This document shows, one piece after another, positions 1 through 64,000 of a stretch of 64,000 nt of DNA. Source of the DNA: Actinomycetota bacterium (lineage in GTDB: Bacteria; Actinomycetota; UBA4738; HRBIN12); the NCBI GenBank assembly GCA_040754475.1, contig JBFMCN010000007.1, forward strand, positions 10,296 through 74,295, given 5' to 3'. Under the pieces are notes generated by a model. That model was not told where the DNA came from. It did no database searches and saw only the letters and a program-made list of their open reading frames with translations. The position numbers were made by a program, and so were the translations under genes. The stretch's first letter is position 1, and the number at the start of each line of letters is the position of its first letter.

Positions 1-264
1 AACGCGCGGATCGGGGCCCTCGAGCAGCGGATCGGGGCGGCTGCCGCAGCGCCGGCCTGGTCCCCAACCCACCGCGTTCCGGCCGAGGGCATGCAAGCCT
101 GGGCGGCTCCCGATCCGGCCTCGTCCGTCGTCGCCCGGCTGGATCCGGGCCTGGAGCTCAGGGTCGACGAGGTCGCCGGCGCGTGGGCGCGTGTGACCGC
201 ATCGAACGGCTGGACAGGATGGGTGGACGGGCGGCTGCTGGTACAGATGGGAGGCGGCTCGTGA
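1..264 (+). CDS. C-terminal fragment of an SH3b-domain protein (5' end outside window)
   Basis: Frame 1 reads ...VARLDPGLELRVDEVAGAWARVTASNGWTGWVDGRLLVQMGGGS* with a bacterial SH3-like W..G..GWV signature. It ends at TGA at about 262-264. It is absent from the ORF track because it runs off the window edge. Confidence 0.45.
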   Translation, partial: NARIGALEQRIGAAAAAPAWSPTHRVPAEGMQAWAAPDPASSVVARLDPGLELRVDEVAGAWARVTASNGWTGWVDGRLLVQMGGGS

Positions 265-497
265 GCGAGCAGGTCGCGCGAGGGGCGGCCTCCCGCTTCG
301 CCGTTCGGTTCGTCCAGACGTACCGGGCGCGCGTCGGCCCCGGGCTGGAAGCGCGCTGCCGGTTCGAGCCGTCCTGCTCGACGTACGCGCTGGAGACCTA
401 CGGCAAGCTGGGGTTCGTCCGAGCGACCGCGAAGACCCTCCGACGGCTAACGCACTGCCGCGCCGGCTATCGGGGCGATCGGATCGATCCACCCTAG
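261..497 (+). CDS. yidD: membrane protein insertion efficiency factor YidD
   Basis: Conserved YidD core ...CRFEPSCSTYALETYGKLGFVRATAKTLRRLTHCRAGYRGDRIDP. The likely GTG start at 261 sits inside the longer track ORF 183..497 and overlaps the upstream stop. Confidence 0.8.
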   Translation: MSEQVARGAASRFAVRFVQTYRARVGPGLEARCRFEPSCSTYALETYGKLGFVRATAKTLRRLTHCRAGYRGDRIDPP

Positions 498-549
498 ACC
501 GGAACCCGACTCCGAGGATCGCGGCCCGCGCGATCGCTACCATGAGCGT

Positions 550-1401
550 GTGGTGGGCGGCGGGCTCGTCTGGAGGTGCGGCGACCTCGTGCTCGACTGC
601 GCCGAGCGGACGCTCATCATGGGGATCCTGAACGTGACGCCCGACTCCTTCTCCGACGGGGGCCGCTACTTCGATCACGCCGCGGCGGTCGAGCATGCCG
701 CTCGAATGGTCGACGAAGGCGCCGACATAATCGACGTTGGAGGCGAGTCGACGCGCCCCGGGTCGGATCCGGTCCCCGCCGCCGAGGAGCGCGACCGCGT
801 CGTGCCCGTCGTCGAGGCGCTCGCCTCCAGGGTGTCCGTCCCGATCTCGGTCGACACCCGCAAGGCTGAGGTCGCTCGCGAGGCGCTCGGTGCGGGGGCG
901 AAGATAGTCAACGACGTAACGGCGGGCGCCGATACGGAGATGTTCGACGTCGTCAAGGACGCGGGAGCCGGTCTCGTGCTGATGCACATGCTGGGCGACC
1001 CGAAGACGATGCAGGAGGCGCCCCGCTACGGAGACGTCGTGGCGGAGGTAAGGGAGTTCCTCCGTGAGCGGATCGGGGCCGCGGAGTTCGCTGGTGTCCC
1101 GTACGAGGCTCTGTGCATCGACCCCGGCATCGGGTTCGGCAAGGATCTCGTGCACAACCTCGTCATCCTGAAACGGCTGGAGACGTTTGCCGAACTTGGA
1201 CGTCCGGTGCTCGTAGGCCCGTCCCGGAAGCGCTTCATCGGTGCGATCCTGGACCTCCCTGAAGGTGAGCGGATCGAGGGCACCGCCGGTGCCGTCGCGT
1301 GGTCCGTCGCGCATGGTGCAAACGTCGTCCGAGTCCACGACGTGAAGGAGATCATCCGGGTCGTCCGCGTCGTTGACGCTATCGTGAGGGCGGACGCATG
1401 A
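550..1401 (+). CDS. folP: dihydropteroate synthase
   Basis: MGILNVTPDSFSDGG...DIIDVGGESTRPG...IVNDV...SRKRFIG motifs typical of FolP. GTG start at 550; alternative ATG at 619. Confidence 0.9.
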   Translation: MVGGGLVWRCGDLVLDCAERTLIMGILNVTPDSFSDGGRYFDHAAAVEHAARMVDEGADIIDVGGESTRPGSDPVPAAEERDRVVPVVEALASRVSVPISVDTRKAEVAREALGAGAKIVNDVTAGADTEMFDVVKDAGAGLVLMHMLGDPKTMQEAPRYGDVVAEVREFLRERIGAAEFAGVPYEALCIDPGIGFGKDLVHNLVILKRLETFAELGRPVLVGPSRKRFIGAILDLPEGERIEGTAGAVAWSVAHGANVVRVHDVKEIIRVVRVVDAIVRADA

Positions 1402-2300
1402 GTGGGCCCGAGAAACGACGGTTCCGCGTGTCGGCCGGCGAGCTCGCCTACACGGAGCTAGGCGATCCTGAGAACCCGGCGGTCGTGTTCATCCACGGGT
1501 TCCCCACATCCTCGTTCCTCTGGCGCGGGTTCCTGCCGATGTTCGCACCCTGGATGCGGGCGATCGCGCTGGACATGATGGGTGCCGGGGACTCGGACAA
1601 GCCGGAGGACGAGGATCTCTCGATCCGAGCTCAGGCGCGGTACGTACGCGAGCTGCTCGACGGCCTCGGCATCAAGGAGTTCGCGGTCGTCGGCCACTCT
1701 ACCGGCGGCGGGGTCGCGCAGCTGCTCGCCCTGGAGGGCGGGGTTCGCGCGATGGTGCTGATCGACTCGATCGCGTTCGACGCCTGGCCGGCGGAGAACA
1801 CCCGCGACATCCAGGGCGCGGGGTTCGTGACCGTAACCGAAGTGATGGTCTACGCGGTCGTGCGCCTGGCGTTCGAGTTCGGGATAGAGCGCAAGTCGCA
1901 GGTCACCGACGAGATCCTCGAGGAATACAGGCGACCGTGGACGGGCGAGGAGGGGGTGGCTGCGTTCCGGAGATGGGTCCGGTCGTTCGACGGTGTGGGT
2001 CTCGTGGGACTTGAGGAGGAGCTCGGCCGGCTCGAATGCCCCGTGCTGATCCTCTGGGGGGAGAACGACCCCAACTTCGCGGTCGAGGTCGCGGAGCGGT
2101 TGCACGCTGCGATCCCGACATCCACGCTTGCGATCCTGCCCGGTTGCTCGCACTTCCTGCCTGAGGACGCTCCCGAGACGATCGCGCCGATGATCCTCCA
2201 CTACCTGCGCTCGGAGTACCTCGGCCATCCGCACTCGCACGGCGAGCGGACGGAGGGCCGCGCGCAGCCGGAGCGGAGGCCGATCGGGGGGGAGGAGTGA
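1398..2300 (+). CDS. alpha/beta-fold hydrolase (haloalkane-dehalogenase/epoxide-hydrolase-like) embedded in the folate operon
   Basis: HGFPTSSFLW oxyanion region and GHSTGG nucleophile elbow. The start overlaps the folP stop (ATGA) and the stop overlaps the folB start (GTGA). Confidence 0.8.
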   Translation: MSGPEKRRFRVSAGELAYTELGDPENPAVVFIHGFPTSSFLWRGFLPMFAPWMRAIALDMMGAGDSDKPEDEDLSIRAQARYVRELLDGLGIKEFAVVGHSTGGGVAQLLALEGGVRAMVLIDSIAFDAWPAENTRDIQGAGFVTVTEVMVYAVVRLAFEFGIERKSQVTDEILEEYRRPWTGEEGVAAFRRWVRSFDGVGLVGLEEELGRLECPVLILWGENDPNFAVEVAERLHAAIPTSTLAILPGCSHFLPEDAPETIAPMILHYLRSEYLGHPHSHGERTEGRAQPERRPIGGEE

Positions 2301-2653
2301 CCACGTCGAGGTTGTTCCTGACGGGGGTCCGGGCAAGCGGACGCCACGGCGCGAACGTCGGCGAGAAGGACCGCTTGCAGGAGTTCGTGGTTGACCTCGA
2401 CGTGGAAGTCGAGGTGACGGGAGACCGGATCTCCGGGACGTCGGACTTCCGCGAGCTGATCCGGGTTGCCCGGGAGGTCGTGGCGGGTGGGTCGTTCGAG
2501 CTGCTCGAATCCATGGCCGAGGCCGTCGCGGGCGCAGTCGCCCATCAGGCCGGCGTCCTCCGCGCGACGGCTGTCGTCCACAAGCCCGCTGCGGCCGCTT
2601 CTAACGACATCCAGGGCGTCGCCGCCGCCGCCACCGTCGATTCGCAAGGCTGA
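2297..2653 (+). CDS. folB: dihydroneopterin aldolase
   Basis: LFLTGVRASGRHGANVGEKDRLQEFVVDLDVEV...FELLESMAE matches the FolB family pattern. About 118 aa. Confidence 0.85.
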   Translation: MTTSRLFLTGVRASGRHGANVGEKDRLQEFVVDLDVEVEVTGDRISGTSDFRELIRVAREVVAGGSFELLESMAEAVAGAVAHQAGVLRATAVVHKPAAAASNDIQGVAAAATVDSQG

Positions 2654-2665
2654 TCTGCGGGCGAA

Positions 2666-3172
2666 ATGGCCGTGTCGGCGTACCTGGGGCTTGGCTCCAA
2701 CCTGGGGGATCGGCTGGCGAACCTCCAACGCGCCGTCACTCTGCTGGCGGCGCATGACGGTCTGGACGTGGTGCGTTCGTCCCGCGTCTACGAAACGGAT
2801 CCCGTCGGAGGTCCACCGCAGCCCGAGTACCTGAACGCCGTTCTGGAGGTCCAGACCGCCCTGTCGCCCCGCGAGCTGCTGGGCACGTGCCAGGGCGTCG
2901 AGAACGAGCTGGGAAGGGTCCGCGCCGAGCGGTGGGGCCCGCGGACGATCGACGTCGACGTGCTTACCTACGCGGACGAAACCGTGGACGAGCCCGACCT
3001 GAGCATCCCGCATCCACGGATGCACGAGCGGGGATTCGTGCTGTTGCCTCTTTCCGAGCTGGATCCCGACCCCCCGCTCCCCGATGGGCGGCGCCTCGCC
3101 TCCTTGCGCCTCGGCCCCGGCGTGGTCATCGGTGTGCGGCCATACGCTCCTCCCTTGCGGGTGGGAAGGTAG
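2666..3172 (+). CDS. folK: 2-amino-4-hydroxy-6-hydroxymethyldihydropteridine pyrophosphokinase (HPPK)
   Basis: AYLGLGSNLGDR...YETDPVGGPPQPEYLNAVLEV...RWGPRTIDVDVL, the HPPK signature. Confidence 0.9.
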   Translation: MAVSAYLGLGSNLGDRLANLQRAVTLLAAHDGLDVVRSSRVYETDPVGGPPQPEYLNAVLEVQTALSPRELLGTCQGVENELGRVRAERWGPRTIDVDVLTYADETVDEPDLSIPHPRMHERGFVLLPLSELDPDPPLPDGRRLASLRLGPGVVIGVRPYAPPLRVGR

Positions 3173-3236
3173 GTTCGCCCCCCGGCTCGGGAGCATGGGT
3201 GGAGCGCCCTCCTTCCGAATTGGGATACTCGGCCTC

Positions 3237-4100
3237 ATGGACGTTGCGGTGGTCGGCGCCGGAACGGTTGGGACCGCTCTTGCGTTCAGGCTCCGCGAGG
3301 CCGGGCATCGCATCCTGGCCGTCTCGGGGGGCTCATCGACGGCAGAGCGTGCCGCCACCTACCTCCCGGGGGTGCCGGTCCTCGGTCCTGCCGACGCCGC
3401 CCGCGAGGCCGAAGTCGTGTTGATAGCGACCCCCGACGACCGGATCGGCCGAGCATGCGAGTCGCTCGCCCGGGCGGACGCGCTCAGAGACGGCGGAGCC
3501 GTGGCTCACGTCTCGGGGGCTACCTCGCTCGACGTGCTGTCCGCTGCCGGATCGGCCGGCGCCATGGTCCTGTCGATCCACCCTTTGCAGACGTTGCCGA
3601 GCGTCGATGTAGCGCTCGCAAGGCTGCCCGGCAGCGCGGTCGCCGTGACAGCCCTCTCGGAGTCGGGCTTCCTCCTTGGAGAGCGCCTGGCCGTCGACAT
3701 CGGTGGGCGCCCGTTCCGGCTGGCCGACGAAGCCAAGCCGCTCTATCACGCCGCCGCGGTGTTCGCCTCGAACTACGTCGTCTCGGTCGCGGCGCTCGCC
3801 GAGGAGCTGTTCGGGAAGGCCGGTCTGGCCGAACCGGTGGACGCGTTCCTACCCCTCTCACGCGCCGCCCTCGACAACGTCGAGGCGACGGGGACGGCTG
3901 CTGCCCTGACGGGCCCCGTGGTTCGGGGAGACGCGGGCACGGTGTCGCTGAACCTCGATGCGCTCGCCGGTCGTCTGCCCTCGGCGATCCCGGCCTACGT
4001 GGCGCTCGCCGGGGTCGCGCTCGGCCTCGGCGAACGCTCGGGCCGATTGTCGCCCGAGGGGCGCGCCGCGGTGGAGGAGGTGCTCGACCGTTGGAAGTGA
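3237..4100 (+). CDS. Rossmann-fold DUF2520-family protein (Rv3603c-like) between folK and panC
   Basis: MDVAVVGAGTVGTALA dinucleotide-binding N-terminus. It occupies the conserved actinobacterial position upstream of panC. The ATG at 3237 was chosen inside the longer track ORF 3084..4100. Confidence 0.7.
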   Translation: MDVAVVGAGTVGTALAFRLREAGHRILAVSGGSSTAERAATYLPGVPVLGPADAAREAEVVLIATPDDRIGRACESLARADALRDGGAVAHVSGATSLDVLSAAGSAGAMVLSIHPLQTLPSVDVALARLPGSAVAVTALSESGFLLGERLAVDIGGRPFRLADEAKPLYHAAAVFASNYVVSVAALAEELFGKAGLAEPVDAFLPLSRAALDNVEATGTAAALTGPVVRGDAGTVSLNLDALAGRLPSAIPAYVALAGVALGLGERSGRLSPEGRAAVEEVLDRWK

Positions 4101-4942
4101 CCCGCACGGTCGCAGCCGCTCGGGATGCCTGTGACCGGGCGCGTTCGCGCGGGCAGTCCGTCGGCTTCGTGCCGACCATGGGCGCGCTGCACGATGGACA
4201 CACATCGCTGGTCAAAGAAACCCGCGCGGAGTGCGACTTCGTGGTCGTCTCGATCTTCGTCAACCCGCTGCAGTTCGGTCCGTCGGAGGACTTCGCCGCC
4301 TACCCGCGTGACGAGCAGAGCGATCTTCAAGCGCTGGAGGCGATAGGAGCCGACATGGTGTTCCTGCCGAGCGTCGAGGAGATGGAGCCCGTGCGGCCGC
4401 CGGAGGTTCTCGTGGATCCGGGGGCGCTCGGCGAGCGGCTGGAGGGAGCCAGCCGGCCCGGTCACTTCCGAGGGGTCGCGACCGTGGTGGCGAAGCTCTT
4501 CAACGTGGTCGGACCGTGCCGCGCCAATTTCGGGGAGAAGGACGCGCAGCAGCTCGCACTCGTGCGGCGCCTCGTGCGCGACCTCGGTTTCCCGGTGGAG
4601 ATCGTCGCGTGCCCCACCGTTCGAGAGCCCGACGGGCTGGCGATGTCGTCTCGCAACGCCTACCTCTCTCGCGAAGAGCGGGCGGCGGCTGGCTGCCTGT
4701 TCCTCGCGCTGTCCGAAGCGGCTGAGATGGTCAGAGGCGGGGAGCGCGATGCCACCAAGCTCGTGGCCCTCATGGCGCGCCAGATCGGCGCCGCATCCGT
4801 CCCACAACTCGACTACGCGGCCATCGTCGACGAGGAGACGTTCGAGGAGGTTCGCGAGATCGTCCGCCCGGCGCGGGCCCTGGTCGCAGCACGGTTCGGC
4901 CGAGCGCGCCTCATCGACAACCTGGCTTTGCCGCTGCCCTGA
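4097..4942 (+). CDS. panC: pantoate--beta-alanine ligase
   Basis: VGFVPTMGALHDGHTSL...VVVSIFVNPLQFGPSEDF...GHFRGVATVVAKLFNVV is the PanC signature. GTG at 4097 overlaps the upstream stop (GTGA). The 5' part of track ORF 3455..4942 was rejected as an Arg-rich out-of-frame overlap. Confidence 0.9.
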   Translation: MTRTVAAARDACDRARSRGQSVGFVPTMGALHDGHTSLVKETRAECDFVVVSIFVNPLQFGPSEDFAAYPRDEQSDLQALEAIGADMVFLPSVEEMEPVRPPEVLVDPGALGERLEGASRPGHFRGVATVVAKLFNVVGPCRANFGEKDAQQLALVRRLVRDLGFPVEIVACPTVREPDGLAMSSRNAYLSREERAAAGCLFLALSEAAEMVRGGERDATKLVALMARQIGAASVPQLDYAAIVDEETFEEVREIVRPARALVAARFGRARLIDNLALPLP

Positions 4943-5028
4943 TCGGGGGTTTCGAATCCCCATCGCGTGTCGGCACGCTCCCGGTCGGGGAGAATGGGGC
5001 GCCGGTTCGTTCGGGAGGCGTCGGTAGC

Positions 5029-5811
5029 GTGCTGCTGGCAGTGAACGTTGGAAACACGAACACGGTGCTGGGCGTCTTCCACGGCGCCGAGCTGAAGTGG
5101 CACTGGCGCATGTCCACCGATCCCGAGCGGACCGCCGACGAGCTGGCGGTGGTCTTCAGTGGGTTCCTCGAGCAGCAAGATCTGTCCTTCACGAGGCAGA
5201 TCACAGGCGTTGTGATCTGCTCGGTCGTGCCGACGTCGACGCGGGCGCTGCGGGAGATGACCGAGCGGTACTTCCACTTCCCGCCCGTGGTCGTGGAGCC
5301 GGGCACGCGGACAGGCGTCCCGATCCTGACGGACAATCCGCGCGAGGTCGGAGCCGACCGGATCGTGAACGCCCTCGCCGCGTATCACCGGTATGGCGGT
5401 CCGTGCATCGTCATCGACTTCGGGACGGCGACCACGTACGACGTGGTCTCCGCGAAGGGCGAGTTCCTCGGGGGCGCGATCGCGCCCGGTGTGCAGGTCG
5501 CGAACGAGGCCCTGTCGGCGGCAACGGCGAGGCTGCCGCAGGTCGAGCTGCACCCGCCGCGATCCGTGACCGGGCGAAACACCATCGAGGCGATCCAGTC
5601 GGGGCTGCTGTACGGGGCCGCCGCAGAAACCGACGGCATGATCGACCGTCTCCGGGCGGAGCTCGGAGGGAAGGCGACGGTCGTGGCGACGGGGGGTCTC
5701 GCGCCCGTGGTCGTTCCGCACTGCACGGGTGTCGATCACCACGACGAATGGCTCACGCTCGAGGGGCTGCGGCTGGTCTTCGAGAAGAACGTCGGGTCAT
5801 TGGATGAGTGA
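5029..5811 (+). CDS. coaX: type III pantothenate kinase
   Basis: LLAVNVGNTNTVLGVF...GADRIVNALAA...IVIDFGTATTYD; CoaX family. Confidence 0.9.
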   Translation: MLLAVNVGNTNTVLGVFHGAELKWHWRMSTDPERTADELAVVFSGFLEQQDLSFTRQITGVVICSVVPTSTRALREMTERYFHFPPVVVEPGTRTGVPILTDNPREVGADRIVNALAAYHRYGGPCIVIDFGTATTYDVVSAKGEFLGGAIAPGVQVANEALSAATARLPQVELHPPRSVTGRNTIEAIQSGLLYGAAAETDGMIDRLRAELGGKATVVATGGLAPVVVPHCTGVDHHDEWLTLEGLRLVFEKNVGSLDE

Positions 5812-7285
5812 CGAGGGCTTCCGCGAGCAATCGGTGCTGCGTGCCCGGCGCGAGAGCCTCGAACGTCTGCGCTCGATGGGCGTCGAGCCCTTCGCGTTCG
5901 GCTTCGATCCGGACGCGCACGCGGCGGACCTGAACGAGCGATACGCGGGGCTCGCGGCAGACCAGGTGACCGACGATCGGTGCTCGGTCGCGGGCCGCAT
6001 CATCCTCGCACGGCGCTTCGGCAAGCTCACGTTCTTCACGCTCCGCGACGGGACAGGGGACATCCAGCTGTTCTGCACAGGCGAAGATCTCGGGCCCGAG
6101 CTGCTCGCGCTTCTCGACGAGGTCGACCGGGGCGACATAGTCGGGGTCCGCGGAAGGATCATGACGACGAGGAGGGGCGAGCTCTCTATCCGGGTCGACG
6201 AGCTCGTGATCCTGACGAAGTCGCTGCGTCCGCTGCCGGAGAAGTGGCATGGGCTGAAGGACCCGGACCTTCGGCAGCGCCTGCGCTATCTGCATCTGGC
6301 CACGGACCTCGAGTACCGGCGTGTCGTCCGTGCGCGCGCTCGGGCTCTCGGGGCGCTTCGGCGCGTGCTCGACGAGCGGGGCTTCGTGGAGGTCGAGACG
6401 CCGGTGCTGCAGTCGAGCGCAGGCGGTGCCATCGCCCGTCCATTCGTGACGCACCATCGTGCGCTCGGCATCGACCTGTATCTGCGGATCGCGCTCGAGC
6501 TGTACCTGAAGCGCCTGCTCGTAGGTGGCCTTGAGCGTATCTACGAGATCGGAAGGAACTTCCGAAACGAAGGGATCGACCGCAACCACAACCCCGAGTT
6601 CACGATGCTCGAGGTCTACGGGGCTTACGGCGACTGCTTCTCGATGATGGATCTTGGGCAGGCGCTTGTGCGGGAAGCGGCAAGAGCCGTGCGCGGTTCG
6701 CTCCGCTTCGAGTACCAGGGGCGGGCTCTCGACCTCGGATCGGAATGGCGCCGAGCAACGCTCCTCGAGCTGGTCAGTGAGGCAACCGGCGAGGACATAG
6801 CGCTCGACCGGCCGGATCTCGCGGAAGTCGCGCGAACGCACGGAGTCGATGTCCGCCCCTCGTGGGGTCCCGGGAAGATAGCGCTCGAGCTGTACGAGAA
6901 GCTCGTCGAGGGACACCTGTGGGAACCCATCTTCGTCACGGATCTCCCGCGAGAGGTGTCACCGCTGGCGCGTCCGCACCGCTTCACGCCTGGGGTCGTC
7001 GAGCACGTGGACCTCGTGATTGCGGGCATGGAGATCATCCCGGCCTATTCCGAGCTGTCGGACCCGGACCAGCAGCGGCGGAGCTTCGAGATCCAGGCCG
7101 AGGCACGGTCGAGGGGCGAGGAGGAGACCCACCCGATGGACGAGGAGTTCCTCACAGCCCTCGAGCACGGGATGCCGCCGGCGGGAGGGCTCGGCCTCGG
7201 GGTCGATCGCTTGCTCGTCATCCTCGCGGACGTGCCGTCTATCCGCGACGTGATCCTGTTCCCACACCACCGTCCTGAGGACTGA
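5804..7285 (+). CDS. lysS: lysine--tRNA ligase (class II)
   Basis: OB-fold N-terminus plus class II core (FRNEGIDRNHNPEFTMLEVY...GGLGLGVDRLLVIL). ATG at 5804 overlaps the coaX stop. Confidence 0.9.
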   Translation: MSDEGFREQSVLRARRESLERLRSMGVEPFAFGFDPDAHAADLNERYAGLAADQVTDDRCSVAGRIILARRFGKLTFFTLRDGTGDIQLFCTGEDLGPELLALLDEVDRGDIVGVRGRIMTTRRGELSIRVDELVILTKSLRPLPEKWHGLKDPDLRQRLRYLHLATDLEYRRVVRARARALGALRRVLDERGFVEVETPVLQSSAGGAIARPFVTHHRALGIDLYLRIALELYLKRLLVGGLERIYEIGRNFRNEGIDRNHNPEFTMLEVYGAYGDCFSMMDLGQALVREAARAVRGSLRFEYQGRALDLGSEWRRATLLELVSEATGEDIALDRPDLAEVARTHGVDVRPSWGPGKIALELYEKLVEGHLWEPIFVTDLPREVSPLARPHRFTPGVVEHVDLVIAGMEIIPAYSELSDPDQQRRSFEIQAEARSRGEEETHPMDEEFLTALEHGMPPAGGLGLGVDRLLVILADVPSIRDVILFPHHRPED

Positions 7286-7670
7286 GGGCGGGCGAGCCCC
7301 CGTCGGAGTCGGCGGCCTCGTGAAGCACGATCACGAGGTCCTCCAGCGCGACGCCCTTGGCGAGGAACCCCGAAGCTCCGGCCGTCCGCGCCTCCTTCTC
7401 GACGCCGGGATCGGCGTGCGCCGTCAGGATGACCACGGGGAGGTCCGGTCTTCGTCTGTGGATCCTTCGCATGGCCTCGATGCCGCCCAGGTCCGGCATC
7501 GACAGATCCATCAGGACGAGGTCCGGCTGGAGCACCTCTGCCTGCTTCGTGGCGGCGATGCCGCCGCCCGCTTCCCCTGCTACTTCGATGCTGTCCACCA
7601 TCTTCAGGGCGGACGTAAGAGCCCGGCGGAACGCCGGGTGGTCGTCAACGACCAGCACCCGCAACGCCAT
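7239..7670 (-). CDS. stand-alone response-regulator receiver (REC-only) protein
   Basis: VLVVDDHPAFRRAL...LVLMDLSMPDLGGIEAMRRI...VVILTAHADP...AGASGFLAKG carries the D-D-K receiver signature with no output domain. The 3' end overlaps the lysS 3' end convergently by about 47 nt. Confidence 0.7.
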   Translation of the reverse strand: MALRVLVVDDHPAFRRALTSALKMVDSIEVAGEAGGGIAATKQAEVLQPDLVLMDLSMPDLGGIEAMRRIHRRRPDLPVVILTAHADPGVEKEARTAGASGFLAKGVALEDLVIVLHEAADSDGGSPALSPQDGGVGTGSRRG

Positions 7671-7934
7671 CGTCTCCTAACAGGGAAGGATCCGGGGGGA
7701 AGGCGCCCTTGACAACCTCGCCGCCAATCTTGCCCGAGGGGTCTCCCACGAGGCAACGGGCCGTTTGGGGGAACTTCCCTGGCCCGAAAGGGTGATAGCC
7801 GTGCTGGCCGGATGGCTCTTCAGTTCGGCGCCCGTCGTTCCGACGCTGCTTCCTGGGGCCGTTCACGTGCACCGATCCGTGCTCGGGGGGCGCTTCCGGG
7901 CGAATGAGGGGGCAGGGGTATACTGGCTTGCGTG

Positions 7935-7972
7935 GGGCGCTTCGGGGCGCGGAGAGCGCCGTTGAAGCGCCC
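7935..7972. promoter_or_regulatory. nested palindrome in the clpC upstream region (candidate ClgR-type operator or leader hairpin)
   Basis: GGGCGCTTC (7935-7943) and GAAGCGCCC (7964-7972) are perfect 9-bp inverted arms. They enclose GGCGC-ggaga-GCGCC (7946-7960), a CGC-N5-GCG-like core, about 80 nt upstream of the clpC ATG. Confidence 0.3.
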
Positions 7973-8052
7973 GACCCGCCTCGGGGGGAGGACGTGGTCC
8001 AGCGATCCCCGAGACGCCTGAGCAGGCGGGCATAGGCCCGGAGGACGCTTAC

Positions 8053-10533
8053 ATGTTCGAACGCTTCACCGACCGGGCTAGGCGGGTCGTGGTCCTCGCT
8101 CAGGAAGAGGCGAGGATGCTCAACCACAACTACATCGGGACCGAGCACATCCTGCTCGGTCTCATCCACGAGGGTGAGGGAGTCGCCGCCAAGGCCCTGG
8201 AGTCGCTGAACATCTCCCTCGAGGGCGTCCGCCAACAGGTGGAGGAGATCATCGGGCAGGGGCAGGCCGCGCCCACGGGGCACATCCCGTTCACCCCGCG
8301 GGCCAAGAAGGTTCTGGAGCTGTCGCTCCGGGAGGCGCTCCAGCTCGGCCACAACTACATCGGCACCGAGCACATCCTGCTCGGCCTCATCCGCGAGGGT
8401 GAAGGCGTCGCCGCACAGGTCCTCCAGAAGCTTGGCGCGGACCTGAATCGCGTCCGCCAAACGGTTATCCAGCTCCTGTCCGGATACACGGGGGGCAAGG
8501 AGCAGACCCCAGCCGAGCAGGGCGGCCAGGGGCAGGGATCGGCGGTGCTGGACCAGTTCGGGCGCAACCTCACCCAGCTGGCCCGTGAGCAGAAGCTGGA
8601 CCCGGTGATCGGCCGTGAGAAGGAGATCGAGCGGGTCATGCAGGTGCTGTCTCGGCGTACCAAGAACAACCCCGTCTTGATCGGCGACCCGGGCGTGGGC
8701 AAGACGGCCATCGTCGAGGGCCTGGCGCAGAACATCGTGAAGGGCGAGGTTCCCGAAACCCTCAAAGGCAAGCAGATCTACACGCTCGATCTGGGCGCTC
8801 TGGTGGCGGGGTCGCGTTACCGCGGCGACTTCGAGGAGCGTCTGAAGAAGGTCCTGAAGGAGATCCGTACGCGCGGCGACATCGTGCTGTTCATCGACGA
8901 GCTGCACACGCTCGTTGGTGCCGGCGCTGCCGAGGGCGCGATAGACGCGGCCAGCATCCTGAAGCCGATGCTCGCGCGCGGCGAGCTCCAGACGATCGGC
9001 GCGACGACGCGCGACGAGTACCGAAAGCATCTCGAGAAGGACGCGGCCCTCGAGCGCCGGTTCCAGCCGATCAACGTAGAGGAGCCCACGGTCGCCCACA
9101 CCATCGAGATCCTCAAGGGGCTCAGGGATCGGTACGAGGCGCACCACCGCGTCTCCTTCACGGACGATGCGCTCGTGGCGGCCGCGAACCTGTCCGATCG
9201 GTACATCTCCGACCGCTTCCTTCCCGACAAGGCGATCGACTTGATCGACGAGGCCGGATCGCGTATGCGGATCCGAAGGATGACGGCGCCGCCGGACGTT
9301 CGGGAGGTCGACGAGAAGATCGCCGAAGTCCTGCTGAGGAAGGAGTCGGCGATCGACTCGCAGGACTTCGAACGTGCGGCGTCGCTCCGGGACGAGGAAC
9401 GTCAGCTACGCGAGGAGCGCGGCCGCCGGGAGCGGGAGTGGAAGGCCGGCGAGATGGACATCCTCTCGGAAGTCGACGAGGAGGAGATCGCGGAGGTTCT
9501 TTCCACCTGGACCGGCATCCCCGTGTTCAAGCTCACCGAGGAGGAGACGGAGAAGCTGCTCCGTATGGAAGACGAGCTCCACAAGCGCATCATCAGCCAG
9601 AACGAGTCGATCGTCGCCGTCTCGAAGGCGATCCGCCGCACGCGGGCGGGCCTGAAGGACCCAAAGCGGCCCTCGGGCTCGTTCGTCTTCCTCGGACCTT
9701 CGGGCGTCGGCAAGACCGAGCTGTCCAAGGCGCTGGCCGAGTTCCTCTTCGGCGACGAGGACGCCCTGATCCAGCTGGACATGTCGGAGTACATGGAGAA
9801 GCACACGGTCAGTAGGCTGATCGGCTCGCCACCCGGCTACGTCGGCTACGAGGAAGGCGGCCAGCTCACGGAGGCCGTGCGGCGCAAGCCCTTCAGCGTG
9901 GTCCTGTTCGACGAGATCGAGAAGGCCCATCCGGACGTGTTCAACACGCTGCTGCAGATCCTCGAGGACGGGCACCTGACCGACGCCCAGGGCCACAGGG
10001 TCGACTTCAAGAACACGATCATCATCATGACCTCCAACCTGGGAACCCGAGACATCCAGAAGGGGACGGCCATCGGGTTTGCGGCCAGACCGGACGAGAA
10101 GGTGTCCTACGACAAGATGAAGGAGAGGGTCATGGAGGAGCTGAAGCGCTCCTTCAGGCCCGAATTCCTGAACCGGATCGATGAGGTCATCGTGTTTCAC
10201 TCGCTCACGCAAGAGGACGTGAAGCAGATCGTCGACCTCATGACGAGACGCGTTCGCGACCAACTCAGGGCCAAGGACCTCGACATCGAGCTGACCGACG
10301 CCGCCAAGACACTGCTCGCCGAGAAGGGCTACGACCCGGCCCTCGGCGCGAGGCCGCTGCGCCGCACGATCCAGCGGATGGTCGAGGACCCGCTGTCCGA
10401 GAAGCTCCTGTGGAAGGAGTTCCGAGCCGGCCAGACCGTCATCGTCGACGCACAGGACGGAGAGATCGTCTTCGAGGTGCCTTCCCCGCCCGACACGCCG
10501 CCTGTGGAGCTCGCAGGTTCCTCCGAGAGCTAG
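8053..10533 (+). CDS. clpC: ATP-dependent Clp protease ATP-binding subunit ClpC
   Basis: Two N-terminal Clp_N repeats, Walker A sites GDPGVGKT and GPSGVGKT, a UVR-like middle region and a ClpB-D2 small domain. 826 aa. Confidence 0.95.
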
Positions 10534-10540
10534 GGCGAAT

Positions 10541-10555
10541 CGGGTCCGCGACCCG
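10541..10555. terminator. short GC hairpin after clpC
   Basis: CGGGTC-cgc-GACCCG lies 8 nt after the clpC stop with no T tract. Weak. Confidence 0.25.
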
Positions 10556-10602
10556 TCACAAGGGTTTCGAGCCGGTCGAATCCTGATTGCTGAAGTCGAA
10601 GC

Positions 10603-10890
10603 TCAGGCGGGGAGCATCCGGAGCTCGGCGCCCGTGAGACGGGTCGTCCCGGGCGCCAACCGGAGCCCGGCCATCCCGATGGGGCCCGCGATCCAAGTCC
10701 CCTGCTCGAGCACCTCGACCTTCAAGGCGCCTTCGTCAGACTCTGTGATCCGGAGGGTCCGGCCCTTTGCGGTGCGGTAAACGCCGTGCGTCATGCGCCA
10801 CCAGTCTACGCTCTGCGGCGCGCGCCCTCCAGGCTCGACCGCTCGCCGCCCCTCGTTCCGGTCGGTGGTGGTGCCCAACGGCGCCCGCAC
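10603..10890 (-). CDS. hypothetical small protein (true start may be the Met at 10794, giving 63 aa)
   Basis: Minus-strand ORF in the clpC-carD gap reading ...MTHGVYRTAKGRTLRITESDEGALKVEVLEQGTWIAGPIGMAG.... No recognisable family. Confidence 0.25.
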   Translation of the reverse strand: MRAPLGTTTDRNEGRRAVEPGGRAPQSVDWWRMTHGVYRTAKGRTLRITESDEGALKVEVLEQGTWIAGPIGMAGLRLAPGTTRLTGAELRMLPA

Positions 10891-11110
10891 CCAGCCAGAA
10901 CTGGGTCCGCGATGCCGTCGGATGGGCCCTCAGAGGCTCTCGCGGAGTGTGCTGGGGCCGGTCGGCCTAGGGCCGTCGAACAGGCAAGACGGGCCGCAAG
11001 TCGGCCAAAAGGGGCCTCTGACCAGCACTTTTGACTTGCGGGTGGTAAGTCGAGCGTGCTATCTTTGCGGGTGGCTTCGGCCAATTCGCTTCCGATCGCA
11101 GGGGGCTTGT

Positions 11111-11620
11111 GTGTTCCGCAAAGGCGACACGGTCGTACACCCGGAGCATGGCGCAGCAGTCATCGAAGAACTAAGGGAACGCGAGATCCTCGGCGAGAAG
11201 CGGCAGTACTTCGTCCTTCGCGTCGCGTACGGCGATCTTACGCTCATGGTCCCCGTCGACAGCACGGAGGAGGTCGGGCTCCGCGAGGTCGTCGGCAAGA
11301 ACGAGGTCAAGAAGGTACTGGACGTCCTTCGGCAGGACGAATCGAAGATGGCGGCCAATTGGAGCCGTCGCTTCAAGAACAACATCGAGAAGCTCCGGTC
11401 CGGCGACATCTACCAGGTCGCGGAAGTAGTCCGGAACCTCTCCATCCGCGAACGCGAGCGGGGCCTGTCGGCAGGCGAGAAGCGCATGATCACCAAGGCC
11501 CGGCAGATCCTTGTCTCCGAACTCACGTACGCGACCGGTGGCACCGAGGAGAAGGCCGAGGCCATGATCGACAAGGTGCTCGAGGAGTCTCACCGGTCGC
11601 GAGTGCTCCAAGGCGCTTAG
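11111..11620 (+). CDS. carD: CarD-family RNA-polymerase-binding transcription regulator
   Basis: VFRKGDTVVHPEHGAAVIEELREREILGEKRQYFVLRV... is the CarD_CdnL N-terminal Tudor-like domain followed by a helical C-terminal domain. GTG at 11111 chosen inside track ORF 10793..11620. Confidence 0.85.
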   Translation: MFRKGDTVVHPEHGAAVIEELREREILGEKRQYFVLRVAYGDLTLMVPVDSTEEVGLREVVGKNEVKKVLDVLRQDESKMAANWSRRFKNNIEKLRSGDIYQVAEVVRNLSIRERERGLSAGEKRMITKARQILVSELTYATGGTEEKAEAMIDKVLEESHRSRVLQGA

Positions 11621-11668
11621 GAGAAGCCAGGCCATATCACGGCGGGAGCGCCCGAGCCGACGGCGCCG

Positions 11669-12784
11669 ATGCTTGCGCGGGCGCGCGTCAAGAGTCACGG
11701 TAGGCGGGTGAGCGGTTCAAGCGAAGAGCATCAGCCGATTCCCCGCGGGCGACTCGTCGAGTTCGTGCGCCTGATCTTCGTCGTGCTGTTCGCTGCCGGC
11801 GGCTACACGATCGCGACCAGGACCTCCCACCCCAGCACGACGACCAGCACGCTGCTCGGCGTTGTCCTGGGCTCGGGGACCGGATTCGTGCTCGGGGGGA
11901 TCCTGGGGCGACAGACCGCGGTAGCCGTCAATGAGATGGAGCGTGAGTTCCGGCGTGTCTCGGCAGCCGAGCTGGTGGCCGGTGTCGCCGGCCTTCTGAT
12001 CGGACTCGCGCTCGCGGCGCTCATCAGCGTCCCCGTGTTCCGGTTGCCGCCACTCACAGCCTGGACGACGGTGGGCTTCGTGTACGTCACCCTCTCGTAT
12101 CTCGGGTACCGAGTCGGGCGTACCAAGCACGTGGAGCTGTTCGGGTTGATCGGATTGAAGCCCCGTGCTGCGGGCGCGGGAGGCGGAGAGATCGTAGTCG
12201 TCGACACGAGCGCGTTGATCGACGGCCGCGTGGTCTCGCTCGTTGAGACGGGGTTCATCACGGGCGATCTGCTCATCCACTCCGGCGTGCTCAAGGAGCT
12301 CCAGGCGATTGCCGACTCGTCGGATCCCAAGCGGCGAGCCAGGGGTCGCCGGGGACTCGAGGCCGTCACGGAGCTTCAACACGCACCTACGGTGCAGGTG
12401 CACTTGGTGGAAGAGGAGGGCGTGAGGGATGTAGACGCGGCTCTTGTTCGTCTGGCACGGGACCGCGGAGCCGCCCTCATCACGGCCGACTACAACCTGG
12501 CGAAGGTAGCGGAGGCGCTCTCGGTGCCCGTCCCGCACCTGAACGAGCTTGCGGCCGCGTTCCGTCTACCGGTCGGTCCCGGCGACGAGCTCACGGTCGA
12601 GCTGGTCAAGGAGGGGCGGGAGCACGGCCAGGCGATCGGCTACCTGGAGGACGGGACGATGGTCGTTGTCGAGGAAGCCCGCGAGCAGATCGGCTCCCAG
12701 GTGCCGGTCGTCGCGAGGAACGTGATCCAGACGGCCACCGGCCGTATGGTCTTCGCCTCGCTGTCGGGGTCGGAGTCTCCGTGA
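11669..12784 (+). CDS. PIN/TRAM-domain membrane protein (YacL-like)
   Basis: N-terminal TM helices, a PIN core (VVDTSALIDGRV...) and a C-terminal TRAM-like domain. It lies upstream of ispD, as in Bacillus yacL-ispD-ispF. Confidence 0.8.
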   Translation: MLARARVKSHGRRVSGSSEEHQPIPRGRLVEFVRLIFVVLFAAGGYTIATRTSHPSTTTSTLLGVVLGSGTGFVLGGILGRQTAVAVNEMEREFRRVSAAELVAGVAGLLIGLALAALISVPVFRLPPLTAWTTVGFVYVTLSYLGYRVGRTKHVELFGLIGLKPRAAGAGGGEIVVVDTSALIDGRVVSLVETGFITGDLLIHSGVLKELQAIADSSDPKRRARGRRGLEAVTELQHAPTVQVHLVEEEGVRDVDAALVRLARDRGAALITADYNLAKVAEALSVPVPHLNELAAAFRLPVGPGDELTVELVKEGREHGQAIGYLEDGTMVVVEEAREQIGSQVPVVARNVIQTATGRMVFASLSGSESP

Positions 12785-13467
12785 CGAACGGTGTCGTCGC
12801 CATCGTCCTTGCGGCGGGATCCGGCGAGCGGTTGGGAGGGGCGACGCCCAAGGCCTTCGTGACCCTCGCCGGCCGACCGATCCTCGCCCGCGCCGCGCAG
12901 GCGGTGCTCTCCTGCGAAAAGGTGTCCACCGTGGTGGCGGCGGTTCCCCCGGGGCTGGAGGGCCTTGCGAGCTCGATGCTCGAGGACATCGGCCCCCACG
13001 TCATTGTGACGGGGGGCCCGAGCCGTCAGGCGTCGGTGCGGGCCGCGCTCGCGGCTGTGCCCGGGGACGTCACAGCCATCGTGTGCCACGACGCGGCGCG
13101 GCCGTTCGCCCGTCCCGAGCTGTTTTCCACGGTGCTCGCTGCGCTGCCCGGTGCGGATGGGGTGATCCCCGTCGTACCGGTCCCGGACACCGTCAAGCGG
13201 ATCAGGGACGGCTTCGTGGTCTCGACGGAAGCGCGCGATGGTCTTGCGCTCGCCCAGACGCCCCAAGCGTTCGTGGCAGACCTGCTGCGCGACGCGCATC
13301 AGAGGGCGGCCGAGGCGGGCCTCGATCTGACCGACGACGCGGCCATCATGGAATGGGCCGGGTACCGCATCCGCGCGGTGCCCGGCGAGTCGACGAACCT
13401 GAAGATCACCACGCAGGACGATCTCGCCTGGGCCGAGCTGCACGCAGGGGCGCTGACGAGTGGCTGA
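12781..13467 (+). CDS. ispD: 2-C-methyl-D-erythritol 4-phosphate cytidylyltransferase
   Basis: VAIVLAAGSGERLGGATPKAF...; IspD family. Overlaps the upstream stop. Confidence 0.9.
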   Translation: MTNGVVAIVLAAGSGERLGGATPKAFVTLAGRPILARAAQAVLSCEKVSTVVAAVPPGLEGLASSMLEDIGPHVIVTGGPSRQASVRAALAAVPGDVTAIVCHDAARPFARPELFSTVLAALPGADGVIPVVPVPDTVKRIRDGFVVSTEARDGLALAQTPQAFVADLLRDAHQRAAEAGLDLTDDAAIMEWAGYRIRAVPGESTNLKITTQDDLAWAELHAGALTSG

Positions 13468-13933
13468 GCAGCGGTTCGGCCTGGGCTTCGACGTCCACGA
13501 CTTCGGCACCGGCGGGACGCTGCGCCTTGGCGGCGTGGTCTTCGACGGGATCCCGAGGCTGGCCGGGCACTCGGACGGTGACGTGGTCTGCCACGCCGTC
13601 GCCGATGCTCTCCTGGGCGCGGCGGGGCTGGGGGACATCGGCGAGCACTTCCCCGACGCCGATGCCGCGGTAGCGGGGATCCTGGGAATGGAGCTCCTCG
13701 GGCAGACCGTTGCCCTGATCCGGGCCCAGGGTCTGATGGCGTGGTCGGCAGACGCGACCGTGATCGCCGAGCAGCCGGCCATCGCGCCGCACCGTGACGC
13801 GATGCGGAACAGCCTCGCCGCGACCCTCGGAGTCCCAGTTGAGCGGGTGTCGGTCAAGGCGACGCGGCCCGAGGGGCTCGGGCTCTCCGGCGGCATCGGG
13901 TGCATCGCGCTGGCCGTCCTGTCGGTCGCGTGA
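13460..13933 (+). CDS. ispF: 2-C-methyl-D-erythritol 2,4-cyclodiphosphate synthase
   Basis: RFGLGFDVHDF...GHSDGDVVCHAVADALLGAAGLGDIGEHFPD; IspF signature. Confidence 0.9.
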   Translation: MAEQRFGLGFDVHDFGTGGTLRLGGVVFDGIPRLAGHSDGDVVCHAVADALLGAAGLGDIGEHFPDADAAVAGILGMELLGQTVALIRAQGLMAWSADATVIAEQPAIAPHRDAMRNSLAATLGVPVERVSVKATRPEGLGLSGGIGCIALAVLSVA

Positions 13934-14667
13934 GCCGTTCGAGCGAGGGGATCGTCGCAGGCCGTCGTGCCGCCGTCGAAGCGGTTCGGGCGGGGAGCGC
14001 TCGTGAGGTCCTGGTCGCTGAGGGAGCCCGGCCCACGGAGTCGCTCCGGGGGCTGCTGAGGGCCTGTCGAGAGGCTGGTGTGCCGGTCGCCGAGGTGCCC
14101 CGGCAGTGCCTGGATGCATTCGCCGCAGATCACCGGGGAGTGGTCGTGCGTCTCCGCGATGCGCCGGAGATGGGTGAACGGCAAGTCGCATCGTGGCCGT
14201 TCGGCGACGAAGACGTGGTCGTCGTGCTGGACGGAGTCGTGGATCCGCAGAATCTGGGCGCGGCCGCCCGCTCGGCCGAGGCCGCCGGTGCGGTGATGCT
14301 CGTCTCCCGGCTGCGGCGCGCGGCGGCCCCGTCGCCGGCCGCGATCCGAGCCTCGGCCGGAGCGCTGTTGTACCTGCCGCACGCCCGCGTGGCGAACATC
14401 GCGAGGGTGCTGGCACGGCTGAAGGACGCGGGGTTCTGGGTGGTGGGGCTGGACGAGGATGCGTCGGCGACCGTCTACGCCGGCAGATGTCCGCAAGGAA
14501 GGGTGGCCGTTGTCCTCGGTTCGGAGGGCGAGGGGCTGTCACGCCTGGTTCGAGAGGCCTGCGACACGCTCGTCTCGCTCCCAATGCATGGCCGCGTTGG
14601 ATCGCTCAATGCCTCGGCGGCACTTGCGGCGGTTCTCTACGCCTACGTGCTTCCATCGCGCCGTTAG
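13930..14667 (+). CDS. TrmH/SpoU-family RNA 2'-O-methyltransferase (RlmB-like)
   Basis: SpoU methylase motifs VVLDGVVDPQNLGAAARSAEAAG...VVLGSEGEGLS...LPMHGRVGSLNASAALAAVLY. GTG at 13930 overlaps the ispF stop (GTGA). Confidence 0.8.
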   Translation: MSRSSEGIVAGRRAAVEAVRAGSAREVLVAEGARPTESLRGLLRACREAGVPVAEVPRQCLDAFAADHRGVVVRLRDAPEMGERQVASWPFGDEDVVVVLDGVVDPQNLGAAARSAEAAGAVMLVSRLRRAAAPSPAAIRASAGALLYLPHARVANIARVLARLKDAGFWVVGLDEDASATVYAGRCPQGRVAVVLGSEGEGLSRLVREACDTLVSLPMHGRVGSLNASAALAAVLYAYVLPSRR

Positions 14668-14680
14668 ACTCGGCTCGTAG

Positions 14681-14753
14681 GCCGGCGTAGCTCAGTTGGC
14701 AGAGCGAGCGACTTGTAATCGCTAGGTCGTCGGTTCGACTCCGACCGCCGGCT
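14681..14753 (+). tRNA. tRNA-Thr (anticodon TGT)
   Basis: Cloverleaf folded by hand. Acceptor GCCGGCG/CGCCGGC, D-stem GCTC/GAGC, anticodon stem AGCGA/TCGCT with loop CTTGTAA, T-stem GTCGG/CCGAC with loop TTCGACT. CCA is not encoded. Confidence 0.85.
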
Positions 14754-14790
14754 CGAGCGTCTCGTCTTTGCCCGGCGCGGGGAGGTCGAT

Positions 14791-15732
14791 GTGCGGAGCG
14801 TTCGGAGCAAGGCCGCCGTTGTCGCGTGCGCGCTGCTGGGTGCCGTCCTCGCGTCTCCAGGCGATTCGGCTGCTGCTCCGGTTCCCGAGACCGAATGCCG
14901 CCTGTTCCCCAAGGACAGCATCTGGAACGTTCGGATCGACGGCCTCCCGATCCACCCGAAGAGCGATGTGTGGCTGCGGACGATGGAGGCGTCGACGACC
15001 AGCCTGCATCCGGACTTCGGACCTCCCGACTACGGGCTTCCCTTCGACGTGGTGTCGGATGGGCACAAGACCGTGCGGATCCGCTTCTACTACCCGGACG
15101 AGAGCGACCAGGTGCCGTATCCGTTCGGGCCGAGAACGCCGATCGAGAGCGGCTCCGACCGCCATGCACTAATCGTGAACAAGGACACCTGCACGCTCTA
15201 CGAGCTCTACGACGCGGACTGGAACCACGGACGCCCGACCGCCGGCAGCGGCGCCGTGTGGGACCTGTCCTCCAACGCGCTTCGGCCGGACGGCTGGACC
15301 TCGGCGGACGCTGCGGGCCTGCCGATCCTGCCCGGCCTGGTCCGCTACGACGAAGTGGCCGCCGGTTCGATCCGGCACGCGATCCGCTTCACGACGAGGC
15401 TGACGCGGGACTCCCACCTGTGGCCTGCGCGGCACGATGCCGGATGGGCGAACCCGGAGTACCCGCCGATGGGTGCGCGCTTTCGCCTGAAGGCCGGCTT
15501 CGACCTCTCGGGCTTCGGTCCGAAGGCACGGGTCGTCTTGCGCGCGATGAAGCGCTACGGGTTGATCGTCGCCGACAACGGGGCGAACTGGTTCTTCCAG
15601 GGCGCCCAGGATTCCCGGTGGAGGAATCGCCTGCTCGATCAGCTGAAGTCGGTGCCGGCTTCGGCCTTCGAGGCGGTCGACGTGTCGTCCTGCATGGTGG
15701 ATGCGGACAGCGGCGAGGCGCGATGCCCATGA
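14791..15732 (+). CDS. secreted hypothetical protein (signal peptide, Trp/Tyr-rich, no recognised family)
   Basis: N-terminal signal peptide MRSVRSKAAVVACALLGAVLASPGDSAAAP followed by a complex-composition ORF with coding-like codon bias. Confidence 0.55.
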   Translation: MRSVRSKAAVVACALLGAVLASPGDSAAAPVPETECRLFPKDSIWNVRIDGLPIHPKSDVWLRTMEASTTSLHPDFGPPDYGLPFDVVSDGHKTVRIRFYYPDESDQVPYPFGPRTPIESGSDRHALIVNKDTCTLYELYDADWNHGRPTAGSGAVWDLSSNALRPDGWTSADAAGLPILPGLVRYDEVAAGSIRHAIRFTTRLTRDSHLWPARHDAGWANPEYPPMGARFRLKAGFDLSGFGPKARVVLRAMKRYGLIVADNGANWFFQGAQDSRWRNRLLDQLKSVPASAFEAVDVSSCMVDADSGEARCP

Positions 15733-15849
15733 TTGCCCGATCGCAGCCATCGCCGGTTCGGCCGGGAGTCCGCTGCGCAGTCGTCGGGGCCCGTTCCGTG
15801 ATTCTCGGAGGGCGGTAGTGTTGGGGGGCGACCCACGAAGGGAGGCGTC

Positions 15850-16584
15850 ATGGGGATCCTCGACAAGGTAAAGCAGGCGGCCGGTGAGGCGGCACAAGCG
15901 GCCAAGAAGGGCGCTGCGCAGGTTCAGTCGAAGGTGGAACAGACCCAGACCCGCAAGAAGGCGGACGAGGCTGCCAAGCACCTCGGCTACCTGGTCTACA
16001 AGGAGCGGGCCGAGGGGGTGCCAGCTGGCGAGGAGGCCGACCGGCTGGTTGCCGAGATCAAGGAGTTCGAGGAGCAGCTGGCGGCGATGGCGGCGCAGCC
16101 CGAGGAGGCCGAGGAGCCGGACACGGGGCCGGAGGAGAGCATGTTGGGTTGTGTTGGGGCGGGCCCGCATGCGGCCGGCCCGCCCCGACCCCGCAGCGTT
16201 GCCCGGGTGATCGGCGTCAAGGCGGGAGGTCTCGGGTCGGCTGGGCGCCCGGGAGGAACACGCGGAACGAAGCGCCGCCTCCGGGCCGGTCCTCGACCCA
16301 CGCCCTCCCGCCGTGGAGCTCGGCGAATCGTGCGACGAGCGAAAGCCCGACGCCCACGCCCGGTGAGTGGTCCGAGACGCCGTGTGCCTGGCGGAACGGC
16401 TCGAAGACGGCCTCCCGCAGGTCCTCCGGTACCCCTGGACCCTCGTCGTCGACGAAGATCAGCGCACCGCCTCGCCAACCGCGCACGCCTGCCCAGAGCC
16501 GGGAGCCGCCGGGGGTGTAGCGGACGGCGTTCGCGAGCAGGTTCTCGACGATCCGTTCGACCTTCGCTGCATCCACCGGGATGA
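15850..16584 (+). CDS. hypothetical Lys/Glu-rich coiled-coil protein; 3' end uncertain
   Basis: The first ~95 residues are clearly coding (MGILDKVKQAAGEAAQAAKKG...AEIKEFEEQLAAMAAQPEE). The rest is Arg-rich and antisense to the histidine kinase. There is no in-frame stop until 16584. Confidence 0.4.
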   Translation: MGILDKVKQAAGEAAQAAKKGAAQVQSKVEQTQTRKKADEAAKHLGYLVYKERAEGVPAGEEADRLVAEIKEFEEQLAAMAAQPEEAEEPDTGPEESMLGCVGAGPHAAGPPRPRSVARVIGVKAGGLGSAGRPGGTRGTKRRLRAGPRPTPSRRGARRIVRRAKARRPRPVSGPRRRVPGGTARRRPPAGPPVPLDPRRRRRSAHRLANRARLPRAGSRRGCSGRRSRAGSRRSVRPSLHPPG

Positions 16585-18412
16585 CGATGGACTCCACGTC
16601 AACCTCGACGCCCCGGTCCCCGAACAGGTCCGACTCCTGCACAGTCTGGTGGACGAGCTCCCCAATGTCGGCGGGCCGCAGCTGTGGGGCGATTATCCCG
16701 CGCTGAAGCCGGTCGAGATCGAGCAGATCGGAGAGCAGCCGCTCGAGCTTGCGTGCGTTGACCGCGATGCGGTGCACGAGGTCGAGGGTGTCCTCTTGAG
16801 TAATGGAGGTGCCGGTCTGCTCGAGCGTCAGCGCTGAGCCGAGGATGGACGTCAGGGGCGTACGTAGGTCGTGGGAGACGGCTTCGAGGAACGTGTTCTT
16901 CATCTCGTCCAGCGCCCGCAACCGTTGCGTGGCTTCGCGTTCGCGTCGGAAGGCCTCAGAGTACTTGCGCTCACTCCGACGGAGCGCCCGTTCAGCACGC
17001 TTGCGCTCGGTGATGTCGACCATCAGACCGCGGAGCGCTGCTGTGCCCAGACTCGGGTCGCGGACGGCGTGGATGATGTCGCGGAGCCAGAGCACGTCAC
17101 CCTTCGGGCCGAAGGCCCGGTACTCGACGCTGTAGTCGCCTCCGTCCTCGACCGCCTGGCGGATGGTTCCAAGGGCGGCCGGCCGATCCTCCGGTTGGAT
17201 CTGGTCACCCCAGCGCCCGCGTTCGTGCCCTCGCCCACGGAGCATGAGCGCCGCGCGGTTCGACAGGAACGTGAACTCGAGGGTGTTGGGGTCGGCCTCC
17301 CAGAACGTGGCTCTTAGGCTCTCGACCAGCTCGTGGAACCGCTCGAGCTCGTGCACCCTGCGGGCGCTTCCGAGCGCGAGCGAGGTGATGTCGGCGATGC
17401 CCCGGACGAGGAGGAGATCGATCTCCGCGAACGAGCCTCGCTCGTCCGGGGCGACCAGCAGGAGCTCGCCCAGACCGTCCGGCTTCCATCGGAGCTGCGC
17501 GACGAGGATCTCACGGGTGGATCCGAGGAAGGAGTGCTCGGGACGGGCGTTCGCCAGGTCGTCCTTCCCCAGAACGACCGGCTGCGCGGTCGGAGCGAAG
17601 ATGCCCGCCGCCGTGCCTTCGTCGACAACCCTCCCGCCTTCCAGCCATTGGCTCGGCAGGCGCCATCCCTGCGCCAGGGTGAACGCCCCCGTCTCCGGGT
17701 CGCGGACGTAGGCGGCGAGCGCCCCGATCGGAATGATCGTGGGGACGGCCGCCACCGTGCGTGCGAGCGCTGTCGTGACGTCGTTGACTCCGGTAAGTGC
17801 CTGGGAGAGACCGAGCAGGGCAGCAGATGTCTCGGCGGCCTTGCGCTCCATCTGGAACAGACGGGCGTTCTCGAACGCGACGGCGGCGTGGGAGGCGAGT
17901 ACCTCGAGCATCCGCATGTCCTCTTCGTCGAACTGGCCGTAGCCGAGGTTCGACAGCATGATCACCCCGGTCACGCGGTCTCCGTACAGGAGGGGCACCG
18001 CCAGAATCGACTCGAGGACGTCGGCTGTCCCGGGGATCAGGACGGCGAAGGGTACCTGCCGGGCGTCCGGTGTGGAGAAGGACTGTCCGGTCGCGGCCAC
18101 ATGGCCGGTGATCCCCATGCCCACATGGGTGAGCAGGTCCTCGTAGGTCTCTCCCTGGTACTCGGTGAGTTCGCCCCGAAAGGCGACCGGCTCGAGAGTG
18201 AAGCCGTCGCGGGCGAGCAGGTAGATGCGGCAGTTGTGGTAGTCGATCAGGGTCTTCAGCTCGGAAGTGATGGCCTCGCCGATCTCGCCGACGTCGTTGA
18301 GTCGGTTCAGGCGCGCAGCCAGGCTGTGGAGCATGTTGAGCTGAGCCACCGAGCGAAGCTCGTGCTCGCCGGTTGTGATCTCCTCAGAATCCGGGCGGCC
18401 GGGTTCGACCAT
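16217..18412 (-). CDS. sensor histidine kinase (GAF-GAF-PAS-HisKA-HATPase)
   Basis: Two GAF-like regions, a PAS region, an H-box (LEAVSHDLRTPLTSILG) and a HATPase_c tail (ENLLANAVRYTPGG...DDEGPGVPED...GVGLSLV). The Met at 18412 (MVEPGRP...) is preferred over the track start at 18742. Confidence 0.85.
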   Translation of the reverse strand: MVEPGRPDSEEITTGEHELRSVAQLNMLHSLAARLNRLNDVGEIGEAITSELKTLIDYHNCRIYLLARDGFTLEPVAFRGELTEYQGETYEDLLTHVGMGITGHVAATGQSFSTPDARQVPFAVLIPGTADVLESILAVPLLYGDRVTGVIMLSNLGYGQFDEEDMRMLEVLASHAAVAFENARLFQMERKAAETSAALLGLSQALTGVNDVTTALARTVAAVPTIIPIGALAAYVRDPETGAFTLAQGWRLPSQWLEGGRVVDEGTAAGIFAPTAQPVVLGKDDLANARPEHSFLGSTREILVAQLRWKPDGLGELLLVAPDERGSFAEIDLLLVRGIADITSLALGSARRVHELERFHELVESLRATFWEADPNTLEFTFLSNRAALMLRGRGHERGRWGDQIQPEDRPAALGTIRQAVEDGGDYSVEYRAFGPKGDVLWLRDIIHAVRDPSLGTAALRGLMVDITERKRAERALRRSERKYSEAFRREREATQRLRALDEMKNTFLEAVSHDLRTPLTSILGSALTLEQTGTSITQEDTLDLVHRIAVNARKLERLLSDLLDLDRLQRGIIAPQLRPADIGELVHQTVQESDLFGDRGVEVDVESIVIPVDAAKVERIVENLLANAVRYTPGGSRLWAGVRGWRGGALIFVDDEGPGVPEDLREAVFEPFRQAHGVSDHSPGVGVGLSLVARFAELHGGRAWVEDRPGGGASFRVFLPGAQPTRDLPP

Positions 18413-18583
18413 GGCGGCTCCCTGGGTCGCGTGCCTTTGTCTCATCTCGGCAATCCTCGCCCCGGAGTTAATGCCTGCCGGCGAGCCGCGGGATTCGGGC
18501 GATGCCGGGCCTGCCCACGGGGGCCTGGACTCAAGGGTCGCGGAGGTGCTTGAACCGTCGGCGGTGGTTGCTAGCCTCGCGTT

Positions 18584-18862
18584 GTGAGCGTCAAACCCCC
18601 CGAGGCCGCGCGCGAGCTGCACGAGCGTTTCCGCGACCTTCTTGACTTCGAGCGCGGCTGGTGGAAGCACCCGGGCTCGAAGGAGCGCGCGGTTCGTGAG
18701 CGGTTCGGCCTGACACTGGCTCGCTACCACCAGCTGCTGCACCGGGCCATCGACGAGCCGGCGGCCCTCGAATACGATCCGATGCTGGTCCGGCGGCTCC
18801 GTCGCCTCAGGGAGAGTCGGCGTCGGCAGCGTGTCGCACGTGGCCTCGGCATCGAGCTCTAG
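18584..18862 (+). CDS. DUF3263-family small protein
   Basis: LLDFERGWWKHPGSKERAVRERFGLTLARYHQLLHRAIDEPAALEYDPMLVRRLRRLRESRRR matches the actinobacterial DUF3263 pattern. Confidence 0.7.
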   Translation: MSVKPPEAARELHERFRDLLDFERGWWKHPGSKERAVRERFGLTLARYHQLLHRAIDEPAALEYDPMLVRRLRRLRESRRRQRVARGLGIEL

Positions 18863-18902
18863 CGTGGCCCGTAGGAGGCGGGGGGAGAGCGAACGCGTTA
18901 GG

Positions 18903-19442
18903 ATGGGCGCGCACGAGCCACCAACGAACAGGAGCTTCTACTTCTCCTTGGCGACGAGCACACTGCGGTTCGCGATAATCGTTGCCCTCGTCGTGGGGGG
19001 CGCTCTTCTGATCAACCAGGCGTTTCAGGGAGAGAGCCCCAGCCAGCCGGACGGCGGCCTGGTCCCCACGACGTCGTCGACGCCTTCCGCGACTCCTTCC
19101 CCGAGCGGGCAGCCGAGCCCGCAGATCGCCGGCGTTCGGATCGCGGTCTTCAACGGCACCCAGGTAACGGGCCTCGCATCGGGGACGGCCGACGCTCTGG
19201 AGAGGCTCTACAACTACCAGATCGCCCAGACGCCGGCCGACGCCCCTTCGCCGGTCGCCCAGACGACGGTCTACTTCCGCGCGCCGGAAGACAAGGTGGA
19301 AGCGCAGGCGTTGGTGAACAACTTCTTCAAGGATCTGGAGGACGTCAAGATAGCGAAGCTCCCCGCCTCGGCCACGAATGTCGAGGCAGAAGTCCAGGTC
19401 GCCATCTACCTCGGCAACGACTACGCCGCCTCGCAGCAATAG
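18903..19442 (+). CDS. LytR_C-domain membrane-anchored protein
   Basis: Single TM segment, Ser/Pro-rich linker and a C-terminal LytR_C-like domain (VRIAVFNGTQVTGLASGTADALERLYNYQIAQ...VAIYLGNDY). ATG at 18903 chosen to avoid overlap with DUF3263. Confidence 0.7.
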   Translation: MGAHEPPTNRSFYFSLATSTLRFAIIVALVVGGALLINQAFQGESPSQPDGGLVPTTSSTPSATPSPSGQPSPQIAGVRIAVFNGTQVTGLASGTADALERLYNYQIAQTPADAPSPVAQTTVYFRAPEDKVEAQALVNNFFKDLEDVKIAKLPASATNVEAEVQVAIYLGNDYAASQQ

Positions 19443-20166
19443 CCTCGAAGCTCTCCGTGAGCGATCGCCCGCCGCCGGCATCTTCCTAGACTTCGACGGG
19501 TCGCTGTCGCGGATCGTCGACCGTCCGGAGCTGGCCCGTCCGGTAGAGGGCGCTCGTGAAACGCTGATCGCCCTCGTCCCTCGCTTCCGCGTAGTGGCAA
19601 TCGTGTCGGGGCGTCGGACGGAGGAGGTGGCCGGGCTGCTCGGCGTCTCCGGTGTCCAGTACCACGGCTTGTACGGCATGGAGCACACAGCGCCGGCTGT
19701 ACACGCAGCTGCCGTGTCACGAGCCGAGTCGGCGGCCGGGTTGGTGCCCGAGGCCTGGGTCGAGAACAAGGGCCCGTCGCTCGCGGTCCACTACCGTCAA
19801 GCGCCGGATCCGCAGTCGGCCCGGGCCGCGTTGGTGGGGGGGCTCCAGCAGGTCGCCTCCGAGATGGGGTTGGAGATCGTCGAAGGGAAGATGGTCGTTG
19901 AGCTCGTACCGGCTTCCCGGCCCCGCAAGGGGGGGGTGGTCGAGCGCCTGGTCGCGGAACACGGGCTTGCCGCGGCCCTGTTCGCCGGCGACGACGCGGC
20001 CGACATGGAGGGCTTCGCGTCGCTCGACCGGCTCGCTGAGAAGGGGCTCATCACCGTGAGGGTTGCCGTGCGTGGTGACGAGACGCCCGATTCGATGATC
20101 CGTGCCGCCGACATCGTCGTCGACGGGCCCGAGGGATTGGTGGGCCTGCTCCGTCAGATCGCCTGA
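19378..20166 (+). CDS. otsB: trehalose-6-phosphate phosphatase (HAD-IIB)
   Basis: FLDFDGSL motif I, AIVSGRR, GDDAADMEGF motif; T6PP family. The ATG at 19378 overlaps the LytR_C end by 65 nt and the 3' end overlaps otsA by 13 nt. Confidence 0.75.
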   Translation: MSRQKSRSPSTSATTTPPRSNSLEALRERSPAAGIFLDFDGSLSRIVDRPELARPVEGARETLIALVPRFRVVAIVSGRRTEEVAGLLGVSGVQYHGLYGMEHTAPAVHAAAVSRAESAAGLVPEAWVENKGPSLAVHYRQAPDPQSARAALVGGLQQVASEMGLEIVEGKMVVELVPASRPRKGGVVERLVAEHGLAAALFAGDDAADMEGFASLDRLAEKGLITVRVAVRGDETPDSMIRAADIVVDGPEGLVGLLRQIA

Positions 20167-21641
20167 GCGCGCAGTCGACGCTGGCGCACCCGCTCGAGAT
20201 CCTCGAGATGCGCCCGCACCCACCGTTCGGGCGGATTCGAGAGCACCAGTCTCGAGAGGCCGCGTGCCCGCCGAGCCCGCTCCTCATCTGGCATCTCAAG
20301 GGCGTCGCCGAGCGCGTCGGCCATCTCCCCCAAGTCGAAGGGGTTCACCGCCAGGGCGTAGCGCCCGAGGCGCCAGTACGCGCCGGCGTTGCGCGAGAGG
20401 ACGAGCACGCCCTGGCGCCGGTTGAGGAGCGGACCCTCCATCGCGACGAGGTTCATCCCGTCGTAGATCGGGTTGACGAAGAGCACGTCATACAGGCCGT
20501 AGGCGGCGATCGCTCCGAGGTAGTCGTCCTTCACGCGGACGTCGATCGGCTGCCACATGTCCTCGCCCAGTTCCCGGTTGATCCGCTCGGCCTCGGCGAG
20601 GCACTCCTCCGTGTAGGCCTGGTACTCGGGAAGCTCCATCCGCGAGGGCGACAAGAGCGCCAGGAACCGAACGCGGCCGCGCCACGAGGGAACCCGACGA
20701 AGGAGAAGCTCGTAGGCTCGGAAGCCACGCACGATGTTCTTCGTGAGCTCGAGTCTGTCCACTCGGAGTATCAGCCGGTTGTTGCCGCGCCAATGGTTCA
20801 GGTCCCGTCGGAGCGCGCGCACCTCCTCCGTCGATGCCACCTGACGCATCGGTCCCGCCTCGACCGATATCGGATGGATGCGCACCATCACTTCGCGTCC
20901 TTCCGTGCTGATGCGCGCGCGCGCGAGGTCGACCCGCACACCGGACAGAGACCGCGCCGAGGTCAGGAAGTTCTCCGCCCACGCTTGCGAGTGGAAGCCG
21001 AGGACGTCGGCACCGAGCATCCCTCGAAGCACGCCGTCCCGGATCTTGGCCGGCAGGATCCGCAGGTAGGTGGCCCCGGCGATCGCGGTGTGCGAGAAGT
21101 GGGCGATCAATGCGTCCGGTCGAAGCTCTCGCAGGAACCTCGGTACCAGGGACAGGTGGTAGTCCTGGACTAAGTAGACGGGGGGTGAGGTCTGACGATC
21201 ACCCTCCTCCGCGAGCGCACGCGCGAAGGCCCTATTGACCTGCACGTAGTCGGCCCACGCCTGCTCGACGTCCGTGCCGAAGATCGGCGAACGGACCGTG
21301 TCCCAGAGGTAGTGGTGGACGAACCAGAGGATGCCGTTGGAGATCCGGGTGTAGTACCCCTCGTACGTGTCGGGGGGGATGTCGAGATAACGGACGCGAT
21401 ACGCGGAACCGAACGCCTCCATGTCCACGCGGCCTTGGTTGGATCCTTTCACGAGCTCGCGATCGGCCTCCGACATCGCCGCCGCGACCCACAGACCTCG
21501 GGTCTTCTGCAGCGCGCCGATGAGCGCCGTCACGAGCCCGCCGGAGCCGCGTCGCGGGACGAGCTCACCTCGCTCGTCGCGTTCGAAGGTCACCGGCCCC
21601 CGGTTCGACGCCACGACCAGCGGGGCGTCGGATGCGTTCAT
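20154..21641 (-). CDS. otsA: alpha,alpha-trehalose-phosphate synthase (GT20)
   Basis: LVVASNRGPVTFERDE...WVHDYHL-type GT20 architecture, 495 aa. Confidence 0.9.
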   Translation of the reverse strand: MNASDAPLVVASNRGPVTFERDERGELVPRRGSGGLVTALIGALQKTRGLWVAAAMSEADRELVKGSNQGRVDMEAFGSAYRVRYLDIPPDTYEGYYTRISNGILWFVHHYLWDTVRSPIFGTDVEQAWADYVQVNRAFARALAEEGDRQTSPPVYLVQDYHLSLVPRFLRELRPDALIAHFSHTAIAGATYLRILPAKIRDGVLRGMLGADVLGFHSQAWAENFLTSARSLSGVRVDLARARISTEGREVMVRIHPISVEAGPMRQVASTEEVRALRRDLNHWRGNNRLILRVDRLELTKNIVRGFRAYELLLRRVPSWRGRVRFLALLSPSRMELPEYQAYTEECLAEAERINRELGEDMWQPIDVRVKDDYLGAIAAYGLYDVLFVNPIYDGMNLVAMEGPLLNRRQGVLVLSRNAGAYWRLGRYALAVNPFDLGEMADALGDALEMPDEERARRARGLSRLVLSNPPERWVRAHLEDLERVRQRRLRAQAI

Positions 21642-22879
21642 GCCAACTTCGACATGAGGTGGAGGTAGTCCTCGACCTCGCGAGGGGTCAGGAACCGCCG
21701 GCGGACGCGCTCCCTGCCTGCGGCACCGAGCCGCTCGCGGAGATCCGCGTCGCGCAGGAGCTCAACGATCCGCCGAGCGCAAGTCTCCACGGAGTCCACC
21801 AGGTACCCGCTGCGGCCGTCCTCGATCTGCAGTCTGATCCCGCCGACGTTGCCGCCGACCACCGGCTTTCGCTTCCACATGCCTTCGGCGACGACGAGCC
21901 CGAAACCCTCGCGGATCGATTTCTGCACGATCGCCTCAGCGGCGCGCTGGAAGGCGTTGATCTCCAGGTTCCCGACCTGCTGGAGGTTGGTGAGCAGATG
22001 GATATCGGGATCGCCGCGCCGGTGCTCCTCGGTGAGGTCGAGGTAACGCATGCCTTCAGGGTCGTCGCTGGCGAGCGACCCGGCCATGATGAGCTGAAGG
22101 CCGGGAACCACGTGACGGGCGAGGCGGTAGGCGTCGATTACCCCGAGGGGGTCCTTCCACGGGTCGAAGCGCGAGACCTGGGCGATGATCGGGCGGTCGG
22201 GGTCGATGCCGTATCCGGATAGGACACCACGGACGGCTTCGTCCGGCACCGGGGAGTTCTTAGGAGAAAGCGGGTCGATCGAAGGGGGGATGAACGCGAG
22301 GACGGGCCGCCCAAGGCCCGGTCGTGCGTACTCCTCCATCGTGAAGATCGCAGCGTCGAAACGGTCCACGAGCGGCTCGAAGAACTCCCACACGGGCTCG
22401 AATGGGGTCGACAGGTCGATGTGACAGCGCCACAGCCAGCGGCCGAAACGACGCCCCTCGTCCTCGATCACCGACAGGATCGCCGCCGGCTGGGGATCGT
22501 GGATGAAGACGAAATCGAATCGTTCCGTAAGTCGGCTGGCGTTCGTGCGGATGCGGTCCCAGTAGATTTCACGCATCCGGCCGGACCATGGGATCTCGGC
22601 CCCCTGCAGCGCGTTGTGGACGCTCTTGGTCACGTGGAAGTACTCGTCCGACCCCTCGACGACGGCCCACGCGACGTCCAGCCCGAGATCGTCCATCAGC
22701 GGGAGCTGCGTGTGCAGCAACTCGGCAACCCCGCCCCCGAAAGCCGTGCTGTTCACGTGCAGCACACGGGCTCCGGCCAGCGGATCCGCCGCCTTGCGAA
22801 GCCGTTCGACGGCTTCCGGCCCGGCGGCCTCCGTGTAGTCGTCGACCCGCTTGTCGCCGAGGGGGACGATCGGAAGCAT
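21638..22879 (-). CDS. treT: trehalose glycosyltransferring synthase TreT (GT4)
   Basis: Near-colinear with archaeal and Rubrobacter TreT (HVNSTAFGGGVAELLH...WLWRCHIDLS...PPSIDPLSPKN...QVSRFDPWKDP...MSIREGFGLVVAEGMWKRKPVVGGNVGGI). Its stop overlaps the otsA start. Confidence 0.85.
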   Translation of the reverse strand: MLPIVPLGDKRVDDYTEAAGPEAVERLRKAADPLAGARVLHVNSTAFGGGVAELLHTQLPLMDDLGLDVAWAVVEGSDEYFHVTKSVHNALQGAEIPWSGRMREIYWDRIRTNASRLTERFDFVFIHDPQPAAILSVIEDEGRRFGRWLWRCHIDLSTPFEPVWEFFEPLVDRFDAAIFTMEEYARPGLGRPVLAFIPPSIDPLSPKNSPVPDEAVRGVLSGYGIDPDRPIIAQVSRFDPWKDPLGVIDAYRLARHVVPGLQLIMAGSLASDDPEGMRYLDLTEEHRRGDPDIHLLTNLQQVGNLEINAFQRAAEAIVQKSIREGFGLVVAEGMWKRKPVVGGNVGGIRLQIEDGRSGYLVDSVETCARRIVELLRDADLRERLGAAGRERVRRRFLTPREVEDYLHLMSKLA

Positions 22880-22919
22880 GGGGGGAGTCTACTGCCCGAG
22901 CCAGTCTCTCCCGAGAGGG

Positions 22920-23813
22920 CTACCGCGTGAGGATGGCCTCGATCGCCTCCGCGAAGCCCTCTCCGTGAGTGCCGCTGGTGAGGTACACGTTGTCGGGCAC
23001 GGCCGTCCCCACGACGGAGTCGGCCCCGTTGGCCACGAGGAAGAACGCGGCCACCTGCTGGGAGACTTGCAGATCGGCGGGCGAGTCGCCGATGGCAATC
23101 GCCGAACCGACGGGTATGGCGTGGCGCTCGCGGTGGAGCGACACGGCAGAGGCCTTGTCCACGCCCTTGGGGAGCAGGTGGAGGGCGTGCGCTTCGTCGA
23201 CGTCCAGGTTGGGCAACCGACGCCGCATCTTGCCGTTGTCGTGGAGTTCCAGCCAGCGATAGCCAGCGGCTCGGAGTGCCTCGTTCGCCTCTGAGGGCTC
23301 GACCCATCCCTGGAACATCAGCATGGCCTCGGCCCACGACGCCATGGGTTCGATACGCCGGGGAAACCGCTCGAGCAGGAAGGCTCCCGCCCCCGATCGT
23401 GCGATGGCCGAGGCGGGGCTGTCCTCTCCTTCGAACGGCCCGAAGTTGCTGATCAGGGTCTCCTTGTGGCTATGGCGCTCGACGATCAACGCTCCCAGCT
23501 CGGCGATGAAGGCACTTGCACCCAGCAGCCGAGCCACCTCGGCCAATCCTCGTCTGGTTCGACCCGACATGATGACCAGCGGAACCTCAGCCTCGTGGAG
23601 AGCCCGAATCGCATCCGCAGCTCGGAGGGAGACCCGATCTCCCGAGGCCGCGAAGAGCGAGCCGCCCGGGCCCAGCATGGTGCCGTCCAGGTCGGCGTAT
23701 ACCACCCTGAGGTCGTGTATGTCCGGCCGTTCCGCGGAGAGACGTCTCACCCGTTCACCTGCGTTGACACTCCCATACCCCGACCCTACATTGGCCTGGA
23801 GGGAGGCCACCAT
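22920..23813 (-). CDS. HAD-IIB (Cof/sucrose-phosphatase-like) sugar-phosphate phosphatase, first gene of the treT-otsA operon
   Basis: YADLDGTML motif I, LVIMSGR, and a C-terminal GDSPADL motif. The real start is probably downstream of 23813, which collides with the rrf2 start. Confidence 0.7.
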   Translation of the reverse strand: MVASLQANVGSGYGSVNAGERVRRLSAERPDIHDLRVVYADLDGTMLGPGGSLFAASGDRVSLRAADAIRALHEAEVPLVIMSGRTRRGLAEVARLLGASAFIAELGALIVERHSHKETLISNFGPFEGEDSPASAIARSGAGAFLLERFPRRIEPMASWAEAMLMFQGWVEPSEANEALRAAGYRWLELHDNGKMRRRLPNLDVDEAHALHLLPKGVDKASAVSLHRERHAIPVGSAIAIGDSPADLQVSQQVAAFFLVANGADSVVGTAVPDNVYLTSGTHGEGFAEAIEAILTR

Positions 23814-24283
23814 TGCTCAGGATCTCTCAGAAGCTCGAATACGCGATGCGGGCCATGATCGAGCTTGCGCGCCACCGTGACCAGGACGGGCTGGTTCCCG
23901 CTCGTGAGATCGCCGAGGCGCAACAGATCCCGCTCCGGTTCCTGGAACAGCAGCTCGGCGCGCTGCACAAGGCCGGACTCGTCGAGAGCTTCAGGGGAGC
24001 TGGAGGGGGGTGCCGGATCGCGAGGGAACCCGTGGAGATTCGGGTGGCCGATATCGCCGATGCGATCGAGGGGCAGCTCTTCCCGATGTTCTGCCTAGAG
24101 CCCTCCGACCACACCTGCTTCCAGGACTCGCGATGCGGTCTCCAGGGGTTCTGGCGAGATGTCGCGTTGGCGATCCAACGGGTATTCGAGGAGACAACGG
24201 TCGCGGATCTCGTCGAGCGCCACCGGCGTATGGGGCCGATCCGCCCGGCTGGCTCGGCCCAGCTCCTCAGCCGGCTCGGCTAG
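23813..24283 (+). CDS. Rrf2-family transcriptional regulator
   Basis: MLRISQKLEYAMRAMIELA... winged-helix N-terminus typical of Rrf2/IscR, with Cys residues at positions 94, 102 and 108 as possible cluster ligands. Divergent from the HAD-treT-otsA operon. Confidence 0.85.
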   Translation: MLRISQKLEYAMRAMIELARHRDQDGLVPAREIAEAQQIPLRFLEQQLGALHKAGLVESFRGAGGGCRIAREPVEIRVADIADAIEGQLFPMFCLEPSDHTCFQDSRCGLQGFWRDVALAIQRVFEETTVADLVERHRRMGPIRPAGSAQLLSRLG

Positions 24284-24502
24284 CCGCGGTCGGGCTTCGC
24301 CTGTGCCTCCCCCGCCCATCCCCGCACGAACGACGCCGGCCTATCATTGCGATCCGGCTTCGGACCTAGGGCAAACGAGGGGAGGAGCTCGACGGTCGTT
24401 TGCCGGATGAAAGGGGGACGGCACTCGCCGTAGGCTTGGGCCTGTAGTCCGTTCCCCATCCCCCGAGCGGGGCGGTCACGAGGAGAAGGCCAACACGCGC
24501 CC

Positions 24503-26914
24503 ATGAGGCCTGAAGACTCTGAGCCGGCGCGCCCGGCCACCTGGAGCGAGCCCATCATCCACCTCGAGGAAGTCGAGGCTGAGGGGACCACGCGGTCGGG
24601 AGCGGTCCGATCCTTGTCGTCTACCGATCCGGCGGAGCGAGCGGGAGCTCTGGCCGACCTCGTCCGGTGGGGGCTCACCGCACGTGACGTCGAGGCGGTC
24701 TCAGAGCTGCTCCTCGACCCAGTCGTGAGGCTGCGGCGGCAGGCCGCCGAGGCGCTCGCTGGACGCGCCGATGACGTCGACCTGGCGAGGTTGGAGGCGG
24801 CGCTCGACGACCCGGCGGACGAGGTTAGGGCGACCGCCGTCAGTCTGGCCGCGTCTCGACGCGCGCCGGAGCTGGCGAGCCTGTTTCCGCTCGTCGCGAC
24901 GCGTCGGTGGCGGCTTGCTCAGGAGCGGGTCCTGGACGTGCTTCCGGGTCTCGTGCACCGAGCAGGTCTATCGGAGGTGGAGCTCACGTCGCTGCTGCAG
25001 TCGGTCGCGAGGCTGCCCTCACCGCCGCGCGCGTCCGAGCGGGAGCGTCTGGCGGAACTGGCACGGGCGGTCGGCCGAGATCGGCTCGTGCAGGCGCTGT
25101 CCTTCTCGGACAGCCGGAGGCTCGGGGCCGTCCGGCTCCTCGCCGCGGAGGGCCGGCTGGCTTCGCTCCGCGCGATCGCCGGTCTTGGGTCGGATCCACT
25201 CGACGATGTCCGGATCGAAGCAAGCATGGCACGCGAGCGTCTGGAAGAGGCTGCTCGGCACCCGAGCGCAGGAGCAAGACCGCCGGAGAAGCTCGATCTG
25301 GTTGCGATCGAGCGCGGGACCGACTCGGAGGCGGTCGGGTTCCTGGTCGGCGCCCTGCTGGATCCGGACCGCGAGGTGCGTGATCGTGCCTGGGGCGCGC
25401 TCACCTTGGTGGACTGGGACGCCGTCTTGGGCTGGGTCCGGGAGGCGCTACGGATCGGCTCGGACGAAGATGCCGCGCTGGCCGCCCACGTGGCCGAACG
25501 GCTGATGCTGTCGCAGGTCGCCGTCGCGATCATGGAGCGTGGAGCGCGGGTCCCTCAGGAGGGGCGGGGGCCATTCGAGAGCGCGCTGACGTCGTTCGGC
25601 CTTGAGCCGCCGGCGCTGGCGGCGGCCGTGCTGGAGACGGACGAACGCTGGCGCGCCGCAGCCGTGAGGATCGCCTGGATGGCGGGAGGTCGTGCCGTCG
25701 TGCCCCACCTGGCCCGGTTCCTCGAGGATCCCGCCGGGCCCGTCCGGAGGGCGACGCTCGAAGTGATGGACGACGCGGGAGATCCGGCCGCGCGGCGGAT
25801 CGCGCTCGAGTCCCTCGTGACGGACCCATCCTCCGCCGTGAGGCTGGCCGCCGTGAAGGTCCTCGCAACGGCGCCGTGGGACTTCCGTGCGACGGCGCTT
25901 GAACGAGCGGTGCGCGACCCCGACCCCGACGTGCGCGTTTCGGCGGCACGGATTCTCCCTCACGAGTTGCCGGACGAGGGGTTCCTTCGCCTGCTTCCGG
26001 CCCTGGAGGACGGGGACGAGCGTGTCTGGCGAGAGGCCGTCCGGCACCTGGCGGCGCTCGACAGGGACCCGAGCGCCGTCTGGCAGGGTCTGGCGCTCTC
26101 TCCGGAGAGCAGGCGCGGTCCGATGATCGAAGCTCTCGCCGAGACGGGAGCGGAGCGCCTGGAGCAACTGGCGCTCCTTGGCCTTCGGTCGCCCAGCGCG
26201 AAGACCCGTGCCCTGGCCGTCGAGCTCGCTGCCATAGGCGCAACGCCGGCGTGCCTCCAGGGCACGATCGACGCTCTGGACGATCCCGATGCGTCGGTTC
26301 GCCGAGCTGCCGCTCGCGGACTCGCCGAGCTCGGCCACGCAGCCTCTGTGCCGGCGCTCTCGGAAGTGCTGTCCGATCCGGACCGCAGCGTTCGGCTGGA
26401 GGCCGTTCGCGCGCTGGCGGGGATCGACGACCACACGGCGATACCGTCTCTCGCCACGGCTGCCCTCGATCCCGAGCCGGATGTCCGGGAGGCCGCCGTG
26501 CGGGCCCTCGGCTCGATGCGGATGGGAGGGGCCAGCGCCGATCTCGTCATCGATCGCGTGCTCGAGCTCGGCTCGGAGGCGGCACCGCGGGGAGGATGGC
26601 TGCTGCAGCGGATCGTTGGGTTCGAGTCGTTCCTGGAGCGGTTGGGCTCGCTCGAACCGGCGGAGCGACTTCGAGCGGTGGTCTCCCTGGCGACGATCGG
26701 CGGTCCGCGCGCCGTGGATGCGCTGATCGGGTCCCTGGGTGACCCCGACCGGAGCGTGCGCCTAGGCGTCCTTCGCGCCCTTGGAGAACTGGGCGACCGG
26801 CGCGCACGCGACGCGGTCGAACGAACCGCGCACTCCGATCCGGTCCCGGAGGTGGCGGCCGCCGCCAGGGAGATACTGCGTGAACTGCCTGAACCTGGAG
26901 ACATGCCCGAGTAG
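24503..26914 (+). CDS. large HEAT-repeat (PBS-lyase-type) protein, 803 aa
   Basis: More than 15 tandem repeats of the type LDDPDASVRRAAARGLAELG / LSDPDRSVRLEAVRALAGI. Confidence 0.75.
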   Translation: MRPEDSEPARPATWSEPIIHLEEVEAEGTTRSGAVRSLSSTDPAERAGALADLVRWGLTARDVEAVSELLLDPVVRLRRQAAEALAGRADDVDLARLEAALDDPADEVRATAVSLAASRRAPELASLFPLVATRRWRLAQERVLDVLPGLVHRAGLSEVELTSLLQSVARLPSPPRASERERLAELARAVGRDRLVQALSFSDSRRLGAVRLLAAEGRLASLRAIAGLGSDPLDDVRIEASMARERLEEAARHPSAGARPPEKLDLVAIERGTDSEAVGFLVGALLDPDREVRDRAWGALTLVDWDAVLGWVREALRIGSDEDAALAAHVAERLMLSQVAVAIMERGARVPQEGRGPFESALTSFGLEPPALAAAVLETDERWRAAAVRIAWMAGGRAVVPHLARFLEDPAGPVRRATLEVMDDAGDPAARRIALESLVTDPSSAVRLAAVKVLATAPWDFRATALERAVRDPDPDVRVSAARILPHELPDEGFLRLLPALEDGDERVWREAVRHLAALDRDPSAVWQGLALSPESRRGPMIEALAETGAERLEQLALLGLRSPSAKTRALAVELAAIGATPACLQGTIDALDDPDASVRRAAARGLAELGHAASVPALSEVLSDPDRSVRLEAVRALAGIDDHTAIPSLATAALDPEPDVREAAVRALGSMRMGGASADLVIDRVLELGSEAAPRGGWLLQRIVGFESFLERLGSLEPAERLRAVVSLATIGGPRAVDALIGSLGDPDRSVRLGVLRALGELGDRRARDAVERTAHSDPVPEVAAAAREILRELPEPGDMPE

Positions 26915-27595
26915 GTGGCGGCGATTCGCCGCGGCTCCTATGCTCCATGTCGTCTTCTGGTCATGCCCGAGCCGGAGGCCCGGCCTGGGCGCGTTCCCAA
27001 GGGGGGGAGGCCGGCGTCCGTCGAGATCATCGTCGGAGGGGCCGCAGTAGCCCTTGTAGCCGCGGTTGCGGTGCTGCTCTGGCGTCGCGAGCTGCGAAGG
27101 GCGCGAGTGATCCCCATGTCCGCGCCTGATGCCGAGGACCAGGGGTGGTCGTTCGGTCCGCGCGGTGGTGACAGATCCGCGATCGAAGAAGTGCCGCATG
27201 AAGCCGACGCGGCAGGCTTGCCCCCTGACTCGTCGGACGCTCCGCCGCCGGGGCCGGAGGCGGAAGCGACGCACGCAGAAGGGGTGTCCGACGCCGGCAC
27301 GGAAGGGTCCCGGCCGGGGGGAGGGCCCGCGTTTCCGGCCGACTCGGCCTCTGACATGGTCCTGCTGGAGCTGCTCGACGACGAGCGGCCCTCGGTGCGA
27401 CGTAACGCCGTTATCGCGCTCGCGGTAGGGCGTGGGGCACACGCGCTCCGGGGGCTTTCCTACGCCGCTTCGCAAGATCCCTCGGTAGAGGTGCGCCGGG
27501 AGGCCATCCTCGGCCTCGGCTCGCTCATGGGGAAGCGGTCCGAGTCTGTGGAGAGCCCTCAGACGCAGGGAGTTGGGCCCACCGACGACGCATGA
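26915..27595 (+). CDS. membrane-anchored protein with acidic Pro-rich linker and C-terminal HEAT-like repeats
   Basis: Starts immediately after the large HEAT gene stop. TM segment VEIIVGGAAVALVAAVAVLLW, then LDDERPSVRRNAVIALAVG...DPSVEVRREAILGLG. Confidence 0.5.
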   Translation: MAAIRRGSYAPCRLLVMPEPEARPGRVPKGGRPASVEIIVGGAAVALVAAVAVLLWRRELRRARVIPMSAPDAEDQGWSFGPRGGDRSAIEEVPHEADAAGLPPDSSDAPPPGPEAEATHAEGVSDAGTEGSRPGGGPAFPADSASDMVLLELLDDERPSVRRNAVIALAVGRGAHALRGLSYAASQDPSVEVRREAILGLGSLMGKRSESVESPQTQGVGPTDDA

Positions 27596-27649
27596 GCCCG
27601 GCCCTTCGCGCGGTCCGAGACGACCGGGAGCCGCCTGGGTATCTAAGGC

Positions 27650-27802
27650 CTAGGAAGCCTTCCCCAGGATCCGTGTGATCTTGGTCTTGCAGACCGGGCA
27701 TTCGCCCTGAGCGGCCCGGCGGCCGTTCTTGAAGGTCACTTCCGCGCCCTCGAACTCGCGCTTTGCCCGGCACTTGACGCAGTACCCCTCGTACTTGGCC
27801 AT
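27650..27802 (-). CDS. unannotated 50-aa zinc-ribbon protein (CxxC-N23-CxxC)
   Basis: Minus-strand ATG at 27802 to TAG at 27650 encodes MAKYEGYCVKCRAKREFEGAEVTFKNGRRAAQGECPVCKTKITRILGKAS. It is not in the ORF track because it is under 60 aa. Divergent from groEL. Confidence 0.6.
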   Translation of the reverse strand: MAKYEGYCVKCRAKREFEGAEVTFKNGRRAAQGECPVCKTKITRILGKAS

Positions 27803-27918
27803 GCTGGCCTCCTTGACCCCATAGCCTTCGAGGCCGCCTCACTGGCGGCCTCCTGAGCACGATGCTCCCCCCTGCCAGGCACGGATGCAAGCACCTGTCG
27901 TCGCTCCCTCCCCGTCCC

Positions 27919-27949
27919 TTGCCAGAACCCCCCGCCGTGTGGCTACAAT
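27919..27949 (+). promoter_or_regulatory. putative sigma-A-type promoter of groEL
   Basis: TTGCCA (27919-27924) and TACAAT (27944-27949) with a long 19-nt spacer, directly abutting CIRCE. Confidence 0.35.
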
Positions 27950-27952
27950 GCG

Positions 27953-27979
27953 TTAGCACTCCGAGCTTGTGAGTGCTAG
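27953..27979. promoter_or_regulatory. CIRCE element (HrcA operator)
   Basis: TTAGCACTC-cgagcttgt-GAGTGCTAG is a near-perfect match to the consensus TTAGCACTC-N9-GAGTGCTAA. It lies 60 nt upstream of the groEL ATG. Confidence 0.85.
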
Positions 27980-27999
27980 CAATCACCGGGCATTGGTGA

Positions 28000-29658
<1,659 letters not shown>

Positions 29659-29691
29659 GCTCACTGCGGGACCGCCCGCGGCAACGGTGAT

Positions 29692-29737
29692 CGGAACCCC
29701 GAATGAGGCTCCGAGGGGCGCCTCATTCGGGGTTCCG
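29692..29737. terminator. long perfect hairpin after groEL (intrinsic-terminator candidate)
   Basis: CGGAACCCCGAATGAGGC...GCCTCATTCGGGGTTCCG forms a stem of about 18 bp, 34 nt after the groEL stop. No obvious U tract. Confidence 0.5.
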
Positions 29738-29745
29738 GCGTTCGC

Positions 29746-30582
29746 GTGACACAATCCGATGGTGTGGGGGTCACCGAGGTCGGGTCGAAGCTCGAGGACC
29801 TGCGTGCCTGGTTCGCGCCCCTCTCGCGCGTGGTGGTGGCGTACTCCGGGGGGGCCGACTCCACCCTGGTGGCGGCCGTCGCGGCGGCGGCCATCGGGGA
29901 ACGCGCTCTGGCCGTCACGGCCATCTCGCCCTCCCTCCCGCCGGGAGAGCTGTCCGAGGCGAGGCAAGTGGCCCATCTCATCGGCGTCCGGCACAGGCTC
30001 GTCCGCACGCGCGAGACCGGAAGGGCCGAGTACCTGGCCAACGGCCCCGATCGTTGCTACCACTGCAGGATCGATGTGTACGGCGTGCTGGCCGGAATCG
30101 CCGAGGAGGCAGGAGGCGCCGTTGTCGTCTCGGGGACCAACGTCGACGACCTCCGTGACCACCGGCCTGGGCTCCTGGCTGCGGAGGAGCGCGGGGTGCG
30201 CCACCCGTTGGCGGAGACTGGGTTCTCGAAGGCCGACGTACGGGAGGCCGGGTGCATGCTCGGTCTGCCAACCTGGAACAAGCCGTCGTCGGCATGCCTG
30301 TCGTCCAGGATCCCGTACGGGGTGAGGATCACCGTGGACGACCTCAGGAGGATCGGACGGGCCGAGCGGTTGCTGAAGGAGCTCGGCTTCCTCCAGTGCC
30401 GGGTCAGAGTCCACAATGAGATCGCTCGTATCGAGGTGGAGCTCGAAGACATACCGCGCCTTGCCGAGGGGCCGATCCGAGATCAGATCCTCGAAGGCCT
30501 GCGAGGTCTCGGCTTCAGGTACGTCGCGCTCGACCTCGAGGGGTACCGTTCCGGAAGCATGAACCCCGAGGGCGCGCCATGA
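29746..30582 (+). CDS. LarE-family PP-loop ATP pyrophosphatase / sulfur transferase (TIGR00268-like)
   Basis: PP-loop VVAYSGGADS, RCYHCR, SGTNVDD, and PTWNKPSSACLSSRIPYG carrying the conserved candidate sacrificial Cys. Colinear with LarE. Confidence 0.8.
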   Translation: MTQSDGVGVTEVGSKLEDLRAWFAPLSRVVVAYSGGADSTLVAAVAAAAIGERALAVTAISPSLPPGELSEARQVAHLIGVRHRLVRTRETGRAEYLANGPDRCYHCRIDVYGVLAGIAEEAGGAVVVSGTNVDDLRDHRPGLLAAEERGVRHPLAETGFSKADVREAGCMLGLPTWNKPSSACLSSRIPYGVRITVDDLRRIGRAERLLKELGFLQCRVRVHNEIARIEVELEDIPRLAEGPIRDQILEGLRGLGFRYVALDLEGYRSGSMNPEGAP

Positions 30583-30812
30583 CGAAGGCTCGGTTTCACC
30601 TGACGCTCCCCGGACACCTGGCCGATGAGCCGGTGATCCACCGTGTGGGACTGAACTTCGGTCTTTCCACGAACATCCGGCGTGCCAACATCGAGGAGAG
30701 GCACGGCTGGGTGATCCTCGAGATGGATGGAACGGACGACGCGATTGCACAGGCCGTGGCCTGGCTGCTTGAGCAGGGGGTGCAGGTGAGCCGCCTCCAG
30801 GTCACCGCATAG
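30579..30812 (+). CDS. stand-alone NIL-domain protein
   Basis: 77 aa: ARFHLTLPGHLADEPVIHRVGLNFGLSTNIRRANIEERHGWVILEMDGTDDAIAQAVAWLLEQGVQV matches the NIL domain (MetN C-terminal-like). The ATG overlaps the LarE-like stop (ATGA). Confidence 0.7.
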   Translation: MTKARFHLTLPGHLADEPVIHRVGLNFGLSTNIRRANIEERHGWVILEMDGTDDAIAQAVAWLLEQGVQVSRLQVTA

Positions 30813-30847
30813 GCGGGCGTCGGGCGAGTACGCGCGGCGGTGACGGA

Positions 30848-32149
30848 TTACCGGCCCGGCGCGACGCCGACGATCCGTCGCGCGTATGCGAAGTGGTCGC
30901 GATACCAGCCGTCGGCCACGTTCAGGATCGTGACGCCGCCGAGGCTGCTCGAGGAATCGATCGCCCAACCGCCCCCGATGTAGACGTCGACGTGGTCGAC
31001 GGTCCCGTCGCTGTTGCCGTCGTAGAACATCAGGTCGCCCGCTCGGAGGTTCTTGAAGCTCACCTTGCGCCCGGTGGAGGCCATGTCGGACGATGATCGC
31101 TGCGGAAGCGACCATCCCGTGTACTCGCGCGGCGGGACGTTGTCCCACCCACTCTCAGCTGCCTTCATCACCCACCAGGTGGCGCCAGAGCAGTCGAAAC
31201 CGCCGACGGGCTGGTCGCCGCAGCAGTAGCCGTCTGGAGAAGCCTCGTACCACTCACCGCCGTACACGTACGGATAGCCGACGTAGTCGATCGCGAACTG
31301 AACGATCTGCTGCTTCTGCGGCCCGAGATTGGGGAGTGTGATGGTGGCGTACCCGACGAGCTCGTCGAGCATCCATGAGGGCATCGTTGCGGCTCGGTAC
31401 AGAGACCACGCGACCTCTGCGCGTGGCAGGGACGAGTCGGGTCCTACGTCCAGCGACTCGTCCGAATGGTTGTAGCGGAGACCGATCCGCATACCGATCA
31501 GGAGCGTGCCGAAGTCCTGAGGCACCGAGAACGTGGTCCCGTTCCGCGTGTGGACGGCATCGAGGCCGCTCGCCGGGTCGCCGAGACCTACGGCCAGCAC
31601 AAGGGCCCTGTGAGCGGACCTGGTCGTCACGGTCTCGTTGGGTTGGAAGCTGCCGTCGGAACCCGTCGTCATCCATCCCAGCTTCACGGCGATGTTCGCG
31701 TATTCGTAGGAGGGGTCAGTCGGGGGCAGGTCGGGAAACGCGATGGCTGGATCGGTTGGCTCATCGGAAGCGAAGGCGCGAACCACCGAGCGGGCAAACA
31801 GGGCGCGAGTCTCGAGATCGTCGGGTCGGAACGGGTACTTGCCGTCCTCGTTCGGAGGATCGTCGCGCATCCAGTCGTTGGTTGCCCCCACGTAGTCGAT
31901 CGCGGCGCGGGCCCAGTGTCGCTTCGGCACGTCTGACCACTTGATTCCGTTGGCTCCCTTCCGCGGGGCACGGACAGCCAGCGCCGGCATCCCGGCGTCC
32001 CGATCCCCCGTACGTAGCCACGTCGCGTCGGGGGCCGCGTGCGCTCCTGCCGGTACGGGCTGGATGAGCGTCGTGCACGAGAGGGCAGCGAGCACGGCGA
32101 ACAGACGCCGCTGGGGCCACGACGATGTCATACAGGCGTCCTCGGTCAT
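30848..32149 (-). CDS. secreted SLH-domain / NlpC-P60 (C40) cell-wall hydrolase
   Basis: Signal peptide, two SLH-like segments (WSDVPKRHWARAAIDYVG; FPDLPPTDPSYEYANIAVKLGW) and a C-terminal C40 domain (GFDCSGATWWV...H...). The likely real start is the Met at 32131. Confidence 0.75.
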   Translation of the reverse strand: MTEDACMTSSWPQRRLFAVLAALSCTTLIQPVPAGAHAAPDATWLRTGDRDAGMPALAVRAPRKGANGIKWSDVPKRHWARAAIDYVGATNDWMRDDPPNEDGKYPFRPDDLETRALFARSVVRAFASDEPTDPAIAFPDLPPTDPSYEYANIAVKLGWMTTGSDGSFQPNETVTTRSAHRALVLAVGLGDPASGLDAVHTRNGTTFSVPQDFGTLLIGMRIGLRYNHSDESLDVGPDSSLPRAEVAWSLYRAATMPSWMLDELVGYATITLPNLGPQKQQIVQFAIDYVGYPYVYGGEWYEASPDGYCCGDQPVGGFDCSGATWWVMKAAESGWDNVPPREYTGWSLPQRSSSDMASTGRKVSFKNLRAGDLMFYDGNSDGTVDHVDVYIGGGWAIDSSSSLGGVTILNVADGWYRDHFAYARRIVGVAPGR

Positions 32150-32320
32150 GGCGCGCCAAGACTTGAGTCGGCCTTCTGGGGTTCAGATGAGACCCCTTTC
32201 GTCCGATGGAAACGTAGGGAATCTGGCCGACAGGTCTCGCCGACCCGATACGATCGGCGGCGTGACGGCCAAGCAGGCTTCGAGAGTCCTCGAAGTGGAT
32301 CGGGGGATCCGGAGGCGTTG

Positions 32321-32515
32321 ATGTTTGCCTGGGCGTACTTGGACGGCACCGGGGAAGAGGTCGGCCGCTCGCAGCGGTTCGCCGACACCGAGGCGGCGGA
32401 GGAATGGATGGGAGCCTGCTGGCGGGACCTCTACGAAAACGGCGTCGAGGAGGTCGCGCTCCACGACCACATGCGCAACCGCCGCCTGTACAGGATGGGC
32501 CTCGGGGCCGAGTGA
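32321..32515 (+). CDS. hypothetical 64-aa protein
   Basis: ATG preceded by GGAGG 7 nt upstream. MFAWAYLDGTGEEVGRSQRFADTEAAEEWMGACWRDLYENGVEEVALHDHMRNRRLYRMGLGAE. Confidence 0.35.
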   Translation: MFAWAYLDGTGEEVGRSQRFADTEAAEEWMGACWRDLYENGVEEVALHDHMRNRRLYRMGLGAE

Positions 32516-32539
32516 GGATCGGCCGGGCCTGCGGGATCG

Positions 32540-33661
32540 TCAGGCGGTGTCTGCCTCTCGGTCCCCCTCCGCCCGCCACCTGGCCTGCAGGCGCTTCATC
32601 AGTTCCGGCATCGTGGTGTACTCGAGCTCGTCCAGACCGATCCGGTGTGGCTCGAATGGACCCATCCGCCGCATGTAGTCGGCGGTTCGGAGCGCGATCT
32701 GCCGGGCGCGGTCGAAGCCCAGATCGGCGAACATGTCTCGGGGGCCGTTGAGCCTCCCGTCCTTCACCTGGAAGCCGAGCGCGACGATTCGCGGCGGCCC
32801 GTCGAATCGGGACGGCGTGGCGTCCTCGATGCTCGTCGGCATGAGCGGCCCGAAGTGCGAACCGCGCATCCATCCTGCCACCAGATGTGGGAATGCGAAG
32901 GGCTCGAGCACCTCGCCGACGGCAGGTAGGCCGCTCTGACACCGGACGATGAGCACGGGGTCGTCCTTACCCACGTACCGCCCGGCCATGAGGGACAGAC
33001 GCTGGGTGGACGTGGCGGCCGCCACGATCCCGTCGCTTCGGGAGCGAACGCGCCTGATCACGAAGCTGTGGGGAGCACCGACCAGCATCAGCAAGTCGTA
33101 GTAGTCCTCGGGCGTTCGCAGATCGACCGCTTGGTCCTCCTTGAGGTCGAGGACCTCGAACTCGAACCCGGAGTGCAACTTGGGGTCGATCACGAGACCG
33201 ATGGAGGAGAACGGGTCGGCGAACATCCTGGACAGGGGGAGGTTGAAGGCGCCGGGCTCGGTCTTGTCCGCCAGGAACACGAGGACTGGTTCGCTCGGCC
33301 GCTCGACGAAGGTCATCTCCGCGTAGCCCGGCCCCATGCCTCGCAGGTTGCCGCTGAAGGCGTCGGTCAGGAGGTCCTGCCCGGCTCCGTACATCCCGAG
33401 CCTCGTAGCCACCTCGGTGGTCGCCTTGAAGACGTCCCAGGCAAACCCGTGGACGCGCTCGCTGTTGGCGCCGTGCTGGTGCGTCAGGATGAGAGCGAGG
33501 TCGTCTCCGACACGGTTCACCTGTCCGTCGATCACGAGGCCCGCATCCACGGCCTCACGTACTCGCTCCCTCGCCACTTGAACCATCTCGGGGTGGACCT
33601 CGGTGTGACCCACGAAACCGCCGGTATCGGCCTTGATAACGGACAGCGTGACCTCCATCAC
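32540..33661 (-). CDS. fbp: bifunctional fructose-1,6-bisphosphate aldolase/phosphatase (class V FBPase)
   Basis: Colinear with archaeal FBP aldolase/phosphatase: VTLSVIKADTGG, HVGDDL, GQDLLTDAFSGNLRGMGPG, KTEPGAFNLP, YVGKDDPV, PHLVAGWMRGSHFGPLMP, FDGPPR. Confidence 0.9.
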   Translation of the reverse strand: MMEVTLSVIKADTGGFVGHTEVHPEMVQVARERVREAVDAGLVIDGQVNRVGDDLALILTHQHGANSERVHGFAWDVFKATTEVATRLGMYGAGQDLLTDAFSGNLRGMGPGYAEMTFVERPSEPVLVFLADKTEPGAFNLPLSRMFADPFSSIGLVIDPKLHSGFEFEVLDLKEDQAVDLRTPEDYYDLLMLVGAPHSFVIRRVRSRSDGIVAAATSTQRLSLMAGRYVGKDDPVLIVRCQSGLPAVGEVLEPFAFPHLVAGWMRGSHFGPLMPTSIEDATPSRFDGPPRIVALGFQVKDGRLNGPRDMFADLGFDRARQIALRTADYMRRMGPFEPHRIGLDELEYTTMPELMKRLQARWRAEGDREADTA

Positions 33662-33813
33662 TCCTCCTTGAGTCGCACGACTCCAGGCTGGCGCTGTTCG
33701 CCCGCGTCAGTCAGGGTCGAGGGGTCCGGGACCGGCGGGACGGTCGGCCGTCCCCGCGGGGCCGTTGGGACCGCCCCGCGGGACGGCAGCGCTGGGTCAG
33801 GTGACTGCACCGC

Positions 33814-33957
33814 TCAGGGCAGGTAGGAGGGGGGATCTTCCGCGAAGTCCTCCATGCACCCCTCGGAGCAGAAGTAGTACGTCGTCCCCTCGTGCTCGTG
33901 TTTCCACTCGGCGGTTGCCGGGTCCACCTCCATGCCGCAAACGGGATCGATCTCCAC
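33814..33957 (-). CDS. YHS/TRASH-domain metal-binding small protein
   Basis: DPVCGMEVDPATAEWKHEHEGTTYYFCSEGC is the YHS pattern. GTG at 33957 with GAGGAGG 8 nt upstream. The track ORF extends further 5'. Confidence 0.6.
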   Translation of the reverse strand: MEIDPVCGMEVDPATAEWKHEHEGTTYYFCSEGCMEDFAEDPPSYLP

Positions 33958-34070
33958 GGCAGGAACCTCCTCAAGTTGGCTGGGGGAACACCCGAAGGAT
34001 ACGCTCGAGACAGGGCTGCGAAGGCCGCAGACCGGTCGGTCGTTGCCGCGGCGAGTGGCGGGAGCCTCGG

Positions 34071-34736
34071 ATGATGGAGCAGCGGACGTCTTCGGGTGGC
34101 CTCGCACCCGCGCTCGCGATCCTCGGAGGCGTGCTGGTCATGGCTGGATCGGTCCTGGACTGGGCGACGGCTTCGGCCGGAGGGTTCAGCACGTCGGCCA
34201 AGGGGATCAACGGTTGGGAAGGGAAGGTCACGATCGTCTGTGGGATCTCCATGGTCATCGCGGGCGTTTCTTCCTTCGTCGGCGCGACCGGAGGCAAGAA
34301 CCGGCTGCGGGTGTCTGCGCTGGTAGGAGGGGCGGGGGCGGCCGCGATCAGCATCTACAGCGCGATGAGCGCCGAGGATCAGGTGATCGACGGAGTTGCC
34401 ACAGAGCTGGCCAAGCAGCAGGCCGTCGCAGTCGAAATCGCCCGTGCGGCGGTCCAGGAAGCGATCGACCGGGGGCAGTTCGCGGTCTCGCTCGAGATAG
34501 GGATCTACTTGGTGATCGTCGGCGGGATCATCGGGATCGTCGCGGCGATCCTTGCGATGATGTCCCGCTCGGCCGCCCCACGTGCGCCGGCTCCCGCCGC
34601 GGGACTGACCGGCTGGTCCGCACCCGCCGCTCCGTACATACGTCCGCCCATGCCCTCCGACCAGGAATCCGCGAGCGAGAAATCCATCGGCGACGGGTTC
34701 TCAGAGGGTAGACTGCCCCCACCACCACCCAACTAG
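34071..34736 (+). CDS. hypothetical integral membrane protein
   Basis: ATG at 34071 (MMEQRTSSGGLAPALAILGGVLVMAG...) with multiple hydrophobic helices and a Pro-rich C-terminus. The upstream part of track ORF 33765..34736 was rejected. Confidence 0.55.
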   Translation: MMEQRTSSGGLAPALAILGGVLVMAGSVLDWATASAGGFSTSAKGINGWEGKVTIVCGISMVIAGVSSFVGATGGKNRLRVSALVGGAGAAAISIYSAMSAEDQVIDGVATELAKQQAVAVEIARAAVQEAIDRGQFAVSLEIGIYLVIVGGIIGIVAAILAMMSRSAAPRAPAPAAGLTGWSAPAAPYIRPPMPSDQESASEKSIGDGFSEGRLPPPPPN

Positions 34737-34738
34737 CC

Positions 34739-35143
34739 ATGCGTACGACAGAGATCCAGATCGAGACCGAGGGTCGGCGAGTGGTCGACATCACTCCGCT
34801 TGTGCGCCGTTTCGTCGCGGAAGGAAACGAGAGCGGGATCTTGAACATCTTCCTGCCGCACGCAACCGCCGGCCTCGGGCTGATGGAGACGGGATCGGGC
34901 TCCGAAGAGGATCTTGAGGAGCTGATGGAGCGGCTGATGCCGCGCGACGACAGGTACGTGCATCGCCTGGGCTCGCGCGGGCACGGCGGTGACCACCTGC
35001 TCCCGGTGCTCGCAGCCCCGTCTCTCGTTCTGCCCGTGGAGGACGGGGAGCTGGCGATCGGCACGTGGCAGAGTGTTGTCGTCGTGGATCCGAACCTCGA
35101 GAACAATCGTCGCCGCGTCAAGATGTTGATGCTGCCAGGCTGA
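34739..35143 (+). CDS. yjbQ: YjbQ-family (UPF0047) secondary thiamine-phosphate synthase-like protein
   Basis: ITPLV...GILNIFLPHATAGLGLMETGSGSEEDL...GHGGDHL...GTWQSVVVVD matches YjbQ. Starts 3 nt after the preceding stop. Confidence 0.8.
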   Translation: MRTTEIQIETEGRRVVDITPLVRRFVAEGNESGILNIFLPHATAGLGLMETGSGSEEDLEELMERLMPRDDRYVHRLGSRGHGGDHLLPVLAAPSLVLPVEDGELAIGTWQSVVVVDPNLENNRRRVKMLMLPG

Positions 35144-35155
35144 CCGCCCGGCGGA

Positions 35156-35515
35156 CTAGAGGTACTGGCCGGGGGCGAGTTCCCTGCCGTCCATGCGCGA
35201 CGCGACGGCCTGAACGTCGCGTTCACGGAGCAGCAGGTACTCCTCGCCGTTCAGCTCGACCTCGAGCCCCGCTTGGGGCAGGAACAGGATGCGGTCGCCC
35301 ACCTTCGTGGCCCGAACGTCGGGGCCCACGAGCGCAACCTGCCCCCACGTGCATCGCTTAGGAGCGGGCGCGGCCGTGGCCGGGATCAGCAGACCTCCGC
35401 GCGACTTGCGCTCGCCGTGGTCGGGGTGCTGGACGACGATGCGGTCTCCCGTGAGACGAATCTCCTCGTTGCGCTTGCGGCGAGCGCTCGGCGACGTGGT
35501 GGCAGAACGAGGCAT
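35156..35515 (-). CDS. GroES-like (Cpn10-family) protein with N- and C-terminal extensions
   Basis: IRLTGDRIVVQ...ERKSRGGLLIPATAA...GQVALVGPDV..KVGDRILF...EVELNGEEYLLLRERDVQAV aligns along the whole GroES beta-barrel. No CIRCE upstream. Confidence 0.6.
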   Translation of the reverse strand: MPRSATTSPSARRKRNEEIRLTGDRIVVQHPDHGERKSRGGLLIPATAAPAPKRCTWGQVALVGPDVRATKVGDRILFLPQAGLEVELNGEEYLLLRERDVQAVASRMDGRELAPGQYL

Positions 35516-35588
35516 ACGGGTGCGATTCTAGCTGCGCCCGGCCGATTCCCCCGTCCCGCCGGGCAACGTCGGTGCTTCCACGCAGGGG

Positions 35589-36476
35589 GTGGCAAGGCTC
35601 TGTAGGATGCCTCGCGCGATGGAAGCGAAGAAGGTCCTGAAGGAAGCGGTCAAGAGCCTCAAGGCCTCGAAGGCGATCGACCACTGGCAGAAGGACCGAG
35701 AGGCGATCGAGTCGGAGGATCTCCTCACGCACGCCATGGGCGTGGACGAGATCGATCCGGAGGACGAGGTGCCGGCCGGTGTCCTCCGGAGGTTCGAGCG
35801 GATGGTCGCCCGTCGAGCGACCGGCGAGCCGGTCCAGTTCATCAAGGGATACTCCGAGTTCCGGGGCCTCAAGCTGATCTCAAGACCCGGGGTGTTCGTG
35901 CCGCGCGACTCGACCGAGTTCCTTGCGGAGCAAGCGATCCGGCGCCTTCGACGGCGCAAGCGGCCGATCGCAGTAGACCTCGCTACAGGTGGGGGGCCGG
36001 TGGCGCTGGCCGTCGCGCACGAGACGAGGCGTGTACGGGTCTACGGCACGGACGTATCCACGGCCGCAGTCCGTATGGCTCGGAAGAACGCCGAACGCCT
36101 GCGGCTGCGAGCGACGTTTGTGACCGGAGACCTGTTCGGCGGCCTTCCAGAGGGCCTGGTCGGCAAGGTCGATGTCGTCACGCTCCATCCCCCGTACGTC
36201 GCAAAGCGGGAGTTGAAGGATCTGCCGCTCGAGATTCGGAAGTTCGAGCCGGTCCATACTCTCACCGATCACAGCGAGGACGGGCTCGGCTTGATCGAGC
36301 GCGCCGCCGCCGAGTCGCACGAGTGGCTCCGCAAGGGTGGCTGGCTTCTGATCGAGGTGAGCCCGGACCGTGCCAGGTCGGTTGCGCGTATCCTGCGCGC
36401 GCATGGGTTCCGCGACGTGCGGAGCACGGCCGGCGGAGAGCTGAAGGTCACTCGGGTCGTCGTCGGACGTCTTTGA
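35589..36476 (+). CDS. HemK/PrmC-like SAM-dependent methyltransferase (HPPY variant of the NPPY motif)
   Basis: VDLATGGGPVALAV...YGTDVS...VVTLHPPYV; the start may be the internal Met at 35619. Confidence 0.65.
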   Translation: MARLCRMPRAMEAKKVLKEAVKSLKASKAIDHWQKDREAIESEDLLTHAMGVDEIDPEDEVPAGVLRRFERMVARRATGEPVQFIKGYSEFRGLKLISRPGVFVPRDSTEFLAEQAIRRLRRRKRPIAVDLATGGGPVALAVAHETRRVRVYGTDVSTAAVRMARKNAERLRLRATFVTGDLFGGLPEGLVGKVDVVTLHPPYVAKRELKDLPLEIRKFEPVHTLTDHSEDGLGLIERAAAESHEWLRKGGWLLIEVSPDRARSVARILRAHGFRDVRSTAGGELKVTRVVVGRL

Positions 36477-36505
36477 CGCCCAGCCAGGTGGAGGTGTGTG
36501 CCGCT

Positions 36506-37096
36506 GTGAGGAATGCATCACGGAATAGCCGGATCCTCAGTGTGGGCGGCGTCGCGGCAGTCGCCGTCACTTGTGGGGTCATGCTTCTGGGCTGTGCGAC
36601 GGACAACGGCGGGAGCACGGGCACATCGGGCTCCGGGCGGGTTCGGGTCGCGGGGCCGGCGCGGACCAGCTTGTTCGAGCCCGGGGAGGAGGTCCCGAGC
36701 TTCTCAGCTCCGGCGCTTGGGGGCGGCCGGATCGAATGGGAGACTTACCGGGGGCGGCCCGTCGTCCTTGTTCTCTGGATGCTTTCGTGCCCCCACTGCC
36801 GGGCCGAGCTGCCAGTCCTCGCCAGCGTGGCGAAGGACTTCACGAACGTGGCTTTGGTCGCGATCACGTGCGGGATCGGACAGGGCGAGTTGTCTTCGGT
36901 TGAGGAGTACATGGAAGACGGCGGGCTAACGTTCCCGGTCGCTGTGGACGACGAGAGCGACACGCTGGCTCGGGCTTTCGGCATTCGGTACGTCCCGACC
37001 ATCTACTTCGTGGAATCGGACGGGAGAGTGTTCCGCGTGGTCGAAGGGGAGTCACCCGAGGCGACACTCCGGGGGCTGTTCGAGGCGCTCGACTGA
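36506..37096 (+). CDS. TlpA/ResA-like thioredoxin-fold lipoprotein
   Basis: Lipobox LLGCAT, thioredoxin active site WMLSCPHCRAE. GTG at 36506 chosen inside track ORF 36323..37096. Confidence 0.75.
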   Translation: MRNASRNSRILSVGGVAAVAVTCGVMLLGCATDNGGSTGTSGSGRVRVAGPARTSLFEPGEEVPSFSAPALGGGRIEWETYRGRPVVLVLWMLSCPHCRAELPVLASVAKDFTNVALVAITCGIGQGELSSVEEYMEDGGLTFPVAVDDESDTLARAFGIRYVPTIYFVESDGRVFRVVEGESPEATLRGLFEALD

Positions 37097-37123
37097 CCCG
37101 GCGCTCGTCTCTTGCCCCGGTGC

Positions 37124-38191
37124 TCAGCCGCCGATCATCGACATGCTGCGCTCGGGCCGAAGGAAATCCGGGTGGTTGATCCGGTGGCCCGACCACTTGC
37201 GCCGCAGACTTATGCGGATAAGGAGGGCGATCTCGTCGTCGGCGGCCCCCGAGCGCAGTGGTGCGCGCAGGTCGGTCTCCTCGAGGGCGAACAGACATGC
37301 GCGGAGCTGGCCCTCGGCCGTGAGGCGGATGCGGTTGCAGCCGTCGCAGAACGGCTCGGTCACCGGTGAGATCACGCCGATTCCGCCGGGTGCGCCGTCG
37401 GCGAAGACGAAGCTCGTGGCCGGGTCGTTGTCGCGGGCGATGGCAACGAGGGGGTACACGCGGTCGATCGCCTCGACGATCGATGCCGATGGGACGACCT
37501 TGGCCCGCTCCCAGGCGCGTTCTGCGTCGAGCGGCATGTACTCGATGAACCGCACCGTGTAGCCGGCCTCCCTCGCCCAGCGGGCGAAGTCGACGACCTC
37601 GTCCTCGTTCCGGCCCCTGATCACGACGCTGTTGATCTTCCGGGGGGCGAGGCCCGCGGCGCGGGCGGGGCGGCGGCCCGCCCGCGCCCTCTCGAGCGCG
37701 TCTCGCCGTGTCATCTCGGCGAAGCGGTGGCGCATGAGCGAGTCGCACGACACAGTGACACGGTCGAGGCCGGCCTCGGCGAGGGGTCCGGCCAGGCGAT
37801 CGAGAAGCAAGCCGTTCGTGGTCATCGAGATGTCGAGGTTGGGCCCCGCGCGCCGGAACATCCGGATCAGATCGGGGAGCTCGGCCCGGACGGTGGGCTC
37901 GCCACCCGTGACCTTGACCGAGCGCACGCCCAGCGAGACGAAGATCTCCAAGAGCCGGGAGAGCTCCTCGAACGTGAGCAGCTCCCTCCGCGGCAGCCAC
38001 CGCAGCCCGTTCGACGGCATGCAGTACGTGCAGCGGAGGTTGCAGCGATCGGTCACGGATACGCGCAGGTCATCCACCACGCGCCCGAACCCGTCCACGA
38101 GCGGACCGATTGCCGGCGCAGGGGTCGAGGGCGGTCTCAAGCCGACGTTGCTCATGCCTAGGGTGACCAGCGTAACGGTTACAGCCTCCAA
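37124..38191 (-). CDS. moaA: GTP 3',8-cyclase (molybdenum cofactor biosynthesis protein A)
   Basis: Radical-SAM CNLRCTYCMP, KVTGGEP, C-terminal FCDGCNRIRLTAEGQLRACLF. The start may be the Met at about 38152. Confidence 0.9.
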   Translation of the reverse strand: MEAVTVTLVTLGMSNVGLRPPSTPAPAIGPLVDGFGRVVDDLRVSVTDRCNLRCTYCMPSNGLRWLPRRELLTFEELSRLLEIFVSLGVRSVKVTGGEPTVRAELPDLIRMFRRAGPNLDISMTTNGLLLDRLAGPLAEAGLDRVTVSCDSLMRHRFAEMTRRDALERARAGRRPARAAGLAPRKINSVVIRGRNEDEVVDFARWAREAGYTVRFIEYMPLDAERAWERAKVVPSASIVEAIDRVYPLVAIARDNDPATSFVFADGAPGGIGVISPVTEPFCDGCNRIRLTAEGQLRACLFALEETDLRAPLRSGAADDEIALLIRISLRRKWSGHRINHPDFLRPERSMSMIGG

Positions 38192-38277
38192 CGGCCGAGC
38201 GTGCTCGGGGCGCTGGCGGCCGCTGCCGGCTGAGGCGTACGTGAGCCGCCAGCCGCGCGGTCTGGCAGGATAGACGC

Positions 38278-38784
38278 GTGGATTCGGAAGGGTTCCGGAC
38301 CGCGGTGGTTACCGTCTCCGACGGCGTGTCTGGGGGCACCCGGACGGACGAGTCCGGCGATCTCGCTGGCTCGATGCTGTCAGACGCCGGCTTCGAGGTC
38401 GCCGAGCGCTCTGTCGTTCCCGACGAGCGCCCATGGATCGAGTCCATGCTGGTGGGACTGGCCGAACGCGGATTCAGCCTCGTCGTGACGACGGGAGGCA
38501 CGGGGTTCGGGCCCCGCGACGTCACTCCTGAGGCGACACGCGCCGTCATCGACCGGGAGGCGCCGGGCCTGGCCGAGCTCATGCGGCGCGTGGGCCTGGA
38601 GAAGACGCCGATGGCGGCTCTGTCCCGCGGCGTCGCCGGCTGCCGTGCGGGGACGCTGATCCTGAACCTGCCGGGCAGCCCGAAGGGTGTCCGCGAGAGC
38701 CTCGAGGCCGTGCTTCCGATCCTGTTCCATGCGCTGGAGCTGCTCGCGGGGAGGACCTGCACCCATCCGCCGGGGTGCGCGTGA
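38278..38784 (+). CDS. moaB: MoaB/MogA-family molybdopterin adenylyltransferase-like protein
   Basis: [10 protein letters not shown]...[19 protein letters not shown]...LSRGVAG matches the MoCF_biosynth domain. Confidence 0.85.
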
Positions 38785-38812
38785 GCGCCCCGCGTGGGCC
38801 TCGGAGCTTCCG

Positions 38813-39571
38813 GTGAGCAAGAGCCCGCGCCACGTCCGGAAGAACCGGCGGTTCTGGGACCACCTGAGCGATGAGTACCAGGCGCTGCACGCGCGCCAGC
38901 TCAACCGCTGGGACCGCCCCGTCTGGGGGGTGTGGTCGATCCCGGAATCCAAGCTACAGGTGCTCGGCGACGTCGCCGGCAAGGACGTCCTGGAGTTCGG
39001 CTGCGGCGGCGGGCAGTGGTCGATCTACCTCTCGCGGATGGGTGCCCGACCGGTCGGGTTGGATCTGTCGATCGGGCAGCTCCGACACGCCAAGCGGCTG
39101 ATGGCGGAGGCCGGGGTGTGGTTTCCGATCGTGAGCGCGAACGCCGAGCGGGCGCCGTTCGCGGACGAGAGCTTCGACGTCGTGTTCTGCGACCACGGGG
39201 CGATGACGTTCGCCGATCCTCGTCGCACCGTGCCGGAGGCGTCGCGCCTGCTCCGGCCGGGCGGCCTGTTCGCCTTCAACATCGCCAGCTCGTTGATCTT
39301 CCTGTGCTGGGACACCGAAGGGGAACGGGCAGACGAGAGGCTGCACCGCGACTACTTCGGCATGCACAAGTGGGACGAGGAATCTGTGGACTTCCAGCTT
39401 CCATACGGCGAGTGGATCCGGCTCTTCCGCTCGAACGGGTTGGAAGTCGAGGACCTGATCGAGCCACGCCCGGGCCCCAGGGCCAGGAGCACATACGACC
39501 TGGCCACCCTCGAGTGGGCCCGGCGGTTCCCCGCGGAGAGCATCTGGAAGCTCCGCAAGCGGGTCGCCTAG
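38813..39571 (+). CDS. class I SAM-dependent methyltransferase (Methyltransf_11-like)
   Basis: VLEFGCGGGQWSIYLSRMGARPVGLDLS motif I and DVVFCDH. GTG at 38813 chosen inside the track ORF. Its stop is 1 nt before the sulfatase start. Confidence 0.7.
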   Translation: MSKSPRHVRKNRRFWDHLSDEYQALHARQLNRWDRPVWGVWSIPESKLQVLGDVAGKDVLEFGCGGGQWSIYLSRMGARPVGLDLSIGQLRHAKRLMAEAGVWFPIVSANAERAPFADESFDVVFCDHGAMTFADPRRTVPEASRLLRPGGLFAFNIASSLIFLCWDTEGERADERLHRDYFGMHKWDEESVDFQLPYGEWIRLFRSNGLEVEDLIEPRPGPRARSTYDLATLEWARRFPAESIWKLRKRVA

Positions 39572-39572
39572 C

Positions 39573-40979
39573 GTGCGACGGGGTGCCGAGCCTCGCGAGC
39601 CCGCCGTCGCGGTGGTCCTCGCCGTTGTGGTCCTGGCGGTCGCGGCGTTCAGGCCGTTCCCGCAGGTCCCCACCGATCTCCGGCCGAACATCGTAGTGAT
39701 CCTGTCGGACGACCAGTCATTCGACTCCCTGCCTCACGACCCGCCGGTGATGCCACGGCTGCAGGCGACGATCGACGATCACAACGGCCACTGGGTCTCC
39801 TTTCCGAACGCGTTCGTGAGCACGCCGCTCTGCTGCCCTTCGCGCGCGACGATCCTCACCGGCCGGTACTCGCACAACACGGGCGTGCAGACGAACGACC
39901 TGGCCGACCTTCTCGACGATGGCTCGACCGTGGCCACCTGGCTGCAGGGCGCCGGCTACTACACCGGCCTGTTCGGCAAGTACCTGAACGGCTATCCGTT
40001 CGGGTACTCGACCTTCGTGCCCCCGGGATGGGACAGGTGGCTGGGGCGGCTACAGGCGGGCCAGTCGTCGCTTTACTACAACTACGTCCTTGTCGATCAA
40101 GGATTCCCTGTAGCCCACGGGAGCGCCCCCTCCGATTACTCGACCGACGTCCACGCCGCGGCCGCCGCGGACTTCATCCGAACCGCTCCCGCGGACCGAC
40201 CGTTCTTTCTGGCGGTGACCCCGTCCGGGCCGCACCGCCCGTGGACTCCCGCGCCGCGGGACACCGGTGCGTACGCCGACATGGCGATAGCAGCGCCGGG
40301 GAGCATCGGTGAGGGCGACGTGTCGGACAAGCCGGCGTGGGTGCGGGCGCTGCGCCCGATGTCCCGCGAGCGTCTCCAGCAGCTCGACGGGATCCACAGG
40401 CGGTCGTTCGAGACGCTCCGATCCGTCGACCGGCTCGTGGCGGGCGTGGTGAAGGCGCTGCGTAGGCGCGGAGCGCTCGACCGAACGATCATCTTCTTCC
40501 TCACCGACAACGGCTTCTCCTTCGGCGCGCACAGGTGGACGAGCAAGGGCTGCCCTTACGAAGAGTGCGTCCGTACGCCGTTCTTCGTGCGGGTGCCCGG
40601 GGCTGTTGCCCGCGTGGACGGGCACTTGATCTCGAACGTGGATCTGGCGCCCACGTTCGCCGAGCTGGCCGGGAGTGCCCCGGCCTCTCCCGTGGACGGT
40701 CGGAGCCTGGTGCCGCTCCTGGAGGGCTCCACCGTGCCCGATTGGCCCGACGGCGTGCTCCTTGAGTACGTGGGCGACGCTCACATTCCGCCGTGGCGGG
40801 CGATCCGCACGGAGGAGTTCGCCTACGTGGAGTACGCGACGGGCGAGCGCGAGCTCTACGACCTCACCGGGCGCCTGGGCTCCCCGGATCCCTACGAGCT
40901 GGAGAACAGGGTCTCCGATCCCGCCTACGCGGGGCTCCGAGCCGATCTCGCGGCACGGCTAGAACGCCTCGCCGGCTGA
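39573..40979 (+). CDS. Cys-type sulfatase (formylglycine-dependent)
   Basis: [10 protein letters not shown], sulfatase signature [13 protein letters not shown] (C-x-P-x-R), and an N-terminal signal/TM segment. Confidence 0.85.
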
Positions 40980-40998
40980 ACAGGCTCTCCCCGACGCG

Positions 40999-42621
40999 GT
41001 GCCTGGGCGTGCTGCTACTGTCTGCGCCGTGCAGTACACGCCCGGTCCCGGCTCTCGCCTCCCGGTGCCGCGCTCGCGCCGCCTCCTTGCACGGCGCCGA
41101 GCCGCCCGGCGCAAGGGCTTCCTAGTGGTCCTCGCGGCCCTGTGCCTGTTCATCGGGTGGAGAGCCTGGCCGAAGGGGGGAGGTACGGAGAGCGCGGGTG
41201 GGAGCCCAACCCCCGGGGGAACAGGCGGGACCGGTGCCACGTCCACCCCGAGCTCAAGCAGCGAGCCCGGCGCCTCCCCGATCGAGCACGTCGTCTTCAT
41301 CGTCAAGGAGAACCGAACCTTCAACAACTACTTCGCGACCTACCCGGGAGCCGAGGGGACGACCGAGGGCGGAACGATCGAGTGCACCGAGAACGGCTGC
41401 GAGGACGGACCGGTCGTGCAGCTCGAGCATGCGGAGGATACCCAGCCGCACGACCTGACCCACTGCTTCCGGTGCGGCCTCGTCGCGATCAACGACGGGA
41501 GGATGAACGGCTTCAACTGGATGAACGGAGTCATCCCGACCACTGCGGAGAAGGCCCTTCTCTACGGCCACGACTTGAGCGGATACGTGTATCACGACCG
41601 CGACACGCTGCCGAGCTACTGGGCCTATGCGGATCGGTTCGTGCTCGCCGACCAGTTCTTCACGTCCATGTACGGGCCCACCCTCCCGGAGCACCTGTAC
41701 GCGGTGGCGGCTCAGGCGAACGACATCGTCGACAACAAGAGCACAACAGACCACCCGAACAGCTATTGCGATGATCCCACCGAGAGCGCGACCCGGTTCG
41801 AGCAGCATCTCTCTGCGGGAGAGGTCCGCCTGATCATGCAGCTGGAGGAGGAGATCGCACGGAACGGGTCGAATACCTGGGATCTGGCGAAGTACTGGGA
41901 CAGCGTCCGATTGTGCTTCGACATCAAGGTGCTGCCCGACCAGCTCGAGGAGGCCGGGATCTCCTGGAAGTACTACGCGAACGAGAACTCGTGGATGAAC
42001 GCCCTCCAGATGATCAGGCACGTTCGCTACAGCTCGATGTGGAGCAAGGTGCGCCCCCCCGAGGAGTTCGTCCAGGACGTTCGCGACGGAGAGATGGCCC
42101 AGGTCTCCTGGATCATCCCCTCTGAGTCCTACAACGAGCACCCGGGTGGCGAGAAGAGCGTGTGCGCCGGCGAGAACTGGACCGTGCACCAGGTCAACAC
42201 GATCATGAAGAGCGAGTACTGGGAATCGACCGTGATCGTGGTCGTGTGGGACGACTTCGGTGGGTTCTACGATCCGGTCGTCCCGCCGCACTACGACATC
42301 ATGGGGCTCGGTCCCCGCACCCCCGCCCTCATCATCTCGCCGTACACGAGGCAGGGAGACAACCCCAACGGCGGTTATGTGGACCACACCGTGTACGAGT
42401 TCTCCTCGGTCCTCGCGTTCATCGAGCAGATCTTCGAGTTGGAGCCGATGACCGAACGGGACGCGGACGCAAGTCCGCTGGCCGGCGCGTTCGATTTCGA
42501 GCATCCGAACTTCGAGAAGCTCGTCCTGCCGCTCCGTCAGGACTGCCCCTACGGGACGTCGTTCGCGCACTTCCGGGCGAGCTGGCCCTACCTGCGGACG
42601 ATCGGCTCACAGAAGGACTGA
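40999..42621 (+). CDS. phosphoesterase-family protein (phospholipase C / AcpA acid phosphatase family), membrane-anchored
   Basis: [26 protein letters not shown]-terminal motif and C-terminal [11 protein letters not shown]. Confidence 0.85.
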
Positions 42622-42659
42622 ACGTCCGCGGGCGCCCGCTGCGCGGCGGCACGGCCCCG

Positions 42660-44021
42660 TCAATCGTCGGGGAACTTGGGGCCCTGGCAGTCGGTCCGAA
42701 GCGGCAAGGGGTCGGGCTCTCGCGGCTCCTGTGTGAAGTCGAAGGCCGAGATCAGCGGGGTGGCGTCCCTGTCGCGGTGCGTTAGCTGCGAGAGGCCCCA
42801 GTTGTCCTCCATGAACCTGAGCACGCTGGAGAACTCGCCGAGCTCGCCGGTCACGTACCCGCGCTTCGCGTAGGGGCTGATGATCAGCAGCGGAACGCGG
42901 ATCCCGAAACCGAAGTTGTCCACCTGCGGTGGGGGAACGTGATCGTAGAAGCCCCCGTAGTCGTCCCATGTGATGAAGATCGCGGTGTTCTTCCACAGGG
43001 GGCTGTTCATGATTGCGTTCACGATCTCGGTGGTCCAGTTCTCTCCGTGGCAGAAGCTGTACTCCGGGTGGTCGGAGAGCTCGAAGCGCGGTGTGACCCA
43101 GGTGACCGGCGCCAGGATCCCGGCCTCGACGTGCTCGACGAAGTCGTCCACCGGAAACACATGGCTCTGCCAGACCTTGGGGTTCTCGCGGATGTGGCGA
43201 ACCGCGTCGTAGGCGGACCAAAGGTATCCGTTCTGCATGTTGGTCGCCGAGTAGTAGGTCCACGGGATTCCGGCCTCGGTTAGCAGGTCCCCCTCGGTCA
43301 GGAAGTCGAAGCACGGCGGCACCTTCTTCACCACTCCCTCCCGGTCCTCCACCTCGATGTAGGCTTCCTCGATCGAGTCGCACCCCCAGGCCTTGAACAA
43401 CCCCGTGGAGCGGTGACGTTCTCGGAGCAGGTCTAGGTTCTGGGTCGGGTTGTCGTGCGTGCCCCCCGACTGTGCCGCGATGGTGTACAGGTGGTTGGGG
43501 AACGATGGCCCCTGGGCGCTCGCGAAGAAGTTGTCGCCGAGCACGAACTCCTCCGCCCAGTGCCAGTAGTTCGGGAGGTCCTGGGGGAGGTACTGCGTGT
43601 ACGCGTACAGGTCGGCCGACTCGCCGACCGCTGCGAACCCGTCCATCTTCCCCTCGTTGTAGGCCTGGAGCGCGCACTCGTAGCAGTGCTTGATGTCCTC
43701 AGGGAGTCGATCCGGGCTCCGGGTCAGTGGGCGAACCTGCCCCTGGTCGAGCCCGGTCGTCACGCCGTCGGCGCCCGGGAACCGGCCGTACATGTTGTCG
43801 AAGGTGCGGTTCTCCTTGATGACGAACACGATGTGCTTGATCGGCCAGCGCGTGTGGATCGCCGCGGCGTTCACGCGGGTGGGGCGTTTGCCCAGAGAGG
43901 CCGGCGGCACAGGGTTCCAGCTCGCCATCTCGTTCGAGCACGCGACGGTGATCAGCACGAGGGCCAGCAGGGTTCCGGCGGTCCGCACGAACGCACGAGC
44001 GTTCCGGGGCATCCGGAGCAC
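42660..44021 (-). CDS. phosphoesterase-family protein (phospholipase C / AcpA family), paralog
   Basis: KHIVFVIKENRTFDNMYGRFPGADG, ITWDDYGGFYDH; N-terminal signal/lipobox VACS. Convergent with the 40999..42621 paralog. Confidence 0.85.
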   Translation of the reverse strand: MLRMPRNARAFVRTAGTLLALVLITVACSNEMASWNPVPPASLGKRPTRVNAAAIHTRWPIKHIVFVIKENRTFDNMYGRFPGADGVTTGLDQGQVRPLTRSPDRLPEDIKHCYECALQAYNEGKMDGFAAVGESADLYAYTQYLPQDLPNYWHWAEEFVLGDNFFASAQGPSFPNHLYTIAAQSGGTHDNPTQNLDLLRERHRSTGLFKAWGCDSIEEAYIEVEDREGVVKKVPPCFDFLTEGDLLTEAGIPWTYYSATNMQNGYLWSAYDAVRHIRENPKVWQSHVFPVDDFVEHVEAGILAPVTWVTPRFELSDHPEYSFCHGENWTTEIVNAIMNSPLWKNTAIFITWDDYGGFYDHVPPPQVDNFGFGIRVPLLIISPYAKRGYVTGELGEFSSVLRFMEDNWGLSQLTHRDRDATPLISAFDFTQEPREPDPLPLRTDCQGPKFPDD

Positions 44022-44031
44022 TCTATACGGT

Positions 44032-45450
44032 TCAGGCAGGCTGCAGCTCGCGGCGGTTCTTGCGGACGTACTTGCGCCAGTGCTCCTGCCCCTCTTGGGG
44101 GAGGGTGTAGACGGGGTCGTAGTAGGCGTACTCGCGCTCGAGGGCGCCGGGATCGTCGTGCTCGATGCCGGTGCGATAGTTCTTCCGCCAATACGAGATG
44201 CCGAGGATGCGGTCGTAGCGACTGACCATGTGCACCCAGCGCTTGCCGACCAATGGGACGTCGCACGCGACGCGCGGCGTGGCGAACCCTGGCAGATACC
44301 CCATGATGGCGAACTGCAGCTCCTGCGCCTCGGCGATCGAGGTCCGCCAGTGCTCGGCGTTCGGGATCATGTCGCACTGGTAGAAGTAGTACGGGATCAC
44401 CTTGGCGTGGTCGATGAGCATGAAGCACAGCTCGAGGAGCTGCTCGGGCGTCGTGTTCACTCCTCGAAGCAGCACTCCCTGGTTCCGGACGTCCCGGTAG
44501 CCCATGTTGAGGAACGTCCGGACGGCTCTCGCGACCAGCGGCGTTACCTGTTGCGCGTTGTTGATGTGCGTGTGGATCGCGATCTCGACGTCCCTCTCGC
44601 GCGCCCGCTTCACGATCCGCTCATAGCCCCGCAGGACCTCTTCCTGCAGGAAGTGCTGTGGGATACCCATCAGTCCCTTCGTGGCCAGGCGCACGTCGCG
44701 GATGTTCGGTAGGTCGATGAGCTTCGTGAGGAAGGCCTCGAGACGGGCGATCGGTATGTTCGCGATGTCGCCGCCGGAGACCACGACGTCCCGGACAGAC
44801 GGCGTCCGGCGCAGGTAGTCGAGCATCGCGTCCCACCGCTCGTTCTGCTTCAGCTCGAACTTGTACTTGAGGACCTGTGTCGTGTCGTTCCCGACGAGGT
44901 CCATGCGCGTGCAGTGGCCGCAGTACTGCGGGCACGTCGGGATCATCTCCGCGAGCACCTTGGTCGGGTAGCGGTGGGTGAGCCCCTCGACCGCCCACAT
45001 GTCGGCCTCGTGGAGGCTGTCGCGCCTGGCCATCGGGTGGCTGGTCCACTCGGGGTGGCGGTCGGAGAAGGCCGGAGCCATGTAGCGGCGGACGGGGTCG
45101 TTCCGCAGATCCTGCTCGTTCATCGTGTTGACCATCTGGGGCGGGATGAGCATCGACATCGTCGCCCGCTCCCGCTGGTCTCGTTCGATGTCGGAGTACA
45201 GCTCGTCGTCGAGATGATCCCCGAGGGCGCGCTTCAGCTCGACGAGGTTCTTCACCGTGTGGGCGCGCTGCCACTGCGCGCTCTCCCACTGCTCCTTCGC
45301 CACGTCGGTGAAGCCGGGGAGGCGCGTCCAGTCGGACTCGACGAACTCCCTTCGGAGCGGGTATTCGAAGGGCTGCTGCGCCGCGCGGACATTGCCGGTG
45401 TCGCGCTTTGGGCGCTGGGCCGCTCTGCCCGTGCCCTGCCGCTCGCTCAA
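44032..45450 (-). CDS. kamA: KamA-family radical-SAM aminomutase (lysine 2,3-aminomutase-like)
   Basis: [11 protein letters not shown]...[10 protein letters not shown] (CxxxCxxC), [37 protein letters not shown]; colinear with clostridial KamA. Confidence 0.85.
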
Positions 45451-45765
45451 CGCCCTCCCCTTTCTGTGGCCGCCTGCGCCCGGAGTGCAGCTTCAAGCGG
45501 CGAATGGATCGCTCTCCAGAAGGCATCGTATCAGCGCTTCGTGCGGTCGGGCGGGGTGTTCGCCGAAGGATGTTCGGCACCCCGTTTCGCCCGGCGCGGC
45601 CGGGAGCCGCACGGGTCCGGCGAAGGTGGTACGCTCGGCCGCGAGGGCACGGGCATCGTAGTTTGCATCTCGCACCACGAGCAGTTCCCTCCCGGCGACC
45701 TCGCCGGCAGGCCCGACGGGCGTGATCGTCGACCCGCTCGGTGCCAAGGAAGGAGGGGATTGCGA

Positions 45766-45969
45766 GTGGCAACCGGAACCGTGAAGTGGTTCAGCCCCGA
45801 GAAGGGGTACGGCTTCATCTCTCAGGAGGGCGGCCCCGACGTCTTCGTGCATTTCAGCGCGATCACGGGCGAGGGCTACCGAAACCTGGAGGAGGGTCAG
45901 CAGGTCGAGTTCGACGTCACGCAGGGTCAGAAGGGCCCTCAGGCGGCGAATGTTCGGCCCGTCGCCTGA
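45766..45969 (+). CDS. cspA: cold-shock protein (CspA family)
   Basis: [33 protein letters not shown] (RNP1/RNP2); GTG start with AAGGAGG 8 nt upstream. Confidence 0.9.
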
Positions 45970-45994
45970 GACTTCTAGAGCCCGAGAGACACAC

Positions 45995-46020
45995 GAGGGA
46001 CCCGTCTCGGCGGGTCCCTC
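45995..46020. terminator. bidirectional hairpin terminator between csp (+) and the RGG-tail gene (-)
   Basis: GAGGGACCCG-tctcgg-CGGGTCCCTC is a perfect 10-bp stem lying 26 nt after the csp stop and 27 nt after the minus-strand gene end. Confidence 0.5.
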
Positions 46021-46046
46021 GGCCGCTTCTTGAGCAGCCGGTCGGT

Positions 46047-46439
46047 TCAGCCCGAGGACGAGGGGGCGCTCGGTCCCGGCTGGGGTGCGGGCGGCGCGCC
46101 TTGAGTGGGCTTACGCCCCGACGGACCGGGTCCACGACCGCGGCCGCCACCACCGCCGCCGCGCCCGAACCCCCGGCCACCACCAAAGCCCTGACCTCGC
46201 GGACGTCGCTCGATCCGTACGACTTCCTGACCGGCGCGCGGGAGGCGCGACTTGAGAGGAACGTGCCCGGTCCGCTCGTAGCGAACCGCGATGTGGTCGA
46301 TCTCCTGCTTGCGCTCCATCTCGCGCCAGCCTTCGGCCAGGAGACGCCGGTGCCGGCCTGCGGCGCTCCTGCGCAGCTTGTCGGTGTTCGGGACCTTGAG
46401 ATACAGACGCTCGATGAGGGTTTCCTTGTGATCCGCCAT
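46047..46439 (-). CDS. hypothetical protein with basic N-domain and Gly/Arg-rich (RGG-like) C-terminal tail
   Basis: MADHKETLIERLYLKVPNTDKLRR...IAVRYERTGHVPLK then GQGFGGGRGFGRGGGGGGRGRG. Likely nucleic-acid binding; family not recognised. Confidence 0.5.
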   Translation of the reverse strand: MADHKETLIERLYLKVPNTDKLRRSAAGRHRRLLAEGWREMERKQEIDHIAVRYERTGHVPLKSRLPRAGQEVVRIERRPRGQGFGGGRGFGRGGGGGGRGRGPGPSGRKPTQGAPPAPQPGPSAPSSSG

Positions 46440-46474
46440 GCCGCCAAGGGTAGCAGGCAGACCGTTCCCACCTC

Positions 46475-48343
46475 GTGGCCGATAAGCTGATGCACCGGCC
46501 GGACGGGGTGGAGGGAAGGATGGACAAGGTCCAGGCGTGGAACGAGCTGGCGGCGCAGCTGAGCGTCGATGGTATCCGGGCGACCACGGCGGCCGGATCG
46601 GGACACCCGACCTCGTCGATGTCCGCGGCGCACTTGCTGGCCGTGCTCTTCGCCGATCATCTTCGGTACGACGTCACCGATCCGAAGAGCCCCGCGAACG
46701 ACCGGTTCGTGCTGTCCAAGGGGCACGCATCGCCGCTCATGTTCTCGGTGCTGAAGGCGGTCGGGGCCATCGGCGACGAGCAGCTCATGTCCTACCGGAA
46801 GTTCGGCAGCCCGTTGCAGGGACACCCCGTTCCGCTCCCCGACATGCCGTGGATCGACGTGGCGACCGGCTCGCTCGGCCAGGGACTGCCGATCGGCCTC
46901 GGCATGGCGCTCGCGATGAAGCTCGACGGCAACCGGGCGCGCGTCTGGGTGCTGTTGGGCGACTCCGAGGCGGCCGAGGGGTCCGTGTGGGAGGCCATGG
47001 CGAACGCCTCGCACCACGAGGTCACCAACCTCATCGGCATCCTCGACATGAACAGACTCGGCCAGCGAGGACCGACGATGCTCGAGTGGCGCGGCGAGGT
47101 CTACGCCGAGCGGGCGTCGGCGTTCGGGTGGGATCCGATCCTCGTCGACGGCCACGACGTCGCGGCGATCGACCGCGCCTACTCGCAGGCCGAGGGGGCC
47201 GCGCGGCCGGTCCTGATCGTCGCGAGGACCGAGAAGGGCCACGGCGTGTCGTTCCTGGCGGATCGGGGAGGCTGGCACGGGAAGGCCCTGTCGGACGAGG
47301 ACGCCGAGAACGCGATCGCGGAGCTCGGTGGGCCGCGATCGATGACGATCACGCCGCCCAAGCCCGAGCCATGGAGGCCGAGCGGAATGGCGTCCGCGTA
47401 CCGGCCGCCGTCCTTCCAAGAGCCGATCGCCACGCGGAAGGCTTTCGGCGAGACGCTGGCCGCCATGTCGTCGGCCCCGGAGCTCGTCGTCCTCGACGGT
47501 GAGGTCTCCAACTCGACCTATACGGAGGACTTCCAGAAGGTCGCGCCTGAGCGGTTCGTCGAGCTGTACATCGCCGAGCAGTGCATGGCAGGGGTTGCCG
47601 TCGGGCTGCAGGCGATGGGAAAGACCGTGTACGCGGCGACCTTCGGAGCGTTCCTCACGCGTGCCTACGACTTCGTGCGGATGGCCGCGGCGAGCCGTGC
47701 GAACGTGCGTCTGTGCGGTTCGCACGCCGGCGTGTCCATCGGCGAGGACGGACCGTCGCAGATGGCGCTCGAGGATCTTGCGATGATGCGCGCCGTCTGC
47801 GGCTCCACAGTCCTGTACCCGGCCGACGGCAACTCGGCCGGGAAGCTCACGGCCTCGATGGCCGAGCTCCCCGGCGTCTCCTACATACGCACGACGCGCG
47901 AGAAGACACCGAAGCTGTACGAGCCGTCGGAGGACTTCCCGATCGGCGGGAGCAAGGTGCTTCGGTCCGGCGAAGCCGATCGTGCCGCGATCGTCGGGGC
48001 AGGCGTCACCGTCTTCGAGGCGCTGAAGGCCGCCGACGAGCTCTCGTCCGAAGGCACGGCGGTCCGAGTGATCGATGCCTACTCGGTGAAGCCGATCGAC
48101 ACCGAAACCCTCCGTGCTGCACTGCGTGAGACTCGCCTCGTGGTCGTTGTCGAGGACCACTGGATCGAGGGCGGTCTTGGGGACGCCGTGCTCGAGGCTC
48201 TCGCTGCCGGTGGGGAGCTCTCCGGCCGCGTGATCAAGCTCGCCGTGGCTGAGATGCCGGGCTCCGGTACCCCGGACGAGCTGCGCGAGTGGGCCGGTAT
48301 CTCCGCTGCGAAGATCGCCGATGCGGTGCGTGCCGCGCTGTAG
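46475..48343 (+). CDS. tkt: transketolase (single-chain, short form)
   Basis: TPP motif GSGHPTSSMSAAHLL...GHASPLMFSV, GDSEAAEGSVWEA, and C-terminal transketolase domains. The start may be the Met at about 46520. Confidence 0.9.
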   Translation: MADKLMHRPDGVEGRMDKVQAWNELAAQLSVDGIRATTAAGSGHPTSSMSAAHLLAVLFADHLRYDVTDPKSPANDRFVLSKGHASPLMFSVLKAVGAIGDEQLMSYRKFGSPLQGHPVPLPDMPWIDVATGSLGQGLPIGLGMALAMKLDGNRARVWVLLGDSEAAEGSVWEAMANASHHEVTNLIGILDMNRLGQRGPTMLEWRGEVYAERASAFGWDPILVDGHDVAAIDRAYSQAEGAARPVLIVARTEKGHGVSFLADRGGWHGKALSDEDAENAIAELGGPRSMTITPPKPEPWRPSGMASAYRPPSFQEPIATRKAFGETLAAMSSAPELVVLDGEVSNSTYTEDFQKVAPERFVELYIAEQCMAGVAVGLQAMGKTVYAATFGAFLTRAYDFVRMAAASRANVRLCGSHAGVSIGEDGPSQMALEDLAMMRAVCGSTVLYPADGNSAGKLTASMAELPGVSYIRTTREKTPKLYEPSEDFPIGGSKVLRSGEADRAAIVGAGVTVFEALKAADELSSEGTAVRVIDAYSVKPIDTETLRAALRETRLVVVVEDHWIEGGLGDAVLEALAAGGELSGRVIKLAVAEMPGSGTPDELREWAGISAAKIADAVRAAL

Positions 48344-48383
48344 GGGTGACTTCGCGAAGCCCGTCCGGCCAGGCCTTCGGGGG

Positions 48384-50099
48384 CTAGACCTCCAGGGGAA
48401 CGAGCTCGAAGCGGTTGACGTCGACCAGCCCGCGATCGGTGATCTTCAGCTCGGGCACGACCGACAGCGCAAGGAACGACATCGCCATGAAGGGCGAAGG
48501 GAGCGTGACGCCCAGCTCGAACGCTGCCTTCTCGGTGGCCCGTACGGCGGCCGCCACCGCCTCCACAGGTAGGTCGGAGAGCAGGCCTCCGAACGGACAC
48601 GGGATCTCGCCGGTCACCTCGCCTCCCACGACGGCCACCTGGCCGCCGCCGATGTTTGCGAGCCGGTTCACGGCCGCCGCCATGTCGTCGTCGTCGACGC
48701 CGACCACCACCACGTTGTGTGCGTCGTGGGCGTGGGTGGAGGCGAGGGCGCCCCGCCGGAGGCCGAACCCACGGACGAACCCAAGGCCGATCCTCCCGGT
48801 CCGCTTGTGCCTCTCGACGACGGCGATCTTTGCGAGCCCACGCTCGGGCGCCGCCACGGCCTCCCCCTCGATGCAAACGGGATCCTCGACGAGCGCGCGG
48901 GTCACGATCTGGCCCGGGTAGACGCCGATCACGCGAACACGGCCGTTCGCATCCATCCTGAAGGCCTGTGCGGAAAGGTGCGGGACGTGGACGCTCCCGC
49001 GCATCCAATCCGGCATCCGCGATCTCGCGATCTCGGCGGCGACCCCGTTCTCCGCGACGAGCCGCCCGCGCTTGAACACGCGAACCGGCCGGAACTGCTC
49101 GAGATCCTCCACCGCCACGACGTCGGCGAGGTATCCGGGCGCGACTGCTCCGTGCTCGTGGAGCCGGTGGTAGCGGGCGGCGTTCAGCGTCCCCATCAGC
49201 ACGGCGTCGGCCGCCGGGCAGCCGAGCGCGACGGCCTTGCGAACGATGTCGTTGATGTGGCCCTCGTCGAGGAGGTGGGCGGGCTCACGGTCGTCCGTGC
49301 AGAACAGGGAGTTCGCGGGTCCGTATTCCGTCACGACGGGCAGGAGAGCCTCGAGGTTCCGGGCGGCCGAGCCCTCCCGGAGCATGATCCACATCCCGAG
49401 ACGCCGCTTCTCGAGGGCTTCCTCGTAGGTCGTGCACTCGTGGTCGCTCCGGACGCCGGCGGTCAGATAGGCGTTCAGCGCGGCGCCCGACAGCCCCGGC
49501 GCGTGTCCGTCGATGTGATCAGAACCCACCAGCAGCTTCGCGATGGTGCTCTCCTCGCCTTCTACGACGGAGCGGAAGTTCATCATCTCGGCCACACCGA
49601 GGGCGTTCGGCTCCTCGGTGAGGAACCGAGCGATGTCGTCGGCGTCGATGGTTGCCCCACTCGACTCGAAGGGACTTGCCGGCACGCACGAGGACACCAT
49701 CACGTAGACGTCGATGGGCACCGAGTGTGCGGCGGCCAGAAGCGCTCGCACGCCCTCCAAGCCGAAGACGTTGGCGATCTCGTGAGGGTCGAGGACCACC
49801 GTCGTCGTGCCCCACGGGAGAGCGGCTCGTGCGAACTCGTCGGGCGGCAGCTTGGTGGACTCGATGTGCATGTGTCCGTCGATGAAGCCGGGGAGTAGGA
49901 GGAGCCCGGAGACGTCGGCGGTCTCGCGTCCCTCGTAGCGCCCGAGGCCGACGACGTGCTCGCCCGCGATCGCGACGTCCACGTCGAGCAGCTCACCGGT
50001 GAACACGGAGAGGACGCGTCCACCTGCGAGCACGAGGTCGGCGGGGGCGTCGCCGCGGGCGACGGCCAGACGGTGCACCAGGTCGCCGGTGCCTTCCAT
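48384..50099 (-). CDS. ade: adenine deaminase
   Basis: Amidohydrolase GFIDGHMHIES, later HAPG.., with the adenine deaminase C-terminal domain. Met at 50099 (MEGTGDL...) preferred over 50216 to avoid overlap with the divergent gene. Confidence 0.85.
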   Translation of the reverse strand: MEGTGDLVHRLAVARGDAPADLVLAGGRVLSVFTGELLDVDVAIAGEHVVGLGRYEGRETADVSGLLLLPGFIDGHMHIESTKLPPDEFARAALPWGTTTVVLDPHEIANVFGLEGVRALLAAAHSVPIDVYVMVSSCVPASPFESSGATIDADDIARFLTEEPNALGVAEMMNFRSVVEGEESTIAKLLVGSDHIDGHAPGLSGAALNAYLTAGVRSDHECTTYEEALEKRRLGMWIMLREGSAARNLEALLPVVTEYGPANSLFCTDDREPAHLLDEGHINDIVRKAVALGCPAADAVLMGTLNAARYHRLHEHGAVAPGYLADVVAVEDLEQFRPVRVFKRGRLVAENGVAAEIARSRMPDWMRGSVHVPHLSAQAFRMDANGRVRVIGVYPGQIVTRALVEDPVCIEGEAVAAPERGLAKIAVVERHKRTGRIGLGFVRGFGLRRGALASTHAHDAHNVVVVGVDDDDMAAAVNRLANIGGGQVAVVGGEVTGEIPCPFGGLLSDLPVEAVAAAVRATEKAAFELGVTLPSPFMAMSFLALSVVPELKITDRGLVDVNRFELVPLEV

Positions 50100-50142
50100 C
50101 TTCAAGAGGGTACTCCCGGCGCGCGGATGTAGCATGGGCCGG

Positions 50143-50796
50143 ATGTCGGCCACGCTCACCCCCACCAAGCCTCGCCTGCGAGGGTGGATCCACGAGATCG
50201 CGTTCTTCGTATCCATCCCCGCAGGTATTGCGCTCGTTCTCCTGGCCGGGAGCGCGCTCGCGAAGATCGTGGCGGGTGTCTACGCCCTGAGCCTGACCGC
50301 CGTGCTCGGATCCAGTGCCGCCTATCACCGGGGCCGGTGGTCACCTGTGGCGCTCCGCAGGATGAAGCGCCTGGATCACTCGATGATCTTCGTGCTGATC
50401 GCCGGGAGCTATACGCCGGTCAGCGTCCTGGTGCTGCACGGGGCGTCGTCGGTAGTGATGCTTTCGCTCGCGTGGGCCATCGCGGCAGTAGGGATCACCC
50501 TGAAGCTTGCGAGGATCGACGGCCTTCACATCACGACCGGGATCCTGTACATGGGAGCGGGGTGGCTCGTGCTCGTCGCGTTCCCGCAGCTCGTGCATGG
50601 GCTGTCGCTACCGGCCATCGTCCTCCTGGTCGCTGGCGGGCTCCTATACACGATCGGCGCGATCGTCTTCGCGAGCAAGAGACCCGACCCCAGGCCGGAT
50701 ACGTTCGGGTACCACGAGGTGTGGCACTCGTTCTTGACTGCCGCCGCCGTGTGCCACTGGGTGATGATCCTGCTGGTTGTCCGAGCCGCCAGCTAG
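50143..50796 (+). CDS. hemolysin-III / PAQR-family membrane protein
   Basis: Seven predicted TM helices and an HEIAF...H..VWH-type His pattern. ATG at 50143 chosen inside track ORF 49999..50796. Confidence 0.8.
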   Translation: MSATLTPTKPRLRGWIHEIAFFVSIPAGIALVLLAGSALAKIVAGVYALSLTAVLGSSAAYHRGRWSPVALRRMKRLDHSMIFVLIAGSYTPVSVLVLHGASSVVMLSLAWAIAAVGITLKLARIDGLHITTGILYMGAGWLVLVAFPQLVHGLSLPAIVLLVAGGLLYTIGAIVFASKRPDPRPDTFGYHEVWHSFLTAAAVCHWVMILLVVRAAS

Positions 50797-50939
50797 CTCT
50801 CTGGTAGGCTTGCCCTCACGGACGGCGATCGCCGTCCCGTGAGGTTTCGTTCTCCTCGTTCCTCCTTGCGGTGGTGTCGGGGCTCGCGCAGAACCTCCCC
50901 GACAGTGCGGCCGGAGAGCCGCAGAGCAAGGAGTCGAAG

Positions 50940-52136
50940 ATGCCCTTACCGTCGTTCACAGATCTCGGCGTGTCCGAGGCGGTAACCGATACTCTGGCGC
51001 GACGCGGGATACGGACGCCGTTCCCAATCCAATCGATGGTGATGCGCGACGCGCTTGCCGGCGTCGACGTCCTGGGGAAGTCGCAGACCGGCTCGGGCAA
51101 GACGCTCGCGTTCGCGATCCCCATCGTCGAACGGACCGAGGCGTCCGGGCCGCTCCCTTCGGCGCTCGTGCTGGTGCCCACACGCGAGCTCGCCGCGCAG
51201 GTCGCGGAGGAGTTCGCTGACGTCGCGAAGGCCAAGGGCCTACGGGTCGCCGTCGCCTACGGCGGAATCGGCATCCGCGAGCAGGGTCGCGCCATTGCGA
51301 AGGCCCAGATCCTCATCGCGACGCCGGGTCGGCTCGAGGACATCGCCGAACGGCGGCTTGTGAAGCTGGAAGGCGTCCGGATCCTGGTGCTGGACGAGGC
51401 AGACCGGATGCTCGACATGGGGTTCCAGCCCCAGGTGGATCGCATCGTCCGCCGTCTGCCCAAGGACCGGCAGACGATGTTCTTCTCTGCCACCCTCGAC
51501 GGCGATGCCGGCAGGATCGCCCAGGCCTACACGGGCGACGCGAAGCGGCACGAGGTCGCAAGCGAAGCGAAGACCGTCGAGGAGGTCCGCCACCGCTTCA
51601 TACCCGTGTCCATCCACGACAAGGTCGATGCGCTCGTCGAGATCCTGCGCGCAAACCGCGAGCTCTCGCTGGTGTTCGTTCGCACGAAGCGTGGCGCCGA
51701 CCGCCTTGTGCATAGGCTGAAGGCCAGGAGCGTCCGCGCCGATGCCATGCACGGGGACATGACTCAGCCGGCCCGCAAGCGGGCGCTGGCGCGGTTCGAG
51801 ACGGGGAAGGTCGACGTGCTCGTGGCAACGGACGTCGCTGCCCGCGGCCTCGATCTCAAGGGCATCAGCCACGTGGTCAACTTCGATCCGCCGGAGGATG
51901 AGAAGGGCTACGTGCACCGCATCGGCCGCACGGCGCGAGCAGGGCGAAGTGGCGTCGGCGTCACCCTCGTCACGGCGGAGCAGTTGGGCGACGTGAGTCG
52001 CATGGCCGCGCGCCTTGACCTGCACGAGGAGTTCCAGGAGGAGGGCCTGACGATCGCGCCCCCGCGGGTCGTGTTCTCGGGTTCGTCGCGCGGAGGCCGG
52101 TCGTCGCTCCACCGGCGGACTCGTCGCCGCTTGTGA
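50940..52136 (+). CDS. DEAD-box ATP-dependent RNA helicase
   Basis: Q-motif, Walker A SQTGSGKT, DEAD (VLDEADRM), SAT, HRIGRTARAG. Confidence 0.9.
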   Translation: MPLPSFTDLGVSEAVTDTLARRGIRTPFPIQSMVMRDALAGVDVLGKSQTGSGKTLAFAIPIVERTEASGPLPSALVLVPTRELAAQVAEEFADVAKAKGLRVAVAYGGIGIREQGRAIAKAQILIATPGRLEDIAERRLVKLEGVRILVLDEADRMLDMGFQPQVDRIVRRLPKDRQTMFFSATLDGDAGRIAQAYTGDAKRHEVASEAKTVEEVRHRFIPVSIHDKVDALVEILRANRELSLVFVRTKRGADRLVHRLKARSVRADAMHGDMTQPARKRALARFETGKVDVLVATDVAARGLDLKGISHVVNFDPPEDEKGYVHRIGRTARAGRSGVGVTLVTAEQLGDVSRMAARLDLHEEFQEEGLTIAPPRVVFSGSSRGGRSSLHRRTRRRL

Positions 52137-52150
52137 ACGGAAGCGGCCGG

Positions 52151-54088
52151 TCAGCCGGCGAGGGGCTCGATGATGCTGAGCCCCGAGTGACGATGATGCG
52201 TGAGGATCTCCTCGGCGGGAACCGGCCTGCTGAAGTGGTAGCCCTGGCCGAGCGGACACTTGTTGCCGACGAGGAACCGCCATTCCTCCTCAGTCTCGAT
52301 GCCCTCGGCGAGCGGGAGCATGCCGAGCCCGTCCGCCAGCTGGATGATCGCCCGCACCATGCTGCCGGCCTGCGGATCGCTCGCCACGTCGCGGACGAAC
52401 GAGCGGTCCACCTTGAGGATGTCGACGGGCATGTGCTTGAGGCGCGAGAGCGAGGAGTAGCCGGTGCCGAAGTCGTCGATGGCCAGACGCAGGCCGCGAG
52501 CGTGCAGATCCCAGAGGATCCGTTGCGTTCGATCCGGGTCGGTCATCGCGGCGGATTCCGTGATCTCTACGACGACCCTTGTGGGATCGACCCCTTGCGC
52601 GTCGAACCGCGACACGATCCTGTCGGACACGTCGGGCTGCCAGAGCTGTCGGGGGGAGAGGTTGAACGAGATGTCCTGGATGTTCAGTCCCTCCCCGCGC
52701 CACTCGGCGTCCTGACGGGCGAGTTCCTCCATGACCCAGTCGCCGATGACCTCGATAAGGCCCATCTCCTCGGCGAGCGGGATGAACTCGCCCGGCGGTA
52801 CCAGGCCGCCGTTCGGGTCGGCCCAGCGGAGCAGCGCCTCGACCCCCACCATCTGCCCGCTGGCGAGGTCGACGACCGGCTGGTAGTGGAGCACCCAGTG
52901 TCGATGCTCCACGGCTTTGCGCAGCCTCGTCGTGAGCGAGAGCCTGCCGAGCGCGTCGCTGTCCTGCTTGACGTGCACCACGTATCCGCCCGGCGCCGTC
53001 TTCTTGCTCTGGTACATGGCAGCGTCTGCGTTCCTGAGGAGAGCCGTGGCGTCTTCGGCGTCCTGCGGGAACAGGCTGACACCTATGCTCGCAGTCACGT
53101 ACACCTCGGTGCCCTGGAGCTCGAACGGCTGCTGGAGCGCTTCCTGGATCCGTGTGACGACGGACTCGGCGACGAGCATCGCACCGCTAGTGTCCTCTGG
53201 GAACGGCGTCGACCCGTGGTCGAGGTCGGCAAGGAGCAGCAGGAACTCGTCGCCGCCCTGGCGGGCCACAAGGTCGGTCTCACGTGTGGCCTCGCGGAGG
53301 CGCCACGCCAGCTGACGGAGCAGCTCGTCGCCGACCTCGTGGCCGAGGCTGTCGTTCACGAGCTTGAAGTCATCGAGATCCATGGTGATCACCGCGACCG
53401 CCGTGTCGTGCCGGCGCGCTCGGGCGAGGGCAAGTTCGAGAAGCTCCTCGAACATCGCCCTGTTGGGAAGCTCTGTCAGAGCGTCGTGGTAGGCGATGAA
53501 CGCGACCTGCTCCTCGGCCCGCTTCTGTTCGGTGATGTCGAGCATGAGGCCGTGGACGAAGGCAGGGCTGCCGTCCTCGCTTTGGACAACGACCGCGCTG
53601 TCTCGGAACCACATCATGCTGCCGTCGAACGTGATCAGGCGGTACTCGAGTGCAAAGGGCTCGCCCGACCTCCGCCCCTGGAGGTAGGTGCTTACAACGC
53701 GCTCCTTGTCCTCCGCATGGAGGCGCTCGTACCAGAGCCTGGGGTCGGCGACGATCCCCGTGGGTGCGGTCCCGAGCAGTCTCTCGATCTGCGGGCTGAC
53801 GTGGGAGGTGGTCAGATCGTCATCGACGGCGTCGATGTAGATGATCGCCGGGATCTGCTCGACGAGCGCCCGATAGCGGGCGTTGGCCTCCCGAAGCTCT
53901 TCGTCCGTGCGCTGGAACTCGGCAGCGAGGTCCTTCAGCAACTCGACGATGTCCGGTGCCGCTCCGGCCGGACGCGACAGCAGTCGATCGATGGCATCCA
54001 GAGCCTTCACCCTGTCACGGGTGCCGTGTTGCCCCCGGGCATCGGACACGCAGCGATCCCTCCTCGCGGCCACTTCTCTCGCGGCCAC
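52151..54088 (-). CDS. PAS-GGDEF-EAL c-di-GMP turnover protein
   Basis: PAS region, GGDEF (RQGGDEFLLLL) and EAL (EALLRW...YQPVVDL) domains. Confidence 0.85.
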   Translation of the reverse strand: MAAREVAARRDRCVSDARGQHGTRDRVKALDAIDRLLSRPAGAAPDIVELLKDLAAEFQRTDEELREANARYRALVEQIPAIIYIDAVDDDLTTSHVSPQIERLLGTAPTGIVADPRLWYERLHAEDKERVVSTYLQGRRSGEPFALEYRLITFDGSMMWFRDSAVVVQSEDGSPAFVHGLMLDITEQKRAEEQVAFIAYHDALTELPNRAMFEELLELALARARRHDTAVAVITMDLDDFKLVNDSLGHEVGDELLRQLAWRLREATRETDLVARQGGDEFLLLLADLDHGSTPFPEDTSGAMLVAESVVTRIQEALQQPFELQGTEVYVTASIGVSLFPQDAEDATALLRNADAAMYQSKKTAPGGYVVHVKQDSDALGRLSLTTRLRKAVEHRHWVLHYQPVVDLASGQMVGVEALLRWADPNGGLVPPGEFIPLAEEMGLIEVIGDWVMEELARQDAEWRGEGLNIQDISFNLSPRQLWQPDVSDRIVSRFDAQGVDPTRVVVEITESAAMTDPDRTQRILWDLHARGLRLAIDDFGTGYSSLSRLKHMPVDILKVDRSFVRDVASDPQAGSMVRAIIQLADGLGMLPLAEGIETEEEWRFLVGNKCPLGQGYHFSRPVPAEEILTHHRHSGLSIIEPLAG

Positions 54089-54227
54089 TTCGGTATCGGT
54101 CGAGGGCGGGCGGGGGCTGAGTCGGTCGAGAGGCGGAGACCGAGATGGAGGACGCGGCGGGTGGGCTGATCCACGGCCGAGTAGGCCGGTCTGCCGCGGG
54201 TGGGCCGGTCTACCGCGGAACTCGCTG

Positions 54228-55085
54228 CTAGCAGGTGTGCTCGTCCGGCAGGAGAGGCCGGAAGACGAGTGAGTGCTTCTTGCCCTCGCTCCGCCACGGG
54301 GTGAGCTCGTTCGCGCGCTCTGCTTCCGGAAGCAGGAGGGCCAGGTCGGACCCCCTCACGACGCCGCACCGCATGTCGGCGAAGGTGGCCTCGGATCGCC
54401 CGAACGAAGCGAGGGGCTCCGAGAGCGGCCAATCGATCGGCTGCTGCCGCAGGCCCTGATCGCTTGGGCCAGCATAGGGCTGCACGTAGAGCCGGAGCTC
54501 GCTGGCCTCGAACGACGAGGGTTCGCCGACCGAGCCTTGGGGAAGCCAGTTCGAGAGGTCGCTCAGGTTGGCCTGAAAGACCGCGAGCTTCGACCGTGCC
54601 TCCACGTCGGATCCCTCGCAAGTTCCCTGATCCATGCCCAGGGCGTAGGCCGACACCACATGCTTCTCGCCGGCAGCGAAGAGCGTGAAGGTCGTCGTCG
54701 GCGCGTCGAAGATGCCCGCGCACTCGTAGTGGGCGTCTGGGCCCATCAGGCCTGCCTTCTGCGCCGCCTCCAGGATGGCCTGAACGCCGCCCTCGGAGAC
54801 CGTCTCGGCGACTAGGTTCGGCAGGGCCGGACCAGGGTAGATCTCGATCTGCGGTCCCTGAGTGATCAGCCGGCCGCCGCCGTAGAGGGAGAGCTGGGGG
54901 ATCTGCTTGAGCGCCCACGCCGGGGCGACGAAGCCGCCGCCAGTCTCTACGCGCAGGACCAGGTCGTTCGGGCCGGTCGGATGCTCGATCGCCGGCCCGC
55001 CTCCCCCGTCTCCGCCCGACCGGCCACACGCGCCGGTGAGCAGGGCGAGCACAACGATCGGAACTGCGAGGCTTCGGCTCTTCAT
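54228..55085 (-). CDS. hypothetical lipoprotein
   Basis: Signal peptide with lipobox LLTGAC; complex composition; no recognised family. Confidence 0.55.
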   Translation of the reverse strand: MKSRSLAVPIVVLALLTGACGRSGGDGGGGPAIEHPTGPNDLVLRVETGGGFVAPAWALKQIPQLSLYGGGRLITQGPQIEIYPGPALPNLVAETVSEGGVQAILEAAQKAGLMGPDAHYECAGIFDAPTTTFTLFAAGEKHVVSAYALGMDQGTCEGSDVEARSKLAVFQANLSDLSNWLPQGSVGEPSSFEASELRLYVQPYAGPSDQGLRQQPIDWPLSEPLASFGRSEATFADMRCGVVRGSDLALLLPEAERANELTPWRSEGKKHSLVFRPLLPDEHTC

Positions 55086-55177
55086 GGGCGTGCCCCCCGA
55101 TCCTACTCTCGCGCTTACCCCGTCAGGGCCGTGCTTGGACGGCGTCGGGCCGGTCCGCGTTCCCGGTTCGAGCAGCT

Positions 55178-55879
55178 CTAGCCGCGACGAGCGCCACTGC
55201 CGAGCCGCTGCCTGACGGCAGGGCTCGTCAGCTCACGAAGGGCGTCGGAGGCGATCCAACGCGCAGCGCTCGAGTCGATCTCCCGGATCTCCTCGGCCGT
55301 GGCGATCGCCAGCCGGTTCAGGCGCACGTTGCGCTTGCCGATCTGGCGAAGCGCCCAGTTGACCGCCTTCTTCACGTAGTTGCGCTCATCCGTTGCGGAC
55401 GCTCGGATGAGCGGCAGGAACGCCTGGAAGGGTTCGTCCCCCAGGTCCTTTCGATGGACGGCCATCGACGCCATCAGCGCGAACGCCGCGCGCTTCTCGA
55501 ATTCGGGCTTTCGCCGGCTCCACTGCTCCGCCTTTCGGAAGGCGAAGCGCGTCCGGTCGAACAGGTTGCTGCATACCTGATCGCACAGGTCCCACGAATC
55601 GAAGTCGCCAACCCATGCGTCCATCTGGGCCGCGGTGACCCTCGATGGCTCGTCGACCATGCCCGCCAGCATCCGGGCTTCGTGCACGCCCGTCTGCCAG
55701 AGCCTGAGCGCCAGATCGTGGTCTGTCCCGATGTCCCGCGCCGTCCGGCGCAGGTCGGGGATCGAAACGCCGAGAGCCCTGTCGGTCGCTATCCCGTAGC
55801 GGGCCATCCCCGGAAGCCGACTGGGGTCGGCCGACGCCTCCAGCCTCCCCAGGACGGCTCGAACCGGATCGATCTCCAC
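55178..55879 (-). CDS. DNA alkylation repair protein (AlkD/AlkC-like HEAT-like repeat glycosylase family)
   Basis: Overall AlkD-like helical repeat pattern (...LRLWQTGVHEARMLAGMV..., ...NYVKKAVNWALRQIGKRN...). Confidence 0.65.
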   Translation of the reverse strand: MEIDPVRAVLGRLEASADPSRLPGMARYGIATDRALGVSIPDLRRTARDIGTDHDLALRLWQTGVHEARMLAGMVDEPSRVTAAQMDAWVGDFDSWDLCDQVCSNLFDRTRFAFRKAEQWSRRKPEFEKRAAFALMASMAVHRKDLGDEPFQAFLPLIRASATDERNYVKKAVNWALRQIGKRNVRLNRLAIATAEEIREIDSSAARWIASDALRELTSPAVRQRLGSGARRG

Positions 55880-55883
55880 GGGC

Positions 55884-56969
55884 CTATTCGTCGATCGTTA
55901 CCAGGCGAAGTCCCATCGCCCGGATGCCTTCGATGATCCGTGGGAGCGCCTGGATCGTCGCCCACTGATCGCCGCCACCGTCGTGGAGATCGATGATCGA
56001 GCCCGGCCGAACCTTGGCGAGGACCGCATCGGCGATCGACTCCGGGGTCTTGGCCCCGGTCCAGTCTCTCGGATCGACGCTCCACAGGACGATACGCATG
56101 CCGAGAGTATCCGCCATGTGCACGACTTCCTCGTCGTAGCTCCCGCCCGGAGGCCGAAACAGACTGGTCTGCAGGCCGAACTGTGAGTTCAGGAACTCGT
56201 TTGTCTGTGACATCTCGGTGAGGATCCGATGGGGCTCGAGGTCGGCGAACCGCGGCGATCTCGGGTGGTCCCAGGAGTGGCTGCCTATCGTCATACTGGC
56301 CTCGATCTCGGCGCGGATCAGGTCCGGATGCCGCTGGGCCAGGTACCCGATCACGAAGAACGTGGCCTTGGCGTTCATGCGCTCCAGGATCTCGAGCACC
56401 TTTGGAGTGGCGTCCGGCCATGGCCCGTCGTCGAACGTGAGTGCGACGGCCGGCGGCTGGGTCACATCCCCGACCGCGCGGAACCGGACCGATACCGACT
56501 TGTGGGAGATGCGCCCCTCGATGCGGATCTCCTCGACTTGAGAGGTGTCGAGGGTGCGCTGTGGGTTTCCGGGGCGGAGGCCCTCGAGGAGAGTCACGAC
56601 CCGCCGGGTTCCCTCGATCCGGTCGACGCCGTCGATCACCTGGATCGTGTCGCCGTTGGACAGAGGCGTCGAACGGGCTGCGGTGGCTCCGTTCAGCAGG
56701 ATCCGGCCCGGATAGGCGCGGTAGCGCAGCACCTTGCCTTCGACGTCGAGCAGTCGGCCGAACTCCGCGTGCAGATCGCGATCTCGGATCAGCCGACCGA
56801 ACATCGTGTCGCGAGCCACGAGCGCGGTCTCGTTCCCTACGGTGATCTCTAGGGGCGGGGGCAATTCGCCCAGGGCGGCCGCGACGAGCACCGGCACGAT
56901 GGCGATCCCGAGGATGACGGCGGCGCGAGCGCCGACCCGAGCGTGGTCACGCGGGCTCACCCGAACCAT
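55884..56969 (-). CDS. membrane-anchored polysaccharide deacetylase (NodB homology domain)
   Basis: LTFDDGPWPD (motif 1), HSWDHP (motif 2), N-terminal TM segment and a middle G5/DUF348-like region. Confidence 0.8.
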   Translation of the reverse strand: MVRVSPRDHARVGARAAVILGIAIVPVLVAAALGELPPPLEITVGNETALVARDTMFGRLIRDRDLHAEFGRLLDVEGKVLRYRAYPGRILLNGATAARSTPLSNGDTIQVIDGVDRIEGTRRVVTLLEGLRPGNPQRTLDTSQVEEIRIEGRISHKSVSVRFRAVGDVTQPPAVALTFDDGPWPDATPKVLEILERMNAKATFFVIGYLAQRHPDLIRAEIEASMTIGSHSWDHPRSPRFADLEPHRILTEMSQTNEFLNSQFGLQTSLFRPPGGSYDEEVVHMADTLGMRIVLWSVDPRDWTGAKTPESIADAVLAKVRPGSIIDLHDGGGDQWATIQALPRIIEGIRAMGLRLVTIDE

Positions 56970-57053
56970 TCTGCCGCCTCCGTCAACGTAACGTGTAGGG
57001 GAACGCGGTGATAACCGTCTTGGGCGTGTGTCCGAGGCAGCGCTCTCGGGTGC

Positions 57054-57476
57054 CTAGAGCCGGCCGCGACCGAGCTCGGGAGGCTCCTCCTCGGCTTCGT
57101 TCCGGCCTCGGCGAATGTCGATGGCGTTCCGTCGTCGCCGATCCTGCTCGATCCTGTGCTGCCAATCGCGCTCCACGTTGCGCATGCTGCTCCGGAGCCA
57201 CCACCAACCAGCCCAGATGAGCACGGCGGTGGCGAGGACGAAGGACAACACCAGCACCAGAGCGATCTTCAGCACGACACCGAGAACACCGAGGGCCGCG
57301 GCGAGCAGCAGCACGATCAAGACGAACGTGAGCACCCGGCCATCGTACGTCCTGGGAGGGCTTGAGGGCCGGTCGGCCCTGCGGCTCCGGGGCCGATGCG
57401 GGCTGCGCGCACGACGATCGGACGCAAGGCTGCTAGATGGGAACCCCCCGCTCTCGGGAGGACTGGCGGTGGTCAA
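57054..57476 (-). CDS. hypothetical membrane protein (true start may be the GTG at 57335)
   Basis: Two hydrophobic helices (VLTFVLIVLLLAAALGVLGVVLKIALVLVLSFVLATAVLIWAGWWW) followed by a charged tail. The N-terminal 47 residues of the track ORF are low complexity. Confidence 0.35.
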   Translation of the reverse strand: MTTASPPESGGFPSSSLASDRRARSPHRPRSRRADRPSSPPRTYDGRVLTFVLIVLLLAAALGVLGVVLKIALVLVLSFVLATAVLIWAGWWWLRSSMRNVERDWQHRIEQDRRRRNAIDIRRGRNEAEEEPPELGRGRL

Positions 57477-58500
57477 GGTGAACGGAGCGGTGCCCGAGAC
57501 GCCGCTCGGCGTCGTGCACTACGGGCTCGGGTGGATCGGGATCGCGGTGGCACGTCTGGTCGCCGCCCGCCCCGGGCTTCGTTCCGTCGGCGCGATCGAC
57601 GTCAGGCAGGAGCTGATGGGCGCAGGGCTCGGCGTGCTCGCGGGGACCGTGGAGGAGCTGGACGCCGTCCTCGTTACGGATGCGCCGTCGGCTCTTGCCG
57701 TCCCGAGTGCGGATGTCGTTGCGCACTGCACGGATTCGTCGCTTGAGAGCGTGCTTCCGCAGCTTCTCGAGTGCGTGGATGCCGGCCTGCCTGTCGTGTC
57801 GACCTGCGAGGAGCTCGCGTTCCCGTGGCGAGAGGCTCCCGATCTTGCCGCGCGCCTGGACCGCGCTGCGCGGGACCGAGGCGTGAGCGTGCTCGGAACA
57901 GGTGTGAACCCGGGCTTCGCCATGGACTACCTGCCGGTTGTGCTCTCCGGAGCGTCGCGATGCGTGGATCGCGTGTCGGTGCATCGGGTGCAGGACGCCG
58001 GACGCAGGCGCGTGTCGCTGCAGAGGAAGGTCGGCGTCGGACTCACCGTCGACGAGTTCGACCGACGCGTTGACGGGGGCGGGCTCGGGCACGTGGGCCT
58101 GTCGCAGTCTGCTGAGATGATCGCGGCCGCGTTCGGCTGGGTTCTGACAGAGGTCCGGGAGACGATCGAGCCCATCGTTGCCGAGCGACCGACCCCGAGC
58201 GGGCTCGGCGACATACCGCCGAACCATGTGACTGGCGTCCACCAGGTAGTCAGCGGCTCAGTCGGGGAGCGTGAGGTCATCTCGCTTGCGCTCGATCTGG
58301 CCGTTGGGCTCGAGGAGCCGCGGGACGAGATCCGCTTGGCCGGAGACCCGGACATCGCGACGGTCGTTCCCGGCGGGCTCCACGGCGATGTCGCCACTGC
58401 CGCCGTGATCGTGAACGCGCTCCCGCTCGCCGTGGAAGCCCGGCCGGGACTGCGCGTCATGACCGAGATCGCGCCGCCGCGTCCTCGCATGGCCCGCTGA
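57469..58500 (+). CDS. DapB-like NAD(P)-dependent amine dehydrogenase family protein (2,4-diaminopentanoate dehydrogenase-like)
   Basis: Rossmann N-terminus GVVHYGLGWIG and the family hallmark SVLGTGVNPGF. GTG at 57469 with GGAGGA 6 nt upstream. Confidence 0.65.
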   Translation: MVKVNGAVPETPLGVVHYGLGWIGIAVARLVAARPGLRSVGAIDVRQELMGAGLGVLAGTVEELDAVLVTDAPSALAVPSADVVAHCTDSSLESVLPQLLECVDAGLPVVSTCEELAFPWREAPDLAARLDRAARDRGVSVLGTGVNPGFAMDYLPVVLSGASRCVDRVSVHRVQDAGRRRVSLQRKVGVGLTVDEFDRRVDGGGLGHVGLSQSAEMIAAAFGWVLTEVRETIEPIVAERPTPSGLGDIPPNHVTGVHQVVSGSVGEREVISLALDLAVGLEEPRDEIRLAGDPDIATVVPGGLHGDVATAAVIVNALPLAVEARPGLRVMTEIAPPRPRMAR

Positions 58501-58721
58501 GGGGCATCCGGGCGCAAGACCCTATTCACCTTCAGCGTACGAGGGCCTTCTGGTCCCCGGGGTGGTCCTTCGCCCTAGCCGCCGCATCCCGCAATCGTTC
58601 CCAAGTCCCCTTGCGGGCCTGAGTCGTGCCGACTACCTGGAAACGGGTAGTGCGTGCTATGTGCGAGCCTGGCCCGTCGCCCGATACGTGAGATGGGTTC
58701 ACCTCTGCAGGGGAGAGATCG

Positions 58722-59999
58722 ATGGTGATCCGGGCGGAGACCGAGGCCACGTCCTGCGCGCCTTCGCTCGCGCCGTCCGACGCACCCTCCGAGCATCCCG
58801 TCCCGGAAGGACCGCTGCGGGTCCTCGTGGCCGACGACCAGGACGAGACGCGCCGGCTCCTCGCCGAGCTTGTGATCGGCGAGGAGTCGCTGGAGCTCGC
58901 CGGCGTCGCCCGGGACGCTGATGAGGCGGTCGAGCTCGCCATGCGGGAACGCCCCGACGTGGCACTTGTCGACATCCGTATGTCGGGTAACGGAGGGTCG
59001 AAGACCCTACTCGGGATCCGGCAGTGCTCGCCCGGCACCCGGGTGGTGGTCCTGTCGCCGAACTCCGACCCTACGTCGGTCCTGCGGATGCTCAGAGCGG
59101 GCGCCGAAGGCTACGCACTCATGGGAGCGCCCGCTGCGGAGATCGTGCGAGCACTTCACGACGCGGCGCTCGGCCGGGGCGCGGTCGTGACGGATGTGGT
59201 GCGGCGAATGGTCGACCGGCTGGCCCCCTTCGAGGGGGATGCGGATCTCTCCGGCCGGTGTGCATCTCGGGTTCTGCGGGTCCTCGAGGGAGAGGGCTTG
59301 GAGATGGCGTTCCAGCCGATCGTCGATCTCGGAGATGGGCGCGTCGTCGGCTTCGAAGCGCTTGCCCGGTTCAGCGACGGTCCGGGGGCAAGCCCGGAGG
59401 CCCTGTTCGCGGAGGCGGAGGGGGTGGGCCTCGGGCTCGAGCTCGAGCTTGCGACCGTGCGTCGGGCGCTCGAACACCTGGGTCGGCTTCCCGAGTCGAC
59501 CTTCCTGTCGGTCAATGCGTCTCCCCGGACGGCCGCCTCGCCTCGCCTCCTGCAGCTGATCGCCGGACGCGCGGATCGTGTCGTCGTGGAGATCACCGAG
59601 CACGCTCCCGTGCCCGACTACCCACGGCTCGGCCGGGCGCTGGCGCGGCTCCGGAGCGAAGGTGCGCGCATCGCGGTGGACGACGCCGGCGCCGGCTTCG
59701 CCGGTCTCGACCATGTCCTGCAGCTTGAGCCCGACTTCGTGAAGTTGGATATCGCGCTGATCCGGGGGATCGATCGGGACGAGACCCGCCGCGCGGTGAC
59801 GTCGACGCTGCTGACGTTCGCGGAGGCGGTCGGCTCGACGGCGGTGGCCGAAGGGATAGAGCGGGGCCCGGAGCTGCAGGCTCTACGGAAGCTCGGGGTC
59901 TCTCTAGGACAGGGGTTTCACTTCGCGCGGCCGGTTCCCTTCGAGACGCTCGCGCAGCGGATCAACCACACCAGCGAACGCGACGCGCGACGAGCGTGA
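58722..59999 (+). CDS. response regulator with receiver and EAL (c-di-GMP phosphodiesterase) domains
   Basis: REC (VLVADDQDETRRLL...VALVDIRMSG...VVVLSPNSD) and EAL (FQPIVDL...GFEALARF...EITEH...DDAGAGFAGL...KLD..LIRGI). Confidence 0.85.
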   Translation: MVIRAETEATSCAPSLAPSDAPSEHPVPEGPLRVLVADDQDETRRLLAELVIGEESLELAGVARDADEAVELAMRERPDVALVDIRMSGNGGSKTLLGIRQCSPGTRVVVLSPNSDPTSVLRMLRAGAEGYALMGAPAAEIVRALHDAALGRGAVVTDVVRRMVDRLAPFEGDADLSGRCASRVLRVLEGEGLEMAFQPIVDLGDGRVVGFEALARFSDGPGASPEALFAEAEGVGLGLELELATVRRALEHLGRLPESTFLSVNASPRTAASPRLLQLIAGRADRVVVEITEHAPVPDYPRLGRALARLRSEGARIAVDDAGAGFAGLDHVLQLEPDFVKLDIALIRGIDRDETRRAVTSTLLTFAEAVGSTAVAEGIERGPELQALRKLGVSLGQGFHFARPVPFETLAQRINHTSERDARRA

Positions 60000-61179
60000 C
60001 TCGCCCCTTCGGCGTGTCGCTGTAGCCCGCCATCCACACTGCTCCGCTCGGCAGGGCCGCGACAGAGGTGAAGACATCCGAGCCCTGGACACCTCGTCCC
60101 GCGACGAGCGTCCAGCGTCGGCCGCCGAAACGCTCGGCAAGGGCGCGCGTTCCACCCCCGGCGGGGCGGGAGCCGACCGCCCAGACGTCGTCCGGTGAGG
60201 CTCCTGCGACCCCTAGGAGGCTGCCGTTGCCGCGAATCGTGGCGGACTCCGTCCAGCTCGAGCCGTCCCACGACCAGATCGAGGAGCCGACGGCCCAGAT
60301 CTCGTCGGGAGCTATGACGGCAACCGCTGAGAGGGCTCCCGTCGCCTCGATGGCCACGGGCGCCCATGTGTCACCGTCGAAGCGCATGACGAGGGGCCGA
60401 CGTTGGCGGTATCCGACGGCCCAGACGTCGTTCGAAGAAGCAGCGCCCACTGAAGCCAGAAGGCTCCGGCCGCCGCCGGCGGGGACGGTGGTCTCGGTCC
60501 AAGACAGTCCGTCCCAGTGGAGTGCGAAGGCCCTTTCGAGGCCCAAGGTCTTGTCGCCGGCCGAGCCGACGGCCCAGGCGTCGTCTCGCGAGACCGCGAC
60601 CACGCCGCTCAGCGAGGCACCGGCCGTCACGTACGGCACCGTCGAGGCGGACCACGACGCACCGTCCCAGTGGAGGATGAGCGGCTGGTCGTCGCCGCCG
60701 CTCGAGGTGGATCCGACCGCCCACGCGTCGTCCGCAGACATGGCATCGACCGCACGCAGCACGTTCGCGACGGTCCCCACGTTCGCGCTCGCCACCACCT
60801 CCCAGCGCTCCCCGTCCCATCGCTCCACCAGAGTCGCGACAGGTGCCTCCGCCGGGCCGCGGGCTCCAACGGCCCAGACCTCGTTCCTCGACAACGCGGA
60901 AACGCCGAGGAGCTGGTTGCCTCCCAGGTCGGGGTCGGCGCTCGACGCCGTCTCCCACATCGGCATGCACGTGGGTGCTGCGGGCTTCGGCGTTCCGGTT
61001 GCCGCAGGTTGGCCGTCCCCACCCGAGAAGGCGGCGTCGAGGGAGAAGCCGACTATCGCGGCAGCCACCGCCGCGATCGCGCCGTTGCGCAAGGCGCGCC
61101 GCAGATCATCGTCCACGATGCTTCGAACGCTACTCCCCGCGAAGCGCCCCGCGTGTACGCGACGGCTTGTTCTTGGCAC
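59962..61179 (-). CDS. membrane-anchored BNR/Asp-box repeat beta-propeller protein
   Basis: At least six ~45-aa repeats of the form DDAWAVGS...HWDG.SW (Asp-box-like DG.(S/T)W), with an N-terminal TM anchor. Confidence 0.65.
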   Translation of the reverse strand: MPRTSRRVHAGRFAGSSVRSIVDDDLRRALRNGAIAAVAAAIVGFSLDAAFSGGDGQPAATGTPKPAAPTCMPMWETASSADPDLGGNQLLGVSALSRNEVWAVGARGPAEAPVATLVERWDGERWEVVASANVGTVANVLRAVDAMSADDAWAVGSTSSGGDDQPLILHWDGASWSASTVPYVTAGASLSGVVAVSRDDAWAVGSAGDKTLGLERAFALHWDGLSWTETTVPAGGGRSLLASVGAASSNDVWAVGYRQRRPLVMRFDGDTWAPVAIEATGALSAVAVIAPDEIWAVGSSIWSWDGSSWTESATIRGNGSLLGVAGASPDDVWAVGSRPAGGGTRALAERFGGRRWTLVAGRGVQGSDVFTSVAALPSGAVWMAGYSDTPKGRVTLVARRVRWCG

Positions 61180-61209
61180 CAGGACGGGCCTGGGCGGGCC
61201 GTTCGACCT

Positions 61210-62043
61210 CTACGTCGCGAGGTCGCGCCGCTCGAAACCAAGCAGGGCGAGCGCGAACGCCACCGCCGCGATGGCGAGGAGCACCAGCGCGTGTATCGGA
61301 TCCAAGCCGTTCGTGATCGGCTCGCTGTCGGCGTAGTAGTGGAACAGCGAGAGGTTCTGCAGCCATGCGAGCGACTCGACGGCCGGGACGAGGATGTCGA
61401 CGAGGTACGAGATGCCGGCGATCGCGCTCGTGACGCCGATCGCCAATCCGCGGCGTCCGGTGGCGCAGCCGACCGCAAACGCGATCGCGCCGAAGGCGAC
61501 TGCAAGAAGGAAGGTGCTCACGACTGCCGCGCCGAGGTTGACGAAGTTGGGTATGAGATCGAAGGGTGGCCCAACGACGACGATCGAGAGCCAGAGCACG
61601 AGCGCGAGGCCGAGCGCCCCTGCCGCCATCGCGAAGAACTTGCCGATCGCCACGCGCCGCCGCGAGACGGGCGTGGCGAGCAGTACGTCCAGAGTCTGCC
61701 GCTCCTCCTCGCCGGCGATGGCGCGGGCGCCGGCGCCAATCGCGAAGATCGTCAGCAGGAGCGGCGCGAAGAAGCTGAACATCTCCGTGTGCAGGTATCC
61801 GGCCGGCGACGTGTAGTCGCCGCTCGCCGACAGGAAGGAGTTCTGCATCCATTCGGGCATGCTCTCGATGAAGCGGTCCATCGTCTCGGCGTTGGCGCGA
61901 ATGCTCGGGTAGAACGACGCGTACATCGCCGCCGTCGCGAGCAGGCCGATCGCCCACCACACAAGGGCGCGCCGCTGGTCGCGGAGCGTCTTTGCGAGCA
62001 CGCTGCCGAGCATCCTGCGCCGGGCGAGCACCTCACTCGCCAT
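61210..62043 (-). CDS. ABC-2-type transporter permease
   Basis: Six predicted TM helices with ABC-2 topology. The Met at 62043 is preferred; it lies 7 nt after the ATPase stop. Confidence 0.75.
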   Translation of the reverse strand: MASEVLARRRMLGSVLAKTLRDQRRALVWWAIGLLATAAMYASFYPSIRANAETMDRFIESMPEWMQNSFLSASGDYTSPAGYLHTEMFSFFAPLLLTIFAIGAGARAIAGEEERQTLDVLLATPVSRRRVAIGKFFAMAAGALGLALVLWLSIVVVGPPFDLIPNFVNLGAAVVSTFLLAVAFGAIAFAVGCATGRRGLAIGVTSAIAGISYLVDILVPAVESLAWLQNLSLFHYYADSEPITNGLDPIHALVLLAIAAVAFALALLGFERRDLAT

Positions 62044-62998
62044 CGACTTCGTCCTTTCCGTAGAAGGTGAGGAAGATCTCCTCGAGGTTCGGTTCATGGC
62101 TCGTGAGGTCGACCACCTCGAACGCCGCCGCCGCCTTCACAACGGCGTCCATGTACCCGACGACGGTGCATCGCATCTGATCTCCCTCGACCTCGATGTC
62201 TCGCACGCCTGGCAGCGATGCGAATGCCTCTCGCGGGACCGGCCGGGCGAAGTGGATGTCGAGGGTGCGTATCTCCTTCGCTTTCAACTCTCCGATGTCC
62301 TCGACGGCGGCCAGGCGCCCCTCCCTGATGATCCCCACCCGGTCGCACACGCGCTCGACCTCGGCGATGACGTGGGAGGACAGGAACACGCTCCGCCCGT
62401 CCTCGCGGCACTCGAAGACCAGCCGGTAGAACTCCTGCTGCATGAGAGGGTCGAGACCCTGCGTGGGCTCGTCCAGCACGAGGAGCTCCGGCCGGTGCAT
62501 GACGGCCTGGAGGAGCCCGACCTTCTGCCTGTTGCCATGGGACAGGGCGGCAATGCGCACCGAAAGGTCCAGCTCGAAGCGCTCGGCGAGTTGCCCGACG
62601 TACGACTCGTCGACGCCGTCGCGCAGGGCGGCTAGGTACCGAAGGTAGTCCTCGCCCGTGAGGTTCTCGTACAGGGAGAACTCGCCGGGCAGGTAGCCGA
62701 CCCGCCGGTGGATCTCCTCGGGGTTGCTTCGTGAGTCGAACCCGAGGACCTCTGCTCGGCCACTCGTCGGCCGGATGAAGTCGAGAAGCGTTCGGATCGT
62801 GGTGGTCTTGCCGGCGCCGTTCGGGCCCAGGTATCCGAAGACCTCGCCCTGTCTTACCGAGAAGTCGAGCCCGATCACGCCACGCCGCTTCCCGTAGGAC
62901 TTCGTCAGCTGTTCTGCGAGGATCACGTCGGTCACAACGCGCCCCCTTTGGCACCCACGACACTCTCTCACGAGCGGCTGGGGGCGCCCACCACCCAT
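62033..62998 (-). CDS. ABC transporter ATP-binding protein
   Basis: Walker [10 protein letters not shown], signature [11 protein letters not shown], Walker [13 protein letters not shown]. The start is probably the GTG near 62938. Confidence 0.85.
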
Positions 62999-63082
62999 GA
63001 CGCTTCGCGCGCATGCTCTCCCGCGGACCCATGGCCTGGTATCGTGCGGTTCCCCAATCGGCGCACGATCAGGGAGGTCTCA

Positions 63083-64000
63083 GTGAGCCCTGACAAGGCG
63101 AGACCCCGAAGCTGGCAGGTCACTGAAGGTCCGGAGCGGGCGCCGGCGCGCGCGATGCTTCGGGCCGTCGGATTCTCGGAGGACGATTTCGGCAAGCCTC
63201 AGGTCGGTGTGGCCTCGTCGTGGAACGAGGTCACGCCATGCAACTACCATCTCGACAGGCTCGCGGCGCTGGCCAAGGAGGGCGTCCGGCAGGGCGGCGC
63301 GGTTCCCCTCGAGTTCACGACCATCGCCGTCTCCGACGGCATCGCCATGGGCCACGAGGGGATGAAGGCGTCTCTCGTATCCCGCGAAGTGATTGCCGAC
63401 TCCGTTGAGCTTGTCATGCACGCCGAGCGGATGGACGGGCTCGTCGGCATCGCGGGCTGCGACAAGAGCGAGCCGGGGATGCTGATGGCGATGGCGAGGC
63501 TGAACCTGCCGTCGGTCTACCTGTACGGCGGCACGATCCTGCCCGGCACGTACGGGGGTCGGGATGTCACCATCCAGGACGTCTTCGAGGCGGTGGGAAC
63601 GCACGCGAGCGGCGCGATGAGTGATGAGGAGCTTCTCGCCGTCGAGCGGGCTGCCTGTCCAACCACAGGCTCGTGCGCCGGCATGTACACGGCGAACACG
63701 ATGGCGGCCGCTGCAGAGGCGCTCGGGATGTCGCTGCCCGGCGCCGCCTCGCCGCCGGCGGTCGACTACCGGCGAGAGGTCTTCGCGCGCGAGTCGGGCG
63801 TGGCCGTCACCCAGTTGCTGAGGCAGGGGATCCGCCCGCGCGACGTGATGACGAAGGCCGCGTTCGAGAACGCGATCGCGGTCGTGATGGCGCTCGCCGG
63901 CTCGACGAACGCGGTGCTCCATTCCATGGCGATCGCGCATGAAGCTGGCGTGGGCCTCGAGCTCGACGACTTCGACAGGATCTCGCGCGCGGTGCCCCAC
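63083..64000 (+). CDS. ilvD: dihydroxy-acid dehydratase, 5' portion (continues beyond window)
   Basis: GTG at 63083 with AGGGAGG upstream. [19 protein letters not shown]...[13 protein letters not shown]...[15 protein letters not shown]...[16 protein letters not shown]. The antisense track ORF 63080..64000 was rejected. Confidence 0.85.

Follow-up and report, generated by a model that had tools for sequence, protein, structure and literature searches.

What does an alpha/beta-hydrolase do in the middle of a folate operon? Few bacterial pathways are as well mapped as folate biosynthesis, a classical drug target in which sulfonamides act on FolP. The dephosphorylation gaps of the pathway have been the subject of repeated comparative-genomics searches, and the enzymes that remove phosphate from the dihydroneopterin intermediates are unassigned in most bacteria (PMC1971073; PMC4161248). 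In the stretch of DNA analyzed here (64 kb, hereafter the window), a gene for a 300 amino acid alpha/beta-hydrolase (hereafter ABH) directly precedes folB and is translated together with fol genes. The initial annotation of the window proposed that ABH replaces NudB/FolQ, the enzyme acting on dihydroneopterin triphosphate. Here, we ask whether the conservation of the gene, its catalytic residues and the selection acting on it fit that proposal or point to another role.

ABH overlaps folP and folB at a conserved housekeeping locus

The window begins with the 3' end of a gene for an SH3-domain protein (1–263, on the + strand like every gene described below), identified by tblastn with the SH3_4 protein of a related locus, L086 (85% identity over window positions 1–261). 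A yidD-like gene for a membrane protein insertion efficiency factor comes next (183–497; Pfam PF01809 YidD, E=1e-15); L086 YidD aligns to window positions 261–494 with 81% identity, and the real start is probably near 261. The SH3 gene stands between folE and yidD-folP in the closest relatives, where the order is ftsH-folE-SH3-yidD-folP-ABH-folB-folK (L085 and L086). The window continues with folP, encoding dihydropteroate synthase (550–1401; Pfam Pterin_bind, 5.6e-88; TIGR01496, 335 bits against a cut-off of 162.6), the ABH gene (1398–2300; Pfam Abhydrolase_1, E=8.7e-28), folB, encoding dihydroneopterin aldolase (2297–2653; Pfam PF02152 FolB, E=5.9e-17, 62.6 bits against 31.8), and folK, encoding hydroxymethyldihydropterin pyrophosphokinase (2666–3172; Pfam HPPK, 1.6e-42; TIGR01498, 157 bits against 54.1). 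Downstream are a Rossmann-like/DUF2520 gene (3237–4100; Pfam DUF2520, 3.4e-32; Rossmann-like, 2.1e-22), which is a conserved neighbor wherever a related locus extends far enough to reveal it, panC for pantoate-beta-alanine ligase (4097–4942; Pfam Pantoate_ligase, 3.3e-104), whose start overlaps the DUF2520 gene in a GTGA at 4097–4100, and coaX for type III pantothenate kinase (5029–5811; Pfam Pan_kinase, 6.1e-74). We found no terminator-like or sigma-70-like site within positions 1–7400, and an Rfam scan of the window returned one tRNA and no rRNA.

The open reading frames place ABH between folP and folB/folK exactly as the initial annotation had described, with the folP stop and the ABH start overlapping in an ATGA (1398–1401) and the ABH stop and the folB start in a GTGA (2297–2300). 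A GGAGG at 2291–2295, ahead of the folB start, can be read as its ribosome-binding site. Alignments with orthologues begin at residues 1–5, upstream of the sole alternative start at 1428, and thereby support the ABH start at 1398. The third-position GC content of the ABH gene (0.88) resembles that of its neighbors (0.85–0.86). This match, together with a fol linkage that persists where FolP has diverged to as little as 58% identity, ruled out a recent horizontal insertion. Separately, the FolB of the window has Phe51 (2447–2449) at the position of the expected catalytic Tyr, based on alignment to M. tuberculosis FolB (1nbu). We considered whether this substitution was a feature of the clade connected with ABH and rejected the idea, as the Tyr was present in 14 of 14 relatives checked.

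The folP-ABH-folB order is conserved in uncultured Actinomycetota

Using ABH as the query, we collected related loci and recorded their fol genes. In all 35 orthologous loci recovered, each from an uncultured member of the Actinomycetota, ABH (39–84% identical) directly followed folP and preceded folB. Every genome locus with an ABH at 39–63% identity carried folP-ABH-folB-folK (12/12), and a fol gene was present in none of the 68 with an ABH at or below 33%. Metagenome loci were fol-linked in 16 of 16 cases at 42% identity or more and in none at 38% or less, and four further contexts found through protein matches (six loci) were all fol-linked. Across all searches, no ABH at or below 38% identity was fol-linked. 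The fol-linked family, which includes at least 120 clusters of proteins at more than 53% identity, is conserved in its linkage, is restricted to one lineage and is previously undescribed. A lack of conserved linkage was among the conditions that the initial annotation had named as refuting its proposal, and on this point the loci speak against refutation.

Translational coupling, also proposed at the outset, gained support from the recurrence of the overlaps: a 4-nt overlap was present at the folP/ABH junction in 28 of 30 loci and at the ABH/folB junction in 24 of 31. A single such overlap arises cheaply by chance, because A, G or T in front of a TGA stop yields a start codon; the meaningful evidence is the recurrence of the overlap at the true N-terminus. 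The folP/ABH junction was the most constant of the region. Insertions were tolerated at the folE adjacency, at the folK/DUF2520 junction and at the ABH/folB junction, where four loci had an F420-PPOX-like gene between the two genes. The surrounding conserved block is a housekeeping 'super-operon', hpt-ftsH-folE-folP-...-panC-coaX-lysS-clpC, and because it mixes unrelated functions, position alone does not prove a role in folate synthesis.

ABH resembles haloalkane dehalogenases and epoxide hydrolases

The assignment to the alpha/beta-hydrolase superfamily was confirmed by profile searches (PF00561 Abhydrolase_1, 98.1 bits against a cut-off of 25.8; PF12697, 82.5 against 26.3). An AF2 model of ABH (pLDDT 90.1, pTM 0.88, with the tail at residues 279–300 below pLDDT 50) had the order of strands and helices typical of the fold. 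Foldseek matched the model to 1698 PDB chains at E≤0.001, and the best 50 of these 1698 were all alpha/beta-hydrolases, with TM-scores of ~0.75 to haloalkane dehalogenases, PlaF and 5w15; these generic matches held no functional clue. The window protein has a full Ser-His-Asp triad, with S101 in a GHSTGG elbow (codon 1698–1700), H252 (2151–2153) and D224 (2067–2069), as well as an HG oxyanion motif at residues 33–34. It also carries C250 (2145–2147) and a C-terminal PHSH whose histidines are H279 and H281. One conserved cap tyrosine, Y177, is evident from the sequence; epoxide hydrolases of the alpha/beta type use two such tyrosines to polarize the epoxide. The best 120 homologues were all single-domain proteins of 283–310 amino acids, with no fusion seen among them. 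We also considered a metal site formed by H100, C250, H279 and H281, which was unsupported: the tail is disordered in the model, and several sequences have Gln in place of its first His or lack that residue.

Among characterized types, ABH most resembles the haloalkane dehalogenase/epoxide hydrolase type (DhaA, DbjA, DhmeA and 5w15, the last an uncharacterized Burkholderia ambifaria protein), sharing its fold and helical cap (Foldseek TM 0.70–0.79). Profile matches were strongest to 5w15 (E=3.5e-39), followed by haloalkane dehalogenases (1e-31 to 1e-34), and the common motifs include HG(F)PTSSxLWR, DxxGxGxSDKP, H-Nu-x-GG (Nu, nucleophile), WGExD and HxxxED. The NCBIfam dehalogenase models scored the window protein well below their cut-offs (PRK03592, 108.5 against 241; PRK03204, 82 against 466; PRK00870, 70 against 265). 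Unlike haloalkane dehalogenases, ABHs have His, Thr, Val, Leu or Phe at position 102 and never the halide-binding Trp, and the HGFP motif has Phe35 instead of Asn; without a Trp after the nucleophile and with Phe for Asn in HGxP, ABH has no halide site. The HGFP motif is shared with epoxide hydrolases, whose Asp nucleophile occurs in only 7 of 132 ABH orthologues and not in the window copy; a few deep family members keep GHD(L/I)GG, with Asp as in this enzyme type. The nearest unlinked relatives and 5w15 also carry GHD(x)GG, and the ABH family may well descend from Asp-nucleophile enzymes of the epoxide hydrolase/haloalkane dehalogenase type. Compared with that type, ABH has in addition a DGxGL loop, a PGC motif, a YLRxxYLGxPHxH extension and a fixed position in the folate operon.

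Catalytic residues are dispensable in the ABH family

The complete triad of the window copy is not typical of the family. Across 132 orthologues, the nucleophile position was Gly in 93, Ser in 17, Ala in 15 and Asp in 7, such that 125 have Gly, Ser or Ala in place of the Asp of the dehalogenase/epoxide hydrolase type. A change from Ser to Ala occurred even inside the window copy's own subclade. The catalytic His column had His in 98 orthologues, Tyr in 31, Asn in two and Phe in one, leaving 34 that have lost the His, and all 34 carried a His at position 102, beside the nucleophile position (GHGHGG). The protein P0017 exemplifies the Gly/Tyr type, with GHGHGG...PGCSY. The oxyanion HG motif, kept in 95% of 145 family members including the window copy, was SGG or AGG in seven metagenome loci (L089, L093–L096, L099 and L100), and the subclade without it also lacked the nucleophile. 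Other positions were nearly invariant (D224 in 131 of the 132, H100 in 130, D123 in 125 and C250 in all). On a simple neighbor-joining tree, on which these change counts rest, the nucleophile changed 18 times and the His 12 times, compared with a site median of 18, and C250, W42, R43, D59, S66 and G103 did not change at all.

The elbow, acid and His that are conserved together among the orthologues of a canonical serine hydrolase are therefore not conserved together here. Because the nucleophile is mostly absent and the His and, in one subclade, even the HG motif are dispensable, the conserved function of the family is not covalent hydrolysis. A Ser or Asp nucleophile, the His and the Asp were all kept in 24 of the 132 orthologues, the window copy included; there may be genuine enzymes among the members, and function may differ across the family.

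ABH is under purifying selection, with family-specific residues outside the catalytic pocket

Despite the loss of catalytic residues, ABH remains under selection. The dN/dS of ABH was 0.15 for the pair L003/L004. Within the subclade that has neither the nucleophile nor the HG motif, it was 0.10–0.13 for close pairs and 0.22–0.27 for more divergent ones, and FolP gave 0.06–0.22 over the same comparisons. Purifying selection on ABH is about as strong as on FolP, this 'dead' subclade included.

We then defined family-specific positions as those conserved in at least 95% of the family and in no more than 23% of 13 unlinked ABHs. These positions were L74, G199, G201, L202, C250, T261, P264, R271, Y274, H279 and H281. 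They map to the loop that leads into strand beta7, to the final helix and to the C-terminal extension, outside the catalytic pocket. The corresponding motifs, DGxGL (198–202), PGC(S/G)H (248–252) and a C-terminal YLRxxYLGxPHxH, read DGVGL, PGCSH and YLRSEYLGHPHSH in the window copy and are absent from the 13 unlinked ABHs, which have no C-terminal extension; within the family, the PHxH tail is PQxH or missing in some members. In contrast, H100, D224 and WGExD are also found in unlinked relatives and are thus inherited structural features.

A conserved pseudo-hydrolase as a candidate partner of FolP

We propose, tentatively and at slightly less than an even bet, that the ABH family is a conserved pseudo-hydrolase co-translated with FolP that acts as a binding or scaffolding partner. 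After descent from an Asp-nucleophile ancestor, ABH would have become fixed between folP and folB in one clade of uncultured Actinomycetota, where it is made from FolP's mRNA and translationally coupled to FolP. Its selected function would be independent of the canonical nucleophile-His machinery, and we infer both a link to folate synthesis and a non-catalytic role alongside the enzymes of the pterin branch, FolP being the most probable partner. Two modes can be envisaged: the old active-site pocket could bind a pathway ligand, or ABH could dock to the enzymes via the DGxGL loop (198–202), the final helix and the PHxH tail at its C-terminus. Given the complete triad of the window copy, residual esterase activity is possible in the window genome, but such activity, if present, is not the conserved function of the family. 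A narrower version of this proposal makes ABH a dedicated non-catalytic subunit, scaffold or ligand sensor, that serves either dihydropteroate synthase alone or an assembly of FolP, FolB and FolK; it strikes us as possible but somewhat unlikely.

Comparable alpha/beta-fold proteins are NDRG/Ndr proteins, neuroligins and the plant receptor GID1, which have kept the fold under selection, lost catalytic residues and act by binding. These are eukaryotic proteins with no demonstrable sequence relationship to ABH (the Pfam Ndr match of the window protein is weak and sub-threshold, at 18.8 bits against 23.3), whereas ABH is bacterial, embedded in an operon and coupled to a biosynthetic enzyme. FolP is recurrently coupled, physically or in stoichiometry, to neighboring steps, as in the fused FolB-FolK-FolP of fungi and Pneumocystis and the HPPK-DHPS of plants and Plasmodium; in contrast to these fusions, folP-ABH-folB are coupled by overlapping stop and start codons. 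The literature that we searched described no accessory alpha/beta-fold subunit for fused or multi-enzyme pterin-branch complexes.

One alternative to a pseudo-hydrolase is an enzyme that works independently of the nucleophile, with the fold providing a scaffold and binding and general acid/base groups acting on an intermediate of the pterin or pABA branch, for example in pyruvate elimination from aminodeoxychorismate or in the protection or repair of oxygen-labile dihydropterins. The alpha/beta fold does include some lyases, decarboxylases and cofactor-independent oxygenases, and selection as strong as on the adjoining enzymes would suit an active protein, as would the near-invariance of D224, D123, H100 and C250. 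With His102 in every sequence that has lost His252, the pocket never lacks a His. However, a single clade, and not compensation, may account for this pattern. Unlinked relatives share H100, D224 and WGExD, and the residues conserved specifically in the family are located outside the pocket. Nor does the pathway lack a candidate reaction, to the extent that the available sequence reveals it. We consider such an enzyme unlikely.

Alternatively, ABH may have no connection with folate, being an ordinary esterase or hydrolase, or a decaying remnant, that was inserted once and kept for expression at this site; in the window genome it would then be an active serine carboxylesterase. The complete GHSTGG/D224/H252 triad and HG motif of the window copy fit this idea, as does the mixture of functions in the surrounding block. 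A single-sequence PDB search likewise gave as best matches chains derived from RPA1511, which we take to be a carboxylesterase, with a GHSAG elbow (E=1.3e-27). A decaying remnant would not be expected to show dN/dS of 0.10–0.15 and invariant family-specific residues, and an ordinary esterase would keep its Ser, which has become Ala even within the window copy's subclade. Moreover, 0 of 35 orthologous loci had ABH outside the folP-folB slot, though the neighborhood is otherwise rearranged. On balance, an unrelated passenger seems rather improbable.

This leaves the initial proposal that ABH stands in for NudB/FolQ, or for the unassigned monophosphatase, as a non-orthologous enzyme and dephosphorylates dihydroneopterin triphosphate or monophosphate just before FolB. 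Besides the position of the gene, the window gave this idea some room, as neither a Nudix box in any frame nor a Nudix Pfam match occurred within its 64 kb. We know of no physiological phosphatase of the alpha/beta fold, and our literature search for an alpha/beta-hydrolase tied to folP, to dihydroneopterin phosphates or to the pathway found nothing relevant. HAD proteins, in contrast, have a classical phosphatase fold, and in 12 related loci folE is directly preceded by a HAD-superfamily hydrolase (HAD-IA type; positions 7835–8497 in L082, for example), which is the more plausible candidate phosphatase. L. lactis folQ and the HDIG-type 'FolQ2' candidates are also embedded in folate gene clusters (PMC1971073), but the ABH fold is unrelated to either, with no Nudix box, HD motif or Pfam match. 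With Gly or Ala at the nucleophile position in 108 of 132 orthologues, the His and HG motif lost in places under strong purifying selection, and no conserved metal-site signature, a NudB/FolQ replacement is very improbable.

Implications

As the ABH case shows, the place of a gene in an operon can by itself be misleading. ABH, whose catalytic residues are dispensable, is not the missing phosphatase in any conventional way, and the HAD hydrolase by folE is the more promising lead for the unassigned step. The fol-linked ABH family is instead a clean natural case of a bacterial pseudo-enzyme maintained by strong selection inside a biosynthetic operon. Should FolP turn out to have ABH as an accessory subunit or sensor, the pathway would gain a new component in abundant uncultured soil actinobacteria.

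An alpha/beta-hydrolase gene is translationally embedded in the folate operon

The genes at the left end of the window form an unbroken plus-strand series: the 3' end of an SH3-domain gene (1–263), a yidD-like gene (ending at 497), folP (550–1401), a gene encoding a 300 aa protein of the alpha/beta-hydrolase fold (1398–2300; hereafter ABH for simplicity), folB (2297–2653), folK (2666–3172), a Rossmann/DUF2520 gene (3237–4100), panC (4097–4942), coaX (5029–5811) and lysS (5729–7285). Downstream of lysS lie a response regulator gene, clpC, carD, ispD and ispF. The initial annotation had placed ABH between folP and folB with 4-nt overlaps on both sides, and the ORFs and junction sequences of the window agree with it in all details: the folP stop shares ATGA (1398–1401) with the ABH ATG, and the ABH stop shares GTGA (2297–2300) with the folB GTG, with a GGAGG 5 bases 5' of this second overlap. 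We found no terminator-like or sigma-70-like sites in positions 1–7400, and the search of the folP-to-lysS block likewise returned no terminator-like site. GC3 of the ABH gene (0.88) is the same as that of its neighbors. panC, too, begins within a GTGA (4097–4100) shared with the end of the DUF2520 gene, indicating more coupling within the same transcription unit; the lysS ORF, if read from its earliest possible start, shares 83 nt with coaX (5729–5811).

An xTGA overlap arises easily by chance, and this one gains its weight from lying at the true N-terminus and from recurring among relatives. A protein search with ABH gave 993 matches, the best 120 of which all shared >53% identity, measured 283–310 aa and came from metagenomes or MAGs throughout, the few with organism names being Actinomycetota. 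Scanning a genome set with one representative per species, using these homologues as an alignment, yielded 12 loci at 39–63% ABH identity, followed by a sharp drop to ≤33%. All 12 have the order folP-ABH-folB-folK, usually continuing with DUF2520-panC-coaX-lysS, and none of the remaining 68 loci (≤33% identity) has fol genes near ABH. The identical order occurs in four contexts taken from the protein matches (L081 to L086) and in 16 metagenome loci at ≥42% identity (L087–L101, L103); fol linkage is absent from metagenome loci at ≤38%. Every related locus was recovered via ABH searches, and the linkage counts that follow cover ABH-bearing loci. FolP is the upstream neighbor in 33/33 loci with a visible flank, and FolB lies downstream, directly or past one inserted gene, in 34/34. 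The neighborhood comparison suggested with the initial annotation thus shows fol linkage kept in all loci at ≥39% (genomes) or ≥42% (metagenomes) identity, and the occupation of the folP-folB slot by ABH is a real, strongly conserved feature.

Of 30 loci, 28 join folP to ABH through a 4-nt overlap, and 24 of 31 do so between ABH and folB. The position of folE is variable: it adjoins folP in some loci, and SH3 and yidD genes intervene in others, including the window; it is preceded by a HAD hydrolase in some loci but not in others, and several loci have additional genes 3' of folK. Because the folP/ABH overlap is near-constant and the rest of the neighborhood less rigid, the link to folP is the tightest and most constant that ABH has.

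Codon 51 of the window folB (2447–2449) is TTC and encodes Phe in place of the catalytic Tyr expected in a dihydroneopterin aldolase. The equivalent residue is Tyr in M. tuberculosis FolB and in 14/14 relatives examined, and Phe51 therefore reflects one A-to-T change that only this assembly shows. It may be a genuine variant or an error of the assembly. In the S. aureus and E. coli enzymes, Tyr-to-Phe at this residue reportedly converts the aldolase into an oxygenase.

Elsewhere, the window encodes an archaeal-type class V fructose-1,6-bisphosphate aldolase/phosphatase (32540–33661, minus strand; PF01950, E=1e-172), from a family characteristic of archaea and of thermophilic or deep-branching bacteria; its presence in an actinobacterial genome is unusual. 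A trehalose cluster (19378–22879) comprises a trehalose-phosphatase (19378–20166, plus strand), a GT20 trehalose-6-phosphate synthase (20154–21641, minus) and a TreT-type trehalose synthase (21638–22879, minus). Two adjacent, convergent PF04185 phosphoesterase genes (phospholipase C/acid phosphatase family; 40999–44021), unrelated to the fol genes, adjoin a sulfatase gene (39573–40979).

The ABH family loses catalytic residues under purifying selection

The proposed alpha/beta fold is supported by Pfam (Abhydrolase_1/6), an AlphaFold2 model and Foldseek. The model, built with 120 homologues, is confident save for the final 22 residues (pLDDT 90.1, pTM 0.88) and matches haloalkane dehalogenases, PlaF, 5w15, C-C hydrolases and epoxide hydrolases (TM ~0.75, 22–28% identity). 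NCBIfam matches were all sub-threshold, the top one being haloalkane dehalogenase PRK03592 (108 bits vs a cut-off of 241). The ABH family profile matched 5w15, an uncharacterised Burkholderia protein, best (3.5e-39), followed by haloalkane dehalogenases. In these proteins, and in the closest unlinked ABHs from metagenomes, the motif is H-D-x-G-G with an Asp nucleophile; the window ABH has GHS101TGG.

Together with HG33-34, D224 and H252, that motif seems intact in the window ABH. One reading, which we consider unlikely, is a hitch-hiker unrelated to folate, which in this genome might be an active esterase. Within the window's own subclade Ser has become Ala (GHATGG in the orthologues P0011 and P0013), and among 132 orthologues the nucleophile column holds Gly (93), Ser (17), Ala (15) or Asp (7), and the catalytic His column His (98), Tyr (31), Asn (2) or Phe (1). 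On a neighbor-joining tree these columns changed at least 18 and at least 12 times, respectively, against an all-site median of 18; C250, W42, R43, D59, S66 and G103 did not change at all. The oxyanion HG motif has also become SGG or AGG in seven metagenome loci. All 34 orthologues with Tyr, Asn or Phe in place of His252 carry His at position 102 (GHGHGG), which may be compensation or the mere mark of one clade; inside the His102 clade, His and Tyr at 252 switch at least 12 times. An enzyme that works without the nucleophile, on a pterin or pABA intermediate, is similarly improbable.

Despite this decay, purifying selection on ABH is as strong as on its essential neighbors. For the pair L003/L004, dN/dS was 0.15 for ABH, 0.20 for FolP, 0.19 for FolB and 0.29 for FolK. 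In the subclade that has lost both the nucleophile and the HG motif, ABH gave 0.10–0.13 for close pairs and 0.22–0.27 for more divergent ones, with FolP at 0.06–0.22 in matching comparisons. At larger distances, ABH evolves ~1.5x faster than FolP or FolK.

Residue conservation was compared between 145 members of the family and an outgroup of 13 unlinked ABHs. L74, G199, G201, L202, C250, T261, P264, R271, Y274, H279 and H281 are conserved in ≥95% of the family and in ≤23% of the outgroup. They mark a DGxGL loop immediately N-terminal to strand beta7, a PGC motif preceding the catalytic His position, and the last helix with a C-terminal extension, YLRxxYLGxPHxH, that is missing from unlinked relatives. 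Most remaining invariant residues (TSSxLWR, DxxGxGxS, H100, WGExD, ED256-257) are inherited from dehalogenase/epoxide-hydrolase-like ancestors. Family-specific conservation thus lies mainly outside the catalytic pocket, a pattern that would fit a docking surface.

ABH as a putative partner of the pterin-branch enzymes

Our leading, still tentative, reading is that ABH is a pseudo-hydrolase that would be made together with FolP by co-translation and would bind or scaffold pterin-branch enzymes. The initial annotation had instead proposed a phosphatase replacing NudB/FolQ or the unassigned monophosphatase, which is very improbable: nucleophile and His are not conserved across orthologues, HG is lost in one subclade and, judged from these alignments, the conserved function cannot be covalent hydrolysis, which argues strongly against such a replacement. 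No physiological phosphatase of this fold is known to us, our literature search found no paper connecting the fold to the folate pathway, and the family has no conserved metal-site signature. The gap itself is real, since most bacteria have no assigned enzyme for the dephosphorylation steps (PMC1971073; PMC4161248), but ABH is a poor candidate to fill it. Within the 64-kb window there are no Nudix or pab genes. Against the phosphatase reading, in 12 related loci (among them L001–L006, L011, L082 at 7835–8497, L097, L098 and L100) a HAD-IA/haloacid-dehalogenase-like hydrolase of ~220 aa lies directly 5' of folE (ftsH-HAD-folE). It matches PF00702 and, under the cut-off, TIGR01428 (108 bits). 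HAD is the classical fold for such phosphatases, and on chemical grounds this protein is a plausible candidate for the unassigned phosphatase acting on dihydroneopterin phosphate. The region matching HAD-folE lies just beyond the window edge.

Asp-nucleophile ABHs occur at L005, L006, L009, L081 and L101. An F420-PPOX-like gene (F420-dependent PPOX class, PNPOx-like) sits between ABH and folB in four loci (L006, 6886–7359; L081, 5032–5496; L009, ~6885–7316; L011, ~6092–6517), that is, in three of the four Asp-type loci with a visible downstream flank and, among non-Asp loci, only in L011. Asp-type ABHs may perhaps represent an ancestral, still-catalytic state, and the insert beside them may mark an ancestral catalytic module. 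The pseudo-hydrolase would then have arisen, perhaps, by repeated decay of the catalytic residues of an Asp-type ancestor while a second, non-catalytic role was kept. The fol-linked ABHs are a new, uncharacterised family inside a known fold, unusual in combining a fixed place in the folate operon and translational coupling with decay of the catalytic residues and strong purifying selection.

Follow-up and report, generated by a model that had tools for sequence, protein, structure and literature searches.

A predicted FBP aldolase/phosphatase gene and its YHS-domain neighbour in an actinobacterial chromosome

The first known members of the FBP aldolase/phosphatase family came from archaea and deep-branching thermophilic bacteria (PMC3267732). 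A gene of this family in actinobacterial DNA, located next to a gene for a YHS/TRASH mini-protein, therefore raises the question of whether it marks a thermophilic host or a transfer from archaea, and whether the two neighbouring genes work together. We addressed this question for a stretch of 64,000 nucleotides from an Actinomycetota bacterium (GCA_040754475.1 JBFMCN010000007.1:10296-74295), hereafter called the window. Judging from sequence comparisons, we consider it quite probable that the gene, fbp, encodes an FBP aldolase/phosphatase in an ordinary Actinomycetota chromosome, that it belongs to a bacterial branch of the family, and that the YHS gene is part of a different unit, the adjacency of the two being positional. 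Both genes are already annotated, and the fbp family is known and common in the phylum. The importance of the locus beyond correct annotation is little; a variable slot in a conserved gene block and a weak proximity of fbp to chaperonin genes are mildly interesting by-products.

The fbp gene and its genomic context

The coordinates of the relevant features are collected in Table 1. The fbp reading frame was found where the first-pass annotation had placed it, and its identification as FBP aldolase/phosphatase is backed by two protein profiles. Its product matches PF01950 (FBPase_3) with 574.7 bits (E 1e-172; cutoff 25 bits) over profile positions 2-360 of 361, and the NCBIfam equivalog NF041126 (FBP_aldo_phos) with 559.6 bits, which exceeds the equivalog cutoff of 520 bits. 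The longest open reading frame (32540..33661, minus strand) begins with GTG and comprises 373 aa, the in-frame GTG at 33661 adding one residue. Because the gap from the end of the Shine-Dalgarno motif GGAGG is 4 nt to the ATG at 33658 and 1 nt to this GTG, the ATG is the likelier start, as in the NCBI record. The exact fbp protein is public as MEW6058674.1 and the exact YHS protein, with the same start, as the neighbouring MEW6058675.1, both on a contig of 74,424 bp that bears the label Actinomycetota bacterium.

The actinobacterial context assumed in the first-pass annotation is borne out by this contig label and by the gene order at window positions 550-14667, which reads folP, a hydrolase gene, a DUF2520/Rossmann gene, panC, lysS, clpC, carD, a PIN-domain gene, ispD, a SpoU methylase gene and tRNA-Thr. 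We take the order folP..panC..lysS..clpC..carD..ispD..SpoU to be that of Rv3608c-Rv3579c in Mycobacterium tuberculosis. The interval between lysS and clpC is the position of lsr2 in Mycobacterium, an expected actinobacterial marker; in the window, Lsr2 is absent between these two genes, and a receiver-domain (response-regulator) gene is located there on the opposite strand (7239-7670). When the window was searched with Rfam at gathering thresholds, the tRNA-Thr was the sole match, and neither a riboswitch nor any further RNA turned up close to fbp. In the same region, the longest panC frame (3455-4942, plus strand) carries the pantoate-ligase domain at residues 215-490 only and overlaps, in another frame, the DUF2520/Rossmann-like frame (3084-4100, plus strand), for which reasons panC translation probably begins near 4100.

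Table 1. Features of the window around fbp and elsewhere, with the basis of each assignment (positions counted from the first letter of the window).
Feature	Position	Strand	Basis or remark
CIRCE element (TTAGCACTC-N9-GAGTGCTAg)	27953-27979	+	1 mismatch, 0 expected by chance
groEL	28039-29658		Looks groEL2-type
NlpC/P60 + SLH cell-wall hydrolase, block member	30848..32149	-	PF00877, PF00395
64-aa protein (MFAWAYLDG...YRMGLGAE), far slot edge	32321..32515	+	Conservation; convergent with fbp
fbp, bifunctional FBP aldolase/phosphatase	32540..33658	-	PF01950 and NF041126 matches; 372 aa from ATG
YHS-fbp spacer, ~152-155 nt	33659..33813	-	Poorly conserved
Long G+C-rich hairpin	33747..33787	-	MFE fold, stem ~19 pairs, ~26 nt past YHS stop
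YHS/TRASH mini-protein, 47 aa	33814..33957	-	PF04945, GTG start
Predicted multi-pass membrane protein, 221 aa, Pro-rich tail	34071..34736	+	Divergent from YHS, 113-nt gap
YjbQ/UPF0047 protein, block member	34739..35143	+	PF01894, TIGR00149; present in L166-L174
Stand-alone divergent Cpn10-family gene, 119 aa, N-terminal extension	35156-35515	-	Member of the YjbQ/PrmC block
Transketolase	46475-48343		Pfam scan

A variable slot next to the YHS gene

The reading of the fbp neighbour as a 47-aa YHS/TRASH protein with a GTG start preceded by a Shine-Dalgarno sequence holds: the product matches PF04945 with 61.8 bits (cutoff 30.3 bits), and the GTG lies 8 nt 3' of GAGGAGG. Its cysteine triad (C7-X22-C30-X3-C34) is invariant in 30 homologues, and the 47-aa family, with 67-89% identity among its members, occurs on many Actinomycetota contigs. 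With this C-X22-C-X3-C triad and an IDPVCGM motif, the protein resembles the stand-alone YHS/TRASH mini-proteins (PF04945), relatives of the YHS domains found at the N terminus of copper P-type ATPases. A scan of ~50 window reading frames gave 0 matches to P-type ATPases or other recognised metal-transport families, and the name “Cu+-exporting ATPase” given to 47-aa proteins by JGI reflects the shared domain only.

The YHS gene is a member of a conserved block with the order PrmC-like methyltransferase, Cpn10-like protein, YjbQ, membrane protein of ~200 aa, YHS (divergent), 64-aa protein (convergent), NlpC/P60 hydrolase and NAD-synthase-like protein. Ten further loci with this block (L166-L175) were found via YHS homologues that are 67-85% identical. 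Homologues of the membrane protein, for which the single Pfam signal is a sub-threshold match to Trp_oprn_chp, are divergent from YHS in L084 and L166-L175 (33-52% identity), and the NlpC/P60 hydrolase is 57-67% identical to its block counterpart in the relatives. The 64-aa protein has no Pfam match and aligns end to end with small reading frames of L084, L085, L166, L170 and L174. The Cpn10-like protein shares just 35-39% identity with groES products of other loci.

A comparison of the window with L084, L085 and L166-L175 revealed a variable slot in the interval from YHS to the 64-aa gene (window positions 32321-33957). This slot is empty (1-20 nt) in L166-L173, holds an Rv1265-like gene alone in L174 and L175, fbp alone in the window, and fbp together with an Rv1265-like gene in L084. 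With respect to the block proteins, relatives with and without fbp are equally far from the window (57-75%). Regarding the NAD-synthase-like protein, that of L166, which lacks fbp, is 77-80% identical to those of the fbp-bearing L084 and L085, and that of the window 69-70%. Because L166 groups with fbp-bearing loci in this protein, there is a slight indication that loss of fbp from the slot is somewhat more parsimonious than repeated gain, and the absence of fbp in relatives would reflect loss and not gain.

Conversely, an ancestor shared by the window, L084 and L085 might have acquired fbp at the slot through intra-phylum transfer or translocation, rather than fbp being ancestral and then lost in L166-L175. 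We regard this history as rather unlikely, though it deserves consideration ahead of every other alternative discussed below. It would be in line with the differing slot content among relatives, with the labels from outside Actinobacteria that occur within the fbp clade, and with fbp copies at 80-85% identity in unrelated contexts, namely beside FeoAB in L083 (85%) and beside a baeRF_family10 gene in L081 (80%). However, given the grouping of L166, which is based on one or two short proteins, a gain would need two insertions at the same site, as opposed to a single gain followed by loss.

Whichever way fbp entered or left the slot, its position there, between YHS and the conserved 64-aa gene, leads us to regard the adjacency of YHS and fbp as positional or incidental and not functional. 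Where a conserved block contains a variable slot, two genes can come to be neighbours in a single genome for that reason alone. YHS would belong to a separate conserved unit in which it is paired divergently with the membrane-protein gene, and this gene is the better candidate for a local partner, if there is any.

The first-pass annotation had suggested that the YHS protein may supply or sense metal for the Mg-dependent enzyme, which would make the two genes a functional pair. They are indeed adjacent on the same strand, each with its own Shine-Dalgarno sequence, and the arrangement is seen again in one relative, L084, where fbp is 84% identical. This, however, was the only one of 165 fbp loci (80 from species-representative genomes, 80 from metagenomes and five from close relatives) in which phmmer in six frames detected YHS nearby; in L085 (fbp 82% identical), for instance, the neighbour is a PLDc_N gene. 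Moreover, in the 10 loci L166-L175, YHS is kept at this place in the chromosome and fbp is missing, with the divergent membrane-protein gene as the constant neighbour of YHS. The chemistry also argues against the proposal: the invariant candidate ligands of YHS are the three cysteines, and thiolates are ligands for soft metals, Cu or Zn for example, and not for Mg2+. A delivery or sensing role for the enzyme is accordingly very improbable.

The DNA between the two genes was considered as well. YHS and fbp are co-directional, a consensus scan of 32300-34300 found neither a sigma-70-like promoter nor a T-tract terminator, and the lack of a canonical terminator in the interval would suit a functional pair; co-transcription by read-through is possible. 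On the other side, the 152-nt spacer is weakly conserved: in an alignment with L084, the sole further YHS-fbp locus, conservation is confined to the coding flanks, and the spacer contains a 28-nt indel. The long hairpin within it may be a tail-less terminator; the spacer as a whole does not fold significantly more stably than shuffled sequences (z = -1.3). Overall, we favour the view that YHS and fbp would be transcribed separately.

Relatives of fbp and growth temperature

In order to place fbp among its relatives, we scanned species-representative genomes, which gave at least 593 confirmed relatives, and examined the best 80 of these. Of these best 80, 77 are bacterial and three archaeal, and 16 belong to Actinomycetota, with Lentzea, Amycolatopsis, Saccharopolyspora, Solirubrobacteraceae, Geothermincola and Solincola represented; the first three are genera of mesophilic soil bacteria. 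The protein database adds fbp in Allokutzneria, Carbonactinospora and Acidimicrobiia. The nearest relatives (80-85% identity) are metagenomic proteins, one of them labelled as an Actinomycetota MAG, and the nearest ~60 are bacterial at 70-85% identity.

The phylogeny was calculated by neighbour-joining from 231 sequences and 364 columns using Kimura distances and 100 bootstraps; as its sampling was restricted to sequences resembling the query, three of them archaeal, it supports coarse statements only. In this tree, the window fbp falls within a bacterial clade of 64 sequences (bootstrap 94); the few of these that carry a name come from Actinomycetota MAGs, two Dormibacterota and one Hyphomicrobiales MAG. 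This clade has as its sister an Actinomycetota clade comprising Pseudonocardiaceae, Solirubrobacteraceae, Acidimicrobiia and Carbonactinospora (joint bootstrap 88). Geothermincola and Solincola, among others, make up a second actinobacterial group at a different place in the tree, and the archaeal sequences are well separated from the window fbp. The phylogeny that had been proposed for separating vertical from horizontal origin hence yields a mixed answer: the branch is bacterial and largely actinobacterial, but inheritance is not purely vertical, because Dormibacterota and Hyphomicrobiales labels occur inside the clade and the second actinobacterial clade lies elsewhere.

These results suggest that fbp is a long-resident bacterial gene with some transfer between bacterial lineages, and not a recent import from archaea. 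Horizontal acquisition, which the first-pass annotation had considered, could be defended on the grounds that the family was originally described in archaea and deep-branching thermophilic bacteria and that the presence of fbp varies at this locus among relatives. But a recent acquisition from archaea or an unrelated thermophile appears extremely unlikely in view of the well-supported bacterial clade and the remote position of the archaeal sequences. The composition of the gene likewise shows no anomaly: its GC (0.67) and GC3 (0.84) are as in neighbouring coding frames, the G+C content of the window is uniform (0.65-0.71), and among the window reading frames no mobile-element genes flank fbp. 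“Archaeal-type” is a historical label for a family whose range in bacteria goes well beyond that first description.

The presence of fbp alone is no indicator of growth temperature, because mesophilic actinomycetes carry the gene too. In Actinomycetota and the phyla next to it, mesophilic members included, FBP aldolase/phosphatase is common and long established; it thus serves as a marker neither of thermophily nor of archaeal transfer. The thermophilic lifestyle that had been read from fbp thus loses this support, but it is plausible on other grounds. Using the published linear relation between IVYWREL content and growth temperature, 40 window proteins (IVYWREL 0.431) point to ~69 °C and a cruder set of reading frames (0.418) to 57 °C, while the same procedure gave 30-42 °C for the loci of Lentzea and Saccharopolyspora; the estimator is noisy on small loci, as L054, recorded as Nitrospira japonica and provisionally regarded as a mesophile, came out at 68 °C. 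The 40 proteins contain 9.5% Arg and 7.4% Glu, with low Asn and Gln, and their charged-minus-polar value of ~10-11, like their IVYWREL fraction, is above that of likewise treated loci from mesophilic high-G+C actinomycetes. In addition, the syntenic relative L085 (GroEL 92%, fbp 82% identical) stems from IMG metagenome 3300010938, an assembly of a Chocolate Pots hot-spring core sampled at ~41-51 °C. Because of the IVYWREL composition and this hot-spring relative, a moderately thermophilic lineage is plausible, the two observations being suggestive only.

Predicted activity, chaperonin genes and further observations

The window protein closely resembles the archaeal enzymes ST0318 of Sulfurisphaera tokodaii (PDB 3r1m, 1umg) and FBPAP of Thermoproteus neutrophilus (PDB 3t2b), with which it shares length and architecture. 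It is 57% identical to ST0318 (3r1m) over 367 aa with 0 gaps (E 4.5e-144), and the comparison with the T. neutrophilus enzyme (3t2b) gave an E value of 8.6e-141. In contrast to these archaeal proteins, it is encoded by a high-G+C Actinomycetota MAG and belongs to a bacterial subclade together with Pseudonocardiaceae, Acidimicrobiia and Dormibacterota.

The 231 aligned family members agree to at least 99% in 86 columns, and in each of these (86/86) the consensus residue is found in the window protein. These near-invariant residues include the lysine of YVGKDD as well as D12, H19, D53, D54, Q95, D132, K133, D233 and D234 (numbered from the GTG), each at least 99.5% conserved. We take the YVGKDD lysine to be the Schiff-base lysine and the conserved acidic residues to be those that bind Mg2+. 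Y347 of the 372-aa protein starting at the ATG (ELEYTT) aligns with Tyr347 of ST0318 in a column that is invariant in the 231 sequences. This tyrosine was reported to be essential for both the aldolase and the phosphatase activity of ST0318, with the Y347T variant being inactive (PMC8740755). By homology, the window protein is predicted to catalyse the conversion of DHAP and GAP to FBP and further to F6P and Pi, and such an enzyme would render upper gluconeogenesis one-way.

Membership in PF01950 alone is no proof of this function, because activity on FBP has been lost in CinF of Coxiella burnetii (Cbu0513), a family member with ~39% identity to ST0318 (PMC8740755). While CinF provides a precedent for such divergence inside the family, it is scarcely conceivable that the window protein has been neofunctionalised in the same way and no longer acts on FBP, since it is far nearer to the canonical enzymes, as seen from its ungapped alignment and higher identity to ST0318, its score above the equivalog cutoff and the complete set of near-invariant residues.

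Among the ~50 window reading frames compared with Pfam, no class I/II/III FBPase and no class I/II aldolase was found. A trehalose cluster at 19378-23813 comprises an otsB-like phosphatase gene, a gene for a GT20 trehalose-6-phosphate synthase (otsA), a gene for a TreT-type trehalose synthase and one for a HAD/S6PP-like phosphatase; the products of these genes are possible sinks for gluconeogenic hexose phosphate.

The window fbp is located between two chaperonin genes, groEL (3 kb away) and the Cpn10-like gene of the block (1.5 kb away). The CIRCE element lies 60 nt upstream of groEL and would control it, and the groEL2-type reading follows from the fact that no groES adjoins this gene; upstream of fbp, the CIRCE search found no such element. 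In another actinobacteria-like clade (L014, L094, L097 and L099), fbp follows immediately downstream of groEL in the same orientation, ~117-146 nt away. There, a CIRCE-like inverted repeat is followed by groES-groEL-fbp in L014, L097 and L099, while the sequence of L094 begins inside groEL, the groES/CIRCE region lying outside the locus. Altogether, about three independent cases of fbp lying near chaperonin genes can be counted, compared with roughly one expected by chance. From this weak association, a tie of the bifunctional enzyme to the heat-shock system in these Actinomycetota appears doubtful; if fbp were indeed co-induced by heat, this would suit its proposed role in clearing heat-labile triose phosphates.

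Further genes of the window deserve mention as observations in their own right. A cluster spanning 39573-44021 consists of a sulfatase gene (39573-40979) and, beside it, two convergent PF04185 phosphoesterase genes (40999-42621, plus strand, and 42660-44021, minus strand), after which follows a reading frame of 472 aa (44032-45450, minus strand) with no Pfam match. The window also contains moaA. Upstream of the CIRCE element, the plus strand of 24503-27595 encodes an 803-aa protein of unusual size, consisting mostly of HEAT repeats, and then a HEAT-repeat frame of 226 aa; this region holds several overlapping frames of high GC3 on both strands.
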